A stretch of DNA of 64,000 bases from Clostridiales bacterium (GCA_017513085.1 JAFWDK010000010.1:224001-288000); one strand, 5' to 3'; counted from the stretch's first letter, positions 1-64,000 are shown. Notes: generated by a model not told the origin, from the letters alone. A program made the numbers and translations.

Positions 1-2
1 AG

Positions 3-935
3 CAGATGTGGAAGAGCCCGAATGGTACGATCCGTGCCATTATGGACGGTACGGTATTCCGTGCACCGATCCTTGTTAAGGGCATCAGTCCGTTCGTATC
101 CTGCTGGAAGAAGCCGATCACTTTGGCCCGTCATGCATATGGCGATGTTTATCGTGATGTGGAAATGTATGTATCCGGTAAGGCTAAGGCCGAACTGGTT
201 GTTACCTATGAAGATGGACATCAGGAAGTTAAACTGATCCATGATTTCAAAGCTCCTGGCATTATCGAAGGTATGCACAATCTGGATGAGTCTATTTTCG
301 CATTTGCTCGTTCCTGCTTTATGTATGCACTGGATATCAAGCAAGATCTTTGGTTTGCTACGAAAGATACGATCTCTAAGGTTTATGATCATAGATTTAA
401 AGATATTTTCCAGGAAGTCTTTGATAATGAGTTTAAAGAGAAGTTCGAAGCCGCCGGCATCAGTTATTTCTATACTCTTATCGATGATGCGGTTGCCCGT
501 GTTATGCGTTCTGAAGGCGGAATCCTTTGGGCATGCAAGAATTACGATGGTGACGTTATGTCCGACATGGTCGCTTCTGCATGCGGAAGCCTTGCCATGA
601 TGACCTCTGTTTTGGTTTCCCCGTCTGGAAAGTATGAATATGAAGCAGCTCACGGAACGGTAACCCGTCACTATTACCGTCATCTTAAAGGTGAGAATAC
701 GTCTACAAATCCGATGGCAACCTTGTTTGCCTGGTCCGGAGCTCTCCGTAAGAGAGGTCAGCTTGATGAACTGCCTGAGTTGGTCGCATTTGCTGATAAG
801 CTTGAAAAAGCATCGATCGACACGATTGAAGAAGGTATTATCACAGGTGATTTGAACGCTTTGATGGATCATCCGAATAAGAAGGTTGTGAATACTGAAG
901 AATTCTTAAAGGCAATTGCTGCCAAATTAGCATGA
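3..935 (+). CDS. icd: NADP-dependent isocitrate dehydrogenase (5' end outside the window)
   Basis: Motifs [41 protein letters not shown] and TSTNP; the frame is open to the window edge. Confidence 0.95.
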
Positions 936-950
936 TATGGAGGAATTATT

Positions 951-1478
951 ATGAATTATTTTGAGTCTTGGACCAAACATTCTGAAACCGTTGAAAATGA
1001 AGCAGATTATAAGGCTTATATCTCTAAGTACTACGAGTTGGAGAAGAATGCTTATGATGCCATTCTTACAAAGTATCCGGATAACGAGGACCTTCTGAAC
1101 GGTAAAGCAATCGAACTTGCTGAAAAGCTCGGCTTTGCAAAAGATGATATGGAGATCTTTGTTGGTTTCCTTGAGGGAATCGCTTCCAGCTTGACAGAAG
1201 AATATGACTACAAGTCTGTTACGGATGATTCTGAAGTTTCCCTTACAGTTGACTATGAGAAGCTCTACTACAATATGCACGATGCAAAAGCTGAGTGGCT
1301 CTATTCTTTGAAGAGCTGGAAGAATGTTCTTTCTGACGAAAAGATGCTGGAGATCACAAAGCAGTATCGTACAGATAATATCGTTCACGTTGAAAAGATC
1401 GGACGTAACGATCCTTGCCCGTGCGGTTCCGGAAAGAAGTACAAGAAGTGCTGCGGTAAGAAATCCGAGCAGGAGTAA
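951..1478 (+). CDS. SEC-C metal-binding domain protein
   Basis: C-terminal [21 protein letters not shown]; GGAGG RBS upstream. Confidence 0.85.
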
Positions 1479-1547
1479 TCGTTCTTTCTTATAAAACTGA
1501 ATAGTGTTGTGATATTCGGGCTTTTTGCCCATAGATATCGGGAAATA

Positions 1548-1603
1548 ACCCGGTCATGAAATGATATTTCGATTTAAGAAATGCGTTCATGGCCGGTTTT
1601 TTT
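1548..1603 (+). terminator. Hairpin with T-tract between the SEC-C gene and radC
   Basis: ccggtcatgaa...ttcatggccgg inverted repeat followed by T7. Confidence 0.55.
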
Positions 1604-1624
1604 GCGTAAAGGAGGTGAGAAGAA

Positions 1625-2344
1625 GTGAAAATGTGTGAGATGAATCCTTGTATACGTCCTTATGAACGGCTGGAAGAATTTGGTGCGGAATCTTTATCTG
1701 ATGAAGAATTGCTGGCAATTCTCGTCCGTAGTGGAACGAAAGGTAAATCAGCAAAAGATATTGCAACGGAAGTGCTTTCACAAGTGAATCTGCGTGATGG
1801 GTTGAATGGATTGTCCAGTATTACACTTGAGGAATTAAGTGCACTGGAAGGCATCGGGAGAGTCAAAGCCATATTGATCAAAGCATGCGTGGAGATCGGC
1901 AGGAGATGTGCAATGCAAACCAGTCTTATGGATAAAGTACAGTTTGTGTCATCTGATGTGGCAAAGTCGTTTTTTGCAGCCAAGATGACATTCCTGGAAA
2001 GTGAAGAAGTACATGTTGCTCTTTTGGATGCGAAAAAGCACTTGATTGCGCATGACGTGGTATCCAAAGGCGGATTAAGCAGTATTTCTTTTATTTCAAA
2101 AGAATTGTTCAGAATGGCGGTTCGGGTCAATGCAGCAGCGATGATCGTTGCGCATAATCATCCGAGTGGCGATCCGACGCCAAGCGAAGAAGATGTGGAA
2201 ACAACGAGAGATCTTGTACATTGCGGGCTGATGATCGGAATTGAAGTTGTCGACCACATCATAGTGGGCCGTGGCCTTTCTATAAGTCTGCAGGAACTCG
2301 GCTTATTAAGTCCGACGTACAAGAAGGAAAAGGAGGAAAAATGA
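1625..2344 (+). CDS. radC: RadC family (JAB domain) protein
   Basis: RPYERL...LSDEELLAIL, helix-hairpin-helix GIG and HNHPSGDPTPSxxD...DHII; GGAGGTG RBS. Confidence 0.93.
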   Translation: MKMCEMNPCIRPYERLEEFGAESLSDEELLAILVRSGTKGKSAKDIATEVLSQVNLRDGLNGLSSITLEELSALEGIGRVKAILIKACVEIGRRCAMQTSLMDKVQFVSSDVAKSFFAAKMTFLESEEVHVALLDAKKHLIAHDVVSKGGLSSISFISKELFRMAVRVNAAAMIVAHNHPSGDPTPSEEDVETTRDLVHCGLMIGIEVVDHIIVGRGLSISLQELGLLSPTYKKEKEEK

Positions 2345-3279
2345 AAACAGAAAAAGATACAAAACAAGGAATGATGTCGTTTGATGAGTTTATGGCAGCT
2401 TTTCGATGTAAGGCAGATGAACGGCTTCAAGTATTCGATGATCAGTATGATATTGATGATGAGGTCGTAATGAAGAATTCGACCGAACTGCATGGTCTCA
2501 TAGTGCGCTCTAAGGGCAAAAACATAGCGCCTGTGTTCTATTATGAGGACTTTTACGGTTCTTATCTGAACGGTGAGAGTGTAGACGAGTGTGTGATGAA
2601 AATGGCGGATTATTTGGCCGGACATGATTTGCCGGGGGATGACTTTGCCAGAAAAATAACTTCCTGGGAGGAGGCAAAGGAGTGTCTGACCGTAAAACTT
2701 ATTAATGCTAATAGAAATCGAAAACTTCTGACAAATGTGCCTTGTAAGCTTTTTGGCGATATGGCGGTCATTGTTCAGATCCTGATCAGCAGTCAGGATT
2801 TCGGCTCCGGGACAGTTACTGTTGATGCGGATCTTATAAAAATGTGGAATGTCGAGGAAGAAGAGCTTTTTAATCGTGCATTCGACAATATGCGTGCATA
2901 CGATCTGAATTTTGAAGACTTGTCAAAATATGCTTCTCCCGATAAAAAAATACCGGATGATTGTCCAAGGATCTATGTATTACGCTATCAGGCTGACATT
3001 TTCGGTGCATCGGCAATGCTGTACACAGATAAATTGCAGGAATTTGCTGAAAAGATGAATTCCGACTTTTATATTATGCCGGTTTCTATCCATGAAGCGC
3101 TCATGATCGAGTACAAAGATGATATTCGCAATGAATTCCTTTTTGGCATGTTGAACTCGATCAATCAGGAACATCCTATACAAGATGATATATTGTCTTA
3201 CGAAGTCTTCCGACTGAAACGGGGAGAAGATGACCTGACTTACATCACTGATGGGCGAAAGCTTTGTATTTTCAGTTAA
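2341..3279 (+). CDS. DUF5688-like hypothetical protein
   Basis: KNS.ELHGL, IAPVFY.E.FY, KLIN..RN..LL..VP...FGDMAV, FGASAML and FYIMPVSIHE resemble DUF5688 as I recall it. Confidence 0.7.
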   Translation: MKTEKDTKQGMMSFDEFMAAFRCKADERLQVFDDQYDIDDEVVMKNSTELHGLIVRSKGKNIAPVFYYEDFYGSYLNGESVDECVMKMADYLAGHDLPGDDFARKITSWEEAKECLTVKLINANRNRKLLTNVPCKLFGDMAVIVQILISSQDFGSGTVTVDADLIKMWNVEEEELFNRAFDNMRAYDLNFEDLSKYASPDKKIPDDCPRIYVLRYQADIFGASAMLYTDKLQEFAEKMNSDFYIMPVSIHEALMIEYKDDIRNEFLFGMLNSINQEHPIQDDILSYEVFRLKRGEDDLTYITDGRKLCIFS

Positions 3280-3362
3280 TTTGAGATATTCATCGCAAAA
3301 CAGGAAGCATCGTTGAAATTGTGGTATACTTTTATGAAAGTCTAAATATGGAGGTTTTTGGA

Positions 3363-4349
3363 TTGCGTAAGCTTTTTTCAAACAAGTTATTCGTAATTGC
3401 GTTGGTTTCGCTGATACTGATTGCTTTTATCGTATTCAGCTCTATTCCGGGAAGCCCTCTGTCCAACATAACCAAACCTTTATCAATTGTGATCGATCCT
3501 ATTCAGTCTGTGTTTAAGAAGGCCGGTTCCAAGATCTCGGACTTCTACGCGGCAATTGCTGAAGGTATGGAGATCCGTAAGGAAAATGAAGAACTGCGTG
3601 AACAGATAGCCGAATTGGAGTATCAGATACAGCAGGGAGAAGAGGCAAAACTTCGTTGGGAAGAGCTCAAGAGTGCTTTTGCAATTCAAGATACTTTTGA
3701 AAACTATCACATCTACGGTGCTTCCGTGTTGACGCGTGAATCGGATGACTGGTTCAGTGTTATACGGATCAATGTAGGTGAAAGAGATGATTTTGATTCA
3801 AGAACCACGTCTTATGCGGTGGTCGATGCGCAGATGAACCTTGTCGGACGAGTCATGGTTACCGATGAAGATTCATCGAAAGTACTGCCTCTGTTACATG
3901 AGGGATTCTCGTTAAGTGCCAAGGTAAATGTAGTTAATGGCGCACTTGTCATGCTGAATGGCGATATTACACTAAAAAAAGACGGTCTCTGTCTAGTAAC
4001 CAGAATTCCAACCAACACGATCCTTCAAGTGGGCGATGAATTGGTTACGAGTGGAGAAGGTGGCCTTTTTCCGGCAGGTATTCCGATAGGTGTTATTGAG
4101 TCTTTTGATGATTCGGATCCGAATCATCTTTCCGCAACATTGCGTCCTTATGCGTCTTTAGCGGATATTAAAGATGTATTCATTCTTGTTCCTAATCCGA
4201 ACGCAGATAAGCAACAAGAGACTGATCCGGATACTTCAGAGAATACTGTTCCTTCGTCTGTACCAGAGACTTCTGATAATTCTGAGACTATGGATACAGC
4301 AGAGACAAATGATACAACAGTGGTAACAGGCGGAGATACAGAAGCATGA
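3363..4349 (+). CDS. mreC: Rod shape-determining protein MreC
   Basis: N-terminal TM, coiled coil (KENEELREQIAEL), LVGRV and GDELVTSG.GGLFPAGIPIG. TTG start chosen behind GGAGG; ATG at 3348 is the alternative. Confidence 0.92.
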   Translation: MRKLFSNKLFVIALVSLILIAFIVFSSIPGSPLSNITKPLSIVIDPIQSVFKKAGSKISDFYAAIAEGMEIRKENEELREQIAELEYQIQQGEEAKLRWEELKSAFAIQDTFENYHIYGASVLTRESDDWFSVIRINVGERDDFDSRTTSYAVVDAQMNLVGRVMVTDEDSSKVLPLLHEGFSLSAKVNVVNGALVMLNGDITLKKDGLCLVTRIPTNTILQVGDELVTSGEGGLFPAGIPIGVIESFDDSDPNHLSATLRPYASLADIKDVFILVPNPNADKQQETDPDTSENTVPSSVPETSDNSETMDTAETNDTTVVTGGDTEA

Positions 4350-4963
4350 ACAAGCAGAAGAGGGCGCGCCAGATTCTTTTATATGCTCTATATATAACAA
4401 GCGTATGCTGTCTTCAGGTCACTTTCCCTGGCTTTTTCAGGCTTTTTGGTAGAACTGCTGACTTGATGCTTGTATTTACGGTGTTTGCCGGATATCTTTT
4501 CGGCCCTGTTGACGGTATTGTTGTCGGGCTTATTGTCGGGCTGTTCCGTGACTATTTTTCCGGACCTGTAGTTATGGGTCTGAATCAAGAACCGGTTGCA
4601 TTGCTTGGCATCGGGATGCTATCGTTTATGTACATCGGACTTCTTTCTGCACTTTTGTTTAGAAAAAGATTTCGTCGCAAACTCTTTCTTGGCATACTTC
4701 AGGTTGAACTGATGACGCTGATCTACTATGTAAGTGGTCATGTATTATCATATATCTATTTTTCCGTTTCCAGAACTATGACTTCTTACCATTCCTTGCG
4801 GTATGTAGTCGTTTCATGTATTTTGCCTCAGCTGCTGGTAAATGCTATTGCGGCGTTGCCGATCCTTCTGGTTCTTCGCTTTATCGGACCATATTCAAAA
4901 GGCGTTCGTTCGGCACTGGTTGACGGTTACAGTATGGAGGATAAGCAATGGCAAAGCGTTTAG
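4346..4963 (+). CDS. mreD: Rod shape-determining protein MreD
   Basis: Multi-TM protein with DLML...GLIVGLFRD pattern, lying between mreC and the PBP gene. Confidence 0.8.
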   Translation: MNKQKRARQILLYALYITSVCCLQVTFPGFFRLFGRTADLMLVFTVFAGYLFGPVDGIVVGLIVGLFRDYFSGPVVMGLNQEPVALLGIGMLSFMYIGLLSALLFRKRFRRKLFLGILQVELMTLIYYVSGHVLSYIYFSVSRTMTSYHSLRYVVVSCILPQLLVNAIAALPILLVLRFIGPYSKGVRSALVDGYSMEDKQWQSV

Positions 4964-7323
4964 ATGATGATAATTTATATGTTTTTGATGAAGATCATGT
5001 ATCGGGAAGCCAGAAGATTAGCAATTCCTCGATGTTTGACTCGATCCTGTCTTTTGTTACGAGCAGATATTTCGTTTTGGGTACGATTTTCTGCGTTTTT
5101 GGCGTTCTGATCCTGATTATGACTGCGTCGCTTCAGTTTTCTGACGAAGCAAAAAAGATTTCGGCAAGCACAGTCGGTGTCGCCCGTCAGTATATTGTTC
5201 CAGCGCCAAGAGGCGATATTGTTGATTCAAAAGGAAGAGTTATTGCTACCAATCAGGAGATCAATACGCTCATGCTTTCCAATGCCGGACTGGATGATAC
5301 GGCATTAAACAGCATGTGTCTGGAGCTTTCGTATCTTTTTGACAAATATAATTGTGTGCCGGTTTCCACTTTGGATGATTACTTTTCGATAGATCCATAC
5401 GCTTTTCAGAAATCCGATGAAGATATTGCACTTTGGCAGACAAACAGGAATCTGTTTGACTTGAAAGAGCCAAATCCTAATACGGTCGTAACTTATTCAG
5501 ATGAGTATGTTAAAAGTGATCCGCAGATCTTTTTCTTATATCTTCGAAGGAAATTCCATCTTGATGAGAATTATACCGAGCAGGAAGCTTATCGCATCAT
5601 AAAGATCCGCTATCAGATATATATGGATAACTGGGCTTTTCAGACAGGAACGCCTGTTTTGATTGCGAAGGATGTTCCGGAAGAACTGATCCGCATACTG
5701 ATGGAGCAGAATTACCATTTTATGGGGATTTTGGCTAATAAAGAGTATCGTCGGGTATATACTCCATTAGCGAAGGTTTCTTCTCATGTAGTTGGATATG
5801 TTGGTAAGATTTCGCAGGAAAAACTTTCGGAATTGCAACCGGTCGGTTATATGGCATCTGATCTTGTTGGCCAGTCTGGTGTCGAGGCCCAGATGGAACG
5901 ATATCTTCATGGCCAGTATGGTGAAAAGCCATATAACGTATGGTCTACAGATCAGGAGAACGGCATATTTTATGATTCGAGCCTCGGTGTTGATCCTAGA
6001 TCCGGTGCACAAATTACACTGACGATTGATACTAACCTTCAGCAGGTTGGAATTGATAGTATTAAAGAGTATATTCAAAAGGCGATTCAAAAAGAGGAAT
6101 CTAAGCCGATAGAAGAACAGAAAAAGACCGCTTCAGCCGGCTCTTTGGTTGTAATGAAAGTCAAAACAGGCGAGATACTTGCTATGTGTTCATATCCGGA
6201 TTATGATCCGAATGATTTCGTCCTTTCCATGGAAGGAGATGTGCAGGCTAAAGAGCAAGTCAAGTATTACCTGGGCATCGATGAATATCAAGATATCACA
6301 AAAGAAGACATGCCACTTTGGAATCGTGCAATTTCTTCTATGTACCCGCCAGGATCAACATTCAAGTTGGTTACGGCATTGACAGCACTTGAGTGTAAGG
6401 TGATTTCTCCGGAAAACAGTGAGGTTAGATGCGTCAGTCCTACTGATTTTGGTGGAATGAAATGGACGTGCCTGGAATATCCTGAGACTGGTCATGGTAT
6501 GTTGGATCTGACTTCCGGACTTGCAACTTCGTGCAATATTTACTTTGCCTCGATCGGTGTCGACTCAACTATCAGCAATATTGATAAGACAGCACAACGA
6601 CTTGGACTTGGAGAATTGACAGGAATCGACCTTCCGGGTGAGTATCCCGGCATTCGCGCAAATCAAGCTAACAAGCGTAGACTTAGAAGCAATTGGACAG
6701 ATGAAGATACGGACTGGCATATTGCGGATACAGCCCAAGCCGCCATAGGACAGTTTGACAACTGCTTTACAGTTATCCAATTGGCTCGGTATGTAGCTGC
6801 AATTGCTACCAATACGCTGGTTACGCCTCATGTAATCGACAAAGTTACCGCTGCCGACGGATCTATCCTTTATGAGGGTCCGAAGGAGGCGATTCCGCTC
6901 AAAATCGACGAGGATTATTTGGAAGCGATTCACAGAGGTATGCTCGCTGCGAGTACCGAAGGAACAGGACAAGAATGGCTTAGTAATTTCCCGATTACGG
7001 TTGCATGTAAAACGGGTACTGCTGAAACAGGATTCGAGGATATCAATATGGAGTACTCGAACGGCGTGTTTATATGCTATGCACCGGCTGAAGATCCTGA
7101 GATCTGTATTGCTCTTTGTATTGAAAGAGGTGAGTGGGGTAGCCGTGTAATTGAAATTGCACGAAAACTCTTAATAGCATATTTCAATGAAAAGGATCCA
7201 AATAAATTGGAGCCTGAAAAGACTCTTCCTCCGATTGGTGACGTTATTGAGGATAGCCAGGCAGGACAGAACGGTACAACAAATGATGATCAGAATGGTG
7301 GTTCGGACAACACGGACAATTAA
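4948..7323 (+). CDS. mrdA: Class B penicillin-binding protein (PBP2/MrdA-like)
   Basis: APRGDIVD, SxxK (GSTFK), SCN and KTGT motifs. Confidence 0.9.
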   Translation: MAKRLDDDNLYVFDEDHVSGSQKISNSSMFDSILSFVTSRYFVLGTIFCVFGVLILIMTASLQFSDEAKKISASTVGVARQYIVPAPRGDIVDSKGRVIATNQEINTLMLSNAGLDDTALNSMCLELSYLFDKYNCVPVSTLDDYFSIDPYAFQKSDEDIALWQTNRNLFDLKEPNPNTVVTYSDEYVKSDPQIFFLYLRRKFHLDENYTEQEAYRIIKIRYQIYMDNWAFQTGTPVLIAKDVPEELIRILMEQNYHFMGILANKEYRRVYTPLAKVSSHVVGYVGKISQEKLSELQPVGYMASDLVGQSGVEAQMERYLHGQYGEKPYNVWSTDQENGIFYDSSLGVDPRSGAQITLTIDTNLQQVGIDSIKEYIQKAIQKEESKPIEEQKKTASAGSLVVMKVKTGEILAMCSYPDYDPNDFVLSMEGDVQAKEQVKYYLGIDEYQDITKEDMPLWNRAISSMYPPGSTFKLVTALTALECKVISPENSEVRCVSPTDFGGMKWTCLEYPETGHGMLDLTSGLATSCNIYFASIGVDSTISNIDKTAQRLGLGELTGIDLPGEYPGIRANQANKRRLRSNWTDEDTDWHIADTAQAAIGQFDNCFTVIQLARYVAAIATNTLVTPHVIDKVTAADGSILYEGPKEAIPLKIDEDYLEAIHRGMLAASTEGTGQEWLSNFPITVACKTGTAETGFEDINMEYSNGVFICYAPAEDPEICIALCIERGEWGSRVIEIARKLLIAYFNEKDPNKLEPEKTLPPIGDVIEDSQAGQNGTTNDDQNGGSDNTDN

Positions 7324-7423
7324 AGTTCTGTTTTGAATTGTTTCGTGCAAAATGATAAATTTTTGTTGCAGATTCTACCTTGAATTAGTAGAATATATAT
7401 ATAAATCGTTGGAGGCAGCTAGA

Positions 7424-7825
7424 ATGAAGATAGTTATAATGGCTGATAATCGGAAGAATGAGCTTCTTGTAAATTTTTGTATTGCTTATCGTCAGCTTTT
7501 GTCAAAGCATACCCTGATATCTCTTCACAATACAGCTACTCTTCTTGAATCTGCTGCGGATCTTAGTGTTGTCGGTCTATCGACCGATTATTCCGGCGGT
7601 TTTGATCAGTTGGCATCAAGGGCCGAGTATAACGAGATCGATTCAGTGATCTATCTGCGTGATACGCAGTTGGCAAACTATAATGAGATCAATCCGCTTT
7701 TAAAAGCTTGTGATTACAACAGTATTCCTTATGCTACCAACCTTGCATCGGCTGAAATATTAGTTCTTGCTATCGATCGTGGTGATTTGGATTGGCGTGA
7801 ACTGGTTCGTGATCAGAATTTCTGA
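7424..7825 (+). CDS. mgsA: Methylglyoxal synthase-like protein with degenerate active site
   Basis: Overall MgsA pattern (VIYLRD, CD..SIPYATNLASAEIL, GDLDWRE), but the AHD, TGTT, GGD and PHE motifs are altered. Confidence 0.75.
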   Translation: MKIVIMADNRKNELLVNFCIAYRQLLSKHTLISLHNTATLLESAADLSVVGLSTDYSGGFDQLASRAEYNEIDSVIYLRDTQLANYNEINPLLKACDYNSIPYATNLASAEILVLAIDRGDLDWRELVRDQNF

Positions 7826-7837
7826 TATTGGTGACAG

Positions 7838-8470
7838 ATGAAAGTATTCTCTTTCCCGTATGGTTTAGTACAAGCTAATATGTATGTGCTTGTTTTCGAT
7901 AAAGAGGCTATCGTGATCGATCCGTGTGTTTCTTGGAAAGACACTGATCTTTCGGATTTGTCTATTCGGGCAGTTTTATGTACACACGGTCATTTTGATC
8001 ATATTTCAGCATTAGATGAATATGGAGGAGATCTGACGCTGCCTGTCTTTATTGATAAAAATGATAAAAACATGCTGTCGGATCCAGAATTGAATCACTC
8101 TTCTGATTTTGGCATGAATATACATTATGACGGTGCTGTTGAGGTCTTTTCACAGAGTGAATATTCTAATGAAGATTTTAATATTTCTGAGACATTTTCT
8201 TTGAAAATTGTTTCTACACCTGGTCATACTCCTGGCTCTGTTTGTTTCTTGTTTATAGATCAGGATAAAAAAATGCGTATGTTCACAGGTGATATGCTTT
8301 TTGCAGGAAGCGTTGGCAGAACGGATCTTGGTGGCTCCTTTCAGGATATGAAACGATCGATCAGTAAACTAAAAGAAATGGCGGATGATATAGAATGTTA
8401 TCCTGGGCATGGTGATGTGACCGATCTTGGCCGTGAAAAGCGATATAATCCATATTTCCATGAGTTTTAA
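7838..8470 (+). CDS. MBL-fold metallo-hydrolase (glyoxalase II/YcbL-like)
   Basis: THGHFDH, TPGHTPGS, FTGDMLF and YPGHG. Confidence 0.9.
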   Translation: MKVFSFPYGLVQANMYVLVFDKEAIVIDPCVSWKDTDLSDLSIRAVLCTHGHFDHISALDEYGGDLTLPVFIDKNDKNMLSDPELNHSSDFGMNIHYDGAVEVFSQSEYSNEDFNISETFSLKIVSTPGHTPGSVCFLFIDQDKKMRMFTGDMLFAGSVGRTDLGGSFQDMKRSISKLKEMADDIECYPGHGDVTDLGREKRYNPYFHEF

Positions 8471-8499
8471 AAATTGCCGGAATTGTTCCGGCTTTTTTT
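8470..8499 (+). terminator. Intrinsic terminator
   Basis: gccggaa-ttg-ttccggc followed by T7. Confidence 0.7.
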
Positions 8500-8609
8500 G
8501 TCATTTGTGGCTCCTATTGACGAAGTTCCATGCTTTTGTCGTTATTTGTCGTTTGTACAATAAGTATGTCATCAGACTGCCTGTTATATTGAAGCAGGAG
8601 GTGATTTCT

Positions 8610-8882
8610 ATGAATACTGTTCAGACGGCAATTGTTTTTGTGGTTGTGTTTCTTGTTCTTTGTATGTTCATCGTAATGAGTCCGCTCATGTATAAAAGAA
8701 CTTTCTATCTGGCGGAGATCTCAGTATCTTCTCAAGATAAGAATAACGAGAAAAAGCGGATATTCGAAGTGGTTCCCAAAACAAACAAAGATAATTACTG
8801 GAATATCGAAAACAGTTGCCCGGAAAAGGCATACAGATTTGCTAAAGGGCTACATGATTCAGTAAACATCATAATTGGATAA
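8610..8882 (+). CDS. Small N-terminally anchored membrane protein, possibly pilin-like
   Basis: Strong AGGAGGTG RBS; hydrophobic N-terminal helix; first gene of the Tad-like trio. Confidence 0.6.
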   Translation: MNTVQTAIVFVVVFLVLCMFIVMSPLMYKRTFYLAEISVSSQDKNNEKKRIFEVVPKTNKDNYWNIENSCPEKAYRFAKGLHDSVNIIIG

Positions 8883-8892
8883 AGGAGAAAGT

Positions 8893-10287
8893 ATGAAAAA
8901 GAGATTATTCGGAAGAAAGGGTTCAATCACGATATTTCTATGTATTATCCTTTCTGCAATCATTCTTCTTGAGAGTGTATATATTTCCGGAGCGTATCAA
9001 AGAAAACGCGAGGTCTTGATTACCGAGGCGGTGTCTCACCAGGTGGAACAGGCTTTGTCTCAGTTTGACAGGGATATTCTGGATTGGTACGGTCTATATG
9101 CTATCAAAGAGGTCAAGGAGGGGACGGCTGTTTTCAAAAGTATGACCGCTTCTTTGAAGGATGCATCTTATGCATATGAGATGACACATCCCTTTGATAA
9201 TGATTGTTTGAAAGACTGCATATCTGATTATATGCGTCTTCGAGGGCTTGCCTTTGAAGGGAATGGCATCCTTGACCGTCTGGGTATTTCGATCTCTAAG
9301 ATCAGGGGAAGCAATAACACTGGTGGAGATGGTATTTCCAGCTGGTTACCAACGTTTAAATCAATGTTGGGCAACAAAAAATATGTCAAGACGATTCTCG
9401 ATAAACTGAAAGACACGATCAGAGATGTCGGCCTAGGTGAAAAAATCGACAAATTCAATTCATTTGTCGACAGTGCAAGAATGGTATGGGAGGAGAAAAG
9501 CAGTGCGGTAATTGAATATGGAGATTCTTCCACTACGATTTCTATGTTTGATCCATCCTCGATTTCAGGATTGACGAATCTGTTTGATAAATACATGGAT
9601 GCTGATCTGCCGGGTTTTATTGACAGAATGATCATGAATGAATATGCAACTTTTCAATTTGACTCGAGATTAACAAATATCATAACTGACAACGGAGCGG
9701 TTCCTGAGACGAATATGATAGGAATCCCGTTTGATAAGATGCATTCCGGAAATCATTCTGATCTGGAGTTTCTTCTGGTTGGTTCGGATTCTGAATCGAC
9801 GAATCAATTTGCGGTGAGCAGTCTGCTTCTTGGCATGCGCTTGCTTTTAGATATGGGCTCATTTCTTATGGATGAAGCTAAGAAACAGACGGCATTTGTA
9901 ATTGCAGAAGTCATGACTTTGATCATTGCTTTAGTGTCTTTAGGTACTGTGATCATTGATCCGTTTACCATCCAATATGTGATCCTCTTCATTATGGCCT
10001 ATATTCAGGCGTGGACAGATGTAGTCAAACTTGTTAACGGTATGAGTGTTCCGCTATTTTATAACGATACATTTCCTTCTGTCGGAAGGCTGACTGATAC
10101 CAGTTATCGGGATTATTTCCGCATTGCGCTTTTGTTTGTTCCGGAAGAATGGCTGTTGATAAGAATGCGGTATGTAATACAACGTGATGCCGGTGCGACA
10201 CTTTATACAGGCATCAAAGGCACGGGGAAACTGCAAGATAGCGAGTATCAGGTGGAAAGGAGGTATGAATTGTATGAGAATCATTAG
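8893..10287 (+). CDS. TadG/DUF5702-like Flp pilus-associated protein
   Basis: Prepilin-type N-terminus RKG|SITIFLCIIL, LSQFD..ILDWYGLYA, NEY...F, LEFLLVG..S...N and SYRDYFRI, typical of clostridial Tad-locus proteins. Confidence 0.7.
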   Translation: MKKRLFGRKGSITIFLCIILSAIILLESVYISGAYQRKREVLITEAVSHQVEQALSQFDRDILDWYGLYAIKEVKEGTAVFKSMTASLKDASYAYEMTHPFDNDCLKDCISDYMRLRGLAFEGNGILDRLGISISKIRGSNNTGGDGISSWLPTFKSMLGNKKYVKTILDKLKDTIRDVGLGEKIDKFNSFVDSARMVWEEKSSAVIEYGDSSTTISMFDPSSISGLTNLFDKYMDADLPGFIDRMIMNEYATFQFDSRLTNIITDNGAVPETNMIGIPFDKMHSGNHSDLEFLLVGSDSESTNQFAVSSLLLGMRLLLDMGSFLMDEAKKQTAFVIAEVMTLIIALVSLGTVIIDPFTIQYVILFIMAYIQAWTDVVKLVNGMSVPLFYNDTFPSVGRLTDTSYRDYFRIALLFVPEEWLLIRMRYVIQRDAGATLYTGIKGTGKLQDSEYQVERRYELYENH

Positions 10288-11296
10288 AAAAAGACGGTTG
10301 AGAATCGGTTCGTTTGTATTGGAGGCCAGTATTGCGACACCGATCGTGGTCGTTCTTTTGGCAGCCATGCTATCGTCAATGACTGCGATCAACTCGGAAT
10401 TATACGTCCAAAGAGCAACGGAAAATGTTGTACAGGAGATCAATCTGGCGATTCCGATTGCTTCACAAGGCTTTTCATGTATTGATGATATAGCTAAATT
10501 CTTTGGAGTAGGTGATCTGCTCGATGTTGATACCAAGGATATTGATACATTTTTAGGCGCTTTTGGAGCAGTGAGCGGAGCAACAGACGTTGATTTCGAA
10601 GATATAGTCGGTACTGTTGCGTTTGGCCGATTGGTAAGAGACAGGATCGTGAACGAGTACCGGAAAATATGTAAGAATAATTGGGTCGCTACAGATCTTT
10701 TAAAAACAATGTCTGTATATTTGGACTATGATAAAGAGAAAAAGTGTATCTTTGTCGATGTTTACTATGAGCTATCAGCAGGCAAGATCTCTTTGTTCCG
10801 AAAGTACTGCACAACGGTTTCCATGTATGCAGATCCGATCCAACGTCCGGAACAGGATCCGGGGAATGGCGAGCAGACTGATTCCATATGGGATCAGGAT
10901 AATTTTGGCAGGGGAATTGCGTTAAGAAAGAAATATGGTGGAAATCTACCGCACAACTATCCTGTTATAAGCGCTTTTAAGGATCATGAAGCGACTTCTG
11001 TCAAAAGCATCGATACAACCTCGCCGTACTATCAAAATCTTACAAAACTGACAGGCGTAGTAAAAGGATATATTGATGATCTGGCGGATTTTCAAGGCGC
11101 CAACTGGGGTGATACTTCTATTTCCGGAGATGATATCCACTCGAGAAAACTCATAATCGTCATTCCTGAGAACGGATCGGAAGAGTGTACTGCAGCAATC
11201 GAGCAATTACGCGCATATGCGGAAAGCCGTGGAGTGAAGCTTCAAATCGAATCTTATGGGGAATCCCACAAATATACTCAAGAACCCGAGCAGTAG
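10274..11296 (+). CDS. TadE-like minor pilin with C-terminal CdiA-CT EC869-like nuclease-fold domain
   Basis: Basic leader then G|SFVLEASIATPIV (TadE motif); C-terminal RG...GGNLP.NYPVI..F....ATSVKSIDT...Y...IDDLADF.G......I....I.SRKL.IVIP...YA..RGVKLQI. Confidence 0.75.
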   Translation: MRIIRKRRLRIGSFVLEASIATPIVVVLLAAMLSSMTAINSELYVQRATENVVQEINLAIPIASQGFSCIDDIAKFFGVGDLLDVDTKDIDTFLGAFGAVSGATDVDFEDIVGTVAFGRLVRDRIVNEYRKICKNNWVATDLLKTMSVYLDYDKEKKCIFVDVYYELSAGKISLFRKYCTTVSMYADPIQRPEQDPGNGEQTDSIWDQDNFGRGIALRKKYGGNLPHNYPVISAFKDHEATSVKSIDTTSPYYQNLTKLTGVVKGYIDDLADFQGANWGDTSISGDDIHSRKLIIVIPENGSEECTAAIEQLRAYAESRGVKLQIESYGESHKYTQEPEQ

Positions 11297-11330
11297 CATT
11301 ATATTATATATAAATATATACAAAAAAAAG

Positions 11331-11359
11331 TTGTCATTGAGCAAACCTTGCTGTATATT
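11331..11359 (+). promoter_or_regulatory. Sigma-A-like promoter for the small ORF-yerC-secA unit
   Basis: TTGTCA-17 bp-TATATT with an AT-rich upstream tract. Confidence 0.55.
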
Positions 11360-11406
11360 ATTAGTGCTGATAATTTGAGTAATTGTGTTTACTTGGAGGA
11401 GAAGAC

Positions 11407-11646
11407 TTGAAACAGGGAAGCGAGCAAGTACGTGAAGTAGGCAGTTCCCGGCAATCCGGCGGATTCAAGGATCGGGAAAGAGATCTTCCGATCGGAGATG
11501 TTTTGCGTAAACATTACCGGGAGCTTATGACCAAGCGTTTGTTGGTTTTAACTGTTGTCATTCTTCTAATCCTTTTGGTGGTCATTTTTACTGTTAATGG
11601 CTTTTTCGGCCGCATGTTTGATACACTGATGGGATTTGTGGATTGA
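11407..11646 (+). CDS. Small single-pass membrane protein
   Basis: GGAGG 7 nt before TTG; C-terminal hydrophobic helix. Confidence 0.6.
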   Translation: MKQGSEQVREVGSSRQSGGFKDRERDLPIGDVLRKHYRELMTKRLLVLTVVILLILLVVIFTVNGFFGRMFDTLMGFVD

Positions 11647-11653
11647 GGTTATT

Positions 11654-11983
11654 GTGAACGACAAGCTTAAAGACAAACATATGGATGATCTTTTTGACGC
11701 GATTCTTACATTGAAGACTCGTGAAGAGTGTTATTCTTTGTTTGAAGATCTTTGCACGATATCTGAGATCAAATCTTTGGCACAAAGGTTTCAAGTAGCG
11801 ATACTTCTTGCTAAAGGGCATACATACTCCGAGATATTCGATGAGACCGGTGTCAGCACAGCGACGATCAGTCGCGTAAAGCGTTGCCTGGATTATGGTG
11901 CCGACGGCTATAGAACCGTTCTTAGCCGTATGGAAATTGATCCTGTCAATGCTGATAAAGGGAAAATGAAAGGGAACGAGTAA
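11654..11983 (+). CDS. YerC/YecD family TrpR-like protein
   Basis: LFDAILTL...ECY..FEDLCT..E...LAQR...TYSEI...TG.STATISRV.RCL.YG.DGY. Confidence 0.9.
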   Translation: MNDKLKDKHMDDLFDAILTLKTREECYSLFEDLCTISEIKSLAQRFQVAILLAKGHTYSEIFDETGVSTATISRVKRCLDYGADGYRTVLSRMEIDPVNADKGKMKGNE

Positions 11984-11985
11984 AA

Positions 11986-14811
11986 ATGAGTATTATTACC
12001 AAAATCTTTGGTACGCACAGTGATCACGAGATCAAGCGCATTATGCCGATTGTTGAATCTATAGAGAAGCTTTCTGACCGCTTTTCCGATATGTCTGAGG
12101 CTGAACTTCGTGGTATGTCGGATGTTTTGAAGAAGAGACTTGCCAATGGTGAAACAACTGATGATATCCTTCCTGAAGCTTTCGCTACGATTCGTGAAGC
12201 AGCGTGGAGAGTCTTGGGAATGCGCCCTTACCGAGTACAATTAATTGGTGGTATTATCCTGCATCAGGGTCGTATTGCTGAAATGAAGACCGGTGAAGGT
12301 AAGACTTTGGTTGCTACTCTCCCGGTTTACTTAAATGCGCTGACAGGCAGAGGCGTTCACGTTGTAACTGTAAACGATTACCTGGCTCGACGCGATAGTG
12401 AGTGGATGGGTAAGGTTTACAGATATCTCGGTCTTTCTGTCGGCTTGATCGTTCATGATCTCGACAACACCGAGCGCCGTAAAGCTTATAATTCCGATAT
12501 CACCTACGGAACAAACAATGAATTCGGATTCGATTATCTCCGTGACAACATGGTCGACAAGAAAGAAAAGATGGTTCAGAGAGAATTGGCCTTTGCAATT
12601 GTCGACGAGGTTGATAGTATTCTCATCGATGAAGCTCGTACACCTCTTATTATTTCCGGTATGGGCGGTGAGTCTTCCGATATGTATACGAAAGCGGACC
12701 GCTTTGTTAAGACATTGAAGAAATTTGTCGTAGTTGAAACAGATGAAAAAGTTGATATCGACGATATCAGCGGTGATTGCGACTATGTTGTTGACGAAAA
12801 AGCCAAGACGGCCGTTCTTACTGCAAATGGTATCAGCAAAGCAGAGAAACATTTTAATGTAAAGAATCTTTCCGATCCGGAAAACTTTGACCTGCAGCAC
12901 TATATTAACAATGCTTTGAAGGCTAACGGTACGATGGAGCGTGACCAGAAGTATGTTGTTACCAACGGAGAAGTTATTATCGTTGATGACTTTACCGGTC
13001 GTCTTATGTATGGGCGTCGTTTCAGTGATGGACTCCACCAGGCGATTGAAGCCAAAGAGGGTGTAAAGGTCGAGCGTGAGTCTAAAACATTGGCCACGAT
13101 CACGTTCCAGAACTATTTCCGTATGTATGACAAACTTGCAGGTATGACCGGTACGGCCTACACAGAGGAAGCCGAATTCCGTCAGATCTATAGTTTGGAT
13201 GTTATTCAGATCCCGACAAACAGACCGATTGCACGTATTGATGAACATGATGCTGTTTATAAGAACCAGAGCGGTAAGTATGCAGCTGTTTTGAGACAGG
13301 TTAAGGAAGCTCATGAAAAGGGACAGCCTGTTCTTGTCGGTACTGTTGAAGTTAGCAAATCCGAGTTCTTGTCGAAGATCTTTACCCGTGCAGGTATCAA
13401 GCATGAAGTCCTGAATGCGAAGAACCACTTACGAGAGGCTGAAATCGTTGCACAGGCCGGACGTTATGGTGCGGTTACGATCGCTACGAATATGGCTGGT
13501 CGTGGTACGGATATTCTTCTCGGAGGTAACCCGGAGTTTATGGCTAAGCAGGAAATGCGCAAACTTGGTTATTCCGAGGAATTGATCGATGCATCCACTG
13601 CGTATAATGAGACTGATGATGAGCTGATCCTTGAAGCTCGTCAGCGTTTTACCACTTTGAATAAAGAGTTCAAAGAGAAGATCAAAGAAGAAACAGAAAA
13701 AGTTGTCGAAGCCGGCGGTTTGTTCATTATCGGTACAGAACGACATGAGTCACGTCGTATTGACAATCAGTTGCGTGGTCGTGCCGGTCGTCAGGGTGAC
13801 CCGGGACGTACGAAGTTCTTCCTTGCTCTGGATGATGACTTGATGCGTCTGTTTGGTGGTGAGCGTGCCAATGCTGCTTTTGAGGCACTGGGTGTTGATG
13901 AAACGGTTGAGATCCAGAATGGTCTTCTTTCCAGACAGATCGAGAGTGCGCAGAAAAAGGTTGAGGGTAACAACTTCAGCATTCGCCGTCACGTACTTGA
14001 GTATGACGATGTTATGAACGTTCAGCGTAATCTTATTTATGAGCAGAGACGCAAGGTGCTTGATGGTGATGATATTCACGATACGATCAAGAAAATGCTC
14101 TCTACTGTTGCGGAGAGAACTGTTAGCAACGTTGCCCTTGACGGAACGATCAACAGTGAGGAATGCGTGGGATTAAAGGCTACTATCCTCGATGTATTCG
14201 GAGATGTTGATGTTGTTAACGACCTTTCTAAAGCTGTGAACAATAAGGAATCTGTTGATGCTTCCGAGATTTCTGAAGCTTTGGTTGAGCAGGGTCTTGA
14301 AAAACTTGAGAGTCGTGATGAAGAGCTTACTCCGGAAGTCTTCCGCGAAGCAGAACGTCAGATCTTGTTATTTAATGTTGACCAGAAGTGGATGGATCAT
14401 ATTGATGCTATGGATCAGCTCCGTAATGCTATCGGAATGAGAAGTGTAGGACAGAAGGATCCGGTTGTTGAGTACAGACTCGAGGGTTCTGAGATGTTCG
14501 ATGAGATGAATATGCTCATTCAGAATGATACGGTTCGTCTGATCATGAAGGCCAATATTGAAGCTGGTCAGAAAATTGAGAGAAAGTCTTCTGTTAAGAA
14601 ACTCCAGGAGGGGCACGGAAATTCGCAGTTGGATGCTGTTGCTAAGCGTGCACAGTCAGGCGTGGATGCCAAGGCACATCAGCAGGCTGGAACAACTGAA
14701 AACCGCGAGCCCGCTAAGAGAGACTCTAAGAAGGTAGGACGTAATGATCCGTGTCCTTGTGGATCCGGAAAGAAGTATAAGAATTGCTGCGGAAAGGACG
14801 CGAATGACTGA
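11986..14811 (+). CDS. secA: Preprotein translocase ATPase SecA
   Basis: MKTGEGKT, DEVDSILIDEARTPLIISG, TNMAGRGTDI, RRIDNQLRGRAGRQGDPG and a C-terminal SEC-C motif. Confidence 0.99.
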   Translation: MSIITKIFGTHSDHEIKRIMPIVESIEKLSDRFSDMSEAELRGMSDVLKKRLANGETTDDILPEAFATIREAAWRVLGMRPYRVQLIGGIILHQGRIAEMKTGEGKTLVATLPVYLNALTGRGVHVVTVNDYLARRDSEWMGKVYRYLGLSVGLIVHDLDNTERRKAYNSDITYGTNNEFGFDYLRDNMVDKKEKMVQRELAFAIVDEVDSILIDEARTPLIISGMGGESSDMYTKADRFVKTLKKFVVVETDEKVDIDDISGDCDYVVDEKAKTAVLTANGISKAEKHFNVKNLSDPENFDLQHYINNALKANGTMERDQKYVVTNGEVIIVDDFTGRLMYGRRFSDGLHQAIEAKEGVKVERESKTLATITFQNYFRMYDKLAGMTGTAYTEEAEFRQIYSLDVIQIPTNRPIARIDEHDAVYKNQSGKYAAVLRQVKEAHEKGQPVLVGTVEVSKSEFLSKIFTRAGIKHEVLNAKNHLREAEIVAQAGRYGAVTIATNMAGRGTDILLGGNPEFMAKQEMRKLGYSEELIDASTAYNETDDELILEARQRFTTLNKEFKEKIKEETEKVVEAGGLFIIGTERHESRRIDNQLRGRAGRQGDPGRTKFFLALDDDLMRLFGGERANAAFEALGVDETVEIQNGLLSRQIESAQKKVEGNNFSIRRHVLEYDDVMNVQRNLIYEQRRKVLDGDDIHDTIKKMLSTVAERTVSNVALDGTINSEECVGLKATILDVFGDVDVVNDLSKAVNNKESVDASEISEALVEQGLEKLESRDEELTPEVFREAERQILLFNVDQKWMDHIDAMDQLRNAIGMRSVGQKDPVVEYRLEGSEMFDEMNMLIQNDTVRLIMKANIEAGQKIERKSSVKKLQEGHGNSQLDAVAKRAQSGVDAKAHQQAGTTENREPAKRDSKKVGRNDPCPCGSGKKYKNCCGKDAND

Positions 14812-15637
14812 TCAAGGCATTTTAGATAAAATCAAGGAAGCTGCGGATTATATCTCTGGCGTTTTGCCTGAGATACCGGATACATGCCTGGTTCTTGGAT
14901 CCGGATTGGGTTCTTTGACCGATCGTGTGAATATTCTTTCAACGATTTCTTATTCGCAGATCCCTCACTTTTTTGCAACCACTGTTCCCGGACATGAAGG
15001 CGTGCTTGTATATGGCGAGCTTTCCGGCAAGAAAACTTTGATCATGAAAGGCCGCTTTCATTTCTACGAAGGTCATAGTACACAGGATATTACTTTCTAT
15101 GTCCGTGTTATGGCTAAACTGGGCGTTAAGAATCTTATCCTGACCAATGCTGCCGGTGGAATCAACGAGAAGATGAAGCCAAGTGAGCTGATGGTTATTA
15201 CGGATCATATTTCTTTTTTGTGTGATTCTCCGCTTAGAGGCCCGCATCATGATGAATTCGGCGTTCGTTTCCCTGATCAGACAACTGTTTATGATAAACA
15301 GTTTATTTCGATACTTTCTGATTGCGCACGTGAATTGAATATTCCTTTACATCAGGGTGTGTATATGTATACGAGAGGCCCTCAGTATGAAACACCTGCA
15401 GAAATCCGTGTTTGCAAGGCGATTGGTGCCGATGCGGTCGGTATGTCTACGGTAGCTGAATCTATTTGCGCATCTCAAAGCGGATTGCGCGTTATGGCAG
15501 TTTCTTGTATCACCAATCTTGCTGCCGGTATATCTCCTACGCCTCTTAGTCACAAAGAAGTGATGGAAAATGCGTTAGCTGCTTCAGACAACAGCATTGC
15601 TTTGCTTGAAAAATTCTTTTCAAAATTGGAGGAATAA
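14804..15637 (+). CDS. punA: Purine nucleoside phosphorylase (trimeric family)
   Basis: VLGSGLG, GRFHFYEG, LTNAAGG, GPQYETPAE, DAVGMST and SCITN. Confidence 0.92.
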   Translation: MTDQGILDKIKEAADYISGVLPEIPDTCLVLGSGLGSLTDRVNILSTISYSQIPHFFATTVPGHEGVLVYGELSGKKTLIMKGRFHFYEGHSTQDITFYVRVMAKLGVKNLILTNAAGGINEKMKPSELMVITDHISFLCDSPLRGPHHDEFGVRFPDQTTVYDKQFISILSDCARELNIPLHQGVYMYTRGPQYETPAEIRVCKAIGADAVGMSTVAESICASQSGLRVMAVSCITNLAAGISPTPLSHKEVMENALAASDNSIALLEKFFSKLEE

Positions 15638-15638
15638 T

Positions 15639-16901
15639 ATGAGTGAACTGCCTCTTTATGAGATCAAGGATATTGCGTTAGCCCCAAGCGGACACCATAA
15701 GATCGATTGGGCATATAGAAATATGCCTGTCCTTCGTGCTATTGAAAAGGAACTTCAGGAAACAAAGCCTTTTGAGGGATTGAAGATTTCGGTTAGTGTG
15801 CATGTGGAAGCAAAGACGGCATGCCTTGCTTTGGTTCTTCGTGAAGGTGGAGCAGATGTAGCTTTGACTGGATGTAATCCGTTGTCAACTCAGGATGATG
15901 TTGCTGCGGCACTTGTTGAGCGTGGAATGAAAGTTTACTGTATCCATGGCGCAGATCCGGAAACATACAGAAAGCATCTTGCTATGACGCTTGCTTTTGG
16001 ACCGGATATTGTGATTGACGATGGTGGAGATCTTGCCATGTTGCTTCATTCTACCCACAGTCATCTGGTTCCTAAACTTCTTGGTGCATGTGAAGAGACT
16101 ACTACCGGTGTCCACAGACTTAAAATCCTTGAGGAAGAAGGCCGCTTGGCTTATCCGGTAATTGCTGTTAACGATGCTCGTTGTAAACATCTTTTTGATA
16201 ACCGGTTTGGTACCGGTCAATCTGTTTGGACTGCTATAATGGCGACGACAAATCTTGTAGTTGCCGGTAAACAGGTTGTTGTAGCCGGTTTCGGTATGTG
16301 CGGAAAGGGCGTTGCTCTTCGTGCCAAAGGAATGGGCGCCAGAGTTATCGTTACAGAGATCGATCCTGTTAAGGCGTGTGAAGCTATCATGGAAGGTTAT
16401 GAAGTGATGACCATGGATCAGGCTGCTCCTTTGGGCGATGTGTTTGTAACGGTTACAGGTTGCAAAGATGTAATTACTACAAAGCATTTTAAAAAGATGA
16501 AAGATGGCGCAATTTGCTGTAATGCCGGGCATTTTGATGTGGAAATCAACCTTGTGCAGTTGGCTTCTTTGGCTGTGAAAAAAGAAGTTCTTCGAAATAA
16601 TATCGAGGGATACGTGCTAGAGGATGGTCGTACGATTTGTATTCTTGCGGAAGGACGACTTGTTAACCTGGCTTCCGGTGATGGTCATCCTGTTGAGATC
16701 ATGGATATGAGTTTTGCTCTTCAAGCACAGAGCGCTCGGTATATTGCCGAGCATGGCGCTACTTTGGCTAAACATGTATATGATACGCCGGAAGCTATTG
16801 ATAATCGAGTTGGTGAATTCCTCTTAAAGGCTAAAGGGTGTTCAATTGATAAATTGACGCCAGAGCAGGATCATTATATTCATTCTTGGGATCTGGAGTA
16901 A
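15639..16901 (+). CDS. ahcY: Adenosylhomocysteinase (SAH/SIH hydrolase)
   Basis: HVEAKT, CNPLSTQDDVA, DDGGD, EETTTG, KHLFDNRFGTGQS, NAGHFD and GRLVNL..GDGHP. Confidence 0.95.
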   Translation: MSELPLYEIKDIALAPSGHHKIDWAYRNMPVLRAIEKELQETKPFEGLKISVSVHVEAKTACLALVLREGGADVALTGCNPLSTQDDVAAALVERGMKVYCIHGADPETYRKHLAMTLAFGPDIVIDDGGDLAMLLHSTHSHLVPKLLGACEETTTGVHRLKILEEEGRLAYPVIAVNDARCKHLFDNRFGTGQSVWTAIMATTNLVVAGKQVVVAGFGMCGKGVALRAKGMGARVIVTEIDPVKACEAIMEGYEVMTMDQAAPLGDVFVTVTGCKDVITTKHFKKMKDGAICCNAGHFDVEINLVQLASLAVKKEVLRNNIEGYVLEDGRTICILAEGRLVNLASGDGHPVEIMDMSFALQAQSARYIAEHGATLAKHVYDTPEAIDNRVGEFLLKAKGCSIDKLTPEQDHYIHSWDLE

Positions 16902-16904
16902 AAA

Positions 16905-18227
16905 ATGGGTAAAGCCGTTCTTTTTTCTGATTTTACAATTGTCACATCACACGATGATTATTCCGTAAGTGTTCTGGAACACGCTTATTGCGTGATTTTT
17001 AACGATCGGATACGATATGTTGGCTCTTCTTCAGATGATGCGGGTAAGATTGTTTCTGAAGTTTCCGGAAACGACTATGAAGTATATGATGGTAAGAATA
17101 AGATTCTTTGTCCGACATTTGCCAATGCGCATGCTCATATGTCTATGTCTATCTTCCGTAATATTGCTGATGATTATGCTTTGAATGATTGGCTTTTCGG
17201 AGAGATCATTCCTAGGGAAGATAAGATGATCGAAGGTGATTTCCGATATGGTCATCTGCTCTCTATTGCGGAAATGATCGAGAGTGGAACTGCTTGCGCT
17301 GCTAATATGTATGATGGCGCCTTAATAACAACTCCTGTCTCTTCGGAGGCGGGTTTCCGTGTGCAACAGACTATTATGGGTAAAAAGTGTGTAGACGGGA
17401 AGTGGTCAGCTAACGAGAAAGATGTTGATGAGTTCTATGCTGTATGCAAGAATCTGAATTCTGATCTGATCCAGGGAAGTCTTCTGGTTCATTCTATTTA
17501 TCTTTATCCGGAAGAGCTGTATCCGGCGCTTACAGAACTGGCGCAAAAGTATAAACTGCCAATCAGTGTTCATATTTCCGAGACTTTGGTTGAGAATGAG
17601 AACTGTATGAAGCAGTATGGTTGCTCTCCGGTGGAGAAACTGAATTCATTTAATATGCTTACTGATACTACCGTTGCGGCACACTGTGTTCATTTAAATG
17701 ATGCTGATCGTTCGATCCTTTCTGAGAAGGGCGTGTGGGTTGCGCATAATCCATCTAGTAATATGAAACTTGCGTCCGGATTTGCGGATACCATGTCGAT
17801 GGATAAGATGAGTGTAAGACTTTGCCTGGGTACTGACGGTGCGGCGAGTAATAACAATCAGGATATGTTTATGGAGATGCGACTGGCTGCTTTCATGGCT
17901 AAAGGTTCAACTTTGGATCCGACGATTCTGCCTGCTTCCAAAGTGTTCCATATGGCTACCCGTAATGGATATCTGGCTTGTGGTTTTTCTGACTGTGGTA
18001 TTATAGAAGAAGGCATGAAAGCGGATATTCAAATCATTGATTATGACTGTCCTCAGATGTGGCCTCTCGGAAACCCGGTTTCGGCACTTGTTTATTCCTG
18101 CGGACCAAAGTGTGTCGAGTCTGTCATGATCAACGGAGATTTCGTGTTATATAAGCATGAATTGACAAAGATCGATCTGGAGAGAGTTAAAGCAGAAACC
18201 AAGAAGACGATGGAACGTTTGAGATAA
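16905..18227 (+). CDS. mtaD: Amidohydrolase, MTA/SAH deaminase-like
   Basis: NAHAH, HSIY, HISET, AAHCV, HNPSSNMKLASG and LGTDGAASNN; adjacent to ahcY and punA. Confidence 0.8.
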   Translation: MGKAVLFSDFTIVTSHDDYSVSVLEHAYCVIFNDRIRYVGSSSDDAGKIVSEVSGNDYEVYDGKNKILCPTFANAHAHMSMSIFRNIADDYALNDWLFGEIIPREDKMIEGDFRYGHLLSIAEMIESGTACAANMYDGALITTPVSSEAGFRVQQTIMGKKCVDGKWSANEKDVDEFYAVCKNLNSDLIQGSLLVHSIYLYPEELYPALTELAQKYKLPISVHISETLVENENCMKQYGCSPVEKLNSFNMLTDTTVAAHCVHLNDADRSILSEKGVWVAHNPSSNMKLASGFADTMSMDKMSVRLCLGTDGAASNNNQDMFMEMRLAAFMAKGSTLDPTILPASKVFHMATRNGYLACGFSDCGIIEEGMKADIQIIDYDCPQMWPLGNPVSALVYSCGPKCVESVMINGDFVLYKHELTKIDLERVKAETKKTMERLR

Positions 18228-18267
18228 GACTCTCTATCGTATTCAGCGATACGGAGTCTTCCGATAT

Positions 18268-18344
18268 GCGCTTATAGCTCAGCAGGATAGAGCGTCCGCC
18301 TCCTAAGCGGAAGGCCGCTGGTTCGAATCCAGTTAAGTGCACCA
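18268..18344 (+). tRNA. tRNA-Arg(CCT)
   Basis: Acceptor GCGCTTA/TAAGTGC, anticodon arm TCCGC-CTCCTAA-GCGGA, GTTCGAATCC, encoded CCA. Confidence 0.96.
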
Positions 18345-18345
18345 T

Positions 18346-18380
18346 AAAAGGCGTCTCAACATTTTGAGACGCCTTTTTCT
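18346..18380 (+). terminator. Terminator after tRNA-Arg
   Basis: aaaaggcgtctcaa-catt-ttgagacgcctttt. Confidence 0.85.
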
Positions 18381-18460
18381 TTCTTCCCATTCATATAATT
18401 CATGGTATACTTGAAATAGATGTATTCGATACATTTAATACTTGTATAGGGGGGATGGCA

Positions 18461-18625
18461 ATGTTAACAAGCGCATTTTGTTTATCCAAACTTGTCCGAA
18501 CAGGCGATGTTGTTGACGCACTTACGAAATATGGCCCGATTTGCTTATTTGGCATAGGTTTTTTGATTTTTCTGATATTAGCGATCCTCTCTTGGAAAGA
18601 GTATGTACATGGTAAAAGAAAATAA
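18461..18625 (+). CDS. Small membrane protein (54 aa), not in the ORF track
   Basis: Hand translation MLTSAFCLSKLVRTGDVVDALTKYGPICLFGIGFLIFLILAILSWKEYVHGKRK; AGGGGGG RBS; one TM with a basic tail; terminator follows. Confidence 0.6.
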   Translation: MLTSAFCLSKLVRTGDVVDALTKYGPICLFGIGFLIFLILAILSWKEYVHGKRK

Positions 18626-18652
18626 AAACTGCCTTTCGGCAGTTTTTATTTT
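18619..18652. terminator. Bidirectional terminator between convergent genes
   Basis: aaaataaaaactgcc-tttc-ggcagtttttatttt. Confidence 0.85.
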
Positions 18653-18663
18653 CTTTGATCAAC

Positions 18664-19869
18664 TCATTTTTCATACTCATATATACCCAGCGTGCTGATA
18701 AGCGTCTTGGATATTCCGTTATCCATGCTTTCTATTGATCCGTCATATGTGAATGAAGTAGTGTAGACGAAAGAATAATCAAAATCGGTTTTGAGAAGTT
18801 CGTCCAGAAAACTATCCAGAAATGCCGGTTCAGAAGAGATCTTCCTTGGGTTGCCTTCATATTCGCTCATCATTTTTTGAAGTATAGCCTGAATTGTCGA
18901 GTCAAAGTCTTTTGGTGCGTGAAAGCTTACAGATATGTCGACAGAACTTGTCGATACGGCTTTTTCGTTGACCTGAAATGCGGATTTTTCATAAACTTTG
19001 TCCATGTATGCATATACCTTGTTTAACTGGGAGTCTGTCAGATCTTCCATGTCAAATCCGATGTAATAGATGAAAGATTTTGCAAGCTGTTTACGATAGG
19101 AAAGAATGTAGTTCTGTGCATCTGCCTTTTCGTCGATTTCAAGAATAAGCGACGGGTCATTCTGAGCAACCGCATGGATCGTTATGTTGACATACTCGAT
19201 CGGGTCGAGAGTAAAAAAACAATCCAATGTTATACTTGAGACGACCCGCTCGTTTTCATCGTTTTGCTTCGCTTGAAGCGTGAACGTGCATTTTAGACCA
19301 TCTTTCGATTTGAAACTTTTTGTATAGTTACAATATGCTCCTGCGTCATCGACATTATCAAAGGCAAAACCATCATCTGTGTAGGCATACAGTTCTTTTT
19401 CGGTCGGAATTCGCGTTTCCCAGACAACGATACCTCCGGAAACCATTGAGTTTCCGGAGTATCTGTCCAGTACGATCCGTCCGACCATAGCATCTTCAAG
19501 TTTGACTTGCTCTTTTGAATTATTGAAAATGTCGGCGTAACAGATTTTGGTGATTGTCCCGACAACCTGATGTAGTTCGACTTTGTATTTATACCAAGTA
19601 TGGGGAAGTAGAGTTACTTCTGCGTCTTTCGGGTTGGCATATGACCATCCGTTATTCAAAAAGCTCTTCAGTTGAGTCGGAAACTCATACATTGCTCCTT
19701 GAAGATAAAACTGTCCCATGTTCCCGGCAGAAAGCTTAGAAGGCAACTGCGTACGGATTTCGTTCTGCCAGTCCGTGCTGTCTTTTTTCTTAACCAGACC
19801 ACAGCCTACTGATGAAACGATGATCAGTAGGGATAAAAGGAGAATGGTAATTGACGCTTTATGGCTCAT
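18664..19869 (-). CDS. Hypothetical lipoprotein
   Basis: Signal peptide with SSVG-C lipobox; 401 aa; no family recognised. Confidence 0.7.
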   Translation of the reverse strand: MSHKASITILLLSLLIIVSSVGCGLVKKKDSTDWQNEIRTQLPSKLSAGNMGQFYLQGAMYEFPTQLKSFLNNGWSYANPKDAEVTLLPHTWYKYKVELHQVVGTITKICYADIFNNSKEQVKLEDAMVGRIVLDRYSGNSMVSGGIVVWETRIPTEKELYAYTDDGFAFDNVDDAGAYCNYTKSFKSKDGLKCTFTLQAKQNDENERVVSSITLDCFFTLDPIEYVNITIHAVAQNDPSLILEIDEKADAQNYILSYRKQLAKSFIYYIGFDMEDLTDSQLNKVYAYMDKVYEKSAFQVNEKAVSTSSVDISVSFHAPKDFDSTIQAILQKMMSEYEGNPRKISSEPAFLDSFLDELLKTDFDYSFVYTTSFTYDGSIESMDNGISKTLISTLGIYEYEK

Positions 19870-19905
19870 CCGTTGATTTTCCTTCGTTGAAAGATTTACT
19901 AGGTC

Positions 19906-21030
19906 TTAAATATATACGTTTCCCGACGCACTTTCCGGATTGAAGATAGAAGAGGCCTGCTCGTCAGTAAGTGTAATTCCGAACAGATCTTTGTAATAAT
20001 CTTTAGTTTCTTTGGTGATGTCGATATCAGCAAAAAGATCCGGATATGCGCATTTGGCCAGGAAGAGAAGAGTGATAGGTGTATCTGCACCCGGCGTGTA
20101 GCTTCTGTACATACCTAAAGGCATCTTAAAGACCTGCTTGTCCTTAATTGCTTTCACTTCGCTCCAGTCATAGTTTCCGATCGTATTGTCGTAGAGATCC
20201 TGAGGGTATGCCTGGTTAAAGTTGGTAATAAATATCAGATCCGGGTTCCATGTGTAGATCTGTTCAATGTTTACCGCAACCGAGTTGTCTGTCGTTAATT
20301 CTTCGCCTACGTTTACTGCACCGATTGCTTCCGCCCAGAATTCACCGAAGAAAAGCTTTCCGGATGTAGTAATACTGGTGTCGCTGATCTGGAAAAGGAA
20401 GAAAACGCGTCGTTTGTCTTCCGGTTTTAATGAAGAAACACGTTCTTGTACAAGTTTGTAGATTTCATTGGAACGTTTGGCGACTTTGTCAGCCTTTTCG
20501 TTCTCTGCAAAGATCTCACCTAACAGTGCAAACCAGTTATTCAGTGTTTCAATCGTATTGTACTGCCACTTGTTTACGGAAACTCCGATTGCCGCGAATC
20601 CGCGTGATCTTAAAAGTTCGCCTAATTCCTTGTTGGAGCCGCTGTAGAAGACGACATCCGGTTCGAGTTTGGTAAGTTCTTCGATGTTTACATTAGAACC
20701 GTCCATGAACGATGTGGAGGCTTTCAGGATATCCGGATAAAGCTGGCCGAGAAGACCATTCTTGGCTGCGATCATGCTGGCTTCGTTCATTCCAACTATC
20801 TTTTCTGCGGAATCAAAGAAAACGGTCAGTACAGAAGGAAGAGGGAGAATGTCACACACGACAATGCGGTCGATCTTGTTTTTTACTTCGACCTGTACGC
20901 CGTTGTGATCCGTAACGATATGCGTCCCGTTTTCATCTTTCTTTTCCGTTTTTTTGCAAGCCACGCTACTGAAACATACAAGTGCTGTCAGCAAGGCAAG
21001 GATCAAGGAAATACTGCGTTTGAAATTCAT
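19906..21030 (-). CDS. ABC transporter substrate-binding lipoprotein (helical-backbone, BtuF/FecB-like)
   Basis: SVA-C lipobox, VTDHNG..V.....RIV, NIEEL.KLEPDVV, V.IEQI..WNPD.IF and W..VKA.K..QV. Confidence 0.88.
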   Translation of the reverse strand: MNFKRSISLILALLTALVCFSSVACKKTEKKDENGTHIVTDHNGVQVEVKNKIDRIVVCDILPLPSVLTVFFDSAEKIVGMNEASMIAAKNGLLGQLYPDILKASTSFMDGSNVNIEELTKLEPDVVFYSGSNKELGELLRSRGFAAIGVSVNKWQYNTIETLNNWFALLGEIFAENEKADKVAKRSNEIYKLVQERVSSLKPEDKRRVFFLFQISDTSITTSGKLFFGEFWAEAIGAVNVGEELTTDNSVAVNIEQIYTWNPDLIFITNFNQAYPQDLYDNTIGNYDWSEVKAIKDKQVFKMPLGMYRSYTPGADTPITLLFLAKCAYPDLFADIDITKETKDYYKDLFGITLTDEQASSIFNPESASGNVYI

Positions 21031-21050
21031 GTGTTTTTTACCTTCTTTTC

Positions 21051-22190
21051 TTAAAGTTTTTCGGCAATATATGAAATATCACCGATCAAGTTAGGAATAT
21101 CTTTTCGAAAGATCCTTCCGGAGTAGGCTTCATGCGGAAGAGCGATGAATGCTGCCTTTTCCGTCAGAACATTTCGGTAAATAGGGTCGGAAATGACCGT
21201 TCCGGCGCCGCGAAGAGCATCGTCAATGTCTTCTTCGTAAGGCGTGTAACGATCACAAGAACGTAACTTCGGTCCATCGTTGGTGGGACAAAGCACGGAA
21301 AAATGTCTATTGGTTTCCAGGGCAAGTGCTTTTGCCAAGGAAAGTGAAGAAATCTCTTCTCCGATGATGAAGCAGCCGTCTTCCGTTTCAGGATCATTGA
21401 AATCGATTGCCGCTTCTTTTCCGTCAGCGAGAAGAGATAGAGTTTCCAGTATCTTGCCGGTTAACTGAGAGCCATAAGGAACTGCCTCGAGATACGGGGT
21501 CCCGAAAGTCTCTTTCAGGTACTCCGCCGTGGCGCGGCCTGTCGAAGAAACAACCAGGTTTACACTGGCCGAACCGATATTCTCTATGGATTCCCAGGTC
21601 GTATTCATCGCAAGAGTAGCGTTGACTGTCCAGCCGTTTTTCTCGAAAAGCTCCCGAAGCGACTCGCATTGACCGTTGGTGGAGAAATCAAGCGGAGTAA
21701 GCCCGATTATGTTGAGGACGCGATTCCCGCTTGGGGTTATTTCTTTTATTGAAAAGCGCTCAACGATTGCACGTAGTGCCATGGAAGCTCCGGAAACGTA
21801 GGTTTTCATTCCCGTGGTGGAGAAGCCGAATGCCGGGATCCCGGTTTCGTTTTCAATCTGGAATGCGACACTTTCCGCGTCAAAACCTGTCATGGCCGGA
21901 ATCGGTGTTCCCGCAATCGCTATGAAGCGAGGGTGAAAACGCTTAGCTTCTGTGACGATATCCTCGATCAGTTTGTTATCGTCGCCCATGATGGCTTCGA
22001 GTTCTGAGATAGCCGATACGAAAAGCATGCTGTCCATATCGAACCATCTTGGCTCGTCGTGTGTGGTGTAAGTGGAGTTGCAGCCGGATGCATCATGAAT
22101 GATGACCATTCCGCCGAGTTCAAATAGCATTGATGCGACGCCAAAAGCATCTGCACTATATGTAGATAAAATTCTGCTTGTTTGTTTCAT
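21051..22190 (-). CDS. Nitrogenase component 1-like oxidoreductase subunit
   Basis: IIHDASGCN, SAISELEAIMGDD.KL, IAGTPIPAMTGFD and NIIG pattern of the Oxidored_nitro fold. Confidence 0.85.
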   Translation of the reverse strand: MKQTSRILSTYSADAFGVASMLFELGGMVIIHDASGCNSTYTTHDEPRWFDMDSMLFVSAISELEAIMGDDNKLIEDIVTEAKRFHPRFIAIAGTPIPAMTGFDAESVAFQIENETGIPAFGFSTTGMKTYVSGASMALRAIVERFSIKEITPSGNRVLNIIGLTPLDFSTNGQCESLRELFEKNGWTVNATLAMNTTWESIENIGSASVNLVVSSTGRATAEYLKETFGTPYLEAVPYGSQLTGKILETLSLLADGKEAAIDFNDPETEDGCFIIGEEISSLSLAKALALETNRHFSVLCPTNDGPKLRSCDRYTPYEEDIDDALRGAGTVISDPIYRNVLTEKAAFIALPHEAYSGRIFRKDIPNLIGDISYIAEKL

Positions 22191-23518
22191 ATACAGCTTT
22201 CGCACCCCCATGCTTTTTTCTGGATCAATGTACGGATGTCTTTTTCGTTTTCAACAGCATCCAGCATCAGGCGGCAAAGCTCAGTGATTGCCTGATAACC
22301 GTACAGACCGCCATTTTCGACAATGTTGACAAAGTGCGGGGCGGTATTGAAATGAGCAGCTTTTTGACCGATACAAAGATAATCAGAAGCCTTCCGGTCG
22401 GAGGCGAAGCGCATTTGCGCATCAAGAGTCGGCCAGATCTCCAGATCCGGTTCTTGCTGACAGAGGTAATCGAAATCGCTTTTTTCTTCGCCGGTAAAAG
22501 AATCCGCATAGACTCTTTTTACATTGAATCCATGAGAAAGAAGGAGACGAGCCAATCCGAGCGGGCGGCTGAAAGCGGCAAAATCAATAGCTATCGGTGT
22601 CTGACCGATCGTTTCTTTCACTTTGGATAATGACTCTTCGCAAAGGGACTCTTCCTTATCAAAGTCGGGAAGCCGGATCGGAACATGAAAGGCCAGTTCC
22701 CGGACATTCTTTCTGATTTCCTCATAACTGAATGTGAAGGGGAGATACAGGAGCTTTCCGCCGAGACGGGCCTGCAGATCTTCTCCGCCGGCCTTGGCAG
22801 ACGGATAATCGGCGATATAGTATTCCGCCGCCGCCATTTCCTGGTACTCCTCATAGGTTTTGCATTCGGTAAGCTCATATATCCGGATTCCTGCTTCGGA
22901 AAGAGCTTTATAGAGGGTACTGTCTTTGGCTGTTGAGAAATCGTTCCCTATAAAAGCAACTGTACCTTTCTGAATCGGCCTTGGTTTGAGAAGACTGTAA
23001 AAACGGCTTCTCATGATCTGGTCCGGTGTCCGTCCACTCTTTCTCATGATCGGATTCATGTAACAGTCGGTGAAATCGATATCCGGATGTTTTTTCCTCA
23101 GCTCACGGTACACAAGCTCCAGATCACAGCCGCAAAAATGATGTACGCAACTTGTATACACCAGAACACACGGCGGTTTTTGCGGGAGTTGATCGATAAT
23201 ATGTGATACGCCATCGACGATCAATTCCTCCATGTTCCCGTCGACAAGGTTTTGTTCCTCGACGGCAACCGTGGAAAAGCGTTTCTCTGCCCGCATTTCA
23301 TAAGCAGTTAGGACAACTCCTCGAAGGCAGCTTGCGGCACATACGAAGATTTCATGCGCTTCCGGAATCAGCATCCCTTGGTGCGCTATGTTCCATGTAC
23401 CACGGGCAGGGGAGGAGAATTCCAGTCCTGCGTGAAAAGGACTCGGGAAATTACAATCCCTGATCTTGATCGGTTCTATATCTACCTCATGTCCATTTAC
23501 TTTTCTTAACATGATCAT
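22187..23518 (-). CDS. Nitrogenase component 1-like oxidoreductase subunit
   Basis: [21 protein letters not shown]...E.NLVDG..E and VYTSC.HHF.GCD; lies next to the nifH-like gene. Confidence 0.85.
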
Positions 23519-24270
23519 TCCTCACAGCACTGTAATAAATCCGACGCCAGTTTTCTGTATTCCGAAGCCATATCGCTATCCGGAAATGCTTCGATCACAG
23601 TCTTTCCAAGGTCTTCTGCTTCGGTTACAAGATTGGAACGGGAAAGAGTACCTACGATCTTAGAATGAATATCGTCACAAAGTTCCTGAACCTTAGCTTC
23701 TTCGTCTTTGACGTTTCTTCTGTTCAAGATCACTCCACCGAGAGAGGCATAGCCGCGTCCCTGAAAATTATCCAGTGCCATAGCGATATTGGCAGCGGCA
23801 TGAATCGCCATGTTTTCTCCGGAAGTGATGACAAAGACTTTGTCCGCATAGCCGCCTCGCATCGGCATGGAGAAACCACCGCAGACTACGTCTCCAAGAA
23901 CGTCATAAAGGACAACATCGGGTTTAAATACCTCGTATGCCCCCTTTTCTTTTAACTTGTCCAGTGCGGCGATGATTCCTCGGCCGGCACAGCCAAGCCC
24001 CGGAGTCGGACCACCTGCTTCGACGCAGATCACGCCCTTATAGCCGGTTTTGACCATTTCCTCCAACGTAAGTTCTTTACCACGCTCACGAACAAGTTCC
24101 AGAACCGTTTTCACTTTCTTTTCGCCATGAAGCGAAAGTGTGGAATCTGCTTTTGGATCACAGCCGATCTGCATGACGCGCAAGCCGCGGTCAGCCAATG
24201 CTGCGGAGATATTTGAAACGGTCGTGGATTTTCCGATTCCGCCTTTGCCGTAAATCGCGATTTTGATCAT
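23515..24270 (-). CDS. NifH/BchL-family Fe protein (nitrogenase-like reductase)
   Basis: [31 protein letters not shown] and [11 protein letters not shown]. Confidence 0.95.
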
Positions 24271-25334
24271 TATAATTCCTCCTTTGCGTAGGTAACTTTA
24301 CAACTAACGTTCGGTATCAGTGAAAGCTGGTGCGCAAGCATACGGATCCTCTCGGCACTGCCGTCCAGATTGACACTGATGAGATACAGATCTCTCTTTC
24401 TATGGGGCATCCCCATACGACCGAATAAAATATCATTGAAATCGTGAAGAATAGAATTGATCCGTTCTGATTCCTCATATTTACTGCAAATGATAGACAG
24501 TGTCGCCAGGACGTCACAATCTTCTTTGCCGGTATTTTTCTGATCTTCGTGATCGGTCAGAGCAACAGGAATGACATTGGCGATCATATTGTTATCTGTC
24601 TCAAACTGGCCGATATAAGCTTTTACGCCAAAAGCACTCTCAATATTCTCTTCCGTGATGATCTTCGGGGTCGGTCCGAAGAGTACTTTTCCGTGATCGA
24701 TCAGGATCGATTTGGCGGAGCGTCGCAGAGCGTGTTCCGGATAATGCGTGTTGAACAAGATGCCGATACCTTCTGAACTGAGTTTCGTGAGAGTATCCAG
24801 TACGATCATCTGGTTCTTAAAATCCAGATTGGATTCCGGTTCGTCAAGTACGATGATCCCTGCGTGCGAAACAAGTGAACGCGCGATCCTTGTCATCTGG
24901 AGCTCACCACCACTGATCTCGTTGCATTTTCTGTCTCGAAGATGAAGAATATGAAGCCGGTCCAGAGTCTGTTCGGCAAGCTCGATGTCTTTTGCTTTCG
25001 GCGTAGAGAACATGCCGATCTGGTTAGTCATGCCCAGCAAAACAGATTGCAGGACTGTATAACTGCCACCTCGATGGTTATTCTGCGGGACATAGGCAAG
25101 CTTGGACCAAAGCCTGGATGGTTCAAAATCAGAAATGTTTTCGCCGTCCAGAGTACTCATGCCATGCGTCCACTTTAAAAGTCCCATGGAGGCGCGAAGC
25201 AACGTGGTTTTTCCGGCACCGTTCGGCCCGAGGATGCTGACCATCTCGCCACTTTCGACAGAGAAATTCACGTTCTCATATAAACTTTTTCCTTTCTTAT
25301 AGCCGAAAGACGCGTCCTTTATTTCAAATTTCAT
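24270..25334 (-). CDS. ABC transporter ATPase (FepC-like) with C-terminal TM1266-like regulatory domain
   Basis: [22 protein letters not shown] and NTH; the last ~85 aa (INSILH...GRMGMP.....LIS) match the standalone regulator at 26337-26603. Confidence 0.9.
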
Positions 25335-26350
25335 AAAGACCAGCCTCCTTTCTTTCTCATCAGGAAAATAAAGAAGGGAGCGCCGATGATGGCGGTCAGT
25401 ATTGAGATCGGAAGTTCAGCAGCGGTCATGGAACGTGCAAGGGTATCTACAATGATCAGAAAAGTACCACCGAATGAAATGCATGCAGGTATCAGATGCC
25501 GGTGGTCATTGCCGAATACCATGCGGCACATATGCGGAACGATCAGTCCGACCCAGCCGACCTGGCCACACATGGAGATTGACGAAGCCGTAGCAATGGT
25601 CGCGCATAAAATAGCAATCATGCGGAGCCGTGGCATATTCACACCGGAAGAACAAGACTCCTCTTCGGACAACAAAAGAAGATTCAATCTCCATCTCAAA
25701 AGAAAAAGCACTGTCAGGCTTAGTGCAATCGGAATCACACCGATCAGCAGGGACGAATAGGTGGCGCTCTGAAGACTGCCCATAAGCCAGTACGTGATAG
25801 AAGGAAGCTGCTGTTCCTGATCCGCTGTGAATTTTACAAGAGAGACTAAAGCGGAGAACAAAGATCCCATGATAATACCGGAAAGAACGATCGTATTCAT
25901 GGCTTGATCTTTTCCTTTGGCGGCAAGGATCGTCAAAAATACGGCAAGACAACCGAATCCAAAAGATACCAGTTGCATCGGGATAAGGGAGAAGCCAAGA
26001 AGAATCGACAACACGGCACCGAAACTGCTTCCGCCTGCAACACCGAGCGTATCAGGTGTTGCCAAAGGATTCTGAAACAGGCTCTGAAAAAGCAGCCCGG
26101 CGCAGGAAAGCGCGCTTCCGACAACGAAAGCTAATAAAATGCGAGGAAGGCGAACGTTCCAGATCGTGATGTATGAAAGTTTGCTGACCTCAAATCCGTC
26201 GCTGAAACGTGACAGGACAGCACGAAAAACATCCGGGACAGAAACTATATACCGTCCTACGCAAAGCGAGAAAAGCAGAGCAAGTACCGGAAGTGCGATG
26301 AGAAGAAGAATATATCCGATTTTCCAGGAATCGTTTTTAGTTGCCATCAT
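25331..26350 (-). CDS. FecCD/BtuC-family ABC permease
   Basis: IWNVRLPRI, FQNPLATPD.LGV..G, GWVGLIVPH and ELPISILTAIIGAPFF. Confidence 0.92.
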   Translation of the reverse strand: MMATKNDSWKIGYILLLIALPVLALLFSLCVGRYIVSVPDVFRAVLSRFSDGFEVSKLSYITIWNVRLPRILLAFVVGSALSCAGLLFQSLFQNPLATPDTLGVAGGSSFGAVLSILLGFSLIPMQLVSFGFGCLAVFLTILAAKGKDQAMNTIVLSGIIMGSLFSALVSLVKFTADQEQQLPSITYWLMGSLQSATYSSLLIGVIPIALSLTVLFLLRWRLNLLLLSEEESCSSGVNMPRLRMIAILCATIATASSISMCGQVGWVGLIVPHMCRMVFGNDHRHLIPACISFGGTFLIIVDTLARSMTAAELPISILTAIIGAPFFIFLMRKKGGWSL

Positions 26351-26603
26351 GGTTGGTTACCACGTTAGAATAAGCTGTTTTGCTGGCGATGCCATCTAAA
26401 CGGCCGATCCGTCCGGACAGTGTATTGATATCGTCCTGCGGAGCGTCGATAGCGATGCTTATGATGCTGATCCCTTTTTCACGATAAGGAATGCCCATTC
26501 TGCCGATGATGTATTTTCCGTATTCGTGCAGGAGAGAATTCAGTTTCTCTACCGATTCGTTTTTTTCAACGATGATGCTGATCACAGCGACTCTGGTTTC
26601 CAT
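26337..26603 (-). CDS. TM1266-family 'iron-only hydrogenase system regulator'-like protein
   Basis: METRVAVISIIVE...SVEKLN.LLHEY...IIGRMGIPY...ISIISIA.DA...IN.LSG.IG.L.G...K. Confidence 0.88.
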   Translation of the reverse strand: METRVAVISIIVEKNESVEKLNSLLHEYGKYIIGRMGIPYREKGISIISIAIDAPQDDINTLSGRIGRLDGIASKTAYSNVVTNHDGN

Positions 26604-26620
26604 AAAAGCCTTTCCGGACG

Positions 26621-26727
26621 AAAAAAAACATGTCCTTAAAAGACATGGCAACACAAAAATAGCTTAAGCAAGCATATGGTTGTCAGATCTTTCACTCAGT
26701 AATACTTCATGTCAGGCGACATATCTC
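26621..26727 (-). promoter_or_regulatory. Attenuator-like 5' leader with intrinsic terminator
   Basis: On the minus strand, catgtc-ttttaag-gacatg plus T8 ends 17 nt before the first ATG; a short ORF ending Cys-Cys-His-Val-Phe overlaps the hairpin. Confidence 0.6.
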
Positions 26728-26732
26728 TAGAT

Positions 26733-26761
26733 AAAGTATCACGGAAACATCAATCAGTCAA
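26733..26761 (-). promoter_or_regulatory. Sigma-A-like promoter of the nitrogenase-like operon
   Basis: TTGACT-17 bp-TACTTT with an extended -10 TG. Confidence 0.5.
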
Positions 26762-26771
26762 TGAAATCTGC

Positions 26772-26800
26772 TTGACATATTTACAATAAATCGGTATATT
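26772..26800 (+). promoter_or_regulatory. Sigma-A promoter of tRNA-Thr
   Basis: TTGACA-17 bp-TATATT. Confidence 0.75.
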
Positions 26801-26820
26801 TGTTGTGCTTCATTGTTGAT

Positions 26821-26895
26821 GCCAATGTGGCTCAGGGGTAGAGCAATTCACTCGTAATGAATAGGCCGTGGGTTCGATTCCCACCATTGGCTCCA
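26821..26895 (+). tRNA. tRNA-Thr(CGT)
   Basis: Acceptor GCCAATG/CATTGGC, anticodon arm ATTCA-CTCGTAA-TGAAT, GGTTCGATTCC, encoded CCA. Confidence 0.96.
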
Positions 26896-26896
26896 G

Positions 26897-26933
26897 GACA
26901 CGCGACGATATATATCGATGCGTGTCTTTTTTT
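26897..26933 (+). terminator. Terminator after tRNA-Thr
   Basis: gacacgc...gcgtgtc followed by T7. Confidence 0.8.
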
Positions 26934-26984
26934 GTTTGATTTAATGTATAATAATCTTAGTTCGTTAACAGGAGCAGAAAGTAC

Positions 26985-28397
26985 ATGTTTTCAAAGAGTC
27001 AGGATAATGTATTTACTATGAAGGCACAAAAACTCATGGCGATCTTATTGACTCTGTCTTTTTCTTTAGCTTTATTCGGATGCCGGAAGGTGAACAGTTC
27101 TTTTCCATCTGTAGAAGTAACCAGTACAGAAACTACGGAAACCACGACTGTAACGACAGAAACCAAGCATTTCACACACACGATCTCAATTGCTTCTCCA
27201 TTGTCATATGAGACTTGCGTATACATTGCCAAACTATATGCATTGAAGAACAGCGGTCAGCTGGCTGAGGGAGTCAGTGGTGAGAATATCACATTGGATT
27301 ATTTGGACAGCATCGATCTGCCGTTTGCTTTAAATGTCTATAGTACCGCGGAGACGGGATGTAATGCGGATACTTTACGGCAGTGGCAGGAAAGCGGAAG
27401 TTTGCCGGATATCTTTCTGACTGACAGCTTTGACGAGGTGGTACAGGCAGGTTACGCGATCCCTGTTACGCGTTATCTGTCCGATGAGACGCTTCTGACA
27501 CCAGGAAATATTTATCCTAAGATGCTTGAACAGCTTTATTTGAATAATGAGTATTATGGGATCCCGTATCAGGCTTCGGCTTATCTTATGTATGCCGATA
27601 TGGAAGTCCTGAACCGTGCTGGGATCCAGGAAATCTCCTTTAAGCAGGATCTTAATTCTTTTGGCGCAATCCTCGATACTCTTTCCGGTCTGAATGCGGA
27701 AGCTATGGAGATACTTCCGTTTTATCTTGCACAAGGTTTGATCCCTTATCTTCCGATCTCACTTTATGGTGATACGTATCGCTCTGTCCGTGATGGAAAA
27801 ACGCTGAGCAGCAAGAGCTGGAAAGACAGTTTGGAATACTTGAAGACGGTGGTGGCCTCCGGGAAAGCTTATGAGAGTCTTGACACGGAAACTGTTTCCA
27901 CGTTTTTTCAAGGAATGTCCCCCTTGCTGTCTCGCAAAGTCGGGATCTGGGCAGGTTCTTCCGATGAAGTGTCCCGTTACGACAATTATATGCCCAATAC
28001 GCTTGTGATGATGCAGATTCCTTCAACTGACAAGGAAAACTATTCTCCGGCAATGCTTTCCGTGTATCCTCTGTGCATTTCTTCAAGTTGCGATCAGCCG
28101 GCTGAAACTGTGAAGTTCGCATCCTTTATGGCATTGGATGAGGATGCTCTTTTGCTGGCTTCCAGACTTGACCTGAAGGAAGGATTCCTTCCTGTCGTAT
28201 CTTCTTCGACGGTATGGAAGAATATGGTTTCCACGCAGAAATACGGATCTTTTCTTTCGCCGTTTCAATCTCTTATGCAGGATGCGGTCTATATCCCGGC
28301 TGTGACGGAAAAACAAGAATATGAGGCTGATCTTCAGTATATTGCCACGCATTTGGATTCGCTGATCGTAGAGAAGATCACGGAAGAAACGGAGTAG
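26985..28397 (+). CDS. Extracellular solute-binding lipoprotein (SBP_bac_1-like), orphan
   Basis: LFG-C lipobox, Thr-rich linker, LPDIF and YYGIPY; the start may be at 27018. Confidence 0.75.
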   Translation: MFSKSQDNVFTMKAQKLMAILLTLSFSLALFGCRKVNSSFPSVEVTSTETTETTTVTTETKHFTHTISIASPLSYETCVYIAKLYALKNSGQLAEGVSGENITLDYLDSIDLPFALNVYSTAETGCNADTLRQWQESGSLPDIFLTDSFDEVVQAGYAIPVTRYLSDETLLTPGNIYPKMLEQLYLNNEYYGIPYQASAYLMYADMEVLNRAGIQEISFKQDLNSFGAILDTLSGLNAEAMEILPFYLAQGLIPYLPISLYGDTYRSVRDGKTLSSKSWKDSLEYLKTVVASGKAYESLDTETVSTFFQGMSPLLSRKVGIWAGSSDEVSRYDNYMPNTLVMMQIPSTDKENYSPAMLSVYPLCISSSCDQPAETVKFASFMALDEDALLLASRLDLKEGFLPVVSSSTVWKNMVSTQKYGSFLSPFQSLMQDAVYIPAVTEKQEYEADLQYIATHLDSLIVEKITEETE

Positions 28398-28412
28398 AAG
28401 GGAGGCGCGAAG

Positions 28413-29522
28413 ATGCTGGATATTGCTTTATCTCCGATTCGTATCATGGATGCGGATAGAATTAAGGAAAAAGCTATATTGAGTAGAGTCACGGACGACG
28501 TGCCGTCTTTCATCCGCGCATTGCAAAATGATCCGGATAAGATCTTCTTTGTCGCTTCGGTAAAAGCACTTGACGGTGAGTATATTATGGGTGTTCTGGG
28601 TCTTGAGAATATCTCCAGAAGGAACAGAAGTGCCATGGCCGTCATGTTTTTAGCTGATAATCTTCCTTTTCTGGAAGATAGTGGATATACCGACGACCCG
28701 GCTATGGAGTACTATAAAAAAGCTTGGGACCAGCTTCTCCGCTATGCGTTTTTTCATGAACACATTCATCGTGTCAGCGTGGAAGTCCCGGTCAATGATT
28801 CCCGCTCGGCCCGTATCGTGGAAGAATGCCATATGACGCAGGACGCTGTTCTTGAAGAGGCATTGGTCATCGATGGCGTTTACTCAGATGCCGCCTTGTT
28901 TTCGCTTTTGGATTCGGATTATCCGGACTATTCAGTCGGCTTTGTTGCCTATCAACGAGGCGTAATAGCGATTCGGGGAGATAACGAGACCGTAGAATCA
29001 ACACGATTTTATGCCTACAATGCACAGATCGACGATGATTTGGACCGTAATGTGGCGATCCGTACCGGAATTGCCGATGAGCATGGCGTTTTCAAGCCTT
29101 TTGGATCTCCTGAGTATCAGGAGTTAAAGGAGATTGCTTTCCCGGACGAAGTGCAAAAGTGTATCCACGAGCTTTCCGAGTATTTTTCGAAGAGACGGAC
29201 CAGCTTTACCGTACATACTTTTCCACCTTACGGAAGTGCTTTTCAAAAGAAAGTTTGGGACGAGATCAAGAAGATTCCATATGGTGTGACCCGAAGCTAT
29301 GAGGACATAGCTTTGGCTCTTACCGGAAATGATAAGATCGCGGCACGAAACATGACCAGAGCGGTCGGCTCGGCTTGCCGGGATAATCCGCTACCGATCC
29401 TGGTGCCGTGCCACCGCGTAATTGGTAAAGACGGAAAACTTGTCGGTTTTTCCAGTGGCCTTGAATACAAAGGATATCTGTTGGATCACGAAATGTTCGG
29501 TATCCATATTCTGACAGAGTGA
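28413..29522 (+). CDS. ogt: RimJ/RimL-type GNAT domain fused to O6-methylguanine-DNA methyltransferase
   Basis: C-terminal GSAFQKKVW...IPYG.TRSY, RAVGSAC..NP and VPCHRVIG; N-terminal IHRV...V...N..S......C.M..DA.L resembles RimL-type GNATs. Confidence 0.85.
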   Translation: MLDIALSPIRIMDADRIKEKAILSRVTDDVPSFIRALQNDPDKIFFVASVKALDGEYIMGVLGLENISRRNRSAMAVMFLADNLPFLEDSGYTDDPAMEYYKKAWDQLLRYAFFHEHIHRVSVEVPVNDSRSARIVEECHMTQDAVLEEALVIDGVYSDAALFSLLDSDYPDYSVGFVAYQRGVIAIRGDNETVESTRFYAYNAQIDDDLDRNVAIRTGIADEHGVFKPFGSPEYQELKEIAFPDEVQKCIHELSEYFSKRRTSFTVHTFPPYGSAFQKKVWDEIKKIPYGVTRSYEDIALALTGNDKIAARNMTRAVGSACRDNPLPILVPCHRVIGKDGKLVGFSSGLEYKGYLLDHEMFGIHILTE

Positions 29523-29535
29523 AGGATAAGCATCT

Positions 29536-30252
29536 ATGACTAAAATCTCGATTTCTCCATCAACAATTTTAAATCCTGTTCCGGTCGTTATGGTCTCATG
29601 TGCGGGCAAAGACCCGGAAAAAGAAGGCTTTGGACCGAATATCATTACTGTTGCCTGGGCCGGTACCGTCAATTCAGAGCCTCCGATGGTCTCTATATCG
29701 ATAAGGAAATCCCGCCATTCTCACGATTTGATCTGTGAGACTTCTGAGTTTGTCATCAACCTTGTCTCCCAAAAGCTTGTGAAAGCCTGTGATTACTGTG
29801 GTGTGAGAAGTGGTGCCAAAGAGGATAAGTTTGTTTCGATGAATCTTCATCCGGTCCCGATGCCGGGAGTTTCTTATGCGCCGGCTATATCGGAAGCTCC
29901 GGTCTCGATTGCGTGCAAAGTTAAGGATGTTATTGAACTTGGTTCTCATGATATGTTCCTTGCTGAAGTAACAGGTGTTACGGTCGAAGAATCGCTTATG
30001 GACGAAAAAGGTAAGATATGCCTCGAAAAGACCGGCCTTGTGGCTTATTCGCATGGTGAATACTATCTTTTGGGAGAGGTTTTAGGTTTCTTCGGGTATT
30101 CTGTCGCGTCCAAGGATGCGCTGAGACGCAGGATGCCGAAGAAAACTTCCGGAAAAAAGAAGCCTTCCGGAGCCCCCAAAGGTTATAAAAGCTCCTCCAG
30201 GCCGGTTCGCGACTCGAAAAAACCAAATGGCAAAAACAAAGGAAAACACTGA
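29536..30252 (+). CDS. Flavin reductase-like family protein
   Basis: PVPVVMVS, NIITVAW.G, PPMVSIS, EFVINL, CG..SG...DK and LGSHDMF. Confidence 0.9.
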   Translation: MTKISISPSTILNPVPVVMVSCAGKDPEKEGFGPNIITVAWAGTVNSEPPMVSISIRKSRHSHDLICETSEFVINLVSQKLVKACDYCGVRSGAKEDKFVSMNLHPVPMPGVSYAPAISEAPVSIACKVKDVIELGSHDMFLAEVTGVTVEESLMDEKGKICLEKTGLVAYSHGEYYLLGEVLGFFGYSVASKDALRRRMPKKTSGKKKPSGAPKGYKSSSRPVRDSKKPNGKNKGKH

Positions 30253-30327
30253 TTTTTACTTTCGGGAAGAGTAGTAGTATTTTCACAAAAATGTAATGTT
30301 CCAACATTGTTTTGGTTGTGAAATAAG

Positions 30328-30357
30328 TTGACAATCGAAGTAATTTATATATAAAAT
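30328..30357 (+). promoter_or_regulatory. Sigma-A promoter of rny
   Basis: TTGACA-18 bp-TAAAAT. Confidence 0.6.
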
Positions 30358-30406
30358 TATAGGGTGTTCTTACGGAACACTCTATTTGAATCTTGAAAAT
30401 TAAATA

Positions 30407-31996
30407 TTGGAGGTGAGTACCATAGAACTTTGGTTAGCAATTCTTTTAATTGTAATTGCTTTCGTAGTTGGTGCTCTCATCAGTGTGTTTTTTTCCGTAT
30501 TATATTATCGCAAGGGCATGTCGGCTAAGCAGAAGAAGCTTGAAGAAGATATGACTAAAGCTGAAGAAGATGCTGAGAAAGTAATTGGTGAGGCGCAGAA
30601 AACTGCTGAAAGCAGAAAGAGAGAACTTCTTTTACAGGCTAAGGAGGAGATCACCAACGCTAAGTTGGAATTGGAGCGTGATGTACGCGAAAAGAAATCC
30701 GAGATAGCCAGAGAGAGAAACCGTTTGGATCAGAAGGAGGAATCCCTCAATCGTAAGATCGAAGCCATGGAACAGAAAGAAGAGGCTTTGGATTCACGGG
30801 TGAGCGACGTTATGGCCATGGAGGAAAAGGCCAAGGAACTCGAACACCAGAAAGTGATTGAGTTGGAAAAGGTATCCGGTTTGTCCGTTAGTGATGCCAG
30901 AAATCTTGTTTTGGATGCTGCGAAGCAGGAATATAGCCATGATATGGCGGTAATGCTTAAGCAGATGGAGGAGCAGACGAAGGCTGAAGCGGATAAGCGA
31001 GCACGTGAAGTGGTAGTAAATGCTATTCAGCGTTATGCTTCGGACTATGTTTCCGAGGTGACCGTATCGGTGGTGTCCCTGCCGAATGATGAGATGAAGG
31101 GACGTATTATCGGCCGAGAGGGAAGAAATATTCGTGCAATTGAGACAAGCACAGGAGTAGACATTATTATTGATGATACTCCAGAGGCCGTTATCCTATC
31201 GAGTTTTGACCCGATTCGACGTGAGATTGCGCGTCTTACGATCGAGAGATTGATTTTGGATGGTCGTATCCATCCTGCCAGAATCGAAGAAATGTGTAAT
31301 AAAGCCCGTAAGGAAGTCAACCAGACGATCAAACAAGAAGGTGAGAGAGCCGCGTTTGATACTGGAATTGTCGGGTTGAATCCTGAGATCATTAAGTATC
31401 TTGGACGTTTGCGTTATCGTACGAGTTATGGGCAGAATGTGTTGCAACATTCAATTGAAGTCGCCTGGCTGGCAAGCATGATGGCGGCGGAATTAGGTCT
31501 GGATGAAATGCTTGCTCGTAGAGCAGGTCTTTTACATGATATCGGAAAAGCTGCAGACTTTGAACTTGAGGGTTCTCATATAGAACTTGGTGCAGATATC
31601 GCACGCCGTTATAAAGAAAATGACACGGTGGTCAATGCGATCCAGTCGCACCATGGTGACGTCGAACCGACATCTGAAATCTCGGTGCTGGTTGCTGCTG
31701 CAGATGCTATTTCTGCCGCGAGACCGGGTGCACGTCGTGAAAATATGGAAACGTATGTTAAGAGAATCCAAAAACTTGAAGAGATCGCTACAAGTTTCGA
31801 TGGTGTCGAGAAAGCTTTCGCAATCCAGGCGGGTCGTGAGATCCGCGTAATGGTTAGCCCTGAAAAGGTTTCGGATGACGATATGATCCTTAAGGCTCGT
31901 GACATCTGCAAGAAGATCGAAGAAGAGCTGGATTATCCGGGACAGATCAAGGTCAACATTATTCGAGAGACCCGTGCTTCGGATGTAGCAAAGTAA
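30407..31996 (+). CDS. rny: Ribonuclease Y
   Basis: N-terminal TM, coiled coil, KH motif ([14 protein letters not shown]) and HD motif (LLHDIGK); the true start may be ATA at 30422. Confidence 0.98.
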
Positions 31997-32004
31997 TGAA
32001 GTTC

Positions 32005-32041
32005 AAAGAGGACTGTTTCTTAGGAAACAGTCCTTTTTCTT
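32005..32041 (+). terminator. Terminator after rny
   Basis: aggactgtttc-ttag-gaaacagtcct followed by a T-tract. Confidence 0.85.
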
Positions 32042-32138
32042 TGCTTAGTCTTAAATATATATTTTATATAAATATAAGGAAGTTTCGCCGTTTTGTGGTA
32101 GAATACATATCAGATTTTGCAGAATTGAGGAATAAAGA

Positions 32139-32927
32139 TTGAGAGTACTCTTTGTCGGAGATGTTGTGGCCCATCCGGGAAAACGCATGCTCAAGAATAA
32201 ACTTAAGACGTTTTTATCCGAGAACGCGGTCGACGCTTGTGTTGTAAACGCAGAGAATGTTGCGGCCGGTCTTGGGATCAATTACAGTTCAGCCAAGGAT
32301 CTTTTCTCTTTTGGCGCTGACTGTATCACACTTGGCAATCACTCTTTTTCGTGTGCGGATTATCTTCGCTTTGCTGACGCAGAGATGAAGATCGTCCGTC
32401 CGGCAAATGTCAGTGAGGAATGGCCCGGTTTTGATGAATACTGTATCGATCTGAAAGAAAAGGGGCGGCTTCTTGTTATAAGCATGATGGGGCAGGTTTT
32501 CATTACGCCTGTTGCCGATTCCCCTTTCAGATATTTTGAAAAGAACATCGATAGATGGAAAAAACAGTATTCCCCAACGAATATACTTATTGATTTTCAT
32601 GCCGAAACGACCAGTGAAAAACTGGCTTTCGGACAGTTTGTCGATGGTAAGGTTTCTATGGTTCTCGGAACGCATACACATGTCGCCACTGCGGATGAGA
32701 AGATCCTTCCGTGCGGAACCGGATACATTACGGATGTTGGAATGACGGGAACGACAAGCGGAATCATCGGTATGACGCTGGATGCATCTTTGCGGAGAAT
32801 GAAAGACAAACTTCCGTCTAAATACGTGGCTGCGGATGGCCCTGCTGAAATGAATGCTATCCTGGCTGACTTGGATATATCGAACGGAAAATGTGTAAAA
32901 ATTGAGAGGATAAGGATCTATGAATGA
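32139..32927 (+). CDS. ymdB: YmdB-family metallophosphoesterase
   Basis: GDVV, VNAEN, TLGNH, RPAN, DFHAETTSEK, GTHTHV and YITDVGMTG; follows rny. Confidence 0.93.
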   Translation: MRVLFVGDVVAHPGKRMLKNKLKTFLSENAVDACVVNAENVAAGLGINYSSAKDLFSFGADCITLGNHSFSCADYLRFADAEMKIVRPANVSEEWPGFDEYCIDLKEKGRLLVISMMGQVFITPVADSPFRYFEKNIDRWKKQYSPTNILIDFHAETTSEKLAFGQFVDGKVSMVLGTHTHVATADEKILPCGTGYITDVGMTGTTSGIIGMTLDASLRRMKDKLPSKYVAADGPAEMNAILADLDISNGKCVKIERIRIYE

Positions 32928-33477
32928 ATATAACACGCGTAAAGTAACATGGATCACGTACACTCTGTACGTGGAATTGTTTATTGTGCTTGCAGGTATC
33001 GATCAGTTTACCAAAAGTCTTATCACCAAGTCTTTTGCTGTTGCTCAGATCAAACCTGTTATCAACAACTTTTTTTCGCTGATGTATGTACGTAATAAGG
33101 GAAGTGCTTTTAGCCTTTTTGCCAATCAGAAGTGGGGCGTTACCGTATTGTCTGTTATTTCCTCGATTGCCTTTGTCATTATTCTGGCTATTGCTTTCTT
33201 TGTTTTGGCGAAATTTAAGAGCAGACGTCTTTGTTTATGCCTGATCTTTCTGGCGGCAGGAACTCTTGGTAATCTTATCGATCGCATACGTCTGCATTAT
33301 GTTGTGGATTTTCTAAGATTTGATTTCGGTAGTTATACTTTCCCGATTTTTAATGTGGCGGATATTTATGTGACACTTTCGTGCATAGTCCTTGCCATCC
33401 TTTTATTTTTCAGTGATAAGTTTATTCCCGAGATTCCGTTCGGGGATAAGAAGAAGGACGAGGAAGACGATGATTGA
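32920..33477 (+). CDS. lspA: Lipoprotein signal peptidase II
   Basis: DQ.TK, N.G.AFS, GNLIDR, VVDF and FPIFNVAD. Confidence 0.95.
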   Translation: MNEYNTRKVTWITYTLYVELFIVLAGIDQFTKSLITKSFAVAQIKPVINNFFSLMYVRNKGSAFSLFANQKWGVTVLSVISSIAFVIILAIAFFVLAKFKSRRLCLCLIFLAAGTLGNLIDRIRLHYVVDFLRFDFGSYTFPIFNVADIYVTLSCIVLAILLFFSDKFIPEIPFGDKKKDEEDDD

Positions 33478-34378
33478 GACTTTTCGCGTTGAGAACTTCG
33501 AGGGACGGATCGATGCATATATTCCTAAAGCCTGTTCCGATCTGTCTCGGTCGCGTGCCGCGCAGCTGATTGCGGACGGTGCCATTCTTGTTAACGGCAA
33601 GCCGGTAAAGGCTTCTTTTAAGGTGTTTGGAGGAGAAGAACTCTCGATCGATTTCCCGGAACCGGTTGATACGGATGCCAAACCGGAGAATATCCCTTTG
33701 GATATCGTTTATGAGGATAAGGACCTCTTGATCATCAATAAGCCGCAAGGCATGGTGGTACACCCGGCACCGGGGCATTATTCCGGTACTTTGGTCAATG
33801 CCCTTCTTTATCATTGTCAGGGTGAATTATCTGATATTAACGGCGTTATCCGACCCGGTATCGTTCACCGTATTGATATGGATACTTCCGGATTGATGGT
33901 CGCTGTGAAGAATAATGAGACGCATATGGCGATGGCACAAATGATTGCTAATCACGAGGTGGTGCGTGAATACCGGGCGTGTGTGTACGGGATCGTGGAT
34001 TCCGACAAGGGAACGATCCATGCTCCGATTGGCCGTGCGCTGAATGACAGAAGAAAAATGACGGTCTGTGAGGGAGGAAAAGATTCCATCACGCATTTTG
34101 AAGTGTTGGAGCGTTTCCGTAAGGGAACTGATCTGTTATGCCGCCTGGAGACGGGAAGAACGCATCAGATTCGTGCTCATATGACTTATATCGGACATCC
34201 TTGTATCGGTGATCCTCTTTATGCACCGAAACGAGAGCGTTATAATTTAGTCGGACAGGCCTTGCACAGTACTTCCATCCGATTTGTCCATCCTAGAACG
34301 GAAGAAGTGATCTCTTACACGGTCGATATACCCGACCATTATAAGAAACTGCTGGAAATTCTTAGAAATGACTGTTAA
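33470..34378 (+). CDS. rluD: RluA/RluD-family pseudouridine synthase
   Basis: S4 domain, NKP.GMVVHPA, GIVHRIDMDTSG, LETGRTHQIR and GDPLY. Confidence 0.93.
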   Translation: MIETFRVENFEGRIDAYIPKACSDLSRSRAAQLIADGAILVNGKPVKASFKVFGGEELSIDFPEPVDTDAKPENIPLDIVYEDKDLLIINKPQGMVVHPAPGHYSGTLVNALLYHCQGELSDINGVIRPGIVHRIDMDTSGLMVAVKNNETHMAMAQMIANHEVVREYRACVYGIVDSDKGTIHAPIGRALNDRRKMTVCEGGKDSITHFEVLERFRKGTDLLCRLETGRTHQIRAHMTYIGHPCIGDPLYAPKRERYNLVGQALHSTSIRFVHPRTEEVISYTVDIPDHYKKLLEILRNDC

Positions 34379-34389
34379 GGAGAAGGGTT

Positions 34390-35337
34390 TTGAAAGAAGA
34401 AATATTCGTTGATGTCAAACATCTAAGTGAGCTCAGTGCCAATAACGGAGGCTGGCTTTCTATTGTTTCCGAAATCTTTTCGTGCCGACTTGTTCCTTGT
34501 GACGCCGGTATTTCAGCGGATGGAGATGTTCGTGATCTGGACCATGTTTCCAGTCTGATTTCTTCTGTCGACAGTCTTCTTGATAAAGAAGAACAGCTCG
34601 ATGAGTCTACGATCCGTTACCTTTGTTTTCTCGAGAAAGAGAATAAACTGACAGAGTTTATGGAAGAAGAATCTCCGGTGCTTTTTACAACGCCTTCCGG
34701 TCGCACGATCCGCGCCAAAACACTGGGGCAACGCGTATATGTAGATGCTTTAGCCAACAATGAAGTCGTGATCTGTAAAGGACCGGCCGGTTCCGGTAAG
34801 ACATTTCTCGGCGTAGCGATGGCTGTTCTGGCTTTGCGCAACCGTTCGGTGTCCAGGATCATCCTTACACGTCCTGCAGTGGAAGCCGGAGAGAAACTCG
34901 GCTATCTTCCCGGTGATATTGAAGAAAAGGTCGACCCTTATATGCGGCCTATCTATGATGCGCTTCTGGAACTTATGGGAAGAGAGATGTTTGAGAGAAA
35001 TATCGACAGAGGAATCATTGAAGTGTCGCCGCTTGCTTATATGCGCGGCCGCAATCTGGACGATTCGTTTATCCTTTTGGACGAAGCTCAGAATACTACG
35101 ATCGAGCAGATGATGATGTTCCTTACCAGAATGGGTATGAATTCCCGAGTGTGTGTATGCGGAGATACGACTCAGATCGACTTGCCTTTCGGCTATAAGA
35201 ATGGTCTTGATGATGCGATGCAGATTCTGAAAGATATCAAGGGAATCACGACCGTATCTTTGCAAGAGGCTGATATTGTTCGAAATCCTTTGGTTCAGAA
35301 GATCATTATGGCTTATAATGCTAGAGAAAGGAAGTGA
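34390..35337 (+). CDS. phoH: PhoH family ATPase
   Basis: GPAGSGKT, LTRPAVEAGEKLGYLPG, AYMRGR, LDEAQN and GD..QIDLP. Confidence 0.93.
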   Translation: MKEEIFVDVKHLSELSANNGGWLSIVSEIFSCRLVPCDAGISADGDVRDLDHVSSLISSVDSLLDKEEQLDESTIRYLCFLEKENKLTEFMEEESPVLFTTPSGRTIRAKTLGQRVYVDALANNEVVICKGPAGSGKTFLGVAMAVLALRNRSVSRIILTRPAVEAGEKLGYLPGDIEEKVDPYMRPIYDALLELMGREMFERNIDRGIIEVSPLAYMRGRNLDDSFILLDEAQNTTIEQMMMFLTRMGMNSRVCVCGDTTQIDLPFGYKNGLDDAMQILKDIKGITTVSLQEADIVRNPLVQKIIMAYNARERK

Positions 35338-35346
35338 AGAGGTCGG

Positions 35347-37440
35347 GTGAAAAACAATAAGAAAAACCAGAAGCTTTTTAAAGTGCTACGTTATTCTTCG
35401 ATGCCGATCCTTGCGGTTTTGGTCATCGCTATTGTTTATCTTGGCTCGCTTCCGAAGAAATATAATGTTTCCTCGGGTTCCATCAGTGAATACGATATTA
35501 CTGCCTCGCGTTCTGCGACAGATACATACGAGACACAGAAACGTGCACTTATGGCTAAAGCCCAGGTCGTTCCGATCTATGTGATCTCGGATGAAGTGTC
35601 CGAGACAAATAAGAAGACGGTATCCGGTTTTTTCAATTATTGTGAAGAGCTCCGCAATAACAATGTCGACACACTTGGGACAGTTCTAAGAAATAAGCAA
35701 GAGATGGCGGAGCTTTTAAAGACGGCATTGAAGGAATCTTACAATTTGGAATTGTCCAGTTCTGTTTCGTATACATTGGCGAATATATCTTTCGTTGAAT
35801 TCAATCACGTGAAGAATGCTGCAAATGCGATTACGGAAATGCTCTCGATGAATTCGCTGGATACACAGACTCTTCCGATCGAAATCAACAACGCGGTTTC
35901 AGAATTCACGGATTTCAGCGCGAATCCGAATGCAAATTCGAATTATGTGACCAATTCTGAACTTTTGCGAGTTCTTCTGAATTCACTTTTGAAACCCAAT
36001 GCTACTTATGATGCGAAGGGGACGGAAGCGGCCAAAGAGGCTGCTTATGCCAATGCTCTCAGCGAGCCGGCGATGATCCAGAAGGGAACGAGAGTCGTGA
36101 GCGTGGGAGAAACGATTACTCCGAAGATCTATAGTCAGCTCAAGGATCTTGATTTGCTTTCCGGTTCCCGCTTTGACTTTAAGCTCCTTATCGGAATCAT
36201 CGTTTACGTATTCATCATTTTCTTTGCCGGCGCTTTTTATCTTTTGCGGCATGAGAAGGATTACATGGTCGATTCGAAAATGGGTATTTCATTGATCCTC
36301 GCCTTCGTTGTTCCGGTTGTTTCCGGCATATATCTGTCGAATATTCATCCGCTTTTTTCGGCAATCGTGTTTACCAGCGTCATTTTTGCGACGTATCTCG
36401 GCATTCAGGGAGGAATTACTTTAACTTCTTTGGCTTTGCTTTTTATCCTTCCGATGAGTGGATTTAATACTGAACTGGTATTTGTTTCTTTGATCGGGAT
36501 CTTTATCAGCTGTGTGATTGCCGGACAGCGCAATCATCGTTACAACTCGGCTATCCTGATCATTCTGACATGCCTCGGTTCTGTTTTTGCCTCGTTTGCC
36601 TACAATCTGGTTACCCAGGCATCCCGTACCGATACTTTTAATTCCATGTTGTGGAGTGCCGTCGGTTCCGGCTGTTCGGTGATTGCTGCAATCGGTTGCC
36701 AGCCTTTGTTCGAACTCATTTCCAACACCGCTTCACCGATGCGACTCCTCGATCTTGCCCAACAGAGCCATCCTTTGCTGAAAAGATTGTTCCTTGAAGC
36801 TCCGGGTACCTATCAGCACAGTATCATGGTAGCCAATCTTGCGGACTCCGCGGCGGAAGCGATCGGCGCGAATTCGCTTTTGGCTAAAGTAGGTTCATAT
36901 TATCATGACATCGGAAAACTGGAGTGTCCGGAGTACTTTACCGAAAATCAGCAGGATGGTGTTAATCCGCACGATTCTCTGCCGGTCGAAAAGAGTATCC
37001 AGATCATCACTGCACATCCTTCCGATGGATTGAAACTGGCCAAGAAAGCGTATCTGCCTATACCGATCCAGAGTATTATTCTGGAGCATCATGGTACTAC
37101 ATGTCCGGGTTATTTCTATCAGAAAGCGAAAAAGGCTGCGGAAGAGAAGGGTGAGCCGTTGCCGAATAAAGCTGATTTCTGTTATAAAGGCACTGTTCCT
37201 TCTACAAAAGAATCAGCTATCATCATGATTGCTGACTCTTGCGAAGCCGCTATCCGCTCAAAAGGTATCCGTGATCTTGAAGAGACAGAGGCGCTTTGCA
37301 GAAAAATCATTAAGTCGAAAATTGAAGAAGACCAGCTTGTGAAGTCCGATCTTTCATTCCGTGATCTGGAATTGATCATAAGTGCTTTTATACAGGTATA
37401 TGCGGGCTTCTTCCATGAAAGGGTGAAGTATCCTGAATGA
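35347..37440 (+). CDS. pgpH: 7TM-HD phosphohydrolase (PgpH-like, probable c-di-AMP phosphodiesterase)
   Basis: Extracellular domain, about 7 TM segments, EAPGTYQHS, YHDIGK, EHHGT and ADSCEAA. Confidence 0.88.
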   Translation: MKNNKKNQKLFKVLRYSSMPILAVLVIAIVYLGSLPKKYNVSSGSISEYDITASRSATDTYETQKRALMAKAQVVPIYVISDEVSETNKKTVSGFFNYCEELRNNNVDTLGTVLRNKQEMAELLKTALKESYNLELSSSVSYTLANISFVEFNHVKNAANAITEMLSMNSLDTQTLPIEINNAVSEFTDFSANPNANSNYVTNSELLRVLLNSLLKPNATYDAKGTEAAKEAAYANALSEPAMIQKGTRVVSVGETITPKIYSQLKDLDLLSGSRFDFKLLIGIIVYVFIIFFAGAFYLLRHEKDYMVDSKMGISLILAFVVPVVSGIYLSNIHPLFSAIVFTSVIFATYLGIQGGITLTSLALLFILPMSGFNTELVFVSLIGIFISCVIAGQRNHRYNSAILIILTCLGSVFASFAYNLVTQASRTDTFNSMLWSAVGSGCSVIAAIGCQPLFELISNTASPMRLLDLAQQSHPLLKRLFLEAPGTYQHSIMVANLADSAAEAIGANSLLAKVGSYYHDIGKLECPEYFTENQQDGVNPHDSLPVEKSIQIITAHPSDGLKLAKKAYLPIPIQSIILEHHGTTCPGYFYQKAKKAAEEKGEPLPNKADFCYKGTVPSTKESAIIMIADSCEAAIRSKGIRDLEETEALCRKIIKSKIEEDQLVKSDLSFRDLELIISAFIQVYAGFFHERVKYPE

Positions 37441-38936
37441 GTATACAGATTTATAATCAGACACGTTCTTATTCTAAAGACGAGGAGAAAGTTTTTTCTT
37501 CTGACGTTGCCAATGCACTATCCACGCTGCTTTCGTCTTCCTATATCGATGCGCGGATCCACGATGCATCTTTCGAAGTCGGAGTCGATATCCGTTTGGT
37601 CGGGACTGCGACGATCCGTAAGCTGAATGCAGAACATCGCGGACTGGATAAGGTCACGGATGTGCTGTCTTTCCCGGTCTTGGATATGGTCGATGGCATG
37701 CTTTCTTCTGATCTGATGCCGTACGATTTTTCAGTTTCCGACGGGAAGAAGACGTTGATCCTGGGAGATGTTGTTATCTGTCCGGAGCGTGCCAGAAAAC
37801 AGGCGGAAGAATATGGACATTCACTCGAACGTGAGATGGTTTTCCTCGCGGTGCACTCATTTCTGCACCTTTTAGGTTTTGATCATGAGCATGGACGTGA
37901 TGAAGGTAAGATGTTCTCGATTCAGGAAGAAATACTGGTGAAGATCGGTCTCCCAAGAGATAACGGTTCGGAGATTTCGACTTCGGAAGATCTTCATCCG
38001 GTCGGAGAGATCCTTCCACATTGCGGATATTGCGCGTTGATCGGTAGACCGAATGTCGGAAAATCAACCTTACTGAATGCGATTTCCGGCATGAAACTCG
38101 CGATAGTTTCACATAAACCACAAACTACAAGAACAAACATCTCCGCGATCTATAACAGGGAAGATGCACAAGTAATCTTTGTGGATACGCCCGGTATCCA
38201 TCGCCCGGAGTCGAAGCTTTCCGAATTCATGGTGGATTCTTCCTTCCGTGCGGCAAAGGGCGCTGATGTGGTGGTTCTACTGGTGGACGGACGTTTCAAC
38301 AAGCCGGCAAATGTCGAGAAGAAGGCGGTTGAGACGGCCAAAAAGCTGAAGAAACCTCTGATTCTGGTCGTTAATAAAGCTGATGCCGTGTCCAAAGAGT
38401 CATTGCTTCCGCTTATCGCGAATTATTCACAAATGGCTGATTTTGAAGAGATCATCCCGATTTCTGCACTGAAAGAAGATGGCATCGAAGAATTGATGAA
38501 TGTGATCATCAGTAAACTTCCTTCGCAACCGAGATATTTTCCGATGGAAGAAGTGACGGACCAGTCTGAACGAGAGATTTCAGCGGAACTGATCCGCGAA
38601 CAGATCCTTCATTTTACGAACGAAGAGATCCCGCACGGAACAGCGGTCGAGATCGATTCTTTTGAAGAAGAACTTAAAGAAGATGCAGTGGATAGTTATG
38701 ACCGTTCGCTCATCAAGATCCATGCTTCCATAATCTGTGAGAAGGACTCGCACAAGAGTATTCTTCTGGGCAAAAACGGTCAGATGATCAAGCGTATCGG
38801 TACTGCAGCCCGCCAGAATATCGAAAAAATGACAGATTGTAAGGTGTTCCTGGATCTGTACGTTAAAGTTCGAAAGGATTGGAAAAACAAACAGGTTTTC
38901 CTCAACGAATTCGGTTATACCAAAAAGGATGATTGA
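37437..38936 (+). CDS. ybeY-era: YbeY endoribonuclease-Era GTPase fusion
   Basis: TDVLSFP, LGD and HSFLHLLGFDH (YbeY), followed in frame by GRPNVGKS, QTTR, DTPG, NKAD and the KH-domain G..IKRIG (Era). Confidence 0.93.
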   Translation: MSIQIYNQTRSYSKDEEKVFSSDVANALSTLLSSSYIDARIHDASFEVGVDIRLVGTATIRKLNAEHRGLDKVTDVLSFPVLDMVDGMLSSDLMPYDFSVSDGKKTLILGDVVICPERARKQAEEYGHSLEREMVFLAVHSFLHLLGFDHEHGRDEGKMFSIQEEILVKIGLPRDNGSEISTSEDLHPVGEILPHCGYCALIGRPNVGKSTLLNAISGMKLAIVSHKPQTTRTNISAIYNREDAQVIFVDTPGIHRPESKLSEFMVDSSFRAAKGADVVVLLVDGRFNKPANVEKKAVETAKKLKKPLILVVNKADAVSKESLLPLIANYSQMADFEEIIPISALKEDGIEELMNVIISKLPSQPRYFPMEEVTDQSEREISAELIREQILHFTNEEIPHGTAVEIDSFEEELKEDAVDSYDRSLIKIHASIICEKDSHKSILLGKNGQMIKRIGTAARQNIEKMTDCKVFLDLYVKVRKDWKNKQVFLNEFGYTKKDD

Positions 38937-38939
38937 TCT

Positions 38940-39698
38940 ATGGGTGCCACCATTTCTTTGCGTGCTGTTGTGATCCATAACCGTCCGCACCGTGATCAGG
39001 ATGCGATCGTGACGATGCTTTCGCATAAGCATGGCCTTCTGAAAGTAATGGTCCCCGGCGCCAAGAAGCATTCTTCCAGACTGGCACCTCTTGCCACGCC
39101 GCCACTTCTCGGTGATTTTGTGCTGAGTGAAAGCAAAGGATTCTATTATCTGAAAGAAGGAGAGACCGTCGAGAGTTTCAAGGGACTTTATTCTTCTTTT
39201 GAGGCACTAACGGCCGCTTCCCATATTCTTGAAGTCGTGCAGGATACCGTGGTAGATGTGGAGTCGGCTCAGTCGATCTATCCGCTTCTGTTATATGTTC
39301 TCTATGATCTGTCCACACATACGGAAAAATACCGTCAGATCGTAGCGGCGTTTGAGTGGCGTCTGATGGATGCGCTTGGTTTCGGTTTTGATCTTCACGA
39401 ATGTGATTGTGGAAACCCGAATGAGATGCCGACATACGCATTCTCATTCACAAAATGCCGTCTGTTTTGTTCAAATGTTTCCTGTGTAGCCAAAGCCGGA
39501 GACTATCGGTTCGTCTCATCCGGCTGCGTAGAAGCGCTACGGTACATCCGCGACGCCAAACTGGAACGGTTAAGTGCTTTTCACGCAGCAGATTATGTGC
39601 TCGATGACCTGTGCGAAGTTACACACCGTTATCTTTGCGAACGCCTTGAAAAGAACTACGACAAGCTTTCCATCATTGATTCGTTGCCGCCTGTCTGA
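38940..39698 (+). CDS. recO: DNA repair protein RecO
   Basis: D.IVT.LS...G......GA.K..SR pattern, Cys-rich C-terminal region; follows era. Confidence 0.85.
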   Translation: MGATISLRAVVIHNRPHRDQDAIVTMLSHKHGLLKVMVPGAKKHSSRLAPLATPPLLGDFVLSESKGFYYLKEGETVESFKGLYSSFEALTAASHILEVVQDTVVDVESAQSIYPLLLYVLYDLSTHTEKYRQIVAAFEWRLMDALGFGFDLHECDCGNPNEMPTYAFSFTKCRLFCSNVSCVAKAGDYRFVSSGCVEALRYIRDAKLERLSAFHAADYVLDDLCEVTHRYLCERLEKNYDKLSIIDSLPPV

Positions 39699-39707
39699 TT
39701 ATTCGGT

Positions 39708-42164
39708 CTATAGATCTTCCCAAAGGATCTCGGCCTGATCATGGGTGTATTCTGTAGATCTCCAGTGTTCCGGATAAAGCCCGATGTAATCTTCCCGCGC
39801 ATATCGCTCATCCATTAAGACTATGAAGCCTTTGTCATCTTCGTTACGTATTACTCTACCGGCGGCCTGAAGGACTTTCTCCCAACCCGGAAACTTGTAT
39901 GCGTAAGAGAAGCCGTCATGGAATTTATTCTGGTAGTACTGAGAGAGTATTTCACGCTCTTTCGAGATCTGAGGGAGTCCGACGCCTACGATAAAAGCGC
40001 CTTTCAGGCGGTCTCCGGTAAGATCGATCCCTTCTCCGAAATGACCGCCCAATACGGCCAGACCTAAAAGGGTCTTCTTTCCGTGCGTGTCAAAGCGTGT
40101 CAGATATCGCTTTTTTTCTTCTTCGTCCATTCCCGGCCTTTGCATCATGATCTCCATGTCAGAACGACCGGCAGATTCTTTCATAAGCCGTTCGTATACC
40201 ATTTCCATATAGGCAAAGGAAGGAAAGAATACCATGAAATTTTCCTTGTGCCCTAAAACCATACGCAGGATAGTGCTGCTTATTGTCTCGGCAGTGAAGT
40301 GCCGCTCCTGAAATGTTGTCTTGATATCCTTGATCACCAGTACCTGAAGGTTTTCAGGGGGAAAAGGACTCGGGAGCTGAAGCATCTTGGAAAAGGATGT
40401 ATCTTTTCCGATGATCATGCTCTGGTAATACTGGGAAGGGGACATGGTCGCAGAGAAAAAGACTGCATTATGGGTGTCTTTTAACACATTGCAGATCTTC
40501 TCGGAAGCGTCCAGACAATCCAGACGGATCGTAACATCATATTGCTCGTTGTCGCAGATGCCGGATCTTGTCACCTCAAGAATATACGCATCATCGTAAT
40601 ACAGTTCGAGGATCGTCAGGAAAAAGCGCGCTTCGAAATAAAACTCGGAAAGGATCCGGCGTTTCCCGCGATCTTCCAGTTCGCTTAGAATGTTGATAAT
40701 ATGAAAACAAAGCGCCCATAATATCTGGTAGAGTGTGGACGGGGCGGCTTTGGCCGCACGGAAATCTTCGCCGATAAGTATGTCTTTTTCGGCGATCTTT
40801 CTCTCAACGATATTTATTCCGGCTGATCCTTTTTCAAAAGCATAGTCCAATACATTGAAATAGTCCGAGACTTGTCCCGCATACTTGGCTGTTTTGGGCG
40901 AGATCTCGGTGAGCAGTGGAAGTGCTGCGAGTAAGGTGCTTCTGGAAAAATCCGCGCTGAACATATCTCTGGAACGAGAGATCATGTTGTGTGCCTCATC
41001 GATCAGAAGTGTGTGGCAGAATTCACTGGCGACAAAATAGCGTTGCAAGTGGATCCTCGGATGAAATGCATGGTTGTAGTCGCATATGATCACGTCACAC
41101 ATGTTAGAGGCGTCTAACTGCAATTCGTGCGCACAGATTTTGTGCTTTTGTGCGGTGCGGCGAATATCTTCCGGATATATCGCATCTAAAGAATAGAGTT
41201 CTTCCAACGCGGCATTTAACCGTGAATAGTAGCCTTCCGCGTACTTACAGAACTTGCTGTCGCAGAAGTCTTCTCCGGCTATGCACATGTTTTCTTTCGG
41301 GGAAAGAAGGATCGATTTCACAACCAGCCCCTGTTGTCGCATATCGTTCAAAGCTTTGTCGCAGACTTCACGGGTAGCCTGTTTGGCAGTCAGATAGAAG
41401 ATCTTGCCTTCTTGTGCGTGAGGCAGCCATTTTATAGCTGGATATACGGTACTGATCGTCTTGCCGATGCCTGTCGGTGCTTCGGCAATCAGTGTTTCTT
41501 TGTGCTTAAGCGTGGAGAGCACGGCTTTCATGAAATCACGCTGTCCTGCACGGATCGTAGGATAGGGGAATTTCAGGTCCTCAATCGATGCATTGCGCTG
41601 GTTTTCGTATTCGTAGATCCGATTCGCTTCAGCACAGTATAGCGCGAGGGTTTCATCAAAGAAATCTTTCGCTTCCGCGCGGGTAAAGACGTTTGTCTTT
41701 TCAAGAAACTGGTATGTGATGGCAGATACGTATCGTAAAGTGATCGATAGCTCTTCAATTTCAGGATGAAGGCAATAATACATATGTGCATAGAGTTTAA
41801 CTTGGGCTTCATGAGTGGGAAGAACAAGCTGGTCCACATTTTCTACCACGCGATTATGTGTCTTGATCTCGAATATCACAACTTTAACACTATCGTTCGA
41901 AGCATCTTTCTGTTCTAAAACACAATCTGCTCTTCCGGCGATCTGAAGACGGAATAATTCAAACTCGATTTCCTTGGAAAGAGAATACTCAGATATCACA
42001 TTGTCTGTTTCGTATTGCTTTTTCAGATCCTGGAAAACCCGCTGATGCACACGTGTCCCTTCCTGTCCTGACACACTGCCAAAACCGGCCCCGTATAGTG
42101 AACCGGTCCGGTACAAGCGCTCGCTTAAAGCGCGGACAGAAATTTTGTGCAGTGCTTTTTCCAT
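39708..42164 (-). CDS. XPD/DinG-family Fe-S DNA helicase with N-terminal PD-(D/E)XK-like domain
   Basis: APTGIGKT, Fe-S cysteines, IDEAHN, SATM, FFPSF, EGID and QAAGRVIR; N-terminal G...H, GRAD, EIKT and Q...YA. Confidence 0.9.
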   Translation of the reverse strand: MEKALHKISVRALSERLYRTGSLYGAGFGSVSGQEGTRVHQRVFQDLKKQYETDNVISEYSLSKEIEFELFRLQIAGRADCVLEQKDASNDSVKVVIFEIKTHNRVVENVDQLVLPTHEAQVKLYAHMYYCLHPEIEELSITLRYVSAITYQFLEKTNVFTRAEAKDFFDETLALYCAEANRIYEYENQRNASIEDLKFPYPTIRAGQRDFMKAVLSTLKHKETLIAEAPTGIGKTISTVYPAIKWLPHAQEGKIFYLTAKQATREVCDKALNDMRQQGLVVKSILLSPKENMCIAGEDFCDSKFCKYAEGYYSRLNAALEELYSLDAIYPEDIRRTAQKHKICAHELQLDASNMCDVIICDYNHAFHPRIHLQRYFVASEFCHTLLIDEAHNMISRSRDMFSADFSRSTLLAALPLLTEISPKTAKYAGQVSDYFNVLDYAFEKGSAGINIVERKIAEKDILIGEDFRAAKAAPSTLYQILWALCFHIINILSELEDRGKRRILSEFYFEARFFLTILELYYDDAYILEVTRSGICDNEQYDVTIRLDCLDASEKICNVLKDTHNAVFFSATMSPSQYYQSMIIGKDTSFSKMLQLPSPFPPENLQVLVIKDIKTTFQERHFTAETISSTILRMVLGHKENFMVFFPSFAYMEMVYERLMKESAGRSDMEIMMQRPGMDEEEKKRYLTRFDTHGKKTLLGLAVLGGHFGEGIDLTGDRLKGAFIVGVGLPQISKEREILSQYYQNKFHDGFSYAYKFPGWEKVLQAAGRVIRNEDDKGFIVLMDERYAREDYIGLYPEHWRSTEYTHDQAEILWEDL

Positions 42165-42352
42165 ATATTCATTATAATATAACGTCAGGCTATGCAATAG
42201 TTGGAGTAAAATTTGTCGTTTTGTGACGAGATTGAGAAAAATGCAATTTTGTCAGACAAAAGTTTCATTTTTCGATTGTGCATTGCCTGAATGAGTGTTA
42301 TACTTCGACTAGTTAGTAACAAGTCTGAATATCACAAAGGAGAAAATTGCAT

Positions 42353-43339
42353 ATGGCGATTCGTATTGGTATTTATGGTTATGGTAATTTAGGTAGAGGT
42401 GTAGAGTCCAGTATCATGCAGAATCCGGATATGGAACTGGTCGCGGTATTTACCCGTCGTGATCCGGCATCACTTCAGATCCAGACAAAAACAGCTAAGG
42501 TTTTGTCTGTAAACGATTGTGAATCAATGAAAGATCAGATCGATGTTATGATCCTCTGCGGCGGCAGCGCAACTGATCTTCCGGTTCAGAGCCCGAAACT
42601 TGCTTCTATGTTTAATATCGTGGATAGTTTTGACACTCACGCAAATATTCCTACTCATTTTGATGAAGTAGATGCAGCAGCTAAGGCAGCAGGTACTGTC
42701 GGCGCGATTTCCGTAGGTTGGGATCCGGGTATGTTTTCTCTTGCTCGTATCTATTCTTCCTGCATCCTTCCGGAAGGTGAAAGCTATACATTCTGGGGTA
42801 AGGGCGTCAGCCAAGGCCATTCTGATGCAATCCGCCGCGTTCCGGGTGTAAAGAACGGTAAGCAGTACACGATTCCGGTTGAAAGTGCTCTGGCAGCCGT
42901 TCGTTCCGGTGCCCAGCCGAAGCTTTCCACCAGAGAAAAGCACACACGTGAGTGCTTCGTTGTTGCAGAGGAAGGCGCAGATCTTGCAAAGATCGAGTCG
43001 GATATCAAGAATATGCCGAATTACTTTGCTGATTACGACACGACAGTTCATTTTATCAGCGAAGAAGAACTTGAGAAGAATCACAGCGGCATTCCTCATG
43101 GCGGTTTCTGCATCCGTTCCGGTGTTTCCGGTCTCAATAAGGAAAATAAGCATGTTATCGAGTATAGCCTGAAGTTGGATTCCAACCCGGAGTTTACTGC
43201 AGGTGTACTGGTCGCATATGCTCGTGCCGTATATCGTCTTTCCCAAGAGAAAGTTACCGGCTGTAAGACAGTACTTGATATTGCTCCGGCTTATCTCAGT
43301 CCTTTGTCCGGCGAAGAACTTAGAAAGACTTTGGTATAA
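42353..43339 (+). CDS. ddh: meso-Diaminopimelate dehydrogenase
   Basis: GYGNLG, CGGSATD, VDSFDTH, GWDPG, FWGKGVSQGHSDA, HGG and NPEFTA. Confidence 0.96.
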   Translation: MAIRIGIYGYGNLGRGVESSIMQNPDMELVAVFTRRDPASLQIQTKTAKVLSVNDCESMKDQIDVMILCGGSATDLPVQSPKLASMFNIVDSFDTHANIPTHFDEVDAAAKAAGTVGAISVGWDPGMFSLARIYSSCILPEGESYTFWGKGVSQGHSDAIRRVPGVKNGKQYTIPVESALAAVRSGAQPKLSTREKHTRECFVVAEEGADLAKIESDIKNMPNYFADYDTTVHFISEEELEKNHSGIPHGGFCIRSGVSGLNKENKHVIEYSLKLDSNPEFTAGVLVAYARAVYRLSQEKVTGCKTVLDIAPAYLSPLSGEELRKTLV

Positions 43340-43431
43340 GGTATTTCATTATTCAAAAGCAAAGAAGAATGCTTTCGTTGTGTTTCCGGTCAATTGGAAA
43401 TACTCCGAAAGCATTTTTGCTGTCTTGGGGT

Positions 43432-43462
43432 AAAAAAGAACCGGAAACTGTAAGTTTCCGGT
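43432..43462 (-). terminator. Terminator downstream of tRNA-Leu
   Basis: accggaaact-gta-agtttccggt with an A-tract on the plus strand. Confidence 0.7.
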
Positions 43463-43463
43463 C

Positions 43464-43550
43464 TGGTGCGGATAGCAGGACTTGAACCTGTATGACCTTG
43501 CGATCACTAGCACCTGAAGCTAGCGCGTCTGCCAATTCCGCCATATCCGC
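43464..43550 (-). tRNA. tRNA-Leu(CAG)
   Basis: Reverse complement GCGGATATGGCGGAATTGGCAGACGCGCTAGCTTCAGGTGCTAG...GGTTCAAGTCC...CCA with a long variable arm. Confidence 0.96.
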
Positions 43551-43670
43551 AAGTGCTTAATAATATTACCAATAGATTCGGAAAAATGCAAGGCAATTTC
43601 TCAAACAAAATCCTGATTTTTTAAAACTTGTGATAAAATATTAACATAAAGACAATGGAGGTGCTTTTTT

Positions 43671-43892
43671 ATGGATATTAAAGCGAAGATTGAAGAAGTA
43701 GTTAAGAAAGTACAGGCTGATCCTTCTGTAGCTTCCAACTTTGAGAAGGAACCGGTTAAGACAGTAGAAGGCATCATCGGTGTCGACCTTCCGGATGATG
43801 TGATCAATGGTGTTGTTGACGGCGTTAAAGCGAAGTTGTCTGCAGATAGCGCGAGTGGAATCGTTGACAAGGTTAAGGGTCTGTTTTCCTGA
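43671..43892 (+). CDS. Small conserved hypothetical protein
   Basis: GGAGGTG RBS; DIK.KIEE...F.KEPVK.VE...GVDLPDD pattern seen in small clostridial proteins. Confidence 0.75.
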   Translation: MDIKAKIEEVVKKVQADPSVASNFEKEPVKTVEGIIGVDLPDDVINGVVDGVKAKLSADSASGIVDKVKGLFS

Positions 43893-44040
43893 TCTTTGTA
43901 CTTTTTAAAATATAACGCTTTATCTAAATGCCTCTTAGATATTTGTCTGAGAGGCATTTTCAGAAGAAGAAAGGCCGTTCTATATGAACGGCCTTTCAAT
44001 CTATAAAATGAGGAGTGAAAAAAATATTGTTCAGCGGTGT

Positions 44041-47013
44041 TTAGCCGTGAATAAACTTAAAGGATTTCAGCATGACGTCTCCGCCGCCTGTATATGTAAG
44101 GTACAAAGGTTTAACGCCATCTTCGATCTTGCAATCAGCTGTATACTTTTCCCATACTGTCATGAAATGTACCGGGATCTTTGCCAGAACCGGGCCATCC
44201 AAGCTTGTTCGAACTTCAAATGTGCCATCTCCGTAGCCACGTACTTTGATCTCGATTCCGGTTACATTCTTAAAGTCAAAATACTTAAAGCCGATGACTG
44301 TGTTTTCTCGGATCTGAGCGATATAAGCCGGATCTTTGTCGCCATCTTTGCCTTCCTGAACGATCCTGGCAACATTGTGCTGACCGACATATGGATTTTT
44401 CTCCGCTGTCGGATTGAAGATGTTGCAAGCAATGTAGGAAGGGTATTCTTCCGTGTCGCGGAGCGGACCATTGTTCAATCCGCAAGAAGTCATCTCAACC
44501 TGACGGATACTTCCATCTGCTTCAAAAGCAATCTTCTCCGCACAGCCTTGACGGGAATACCAGGTGTTGTTGGTATGACGGTGATAGAAGATATACCAAT
44601 CCGGACCGATCTGAACTATGCTTCCGTGGTTGTTCGCACCATAGGCGGACGGTCTGTCGGCTTCTTTGTAAGAAGAGATTCCCAGATCGCAGTTGCTAAT
44701 GATCACACCACCATAGGTGAATGGACCTTCCGGATCAGTAGCAGTTGCATAGCAAAGCTCATGCATGACCTGTGAAGAATAAACGAAGTAGTAAATACCG
44801 TTTCTTTCACGGATGGAAGGTGCTTCGAAGAATGCGTGGCCTTCATAATCCGTGCCTTTCGCATACATGGTGCCGGGAACGATAAAAGCGGGTGCTTTTT
44901 TGATCGTGAGCATATCCGGACCAAGTATGGTTACCATGGCTCCGTGTCTGGAAGCATCAGTCTGTCCACAGAATCCGGTATAAAGATATGTGGAATCACC
45001 AATCGTGATAACACCCGGATCGAACTGAGGCTCGTCTGTGTCTTTTTTGCCGAGCAATGTGCCGTCTTCGTAATGAACATGGCCATAGAATTTGAATGGT
45101 CCCTGTGGTTTGTCGCTTTGAGCAACCGCGACAACACTTTGGTTGTCGAGAACATAGAACAGATAGTATTTTCCATCCGGTCCGACGGTTACATCCGGTG
45201 CATAAAGACAGCCTTGGTCGTTCTGGTTGTCCGGGTCGTCTGAGCGGCGGTATGAAACACCTTCATACTTCCACGAACCGAGGTCATCGATCGGTGCCGA
45301 CCAGCTGACATAGTCTCCCGGACAGAAAGCGTAACCATTCCAAAAATCGTGCGAACCGTAAACATATACGCGGTTGCCAAACACATACGGTTCACCATCC
45401 GGAATGTATTCCCAGGAAGGCAGATAAGGATTGAAAGCCTGTTTTTTGAGCGGAACCTGCATACTTGCGATACTGGCATCCGGACGGGCAGAAGAAGATA
45501 CTGTTCCTAAAGCACGATCTGTGAGCCAGTCGATAAAGAACTGAATAAACGCTGAATCCTGTACCTTCGCGATAGGTCCATCCGGAGTGAAATGCATTTC
45601 ATTCTGAGCATTATTCTTGTAAGCGAGCCATTTCGGCATTTCGGAACCGTCAATATCCAGACCGTTCGGATTACCATTCTTAATAAAGTTGGTGATGTAG
45701 TTTGTCATTTTGCGGGCGATGTCGAAATGTCTGCCTACAAAAGGTCTCCAGCATGCAGCCAATGTTTCAAAGAAGAACCAAAGATCTACGGAGTGGAATG
45801 TACCCGGATCATCTTCACCTGGAATATCTACTTCAAAACTATAGTAGAATCCCGGTGCGGCCGTTTTATCCAAGGCAGCTTTGACAGAACACTCTATGCC
45901 GCGGACGTTAGCATACTTGTTTCCGTCTTCAACATTATATGATTCAGGGAAGGAGAGGAATTGTTCCGCACGGTCCCCGAAGGTGGCACGAGCTTGTTCT
46001 TCAAAAGCGGCTTTAGAATCTGCGCAAATAAAACTCTTGAATTCATCATAAGTGTTACCGGCAAGGATCGGTACATTGGCTTGCTTACCTTCGAGCATAA
46101 GCTGGAAAGGTTCGCCTTTTAAGTACACATGATCGATACAAGGTGTGAAAAAGAACATATTCTGATTACGGAAATCAGATGCTTTATGAAGCAGTGTCTT
46201 CGCATCGATCTTTCTTGCTTCTTCAATCGTACTGACACCAAGTGTTTCGAGGAATTTCTCACCCATTTTGCACGTTTCTTCGATTGGCTTGGGTGTGATC
46301 ACGCTATCTTTGATGTAAGGACTTTCAATAATTCCGGAATAAATGATAGCCTTTTGATAAAGACCAATGCTAGAAGGACTCGTAAGATGTGTAAGAACAC
46401 TTCCGCCACCGGCAGACTGACCTGCAATCGTAATGTTCTTCGGGTCGCCGCCGAAATTCTTGATATTCTTGATGACCCACTTAATACCGGCTTGTTGATC
46501 AAGGTTTCCGAAATTGGCCGGCGCATCCGGTGATTCTTTGCAAAGATCCGGATGAGTCAAGAAGCCAAAAGCACCCAGACGGTAGTTTACGCTGACGACG
46601 ATTACGCCGCGCTTGGCAATATTCTCTCCGTTGAATTCCATTTCGCGCGGATATCCCCATTGAAATCCGCCGCCGAAAAACCAGATCAAAACCGGAAGGT
46701 TATCATCTACGGAATTGGCACTGGTCCAAACGTTCAAATATAAGCAGTCTTCGTCCATTTCGATATCTTTGTCTACATGCCATTCCCGACAGTAGATATC
46801 TGTTCCGACACCAGGCTGGTCTTGCATGGAAATCGGTGCAAAATGACTGCATTCGCGAATGCCTTCCCAGTTCTCGCAAGGCTGAGGTGCACGCCATCTG
46901 TTTTCGCCGATCGGTGGCTGGGCAAAAGGAATGCCCTTGAAAACGGAGATTCTGGTGTTATTCCCCTGATAACCACGAACCAGACCGTTTTCTGTCTTTA
47001 CTAATTTAAGCAT
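44041..47013 (-). CDS. Type-B carboxylesterase-GH43-CBM6-like fusion
   Basis: GIPFA.PP, EDCLYLNVW, GGGF, GQSAG and FHSVDL; then YIPDGEPYVF, APDV, FDPG, FEAP and C-terminal GFKYFDF. Confidence 0.88.
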   Translation of the reverse strand: MLKLVKTENGLVRGYQGNNTRISVFKGIPFAQPPIGENRWRAPQPCENWEGIRECSHFAPISMQDQPGVGTDIYCREWHVDKDIEMDEDCLYLNVWTSANSVDDNLPVLIWFFGGGFQWGYPREMEFNGENIAKRGVIVVSVNYRLGAFGFLTHPDLCKESPDAPANFGNLDQQAGIKWVIKNIKNFGGDPKNITIAGQSAGGGSVLTHLTSPSSIGLYQKAIIYSGIIESPYIKDSVITPKPIEETCKMGEKFLETLGVSTIEEARKIDAKTLLHKASDFRNQNMFFFTPCIDHVYLKGEPFQLMLEGKQANVPILAGNTYDEFKSFICADSKAAFEEQARATFGDRAEQFLSFPESYNVEDGNKYANVRGIECSVKAALDKTAAPGFYYSFEVDIPGEDDPGTFHSVDLWFFFETLAACWRPFVGRHFDIARKMTNYITNFIKNGNPNGLDIDGSEMPKWLAYKNNAQNEMHFTPDGPIAKVQDSAFIQFFIDWLTDRALGTVSSSARPDASIASMQVPLKKQAFNPYLPSWEYIPDGEPYVFGNRVYVYGSHDFWNGYAFCPGDYVSWSAPIDDLGSWKYEGVSYRRSDDPDNQNDQGCLYAPDVTVGPDGKYYLFYVLDNQSVVAVAQSDKPQGPFKFYGHVHYEDGTLLGKKDTDEPQFDPGVITIGDSTYLYTGFCGQTDASRHGAMVTILGPDMLTIKKAPAFIVPGTMYAKGTDYEGHAFFEAPSIRERNGIYYFVYSSQVMHELCYATATDPEGPFTYGGVIISNCDLGISSYKEADRPSAYGANNHGSIVQIGPDWYIFYHRHTNNTWYSRQGCAEKIAFEADGSIRQVEMTSCGLNNGPLRDTEEYPSYIACNIFNPTAEKNPYVGQHNVARIVQEGKDGDKDPAYIAQIRENTVIGFKYFDFKNVTGIEIKVRGYGDGTFEVRTSLDGPVLAKIPVHFMTVWEKYTADCKIEDGVKPLYLTYTGGGDVMLKSFKFIHG

Positions 47014-47953
47014 TGTTTTCCTCCTTGATCTCCTTGTTGAAATAATATAGTTTCATTTTTATATTTTGACTGTAATCGCCGAATTCATCTCCGAAAAGCG
47101 TCATGCCGCCACAATTGGCTGTATCTTTCGGTACGGCAAACTTCAGGTTGATCTCACTGTTATAGTCAATGGCAAGATCATTGATCGTTACATCACCGAT
47201 CTTATGTGTTCCATCGATAAAAGTGCCTTTTTCATTGATCAGCAAAGTCTTCAGAAGGCCATACTGATTAAGTGGTGCCGGCCACCAGTTTGGCGAGATC
47301 AGGCCACGACGGTCTCCATAGTCACCGGGACTTACCCAGACTCCTAAGAGTTTGTCGTTTATGTAGAAATGGATATCACTAGGATAGTCATTATTAAACG
47401 ATGGACATTCGGAAGAGATCTCAAAAGAAATCTGTAATTCACGTATCGTTTGTCCGGCGCGAAGACGATTCGGCAGATTGTACTCGATCGAACCGTGACC
47501 AAGCCAGAGGACGCTGGCCTTAAACCGTTCCGGATAAGAAAAGACTCTTGGATCGTCAAGCTCTCCGATGATCTCCTGACTGGTAGCGATTCCACATGTC
47601 GGATGAATATCGGCTTTGGTATATTGACCGATAGCAATGCTGTCTTCGTAGTAGGGAAGAGCACGGTTATTCTGTGGTATAAACATATCAATAATGATCC
47701 TGTCATAGAGAGGAAGGATAATCTTCTGGATGCCACGTTTGCCGGAAGTCGTGGAGATCCGTATCAGTCCTGCCTTTTCCAGTTTGCTGATATGAAGCGT
47801 TACCGCGCTGTTGGTAATACCAAGAAGATTGGCCAGATCATTCATACTCAGATTCTGATTATGGTAAATAAGGTCCATGATCTGAATACGAGTATTAGTA
47901 CTTAAAGCTTTGAAGATTTCAGAAGCATCTTGTAGAGAATGCAAGCAAAGCAT
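47006..47953 (-). CDS. ArsR-family HTH transcriptional regulator with large C-terminal domain
   Basis: FKALS..TRIQI, LA..LG.TN.AVT.HI.KLE.AGLI; PTCG.A, W.SPGD.G.RRG and QYGLLK. Confidence 0.85.
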   Translation of the reverse strand: MLCLHSLQDASEIFKALSTNTRIQIMDLIYHNQNLSMNDLANLLGITNSAVTLHISKLEKAGLIRISTTSGKRGIQKIILPLYDRIIIDMFIPQNNRALPYYEDSIAIGQYTKADIHPTCGIATSQEIIGELDDPRVFSYPERFKASVLWLGHGSIEYNLPNRLRAGQTIRELQISFEISSECPSFNNDYPSDIHFYINDKLLGVWVSPGDYGDRRGLISPNWWPAPLNQYGLLKTLLINEKGTFIDGTHKIGDVTINDLAIDYNSEINLKFAVPKDTANCGGMTLFGDEFGDYSQNIKMKLYYFNKEIKEENNA

Positions 47954-48215
47954 GCGTTATCCTCCCTTTATCAAATTGTTAATTCAATTATGAAATACTA
48001 TATTTTTATCAGTTTATTTCATCATAAAATAAAATAAAACTCTGTTCAACATGACAAATTCAAGAAATGTTCCTTGAAAACTACATATTTGAGTTTTGGA
48101 CTATTGATATTTTTTTACATGTGGTTTAATTTAATTTAAAGCGAAGAATTAATCACTTTAGTGAAAGGTGAAACACACACCCTTTTTATTTCACTAAAAT
48201 GTGAAAGGAGTCTGT

Positions 48216-49730
48216 ATGTTTAAACTTGTTATCGATCCGCAGAAAGAACTCGGCTATATTCATCCTGAAGTTCAAGGTCATTTTTCCGAGCATCTTGGAA
48301 GATGTATTTATGAAGGTGTTTATGTTGGTGAAAACTCGGATATTCCCAATATTAATGGCATGAGAAAGGATGTTGTAGAGGCGCTTTCTGAACTTCATAT
48401 CCCTGTCCTTCGCTGGCCGGGCGGATGTTTTGCCGATGAGTATCACTGGAAAGATGGTATCGGCGAAAAGTCCAAAAGAAAGAAGATGATCAATACCAAC
48501 TGGGGTGGTGTGGTCGAAGATAACAGTTTCGGTACGCATGAATATATGGAGCTTTGCCGTCAGCTTGGTTGTAAAACATATATCAACGGTAATGTTGGTT
48601 CCGGTACGGTTCAGGAAATGAGCGAGTGGGTCGAGTATATGACGTTTGACGGCGTATCTCCTATGGCTGAATTGCGTAAACAGAATGGCCATGAAGCTCC
48701 CTGGACGGTCGATTATTTCGGAGTCGGTAATGAGAATTGGGGCTGCGGCGGAAATATGCTTCCGGAATACTATGCCGACCAGTTTAGAAGATATCAGTCT
48801 TACGTCAAGAATTATGATCCGAATAAGAAGATCAGCAAAATTGCATGTGGTCCGAATGCACAGGATTATGAGTGGACGGAGACCGTTTTGAGGCAGTGTC
48901 ATAAACTTTCCGGATCCTGGAACAATGCTCACGGATTTATGGATGGTATTTCTTTACATTATTATACATTGCCGTATGACTGGTCCAAGAAAGGCGCGGC
49001 TACCGGTTTTAACGAAAAAGAATGGTATATGACTCTTTCAAAAACTCTGTTTATGGAAGAACTTGTTCGTAAGCATTCTGCAATTATCGAGTCGTTTGAT
49101 CCGGACGGAAATATTGCTTTGATCGTTGATGAATGGGGAACCTGGTACGACGTTGAAGAAGGAACAAATCCTGGTTTCCTTTACCAGCAGAATACTATGC
49201 GTGATGCTCTGGTTGCCGGTATCAACCTGAATATTTTCAATAAGCATTGTAATCGTGTCAAGATGGCAAATATCGCTCAACTCGTTAATGTACTTCAGGC
49301 TGTCATTTTGACAGAAGGTGACCGTATGATCAAGACACCGACTTATCATGTTTTCAATATGTATAAGCATCATCAAGGCGGAACTCTTGTTGCGAGCCAT
49401 ATTAATGCGGATACCATAGGACTTGAAAAAGAATACATGGTTCCGAATCTTCATGAATCCTGTTCGAAAGATAAAAACGGCAAATATCACATTACTCTTG
49501 CGAATCTTTCCTGTTCGGATCCTTATGATATTGAAACTACTCTTACCGGCAACCCCGTTAAATCTGTCAAAGCACAGATCGTAGAGGGCAAAATGGATGC
49601 GAAAAATACGTTTGATGAGCCGGATACGGTTTCGGTAAAAGACTTTGATTCGGTATCATCCGAAAACGATAAGATCCGTTTTACGATCCCTGCCTGCAGT
49701 GTGATGCTTCTTGAGGTCGAATTGGCATGA
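48216..49730 (+). CDS. abfA: GH51 alpha-L-arabinofuranosidase
   Basis: [40 protein letters not shown] and [10 protein letters not shown]. Confidence 0.95.
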
Positions 49731-49978
49731 GCGAGCAAAGGGTCTGCAAAAGATGTCTGCTAAGTCAGATGGATAAAGGACGTTATGATCAAATCGTTCT
49801 TCGCGCTTTGACGGCCATTTCAGATGCGGATCGGACTTGCGAAAAAAACTATGAAGAGCGGTTACATATATGCCGCTCTTGTGATAACTTAATTAGTGGA
49901 ACCTGTCTTTCTTGTGGATGCTATGTAGAGATCAGGGCGGCAATGAAAAAGGGCAGATGCCCGAAGAAAAAGTGGTGA
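49727..49978 (+). CDS. Small Cys-rich protein (DUF6171-like)
   Basis: CKRC...YEERL.IC..C....GTC..CGCYV..RA.....CP..KW; overlaps the abfA stop codon. Confidence 0.75.
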
Positions 49979-49986
49979 GGTGCAAT

Positions 49987-51582
49987 ATGGATGCTAAAGA
50001 GTTATTAATTCAGGGTAAAGCCGTTTTGGGAATTGAGTTTGGTTCTACCAGAATCAAAGCGGTTGTTGTAGATGACAAAGGAAATCCTATCGCGTCAGGC
50101 AGCAAAGAATGGGAGAATGCCCTCGTTGATGGCATCTGGACTTATTCGGATGAGGCGATCTGGTCCGGACTCTCCGAATGCTATTCTGATCTTAAAAAGA
50201 ATATTCAAAATGAATACGGGATTATCGTTAAGAGTTTCGGTGCTATCGGTTTTTCTGCCATGATGCACGGATATCTTCCTTTTGACGCGAATGATAATTT
50301 ACTTGTGCCATTCCGTACCTGGAGAAATACGATCACAGAAGAAGCGGCGGACAAGCTTACGGAGGCTTTCCAGTTTAATATTCCGCAAAGATGGAGCATC
50401 GCTCATTTGTATCAGGCTATCCTGAACGGCGAGGCACATGTACCGTCGATCCGTCATTTCACGACTTTGGCCGGCTATGTTCATTTCCGCTTATGCGGAA
50501 ATAAGGTCCTTGGAGTCGGTGATGCTTCCGGTATGTTCCCGATCGATGACAAAACCGGAAATTATGATGAGGGTATGCTCGCGAAATTTGATTCTCTGGT
50601 TGCCGAAAAAGGCTTTGGTTGGAAATTGAAAGATATTCTTCCCAAAGTTCTTACGGCAGGTGAGAATGCAGGTGTGCTCACAGAGGCAGGTGCGGCTCTT
50701 CTTGATCAAGAAGGCGATCTTCAAAGCGGAATTCCGATGTGTCCGCCTGAAGGTGATGCAGGCACTGGCATGGTTGCCACTAATTCCGTCCGTATGGAGA
50801 CGGGTAATATCTCTGCCGGAACTTCTGTTTTCGCTATGATCGTTCTGAAAGAAAATATGAAACGTCTTCATAAAGAGATCGATATGGTTACCACACCGGC
50901 AGGCGCTCCGGTTGCAATGGTTCACTGCAACAACTGTACTTCCGAGATCAATGCATGGGTAAAGCTTTTTGACGAGTTTGCCAAAGCTATGGGACAGGAA
51001 TATGACCGTGGAGCGATTTTCGAGAAACTTTATGGAATTGCGCTGGATGGTGACAAAGATTGTGGTGGTTTGATCTCTTACAACTATTTCTCAGGTGAGC
51101 CGGTTACCGGTTTTGCCAAGGGTTGCCCACTGTTTGTCAGAAATGCTGAATCCGCATTTACTCTTCCGAATTTTATGCGTATGCATCTTTATTCGGCTCT
51201 GGCAGCTTTAAAAGTTGGCCTGGATATTCTTACAAAAGAAGAAAAAGTTGTTGTTAAGAAAATGTATGGTCATGGCGGTTTCTTCAAGACGCCTAAGGCA
51301 GGACAAACGATTGCATCTGCCGCGATCGGGTCTCCGGTATGTGTTATGGAAACAGCAGGAGAAGGCGGTGCCTGGGGTATTGCTCTCCTTGCATTGTATA
51401 TGATTTCGAAGGGCGAGGGCACGGCTCTTGCAGATTACCTGGATAACGAGATCTATGGTGGTTCTTCCGGTTCTGAAATTTCTGCTTCCAAGGAAGATAT
51501 GGACGGGTTTGCTGCATTTATGGATAAGTATGTTCCTGGTCTTGCAATCGAAAAGAGTGCGGTGGAGATCCTGGATAAGTGA
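49987..51582 (+). CDS. araB: FGGY-family sugar kinase, probable L-ribulokinase
   Basis: GIEFGSTRIKA, SAMMHGY, FRTWRN, PPEGDAGTGM, SAGTS and EGGAWG; upstream of araD. Confidence 0.85.
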   Translation: MDAKELLIQGKAVLGIEFGSTRIKAVVVDDKGNPIASGSKEWENALVDGIWTYSDEAIWSGLSECYSDLKKNIQNEYGIIVKSFGAIGFSAMMHGYLPFDANDNLLVPFRTWRNTITEEAADKLTEAFQFNIPQRWSIAHLYQAILNGEAHVPSIRHFTTLAGYVHFRLCGNKVLGVGDASGMFPIDDKTGNYDEGMLAKFDSLVAEKGFGWKLKDILPKVLTAGENAGVLTEAGAALLDQEGDLQSGIPMCPPEGDAGTGMVATNSVRMETGNISAGTSVFAMIVLKENMKRLHKEIDMVTTPAGAPVAMVHCNNCTSEINAWVKLFDEFAKAMGQEYDRGAIFEKLYGIALDGDKDCGGLISYNYFSGEPVTGFAKGCPLFVRNAESAFTLPNFMRMHLYSALAALKVGLDILTKEEKVVVKKMYGHGGFFKTPKAGQTIASAAIGSPVCVMETAGEGGAWGIALLALYMISKGEGTALADYLDNEIYGGSSGSEISASKEDMDGFAAFMDKYVPGLAIEKSAVEILDK

Positions 51583-51594
51583 GGTGGATAGATT

Positions 51595-52287
51595 ATGTTG
51601 GAAGAATTGAAACAAAAAGTATTTGAAGCAAATATGCTTCTTCCTAAATATGGACTGGTCACTTTTACATGGGGAAATGTCAGCGCCATTGACCGTGAAA
51701 GCGGTTTGTTCGTGATCAAGCCGAGTGGCGTTCCTTATGAGACGATGTGCGCGGATGATATGGTCGTGATGGATCTTGAGGGAAATCGAGTCGAAGGAAA
51801 ATATAAGCCTTCATCTGACACGCCGACGCACTTGATCCTTTATAAGCGTTTCCCGAATATCGGCGGCGTGGTGCATACTCATTCTTCGTACGCGACATCT
51901 TGGGCACAGAGTGGCCGCAGCATTCCGTGTTATGGTACAACGCATGCGGATTATTTCTATGGAAGCATTCCTTGTGTCAGATGTTTGACCAAAGAAGAGA
52001 TCGAAGCGGATTATGAAACCAATACAGGTATTTTGATCGCAGATTCTTTTGAAAAAGATTCTTTGGATTATGAGGCTGTCCCAGGTGTGTTATGCAAGAA
52101 TCATGGTCCTTTTACATGGGGAAAAGATGCTCATGAAGCCGTTCATAATGCGGTTGTGCTTGAAGAAGTGGCTAAGATGGCTTACCGTACGGAAATCATC
52201 AACAAAGAAGTGCTTCCGGCTCCCTCTGAATTACAAGATAAACATTATTTTCGAAAGCATGGAAAAAATGCTTATTATGGACAATAA
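51595..52287 (+). CDS. araD: L-ribulose-5-phosphate 4-epimerase
   Basis: [33 protein letters not shown] and KHG..AYYGQ. Confidence 0.96.
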
Positions 52288-52327
52288 AAATGGTATAATA
52301 GAAAAATCAACTTAGGAGGTTTTTGAT

Positions 52328-53809
52328 ATGAACAACATTCCAGAAATCAAATTGGGTATCGTTGCTGTATCCCGTGACTGTTTCCCGATTGCTCTCTCTG
52401 AGAAGAGAAGATCTGCAATCAAGGCTGCTTATAAGGGAGATCTTTATGAGTGCCCGGTAACTGTCGAGAATGAGCTCGATATGCTTAAAGCAGTTGAAGA
52501 TGTTAAGAAGGCTGAGTGCAATGCACTGGTTGTTTTCCTCGGCAACTTCGGTCCTGAAACACCTGAAACTCTCATTGCAAAGAATTTCGATGGTCCTTGC
52601 ATGTTTGTAGCTGCAGCAGAAGGTGACGGAGACATGGTCAATGGCCGTGGCGATGCTTACTGTGGTATGCTCAACTGCTCATACAACCTCGGTATGAGAC
52701 ATCTTGACGGATATATTCCAGAATATCCTGTCGGAACAGCTGAAGATATCGCAAAAATGATCGCTGATTTCGTACCGATCGCTCGTGCGGTTATTGGCGT
52801 TAAGAATCTTAAGATCATCACATTTGGTCCACGTCCGCAGGACTTCTTCGCTTGTAATGCACCTATCAAGGGTCTTTATGAGCTGGGCGTTGAGATCGAA
52901 GAGAATTCCGAGCTCGATCTTCTCGTTTCTTATAAGGAGCACGAGAATGACCCGCGTATTCCTGAGGTCTGCGAAGATATGGCCAAAGAAATGGGCGAAG
53001 GTAAGTACTATCCGGAGATGAGCGCTCGTATGGCTCAGTTCGAACTTACTCTTCTTGACTGGGCAGAAGCTCACAAGGGTTCCAGAAAGTATGTAGCATT
53101 TGCAGATAAGTGCTGGCCGGCATTCCCGTCCCAGTTCGGATTCGAGCCTTGCTATGTTAACAGCCGTCTTGCTTCCCGTGGTATTCCGGTATCCTGCGAA
53201 GTTGATATCTACGGCGCTCTTTCCGAGTATATCGGTATCTGCATCAGCAATGATACTGTTACTCTCCTTGACATCAACAACTCTGTACCGCAGTACATCT
53301 ATGATGAGGAGAAGGATAAGTTCAAGAACTACAAGCTTACAGATACATTTATGGGCTTCCATTGCGGTAACACACCTTCTTGCAAGATGTGCGGCGATCG
53401 TGCGATCAAGTATCAGCTGATCCAGCACAGATTGCTTGAGCCAGCCGGTTCTGATCCGGATTTCACACGTGGTACTCTCGAGGGTGACATCGCTGCTTCC
53501 GATATTACATTCTATCGTCTGCAGTGCAACAGTGACGGAGAACTCGTTTCTTACATCGCTGAAGGTGAGATCCTTGACGTTAAGACACGTTCCTTCGGTG
53601 GTATTGCTATCTTCGCTATTCCGGAAATGGCAAGATTCTATCGTCATGTCCTGATCCAGGGCAGATTCCCGCACCATGGTGCTGTTGCTTTCGGTCATTA
53701 CGGAAAACTGATGTTCGAGACATTTAAGCTTCTCGGCATTTGCCCGTGCAGAATCGGATACAATAAGCCGGCCGGTGATCTCTACAAGACAGAGAATCCG
53801 TTCAGCTGA
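52328..53809 (+). CDS. L-fucose/L-arabinose isomerase-family (FucI-like) protein
   Basis: LGNFGPE, RGDAYCG, CW, CEVD, D.N, FHCG and FPHHGA; strong codon bias. Confidence 0.8.
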   Translation: MNNIPEIKLGIVAVSRDCFPIALSEKRRSAIKAAYKGDLYECPVTVENELDMLKAVEDVKKAECNALVVFLGNFGPETPETLIAKNFDGPCMFVAAAEGDGDMVNGRGDAYCGMLNCSYNLGMRHLDGYIPEYPVGTAEDIAKMIADFVPIARAVIGVKNLKIITFGPRPQDFFACNAPIKGLYELGVEIEENSELDLLVSYKEHENDPRIPEVCEDMAKEMGEGKYYPEMSARMAQFELTLLDWAEAHKGSRKYVAFADKCWPAFPSQFGFEPCYVNSRLASRGIPVSCEVDIYGALSEYIGICISNDTVTLLDINNSVPQYIYDEEKDKFKNYKLTDTFMGFHCGNTPSCKMCGDRAIKYQLIQHRLLEPAGSDPDFTRGTLEGDIAASDITFYRLQCNSDGELVSYIAEGEILDVKTRSFGGIAIFAIPEMARFYRHVLIQGRFPHHGAVAFGHYGKLMFETFKLLGICPCRIGYNKPAGDLYKTENPFS

Positions 53810-53834
53810 TCTTTATCTGAGTAAATGATCTTAC

Positions 53835-53874
53835 ACACTGCCTTCCGCCTTATGGGTGGGAGGCAGTGCTTTTA
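53835..53874 (+). terminator. Terminator after the ara operon
   Basis: cactgccttcc...gggaggcagtg followed by a short T-tract. Confidence 0.75.
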
Positions 53875-53922
53875 TCTGGTATAATGACATGAGTGACGAT
53901 GAGGGGAGCTGCTTTTTCGTAG

Positions 53923-55695
53923 ATGCTGAAAAGAGCACTGAATAAGTTTTTAAATAACCTGAAGCTGCATAATAAATTCCTTATTATGTATATATTCTGC
54001 GTCATCATTCCTCTGATCATTACGGATACTGTTATTTTCTATTCGTTATATACGAAAGAATACAACCGTCGTAAATACGAGATGTATAGTGTTGCGCAAG
54101 GTTACCAGAATGCAATCAGTACGATTATCAGTTATGATGCCAGTATCGTTCACGCAATCAGTGTGAACGGAGGTCTGAAAAAGTTTTTGGATCATGATTA
54201 TTCCGGCGTTAACGAGTACATCAATGCGTATTATGATTTTGTAAATGATTCGTTTTTTGAGACACTTACAGGTATGAGAAATGACCGTATCACAGTATAT
54301 TCAGACAATCCGACCATCTATAACGGTAAATATTTTAAGCGTTTGTCCGCCGCCCGGGATCTGGAATGGTATGATCGTTTTATCCTTTCCGGCCGTGATG
54401 AAAGTTTGATCATATATTATGACAATCAAGTAGATGCCAGATTGGAGTCTCGTCGAAAAATCGTATTTGTGAAGCGCTTCAAGAATATGTATGATAGCAA
54501 ATACGATAAACTGGTTTCCGTTGAAATCGAGAGTTCAAATGTTCAGGCATCGATCCTGCAGGTTTCGGATGTTTTTCGAAGCTATATCTGCTGCGGTGAT
54601 TATGTTGCGATAGCTAAATATGGCGATACGACTACGTCGATCGAATCGGTGATGAATAAATCGCGTAATCGCATCAGCGTACACTATCCATTTACGATCG
54701 CCGGTACGCAGTTGGACATATATTTGTTTGACGATGATCCTTTGATCACCGGGATCATTTCGAATAATTTTTGGATCGTTTTGATCTTTTTGATCATAAC
54801 ACTTGCGCTTCCGGTGTTGATCATGAAAGCAATAGAGGAGACGATCGATACACGTATTACAACGCTTAAAGAAGCTTTTAGCGGAAACAGCACAGATAAA
54901 TTCCAACCTATTTCCAAGATTGAAGGAAATGATGAGATATCTTTGCTGATGACGAGTTATAACCGTATTGCCAAGATCAATAATGAACTGATCAATACGC
55001 TGTACAAGGATAAATTGAAAGAGCGGGAGAATGATCTGGCGAGAAAGAATGCTGAACTTCTTGCTTTGCAAAGTCAGATCAATCCTCACTTCCTTTTCAA
55101 TGCGCTTGAAAGTATTCGTATGCACAGTATTCTGCGTGGAGAAGATGAAACTGCGGATATGGTTGAAAAATTGGCAGTCATGGAAAGACAGAATGTTGAG
55201 TGGGGGGACGATTTGGTTTCAATCAAAAAAGAAACCGAATCTATTGAAGCCTATCTTTATCTTCAGAGTTATCGTTTTGGCGATCGTCTTTCTTTTGATA
55301 TCGATGTGGATAAGGAATGCGAAAACCTTTATATACCTAAGCTGACACTGGTTACTTTTGTTGAGAATGCTTGTGTACACGGCATTGAGGCTAAATCTTC
55401 GGCGGGATGGATCTTTGTTCGAGTATATAAAAAAGATGAATTCTTATGTATGGAAGTTGAAGATACCGGCGGCGGTATGGATGATGCCGAGATTGCTTCT
55501 TTGATCAAGAATATAGAGAACGTCAGTATCGAACAGATAAAAGGAAAGAAGCATGTTGGAATTCTGAATGCTTGTCTGAGACTGAAATTGCATTCTGAAA
55601 ACCAGGCAAAGATAACGATAGATAGCGAAGTCGGAGTAGGAATGTGCGTGTTGATCCGTGTTCCTCTAGATAAACTAATAGGTAATAAGGGGTGA
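53923..55695 (+). CDS. YesM-like sensor histidine kinase
   Basis: Two TM segments, HAMP-like region, LQSQINPHFLFNALE, VENA..HG and D.G.G. Confidence 0.92.
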   Translation: MLKRALNKFLNNLKLHNKFLIMYIFCVIIPLIITDTVIFYSLYTKEYNRRKYEMYSVAQGYQNAISTIISYDASIVHAISVNGGLKKFLDHDYSGVNEYINAYYDFVNDSFFETLTGMRNDRITVYSDNPTIYNGKYFKRLSAARDLEWYDRFILSGRDESLIIYYDNQVDARLESRRKIVFVKRFKNMYDSKYDKLVSVEIESSNVQASILQVSDVFRSYICCGDYVAIAKYGDTTTSIESVMNKSRNRISVHYPFTIAGTQLDIYLFDDDPLITGIISNNFWIVLIFLIITLALPVLIMKAIEETIDTRITTLKEAFSGNSTDKFQPISKIEGNDEISLLMTSYNRIAKINNELINTLYKDKLKERENDLARKNAELLALQSQINPHFLFNALESIRMHSILRGEDETADMVEKLAVMERQNVEWGDDLVSIKKETESIEAYLYLQSYRFGDRLSFDIDVDKECENLYIPKLTLVTFVENACVHGIEAKSSAGWIFVRVYKKDEFLCMEVEDTGGGMDDAEIASLIKNIENVSIEQIKGKKHVGILNACLRLKLHSENQAKITIDSEVGVGMCVLIRVPLDKLIGNKG

Positions 55696-55702
55696 ACGAT
55701 AT

Positions 55703-57295
55703 ATGTTAAAAGTTATGATCATTGATGATGAACCTTATATTCTACAGGGTCTTCAGGTACTGGTTGACTGGAATAATGAAGGGTTTGAAGTTGATGCTTT
55801 AATGACAAACGGCATAGATGCCTTGAAATATCTAAAAGATCACCAGGTGGATCTCATCATTTCGGACATTCAGATGCCTTTGATGACCGGGTTGGAGCTT
55901 TTGGAAGAGATCAATAAGCAGAATCTGTCGGATGCTAAATTCGTGATACTTACAGGTTATGACAATTTTTCCTATGTCCAGAAAGCGATCCGCAGCGGTT
56001 GCTTTGATTATATTCTGAAGCCGGTCAGCAAGGATGACCTGATCTCTTTGCTTCGGAAGGTGGCTAATCTGAAGGAAGAGAAAAATATCGTTGAGGAAAA
56101 ACAGAAAAAACTCGAGGATGCATATTTAGCATCGAATCTGATTTCTATAATAAAAGGTAAATATGATGATACGAATATCGAATATGTCAAGAACCATCTG
56201 CAATTAGCGGGTGGTATCCGATTCGTTGATATCGAGATCATGACGGAAGGAATCGTTGATGATGAGGATGATTACGATCTGCGTGTGCTTCAGAAACAGC
56301 TTTTCAATTCTTTAAAAGAAATCCTTAAAGACAATGCCAACCATTTCATTTTTGATGTTTCTTATGAAAAGGACAACTATGATGTCGGATTTATATACTG
56401 TGAGAATATGGCGACACGACGTGATCTTACCGAGGAGGAATTCTTCCGGATGCTTTTGAAAAAACTGGAAGTTGTTTTTACCAAGCCGGTGCGCATTATG
56501 TGCGGAAAGACTGTCCCGGATGTTTCTTCTTTGTCCAAATCATACAGTTCCTGTGCCAGAATCGATAGTATCAAGGGATTTCATAACCAGAAAAACCTGT
56601 ATTTCTATGAAAATGATATCCAGGTTGGTCAAAATGGTATTGTCCTTTGTAAAAACAGCCTGGATGAATGTATTGCGGCGATCCAGTCGAATGATCATGA
56701 AGCAATCAAAACTGCAGTTAAACAGCTTTATGAGGATATGAATAAAGGTGAGAATACTAATAATGTAATAGATCTGAACATTAACTATCTTTTGTTTCAA
56801 CTTATCCATCTGGCTTCGGAACAGGACGATAATGTTAACCAGGAAGAGGTTATCCAGTATATTTCTGAACAATCTTTTGAAAAGTCGATCAATCGAGGCA
56901 GTGCCCAGCATTTTGAGCGATTTGCCATAGAATATGCTGATTACCTTATGGGATTAAGAAAAAATGTATCCCGAGGCATACTTGCGGAGATCGAGACGGA
57001 AATACGAGATCACTATGCGGAGAATATCAGTTTGAGAAATCTTGGCGAGAAATTTTTTATTAACAGTTCTTATCTGGGACAAATATTCCGGAAAAAGTAC
57101 AATCAATCTTTTAAGGATTACCTGACAAATTATAGGATCAACGAAGCATCCAAACAATTAGTCACTACAGAGAAGAAGATCAACAGGATCGCATTCGATG
57201 TAGGGTATAAGGATTGTGACTATTTTATCCGCAAATTCATTGAAACAAAGGGATGCACGCCTTCCAAGTATAGAAAGATGCATCGCGAGACTTGA
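55703..57295 (+). CDS. YesN-like response regulator (REC plus AraC HTH)
   Basis: IDDE, SDIQMP..TGL and YILKP; C-terminal YL...F and VGY.D..YF.R.F....G.TP..YR. Confidence 0.93.
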   Translation: MLKVMIIDDEPYILQGLQVLVDWNNEGFEVDALMTNGIDALKYLKDHQVDLIISDIQMPLMTGLELLEEINKQNLSDAKFVILTGYDNFSYVQKAIRSGCFDYILKPVSKDDLISLLRKVANLKEEKNIVEEKQKKLEDAYLASNLISIIKGKYDDTNIEYVKNHLQLAGGIRFVDIEIMTEGIVDDEDDYDLRVLQKQLFNSLKEILKDNANHFIFDVSYEKDNYDVGFIYCENMATRRDLTEEEFFRMLLKKLEVVFTKPVRIMCGKTVPDVSSLSKSYSSCARIDSIKGFHNQKNLYFYENDIQVGQNGIVLCKNSLDECIAAIQSNDHEAIKTAVKQLYEDMNKGENTNNVIDLNINYLLFQLIHLASEQDDNVNQEEVIQYISEQSFEKSINRGSAQHFERFAIEYADYLMGLRKNVSRGILAEIETEIRDHYAENISLRNLGEKFFINSSYLGQIFRKKYNQSFKDYLTNYRINEASKQLVTTEKKINRIAFDVGYKDCDYFIRKFIETKGCTPSKYRKMHRET

Positions 57296-57355
57296 TGTAA
57301 AACGCACAAACAAAATCATTTTCGTCTTTGGTTTGTTGTACTTTTTTACCTAGAC

Positions 57356-57387
57356 TTTTTCGGGTAACTAGTAAGAGTTTTTCGGGT
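57356..57387 (+). promoter_or_regulatory. Direct repeat, candidate response-regulator site
   Basis: TTTTTCGGGT at 57356 and 57378, a 22 bp period. Confidence 0.5.
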
Positions 57388-57471
57388 TGTTGAAAAGTAC
57401 ATACAAAACTAAAATTAAAACATAAATAGTGTCGCGTAAGCGGCCAAAAACAATTTTGAGGAGGTTATGTA

Positions 57472-59130
57472 ATGAAATCGAAGAAGATTTTCGCGCTTAC
57501 AATGGCTTGCATGATGGGTCTTGGTGCATTTGCAGGTTGCGCAAAGAAAAAAGATGAGATCTTGAATTGGAATTTCTTCGCTGCTATGCATGGTAGTGAG
57601 ATCAACGATGGTAACGAGATTCAGGAACTGATCGCAAAAGACACGGGTATTCGTGTTAAGGAGACTTGGCTTGCCGGCCAGACATCCGCTGAGGCTATTG
57701 GTTCTATCGTTGCTTCCGGTGAGCTTCCGGAATTCATCGATGGTGGTGACGGAAGTGAAGAGCTTTACAAGGCTGGCTATCTTGTTGCTTGGGATGATTA
57801 TCTTGCAAAGCCGGAGTTTGCAAATCTTAAAGAGATGTATTCCGACAAAGAGTGGGAAATGTTCAAGCATGATGGTCACATCTATTGGGCGAACGTTTTC
57901 AACAACAGCTATGGTGGAAAGCCGGTTTCTCACGGATTTAACGATGAGGCTTTCTGGATCCAGGTAAGAGTTCTTGAGTGGGCTAACTATCCGAAGATTG
58001 ATACTCTTGATGAGTATTTTGATCTTCTCGAGAGATACTACAAAGAGAACACAACAAACGCTGACGGAACAAAGATCATTCCTTACACATGTCTCTGTGA
58101 AGACTGGAGATATTTCTGTATTGAGAACGCTCCTGAGTTCCTCGACGGTTATCCGAACGATGGTTCCGTTATCGTAAATCTCGATGATCCGGATCATCCG
58201 AAGATCGTTGACTACAACACTACACCTACAGCTAAGAGATACTTCGCTAAGTTGAATGAGATCTATCATAAGGGTTTGATGGATCCTGAGTTCGCTATCC
58301 AGACATACGACGAGTATATGGCTAAGCTTTCTACTGGTGCTGTTCTTGGTATGTGCGATCAGTGGTGGAACTTTGCTGGTACAGTTAATGATAACTTCAA
58401 GGCTAACAAGCTTGATGAGCAGGGCATGAACTACGTACCGCTTGGTCCGACAATTGATAAGGGCATGACAAACCGTTGGTACATTGGTGCTAACGACACA
58501 TTGAACTCCGCTTCCGGTATCGCTGTAACAACAAGCTGCAAGGATCCGGATAAGGCTTTCAAGTTCCTGAACAGAATGCTGGATCAGGATATGCATAACC
58601 TCCGTTTCTGGGGTATCAAGGATGTTGACTACCTCGTAGAAGAAGGAACAGGCATGTTCTACAGAACACAGGAAATGCGTGACAAGTGGGCAGACTCCAA
58701 CTATACAAAGTCTCACTGCTGCATGTATGCATACTTCCCGCAGTGGGGTGGTATGTCCCGTGATGGTATCAACACCATGCAGCCTGGTGACTCCGTAAGT
58801 GAGTTCTTCGCTGGTATGGCTGATCCGCTCGTTAAGTGCTTCAAGGCTTATGGTTACACAGCTTACAACGAGTTCCTCCGTTCTACAGATGGAACAGTTG
58901 GTATCTGGTATCCTATGTATCAGTTCTCTAACAACCTTAAGACTGATACAGACGCTGGTGTTGCTTGGACAAAGATGGGCGAAGTTAAGCATCACTGGTT
59001 GCCGGAAATCGTAGTTGCTGACGATTTCGAAGCAAAGTGGAATGAGTACATGGCTGCTTACGCAGAGTGCAAGCCGGAAGACTTCCTCGCTTACATGCAG
59101 AAGACTCTGGACGATCTCATTGCATCATAA
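57472..59130 (+). CDS. Carbohydrate ABC transporter substrate-binding lipoprotein
   Basis: FAG-C lipobox, SGELPEF and FWIQ.RVLE; highly biased codons. Confidence 0.9.
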   Translation: MKSKKIFALTMACMMGLGAFAGCAKKKDEILNWNFFAAMHGSEINDGNEIQELIAKDTGIRVKETWLAGQTSAEAIGSIVASGELPEFIDGGDGSEELYKAGYLVAWDDYLAKPEFANLKEMYSDKEWEMFKHDGHIYWANVFNNSYGGKPVSHGFNDEAFWIQVRVLEWANYPKIDTLDEYFDLLERYYKENTTNADGTKIIPYTCLCEDWRYFCIENAPEFLDGYPNDGSVIVNLDDPDHPKIVDYNTTPTAKRYFAKLNEIYHKGLMDPEFAIQTYDEYMAKLSTGAVLGMCDQWWNFAGTVNDNFKANKLDEQGMNYVPLGPTIDKGMTNRWYIGANDTLNSASGIAVTTSCKDPDKAFKFLNRMLDQDMHNLRFWGIKDVDYLVEEGTGMFYRTQEMRDKWADSNYTKSHCCMYAYFPQWGGMSRDGINTMQPGDSVSEFFAGMADPLVKCFKAYGYTAYNEFLRSTDGTVGIWYPMYQFSNNLKTDTDAGVAWTKMGEVKHHWLPEIVVADDFEAKWNEYMAAYAECKPEDFLAYMQKTLDDLIAS

Positions 59131-59150
59131 GATTTTCTAGTCAATTAGGT

Positions 59151-59188
59151 GGTGGCAACCACAGTTTAAATGACTGTGGTTGCCACTT
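59151..59188 (+). other. Intercistronic stem-loop
   Basis: gtggcaaccacagt-ttaaatg-actgtggttgccac with no long T-tract. Confidence 0.7.
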
Positions 59189-59212
59189 CTAAACTTTAGG
59201 GGAGGCAATTAT

Positions 59213-60157
59213 ATGAGCCTTATGGGTACAAATTCACCGGCTTTGAAAGAAAAAAATACTAGAGCCGAGATGAAGAGACAGAGAATTCTTCTTATCATAG
59301 CAGGATTATTTGTTATCTATGGTATCGTATTCTATTATTTGCCATTGTTCGGCTGGATCATGGCTTTTCAGAACTATAAGATTAAAGATGGTATTTTCGG
59401 TTCTGAGTTTGTAGGATTAAGATGGTTTAAATTTCTGTTCTCTGATCAAACATTCTTACGAGTTATTCGTAACACTCTTTGCATGGGTGTATTAAATCTT
59501 GTTTCCACAACAATTACAGCGATTGGTTTCGCTATCCTTTTGAATGAGGTAAGGAACACTTTCGGTAAAAAGTTGGTTCAGACAATTTCTTACTTACCTC
59601 ACTTTTTGTCTTGGATCGTTGTAACAGGTATTGTTCATGATGCTCTTTCTATTAACGGTGTCATTAACGAATTATTTGTTAACTTACATATTTTTAAAGA
59701 GCCTATCAGTTTCTTCTCGCATAAAGAATATTTCTGGCCTATCGTTGCTTTGTCCAACGTTTGGAAAGAAACTGGTTGGAATGCTATTATCTATCTTGCA
59801 ACTATCACATCTATTGACCCTGCTCTTTATGAAGCAGCTGCGATGGATGGTGCCGGTAGATGGCAGAAGATCAAGCATATTACTCTCCCGGGTCTTCGTT
59901 CCACAATCATCATTCTTCTTATCATGAATATCGGTAATGTTATCAATGCCGGATTCGAAGTTCAGTACTTGTTGACAAACGGCTTTATTAAGCCTGTATC
60001 TGAGACGATCGATATTTATGTATTGACCTATGGTGTTGGTAAGATGAACTACTCACTTGGTACAGCCGGCGGTATATTTAAGACATTCGTATCTTTGGTC
60101 CTCATCGTAATCTTTAACTTTATTGCGAAGAAGACCGGCGATGAACGGTTGTTCTAA
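59213..60157 (+). CDS. Carbohydrate ABC permease (LplB-like)
   Basis: AFQ.Y, YLPHFLSW, WKE.GW and LYEAA.MDGA. Confidence 0.93.
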   Translation: MSLMGTNSPALKEKNTRAEMKRQRILLIIAGLFVIYGIVFYYLPLFGWIMAFQNYKIKDGIFGSEFVGLRWFKFLFSDQTFLRVIRNTLCMGVLNLVSTTITAIGFAILLNEVRNTFGKKLVQTISYLPHFLSWIVVTGIVHDALSINGVINELFVNLHIFKEPISFFSHKEYFWPIVALSNVWKETGWNAIIYLATITSIDPALYEAAAMDGAGRWQKIKHITLPGLRSTIIILLIMNIGNVINAGFEVQYLLTNGFIKPVSETIDIYVLTYGVGKMNYSLGTAGGIFKTFVSLVLIVIFNFIAKKTGDERLF

Positions 60158-60171
60158 GGAGGTGACATGCT

Positions 60172-61080
60172 ATGAATTCTAAATCTAAAAAGAAGATGCA
60201 GATGAGTAAATGGGATTGGGCATTTGTCATCATCAACACAACGTTCTTGGTTCTCTTTTGTATCGTAACTCTTTACCCTGTTTTGAACACATTGGCTCTT
60301 TCGTTCAATGATGGTCTTGATGCGGTAAAAGGTGGTATCCACCTTATCCCTAGAAAGTTCTCTACTGACGCTTATACAACAGTATTCAACATTCAGGGTA
60401 TTAAGCAAGGTGCTATCGTTACTGTCGCTCGTACAGTTCTCGGTACTCTACTTGCTCTCGGAGCTAATGCTTTGCTTTCGTTCGTCGTTTCTAGAAAGAA
60501 GTTCATGTTCCGTTCCAGTCTTTCACTTTTCTGGGTTATCACAATGTATGCTAACGGCGGTATGATTCCTGGATTGGTTCTTTTGAAGGCTCTCGGTCTC
60601 ACAAACTCTTTCTGGGTATACATCGTTCCTGGTCTGGTTGGTGCTTTTAACATTTTGGTACTTCGTACTTATATGGAAGGTCTTCCGGATTCTTACGAAG
60701 AGTCTGCTCAGCTTGATGGTGCAGGTTATATGACGATCTTTGTTAAGATCATTTCTCCTCTTTGTAAACCGGTTTACGCTACGATCGCACTCTTTATGGC
60801 TGTTGGTCATTGGAACTCCTGGTTTGATGCAATGCTCTATAACCGTACAAAGCCGCAGTATACAACACTGCAGTACGAGTTGCAGAAACTCCTGAGTAAC
60901 GTTATGCAGCAGTCCGGTAATGCTTCCAGCTCCGGTAAGACCGCTTCGACATCCAAGGTTACACCTATCACGGTACGTTCCGCTGCGACGATCGCAACGA
61001 TGCTGCCTATCATCTGCTTGTATCCTTTCTTGCAGAGATACTTTGTAACCGGTTTGACAATCGGTGGTGTTAAAGAGTAA
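60172..61080 (+). CDS. Carbohydrate ABC permease (LplC-like)
   Basis: TMY..GGMIP, EESA.LDGA, HWN.WFD and YPFLQRYF..G...G.VK. Confidence 0.93.
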   Translation: MNSKSKKKMQMSKWDWAFVIINTTFLVLFCIVTLYPVLNTLALSFNDGLDAVKGGIHLIPRKFSTDAYTTVFNIQGIKQGAIVTVARTVLGTLLALGANALLSFVVSRKKFMFRSSLSLFWVITMYANGGMIPGLVLLKALGLTNSFWVYIVPGLVGAFNILVLRTYMEGLPDSYEESAQLDGAGYMTIFVKIISPLCKPVYATIALFMAVGHWNSWFDAMLYNRTKPQYTTLQYELQKLLSNVMQQSGNASSSGKTASTSKVTPITVRSAATIATMLPIICLYPFLQRYFVTGLTIGGVKE

Positions 61081-61097
61081 AACTTGTTGCACTTTTT

Positions 61098-61138
61098 GCT
61101 ACCTGCCCCTAATATATAGGGGCAGGTAGTATTTTTTT
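61098..61138 (+). terminator. Intrinsic terminator
   Basis: ctacctgcccct...aggggcaggtag followed by T7. Confidence 0.85.
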
Positions 61139-61191
61139 GTAATAATACTTATGATATTAGTCAAAATCTTAATGATAGAAGGTTATAACGA

Positions 61192-61926
61192 ATGGGAATA
61201 TTCAGACATGATGGTCCGATAATGGAGTTTTTGAGTACTGTGGCAGATTTAATGATCCTGGATCTTATCTGCATAGTTTGTTGTATTCCAATCGTAACTA
61301 TCGGTCCGGCACTCAGTGCCAAATATGCGGTAGCCATGCGTATTGTCAGACATGAAGAACCGACTATTGTAAAGCCATATTTCAAAGCGTTCAAAGAAAA
61401 CTTCAAGCAAGCTTTAATTGTCTGGTTGATCCTTATGGTCGTTGTTTTGCTGGTTTGGATCGACTGGTCCTGGATGATCGACAAAGGTTTTGACAATGTT
61501 TCTCCACTTTACTTTGGAGGCGCTGTTTTTGTCACCACAATAGTTTCTTTTATTATAATGACTATTTTTCCAATCATATCAAGATTTGAGCTAACTGTTA
61601 AGGAAGCCTTCAAGACGGCGGCTCTTTTTTCCATGCTGTATTTTTTCGGCCTTCTTGCTATTGTTATCCTTATGGGATTCTCTGTTTTTGTTTGTATCAA
61701 GTATATCCGTTGGTTACCGCTTGCTTTCACTGTTTGCCATCTTTGTATTGTTTACTGTCTCTGCCTGATATTTGTCCGTGGATTTAAAAAACTGGAAGCG
61801 CAGTTTGTTGATGTGGATGAAAATGAAGATGATGTCGATGAAAATGAAGATGATGTCGATTCTGAAATGGACAGTAAGATCATTGATGTCGGGCAAGAAA
61901 AGTCGGACGAGAAGAAAGACGTGTAA
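61192..61926 (+). CDS. YesL/DUF624-family membrane protein
   Basis: DL..L.......CIPIVTIGPA..A and F...FKENFKQA. Confidence 0.85.
   Translation: MGIFRHDGPIMEFLSTVADLMILDLICIVCCIPIVTIGPALSAKYAVAMRIVRHEEPTIVKPYFKAFKENFKQALIVWLILMVVVLLVWIDWSWMIDKGFDNVSPLYFGGAVFVTTIVSFIIMTIFPIISRFELTVKEAFKTAALFSMLYFFGLLAIVILMGFSVFVCIKYIRWLPLAFTVCHLCIVYCLCLIFVRGFKKLEAQFVDVDENEDDVDENEDDVDSEMDSKIIDVGQEKSDEKKDV
61810..61860 (+). repeat. 21-bp in-frame tandem repeat (DVDENED, about 2.4 copies)
   Basis: gatgtggatgaaaatgaagat-gatgtcgatgaaaatgaagat-gatgtcgat. Confidence 0.85.
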
Positions 61927-61928
61927 TT

Positions 61929-62594
61929 ATGGATGAGAAGATCCCACTTAAAGAACGCATAAAAAAAGAAAAAGAGAAATTCAGTAAATTTGATGCTGCA
62001 ACGAAGAAAAAGTATTTTCGGGATTATTATTTAATTCCGTGTATTTTGATCATTGCAGTAATTGTTTTTGTCTGTTGGTTTGTTTTTGATTTCTTTTCGT
62101 CGAAGAAAACAGTATATTCCGGAGCAACTGTTGGCTTTCTGATTTCTGATGATGGTTATCAGTATCTGACTTCCGACTTTATGGATAGTTTGGGTTCCGG
62201 ATATAAGAAGAAAAAAGTAGAACTTTCTAGAGATACAGTCATGACGACCTATGATGAGGCACAAAATGACAAAATGACTATGGAGATGGCTTTTACATCG
62301 CAGATTACTGCCGGAATGTTCCAGTATGCGATTTTTACCAAGTCCGGTTTTGATCATTATGCTGGTTATGAGTTTTATATGCCGTTAGACGAGTATAGCT
62401 CCTCAGAGAAATATTCTTCTATGCAATTCATCCGTTCTTCAGATAATCAGATTTCCGGAATCTTATTATCTGAAGAAGTCAAGAATAAAATCGGATATGC
62501 CGGAGATGAAGAGCTTGTTTTCACTTTACTTTATACGGATGAGCATAAAGATCTTAATACTCCGTTCATTGATTATCTGTTCCTGGGAGGCTAA
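61929..62594 (+). CDS. Membrane-anchored hypothetical protein
   Basis: K..YF.DYY followed by one TM, a pattern often seen beside YesL-like genes. Confidence 0.7.
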   Translation: MDEKIPLKERIKKEKEKFSKFDAATKKKYFRDYYLIPCILIIAVIVFVCWFVFDFFSSKKTVYSGATVGFLISDDGYQYLTSDFMDSLGSGYKKKKVELSRDTVMTTYDEAQNDKMTMEMAFTSQITAGMFQYAIFTKSGFDHYAGYEFYMPLDEYSSSEKYSSMQFIRSSDNQISGILLSEEVKNKIGYAGDEELVFTLLYTDEHKDLNTPFIDYLFLGG

Positions 62595-62596
62595 TT

Positions 62597-64000
62597 ATGA
62601 AGATTTCAAGTATTTACAGCGATGGCATGATCATGCAGAGAAATAAAAAGAATACGATTTCCGGTGTTCTTGAGACGGAGAAATCGATCAAAGCAGAGCT
62701 TGATGGAGTATCGATTCCGGTCGATGTTAAGGCTGACGGATCTTTTACCGTAGTTATCGATGAACAAGAAGCCGGTGGGCCTCATGTGCTTGCTATCGGC
62801 GATCTTGTGATACATGATGTTTTGTTTGGCGATGTTTATGTGCTGGGTGGTCAATCCAATATGGAACTTCCGGTTCTTTTTACTGCGGATGAACATTTTG
62901 ATGAGATCGAGAGCGCTGACTTCGCGCAGATTCGCCAATTTGAAGTACCTAAGGTTCCTCTGTTTGGAAGAAAAGAAGAGTTTCTGAATGGAGGCAATTG
63001 GGTAAATGCGGATCAGAAGAATATCAATTCTTTTAGCGCAATCGGCTTCTATTTTGCAAAACAGAAGTATTTAAAGGATCAGGTTCCGGTTGGCCTTGTT
63101 CAGACTGCGGTTGGCGGTGCGCCGGTTGAAAGTCTGATGAGTGAAGAAGTGCTTGTGGATACTTTCGAAAAGATCTATCCGAAATATGAATCTTCCGGGG
63201 CCTGCAATGGTGATAAGAGCAAATGTTGCCTTTGGTGTTATAAGGAAAAGCTTGCTCAGAATCGAGATGCAGATTTTGTTGCTAAAACCCAAAAGGAAGA
63301 TTTCGAGTTCGAGCAGAAGTGGCGTTCTGAGCTTGCCGCTAAAGATCCAGGAACAGAAGCGCACTGGGAGAATCTCTGGAATGATGGTGAAGGAGAATCA
63401 TTTACAATGCCGTCCACTTTCTTTAAGACGAAGTATGAAGACCTTCGATTTGGTTCAGTATGGCTTCAGAAAGTGGTCAATGTTCCGGAAGAGTTTTGTA
63501 AAGGACGTATTCAGCTTCGTCTGGGTACCCTGATCGATTCTGATGACACATATGTAAATGGCGTCAGAGTCGGCGGTTTCGGTTTCAAGTATCCGCCACG
63601 CCGGTATTGGTTGCCGGATGGACTTCTTAAGCCTGGTAAGAATGTGATCTCCGTTCGTTTGGTCATGACAGGCAATATCGGCGGTGCTGTTATAGAGACA
63701 CCATTCTGTTTAAAGAACGAAGATCATGAAATATCTCTTTATGGAGAGTGGAAGGTTAGGATGGGTATCAAGGCAGATGAACCGCTGCGTGGCCAGACTT
63801 TCTTCATCTGGGCACCTACTGCGCTTTATAATTCCATGCTTTATCCAATCCGAAATTATAACTGCAAAGCCATCCTGTTCTATCAGGGAGAGTCGAATGG
63901 TGAGTACCCTCAGTATTACGGGGATCTTCTAGTGAAGATGGTCGAAGAGTGGCGTGTGCTTTTTGGACAGGTTCCGTTCTTAATGGCGGAGATCACTATG
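62597..64000 (+). CDS. Sialate O-acetylesterase-family (SGNH) esterase, 3' end outside the window
   Basis: Hand translation gives MKISSIYSDGMIMQR, GDVYVLGGQSNME, FSAIGFYFA, VPVGLV..A.GG, LYNSM..P and FYQGESN; GGAGG RBS; absent from the ORF track, consistent with no stop before the edge. Confidence 0.85.
   Translation, partial: MKISSIYSDGMIMQRNKKNTISGVLETEKSIKAELDGVSIPVDVKADGSFTVVIDEQEAGGPHVLAIGDLVIHDVLFGDVYVLGGQSNMELPVLFTADEHFDEIESADFAQIRQFEVPKVPLFGRKEEFLNGGNWVNADQKNINSFSAIGFYFAKQKYLKDQVPVGLVQTAVGGAPVESLMSEEVLVDTFEKIYPKYESSGACNGDKSKCCLWCYKEKLAQNRDADFVAKTQKEDFEFEQKWRSELAAKDPGTEAHWENLWNDGEGESFTMPSTFFKTKYEDLRFGSVWLQKVVNVPEEFCKGRIQLRLGTLIDSDDTYVNGVRVGGFGFKYPPRRYWLPDGLLKPGKNVISVRLVMTGNIGGAVIETPFCLKNEDHEISLYGEWKVRMGIKADEPLRGQTFFIWAPTALYNSMLYPIRNYNCKAILFYQGESNGEYPQYYGDLLVKMVEEWRVLFGQVPFLMAEITM

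Follow-up and report, generated by a model that had tools for sequence, protein, structure and literature searches.

What might a bacterium do with a nitrogenase-like reductase that is encoded together with an ABC importer? The window analysed here, a 64,000-nucleotide stretch from a Clostridiales bacterium, holds such a combination, in which the original prediction had recognised a regulator, a permease, an ATPase, a NifH-like protein, two component-1-like subunits and a binding protein, with overlapping or abutting stops and starts. All seven genes were found on the minus strand (26603-19906), running from a TM1266-like protein to a Peripla_BP_2 lipoprotein and translationally coupled through ATGA or TAATG overlaps or short gaps. 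The features of this region, in the order of transcription, are as follows.

26689..26715, minus strand: conserved motif in the leader that precedes the TM1266-like gene (pattern search)
26621..26647, minus strand: terminator-like hairpin with T8, a candidate attenuator, some 20 nt ahead of the first start codon
26337..26603, minus strand: small protein of TM1266 type, 88 aa (TIGR03959 113.8 bits, cut-off 60.8; PDB 2nzc 4.9e-12)
25331..26350, minus strand: FecCD-type (type II ABC importer) permease (PF01032 290 bits)
24270..25334, minus strand: ABC ATPase carrying a TM1266-like domain fused at its C-terminus, residues 277-346 (PF00005 98.5 bits, PF21699 57.4 bits)
23515..24270, minus strand: NifH-like ATP-dependent Fe protein, nflH, type A (PF00142 293 bits)
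22187..23518, minus strand: D-like component-1 subunit, type A, 443 aa (PF00148 61.5 bits)
21051..22190, minus strand: K-like component-1 subunit, type A, 379 aa (PF00148 128.7 bits)
19906..21030, minus strand: Peripla_BP_2 substrate-binding lipoprotein of the importer (PF01497 67 bits; lipobox Cys)
18664..19869, minus strand: 401-aa lipoprotein, eighth and last gene before the terminator (signal peptide and Cys)
18620..18642, minus strand: intrinsic-terminator-like hairpin, end of the transcription unit (5-bp GC-rich stem, GAAA loop, T-run)

The first gene was assigned the ATG at 26603, which fits the family, rather than the GTG at 26654 chosen by the ORF lister. Its product belongs to the TM1266 family, being above the TIGR03959 cut-off, a family tied by NCBI to the iron-only hydrogenase system. 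The protein has no DNA-binding domain, and 'regulator' is an annotation label only. Genome-wide there are two TM1266 domains, both in this operon; the ATPases of relatives are similar in size to the fused one (median 366.5 aa, a comparison of length alone). The most likely start of the K-like gene is 22190, not 22211, which gives an ATGA overlap with the D stop, and the subunit lengths of 443 and about 379 aa given in the original prediction agree with this. The terminator at 18620..18642 was read by eye from the sequence, the consensus scan for terminators having omitted it. The 401-aa lipoprotein gave no Pfam or NCBIfam match and is not conserved with the other seven genes, a counterpart being present in one of 80 related loci (37% identity). 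Upstream of the operon, a relaxed pattern for the leader motif matched once across the 3.06-Mb genome, at this leader, while a strict pattern, run over 91 related loci (2.70 Mb), gave 30 matches, every one on the strand of the operon and 18 of them in leaders of the small TM1266-like gene. The leader matched no Rfam family. Many related leaders show a hairpin followed by a T-run; region-wide, terminator-like sites were no more numerous than in shuffles.

Of the 80 related loci, which come from Clostridia of gut and rumen, 56 have the seven genes, hereafter the cassette, in the same order; their arrangement is thus far from chance, and importer and nitrogenase-like genes belong to one conserved module, as had been proposed. 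Five of the 80 loci have the TM1266-like gene with H, D and K and no importer matches within the flanks examined. A FecCD permease, an ABC ATPase and a cluster-A Peripla_BP_2 protein in one operon constitute a type II ABC importer of the FecCD/BtuCD class. A paralogous cluster, on C23, adds an FbpA-like SBP_bac_6 protein and a CobW-like GTPase.

The PF00142 and PF00148 scores listed above all exceed their cut-offs and place the three reductase proteins in the nitrogenase superfamily (NFL). The NifH-like protein has a readable P-loop and both cluster cysteines, so that its motifs are intact as predicted, and it scores under the equivalog cut-offs for both nifH (327 against 394 bits) and CfbC (316 against 402). 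In the PDB comparison NifH and the Fe protein of methylthio-alkane reductase (MAR) matched it equally well (238 bits each), and BchL lower (149 bits). The predicted fold of the D-like subunit (AF2 model, pLDDT 81.8) resembles VnfK/D, NifEN, NifDK, MAR and ChlN, with TM values of 0.56-0.65 and 12-17% identity. The best PDB profile matches of the K-like subunit were NifEN (1.5e-21) and Cp NifD (3e-21). MAR chains were reached at 6e-4 with the D-like and 1.5e-12 with the K-like profile, behind NifE and NifD.

Characterised members of the superfamily were considered in turn. A nitrogenase was rejected, the best Nif/Vnf/Anf equivalog scores of D and K being 22-56 bits against cut-offs of 427-874. 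No nifB, nifE or nifN was found in the 64-kb window and no bona fide nitrogenase was seen in the host genome, which bears out the earlier view that N2 fixation is not the function. DPOR/COR (group V) was likewise rejected on BchL (197 against 345), ChlN (23 against 324) and BchB (60 against 490), and CfbCD (group IV-B) on CfbC, as above, and CfbD (21 against 268); the catalytic subunit of CfbCD is moreover homodimeric, whereas the cassette conserves two different subunits. MAR and isethionate reductase (group IV-C/F), compared by sequence through MAR chains, were rejected because these chains are only distant and NifB-like and sulfur genes are not conserved. Group VI NFL (Elusimicrobia type), which has been described as having a NifH about 40% identical to NifH, a position sister to group V and a radical-SAM-rich neighbourhood, was compared by description; the neighbourhood of the cassette differs, and its Fe protein scores like NifH/MAR, well above BchL.

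The cysteine set also departs from that of nitrogenase. Three cysteines are invariant in the D-like subunit (60, 64 and 124; alignment of 27 sequences) and one in the K-like subunit (37; alignment of 29 sequences), the latter inside a block of 13 invariant positions at residues 33-49 that includes His-Asp-Glu, and this 3+1 set falls short of the six cysteines, three per subunit, of a P-cluster. The ligand motifs reported earlier (CAASC, TSC..FCGC, ADAFG, SGC and GTP) are all present, but the cysteines of FCGC are not family-invariant, and the Asp of ADAFG does not occupy the first Cys position assigned to it; it is part of an N-terminal motif that precedes the conserved SGC cysteine. In the alignment, the Pro of the K-like subunit stands opposite the conserved Cys of alpha-type subunits. 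The invariant pocket residues of D and K are polar or charged.

The imported solute was approached through the binding protein. Profile searches reached MolA (molybdate) at 8.6e-32, H. pylori CeuE (Ni-His) at about 1e-18, and BtuF and IsdE at about 1e-6; the predicted model (pLDDT 89.2) had fold TM values of 0.82 to MolA and 0.85 to CeuE. Its nearest solved relatives are 4ovk (Veillonella parvula), the closest, which carries no assigned ligand, MolA and CeuE-Ni-His, and others are the putative iron binders TM0189, YiuA and an E. eligens protein. By sequence, then, the binding protein is closest to binders of small solutes. MolBC-A (HI1470/71/72) and H. pylori CeuE, its closest functionally annotated relatives, also belong to type II ABC importers, although identity to MolA and CeuE is only 23-24% and those systems differ in that the ATPase of the cassette bears a TM1266 domain.

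These comparisons bear on two substrates named in the original prediction. Import of a tetrapyrrole or corrinoid followed by ring reduction, as in DPOR, COR and CfbCD, would suit an importer family that includes BtuCDF and heme systems, and tetrapyrroles are the substrates of characterised relatives that have a simple [4Fe-4S] cluster. It is nevertheless highly improbable, given the weak BtuF and IsdE matches beside MolA, the ChlN, ChlB and CfbD models far under their cut-offs and the polar or charged pocket. Anaerobic C-S cleavage of an organosulfur compound for sulfur assimilation, as by methylthio-alkane or isethionate reductase, has precedents in group IV, and SAM-cycle genes lie just downstream of the operon in the window. 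These genes, however, are not conserved in related loci, and the cassette has no NifB-like, cysteine synthase or methionine synthase gene. Exactly that signature marks a separate cluster, the third of the host genome, a sulfur-type nitrogenase-like locus holding the sole NifB-like gene of the loci examined (255 bits against a cut-off of 344). With the D-like profile reaching MAR so poorly and the cysteines cut to 3+1, this reading is extremely unlikely. No tetrapyrrole or sulfur-assimilation genes are conserved across the 91 related loci, and neither substrate was therefore retained.

What does accompany the cassette in relatives is the machinery of [FeFe]-hydrogenase. In 34 of the 80 loci the ATPase gene and nflH are separated by hydE (TIGR03956 533 bits, cut-off 255), and in 23 hydF (TIGR03918 570 bits, cut-off 326) comes after the gene for the binding protein; among the 91 loci hydE occurs in 40 and hydF in 32, and other families show other orders of hydE, hydF and cassette. 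In the host genome hydE and hydF are on contigs other than that of the cassette. This genome (99.4% complete) has HydE, HydF and two Fe_hyd_lg_C matches, and the search for HydG or ThiH-like proteins in it returned no match except HydE itself.

The absence of HydG, a maturase supposed to be essential, proved nearly constant. In a class sample of 400 genomes, 12 genomes from 8 families had a cassette ortholog (38-100% identity), and all 12 had HydE and HydA and none HydG, against a background, counted over 398 genomes, of 242 with HydG and 259 with HydE. When the lists were compared by hand, the 259 HydE-positive genomes comprised 12 with the ortholog and no HydG, none with both, 236 with HydG and no ortholog, and 11 with neither. 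In the family to which the window belongs, none of the 4 genomes with HydG has the cassette and none of the 5 with the cassette has HydG. A further 79 cassette genomes, which are locus-derived and of completeness not established (HydE was found in 95%), had HydE in 75 and HydG in 5. HydG was counted at E<=1e-80, so that outside the host genome a strongly diverged HydG would escape the count, and the co-occurrence counts are raw genome counts, uncorrected for phylogeny, in which related genomes are not independent.

A general role in iron or metal acquisition, in which a chelate is imported and its metal freed by low-potential reduction, would make the hyd genes neighbours only because hydrogenase maturation needs iron. 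The FecCD and Peripla_BP_2 families, the putative iron binders among the solved relatives and the additional genes of the C23 cluster are in keeping with it, and Dos Santos et al. (2012) suggested that metal transport is coupled to cofactor assembly. It leaves unexplained, however, why HydG is absent from 12/12 and 74/79 cassette genomes, and an ATP-driven two-component reductase is a costly means of iron release; we regard it as quite unlikely. The same hyd linkage could reflect an accessory role in H-cluster assembly other than that of HydG (the bridging ligand, sulfur, iron supply to HydF, or repair and reactivation), with an unrecognised gene covering the loss of HydG. The 11 HydE-positive, HydG-negative genomes without the cassette, of which 4 reach 98% completeness or more, show that HydG can be missing without it, and thus another substitute for HydG may exist. 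Such a role, however, does not explain why the cassette and HydG exclude each other, or why genomes within single families have one or the other, and appears very unlikely.

In 6 genomes of 3 families a second architecture was found, in which hypFCDE and a second nitrogenase-like set take the place of the importer, with hypFCDE lodged between the two sets, a swap that metal acquisition does not explain either. Locus L115 has, on a single strand, NuoF-like, hydA, nflHDK type B, hypF, hypC, hypD, hypE, TM1266-like, nflDK type A, hydF and hydE. HypFCDE, known from [NiFe]-hydrogenase maturation, derive cyanide from carbamoyl phosphate and put together the Fe(CN)2CO unit. A search of these 6 genomes for a [NiFe] large subunit gave nothing in 5 and only a 69-position partial match in the sixth, and thus HypFCDE would here serve an [FeFe] enzyme. 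HypFCDE are absent from the host genome, as judged by a search for HypD, which was also not found in the 5 other importer-type genomes searched. The hyd linkage, this swap and the near-constant absence of HydG formed no part of the original prediction.

Since the importer occupies the position of hypFCDE and the second set, it may deliver what those genes make. One form of this idea is salvage, in which a ready-made organometallic precursor, either what HydG makes or a comparable carbonyl-cyanide complex of iron and an amino acid, is taken up after release by HydG-containing neighbours, and the nitrogenase-like enzyme has only to reduce or re-load it ahead of HydE. The likeness of the binding protein to CeuE, which binds Ni-(His), a metal-amino-acid chelate, fits this, as do hosts living in dense gut and rumen communities and HydG in 61% of sampled Clostridia; if true, these bacteria would rely on the surrounding community to supply a part of the hydrogenase cofactor. 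We know, however, of no such free compound in nature, its stability outside cells is doubtful, and the nitrogenase-like step seems needless if the HydG product itself is imported. Salvage is thus unlikely.

The gene content of the cassette, its conservation, its linkage to hydE, hydF, hydA and hypFCDE in relatives and its near-exclusive occurrence in genomes with HydE and HydA and without HydG are observed, and this occurrence, together with the travel of the cassette with hyd genes, suggests that it probably stands in for HydG. We consider the chances evenly balanced that the operon is the importer type of a system that builds the [2Fe] subcluster of [FeFe]-hydrogenase independently of HydG. 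In the following scheme we infer which residues bind the cluster, what the solute is and how each chemical step proceeds. The MolA/CeuE-like lipoprotein and the FecCD/ABC importer would take up a small metal-containing or anionic solute, which could be a pseudohalide (thiocyanate, cyanate) or an iron-amino-acid organometallic complex from neighbours, with the ATPase-fused TM1266 domain and the free TM1266-like protein probably acting as sensors of this ligand. The NifH-like protein would pass ATP-driven low-potential electrons into a D/K heterotetramer holding one interface [4Fe-4S] cluster (3 Cys from D, 1 from K) and a polar pocket rich in His, Asp and Glu. There the solute would be reductively converted into, or loaded on iron as, the CO/CN-bearing iron unit that normally comes from HydG, and HydE and HydF, encoded elsewhere in the host genome, would complete the cofactor and insert it into HydA. 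In its favour, nitrogenases are reported to reduce CO2 to CO (PMC13474568). Against replacement of HydG stand the 5 of 79 cassette genomes that carry HydG, the 11 HydE-positive genomes with neither HydG nor cassette, the location of hydE and hydF on other contigs in the host genome, the 5 of 80 loci with no importer matches and an importer-type architecture without a recognisable cyanide source.

The proposed role would be that of HydG, whose iron-carbonyl-cyanide unit goes to HydE and HydF and whose distribution is nearly exclusive of that of the cassette. The two share no homology, HydG being a tyrosine-cleaving radical-SAM enzyme and the cassette an ATP-driven two-component reductase with an importer; D and K lack radical-SAM or HydG-like features, and thus the chemistry would be entirely different. 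NifEN with NifH offers the best sequence and fold relatives of both subunits and, as proposed for the cassette, a D/K-type scaffold on which an ATP-dependent Fe protein acts and where the metallocofactor of another enzyme is matured. In contrast to NifEN, however, NifE/NifN equivalog scores are far under their cut-offs, fold identity is as low as given above, NifB does not adjoin, and the target would be the H-cluster rather than FeMo-co. DPOR (BchL/ChlL with BchNB/ChlNB) is a two-component enzyme whose one [4Fe-4S] cluster sits asymmetrically at the subunit interface with 3+1 ligands, as would be the case here, although its fourth ligand is Asp where that of the cassette would be Cys, its models score far under their cut-offs, and the cassette has no pigment context.

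The clade and its neighbours were already noted in 2012. The sections of Dos Santos et al. (2012; BMC Genomics 13:162) used here describe Firmicutes 'NifHEN-like' clades with reduced cysteine sets and co-located ABC transporter genes, and human-gut Firmicutes (Coprococcus catus, Dorea longicatena) with two closely linked copies and 'hydrogenase maturation proteins', and they guess at a role in metallocluster assembly; those sections give neither a function nor an analysis of HydG. The cassette matches these clades by description in its reduced cysteines, its ABC and hydrogenase-maturation neighbours and its paired copies, with three invariant cysteines in D and one in K where two and one are reported there for part of the clades. 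For the HydG complementarity and the Hyp architecture no published description was found. It is possible, though we hold this a little short of an even chance, that many gut and rumen Clostridia build the H-cluster without HydG, with nitrogenase-like ATP-driven enzymes making or installing CO and CN on iron either de novo, with HypFCDE and a second nitrogenase-like set, or, as in the window, from a solute brought in by a MolA/CeuE-like importer. If true, nitrogenase-type chemistry would have gained a new biological role, one that could point to a still unknown anaerobic source of the CO ligand.

Profile models together with reading of the sequence placed on the minus strand, between 26603 and 19906, exactly the seven genes named in the original prediction, and every motif that it cited was found there. 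Neighbouring genes overlap at ATGA or TAATG or are otherwise separated by gaps of 20-36 nt, and 22190 is the most likely start of the K-like gene.

Genes of the operon and features at its downstream end
Within 26603-19906, minus strand: TM1266-like protein, 88 aa (TIGR03959, 113.8 bits against a cut-off of 60.8)
Within 26603-19906, minus strand: FecCD permease
Within 26603-19906, minus strand: ABC ATPase with an extra C-terminal TM1266-like domain (residues 277-346)
Within 26603-19906, minus strand: NifH-like protein (NflH), P-loop intact and both cluster cysteines present
Within 26603-19906, minus strand: two PF00148 subunits, D-like (443 aa) and K-like (379 aa)
Within 26603-19906, minus strand: Peripla_BP_2 lipoprotein
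18664-19869, minus strand: 401-aa lipoprotein following the binding-protein gene, no Pfam or NCBIfam match
About 18642-18620, minus strand: terminator-like hairpin downstream of the 401-aa lipoprotein gene

The gene of the 401-aa lipoprotein is apparently the last of the transcription unit. As a member of the conserved cassette it was ruled out, since tblastn recovered it beside the cassette in one of 80 related loci. Terminator-like sites were not enriched in the scan (7 against 8.7 in shuffles), so single hairpins are to be judged by position and conservation only. Five short contigs (182-322 nt) from a single metatranscriptome matched five operon genes; as DNA carry-over is possible, this hints at transcription weakly at best, and the stretches left uncovered carry no information. 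Convergent with the operon lie SAM-cycle genes (14744-18227, plus strand) for a PNP_UDP_1 nucleosidase/phosphorylase, S-adenosylhomocysteine hydrolase and an amidohydrolase; these are not kept beside the cassette in other loci.

Upstream, the leader carries a motif at 26715-26689 that is the sole match of a relaxed pattern across the whole genome, followed downstream by a hairpin with a T8 tract (26647-26621). A strict version of the pattern gave 30 matches in 91 loci (the 80 loci and 11 from other families), all 30 on the operon strand, and no Rfam family matched the leader. Domain and structure searches found no DNA-binding domain in the TM1266-like protein. Instead of a classical regulator, it may be a factor that binds RNA or a ligand. 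A tRNA-Thr(CGU) gene (26821-26895, plus strand) lies directly upstream of the leader on the opposite strand, with a near-consensus promoter-like site (26772-26800), and several close relatives keep a tRNA 3' end beside the leader.

The original prediction that this operon does not serve N2 fixation held, the Nif, Vnf, Anf and NifE/N models all scoring far under their curated cut-offs. The BchN/B/L and CfbC/D models were likewise far below theirs, and tetrapyrrole, heme, corrinoid and organosulfur readings were rejected, among them the tetrapyrrole and sulfur-compound substrates entertained at the outset. The subunits were placed by model cut-offs and PDB profile ranks, standing in for a reference tree. 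By phmmer, the best solved relative of the D-like subunit reached E=0.014; a profile of 27 D-like sequences ranked NifE (1e-6) before VnfD (4e-5), MAR chains (6e-4) and ChlN (0.05), and the K-like profile ranked NifEN and clostridial NifD (both about 1e-21) before ChlB (1.7e-15) and MAR (1.5e-12). When modelled with AlphaFold (pLDDT 81.8), the D-like subunit matched all component-1 folds about equally (TM 0.56-0.65, 12-17% identity), and the Fe protein scored 238 bits with both NifH and the MAR Fe protein and a lower 149 bits with BchL.

Cys60, Cys64, Cys124, His46, His55, His126 and many acidic and basic residues are invariant in the D-like subunit, while its FCGC cysteines and C-terminal Cys pair are common, not invariant. 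The K-like subunit has a single invariant cysteine (Cys37) within 13 invariant positions at residues 33-49, including His44-Asp45-Glu46, and a proline at the position of the cysteine of alpha-type subunits. This pattern suggests that the D/K pair would hold one interface [4Fe-4S] cluster with 3+1 ligation, resembling the asymmetric cluster of DPOR described in section 2.4 of a review of nitrogenase-like systems, and that it would have a polar pocket better fitted to a small metal species than to a pigment. The genomic context in a preprint on group VI nitrogenase-like proteins differs from that of the window cassette. For the Peripla_BP_2 binding protein (model pLDDT 89.2), the nearest solved relative was 4ovk, a Veillonella protein without ligand (3.6e-62), followed by MolA, the molybdate binder of HI1470/71 (8.6e-32), H. 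pylori CeuE in a structure with Ni-His (about 1e-18), and BtuF and IsdE (about 1e-6).

A large protein collection held 2071 relatives of the D-like protein at E<=0.001, mostly unnamed; one that is named is a 'nitrogenase component 1' from a Faecousia MAG. A collection of species genomes encoded relatives in 256 places, from which the 80 loci were kept, and these are from MAGs of gut and rumen origin assigned to Lachnospiraceae, Oscillospiraceae, Mogibacterium, Anaerovoracaceae and unclassified Clostridia. With the window's proteins as tblastn queries, the same seven-gene order was found in 56 of the 80 loci, most of the remainder being cut by contig ends. Five loci (L025, L061, L075, L078, L091) have the small gene with H-D-K, the importer giving no match in the flanks examined. 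The window stretch itself recurred, whole or in part, in 20 rows from 14 studies of animal-gut metagenomes. In 13-15 loci (L053, L066 and similar ones of Mogibacterium/Anaerovoracaceae type) an extra set recurs upstream of the cassette, comprising a CobW-like GTPase, a Pyr_redox_2 flavoprotein, an ATC_hydrolase-family protein and an MFS transporter; the leaders of these loci are without the conserved motif.

When all ORFs of the 80 loci were clustered, two extra genes emerged. One, of 351 aa, lies between the genes for the ATPase and NflH in 34/80 loci and proved to be HydE (TIGR03956, 533 bits against a cut-off of 255); the other, of 400 aa, comes after that for the binding protein in 23/80 and was HydF (TIGR03918, 570 bits against 326). 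Over the 91 loci, hydE was present in 40 and hydF in 32, in several gene orders.

In the textbook account, [FeFe]-hydrogenase has three dedicated maturases, HydG, HydE and HydF. The window's genome, which is 99.4% complete, encodes HydE, HydF and two hydrogenase catalytic domains; the only match of the HydG model there is HydE itself, at 78 bits, and thus the genome has neither HydG nor a ThiH-like enzyme. In an even class sample of 400 genomes, the D-like protein was detected at E<=1e-20 in 16, as 12 orthologs (38-100% identity) and four distant paralogs. HydE and HydG were counted over 398 of these genomes, HydG at a strict E-value; HydE was found in 259, and HydG was above its cut-off in 242. 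All 12 ortholog genomes, spread over 8 families, had HydE and a hydrogenase domain and none had HydG, a comparison of raw counts over related genomes that ignores kinship. The window's own family divides in the same terms into four HydG-positive genomes without the cassette, five (the window's included) with the cassette and no HydG, and three without HydE and HydG.

Comparison of the lists by hand gave 23 HydE-positive, HydG-negative genomes, made up of the 12 ortholog carriers and 11 without a D-like ortholog (G063, G074, G310, G328, G062, G081, G120, G139, G165, G269 and G323). These 11, four of them at least 98% complete, may use yet another way without HydG or may reflect assembly gaps. 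Behind the 80 loci stand 79 distinct genomes, 75 with HydE and five with HydG, one of the five HydG genes being on a contig of about 1.6 kb; since these genomes and the class sample may overlap, the two sets of counts are not to be added.

A second architecture, without the importer, was found in six genomes of three families (L107, L108, L112-L115), in which HypF, HypC, HypD and HypE lie between a second, paralogous nitrogenase-like set (type B) and the D/K pair of the window's type (type A). At L115 a single strand carries, with no gaps, a NuoF-like gene, hydA, nflHDK of type B, hypF, hypC, hypD, hypE, a TM1266-like gene, nflDK of type A, hydF and hydE. A [NiFe] large subunit was not found in five of these six genomes; the sixth has a partial NiFeSe_Hases match (G021:C25:21066-21272, positions 1-69 of 508, 54 bits, in a 364-aa frame) that may be a NuoD/Ech-type protein. 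HypFCDE is the cyanide-making machinery and iron-carbonyl-cyanide scaffold. HypD was found neither in the window's genome nor in any of five other importer-type genomes, and a single D-like match in each of those five indicates that they have no type B set. Thus, with the importer but no HypD on one side and hypFCDE and type B but no importer on the other, the importer occupies the place of the cyanide machinery and scaffold and of the second reductase.

The window's genome has two further nitrogenase-like loci. One (L013, G000:C23:86000-103000) encodes a type B nflHDK at 747-9757 on the minus strand (identity H 57%, D 28%, K 31%), accompanied by an importer of its own (Peripla_BP_2/FecCD/ABC), a further ABC ATPase, an SBP_bac_6 protein and a CobW-like GTPase; the partner of type B in other genomes is hypFCDE instead. 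A Crp-family regulator gene lies divergently upstream of this set. The other (L014, G000:C5:17000-34000, ORFs 1672-11928) holds cysK, a NifB-like gene, NifH, a second CysK/M-like gene and two D/K pairs. NifH exceeded the nifH cut-off, the NifB-like gene (255 bits) was under its own and both D/K pairs were far under the Nif cut-offs, and a canonical nifHDKEN cluster was therefore rejected; on sequence, the signature is a sulfur-associated (Mar-like) one, not that of a nitrogenase. A LanM-like fragment follows its nitrogenase-like genes. Among its three nitrogenase-like loci, no bona fide nitrogenase was shown in this genome.

To the observed parts, their conservation, their linkage to hyd and hyp genes and their complementarity with HydG, a mechanism can be fitted in which the importer would supply a small solute and NflH would drive electrons into NflDK. 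The latter might then make the CO/CN-bearing iron unit that is normally HydG's gift to HydE, leaving HydE and HydF to complete the cofactor. Rasche and Seefeldt are reported to have found in 1997 that nitrogenase can reduce thiocyanate and cyanate, giving products at the level of cyanide and CO, and HypE carries a protein-bound thiocyanate. Taken together, these allow the speculation that reductive S-CN cleavage could be a step common to both architectures. Passages of a further paper (PMC13474568) describe reduction of CO2 to CO by nitrogenases.

Parts of Dos Santos et al. 2012 (BMC Genomics 13:162) describe such Firmicutes clades with ABC-transporter and 'hydrogenase maturation' genes as neighbours, and guess at a role in metallocluster assembly. 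Groups IV-D, IV-E and VI appear as uncharacterised in a 2026 review of nitrogenase-like systems, which names such clades as the field's main challenge and, in the passages searched, does not tie these three groups to hydrogenase. In literature searches confined to the papers proper, with most hits judged from their listings, no paper connected nitrogenase-like proteins with the loss of HydG or with hypFCDE, and neither the complementarity with HydG nor the architecture with Hyp genes came up; a selenoprotein preprint, an mlp preprint and a paper on dietary fibre had no bearing on the question. The gene maps in additional file 4 of Dos Santos 2012 may matter for priority.

Should a large share of the hydrogen producers in gut and rumen indeed use a nitrogenase-like system in place of HydG, the minimal set of maturases now accepted would not be universal, and predictions of hydrogen metabolism that require hydG in a genome would be biased. 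One uncharacterised nitrogenase-like clade would gain a testable function. Metal-bound CO and CN could be reached by a new route driven by ATP, which could be studied and also used to engineer the expression of hydrogenases. The architecture with Hyp genes would, in turn, give a way into the question of where the CO ligand comes from under anaerobic conditions.
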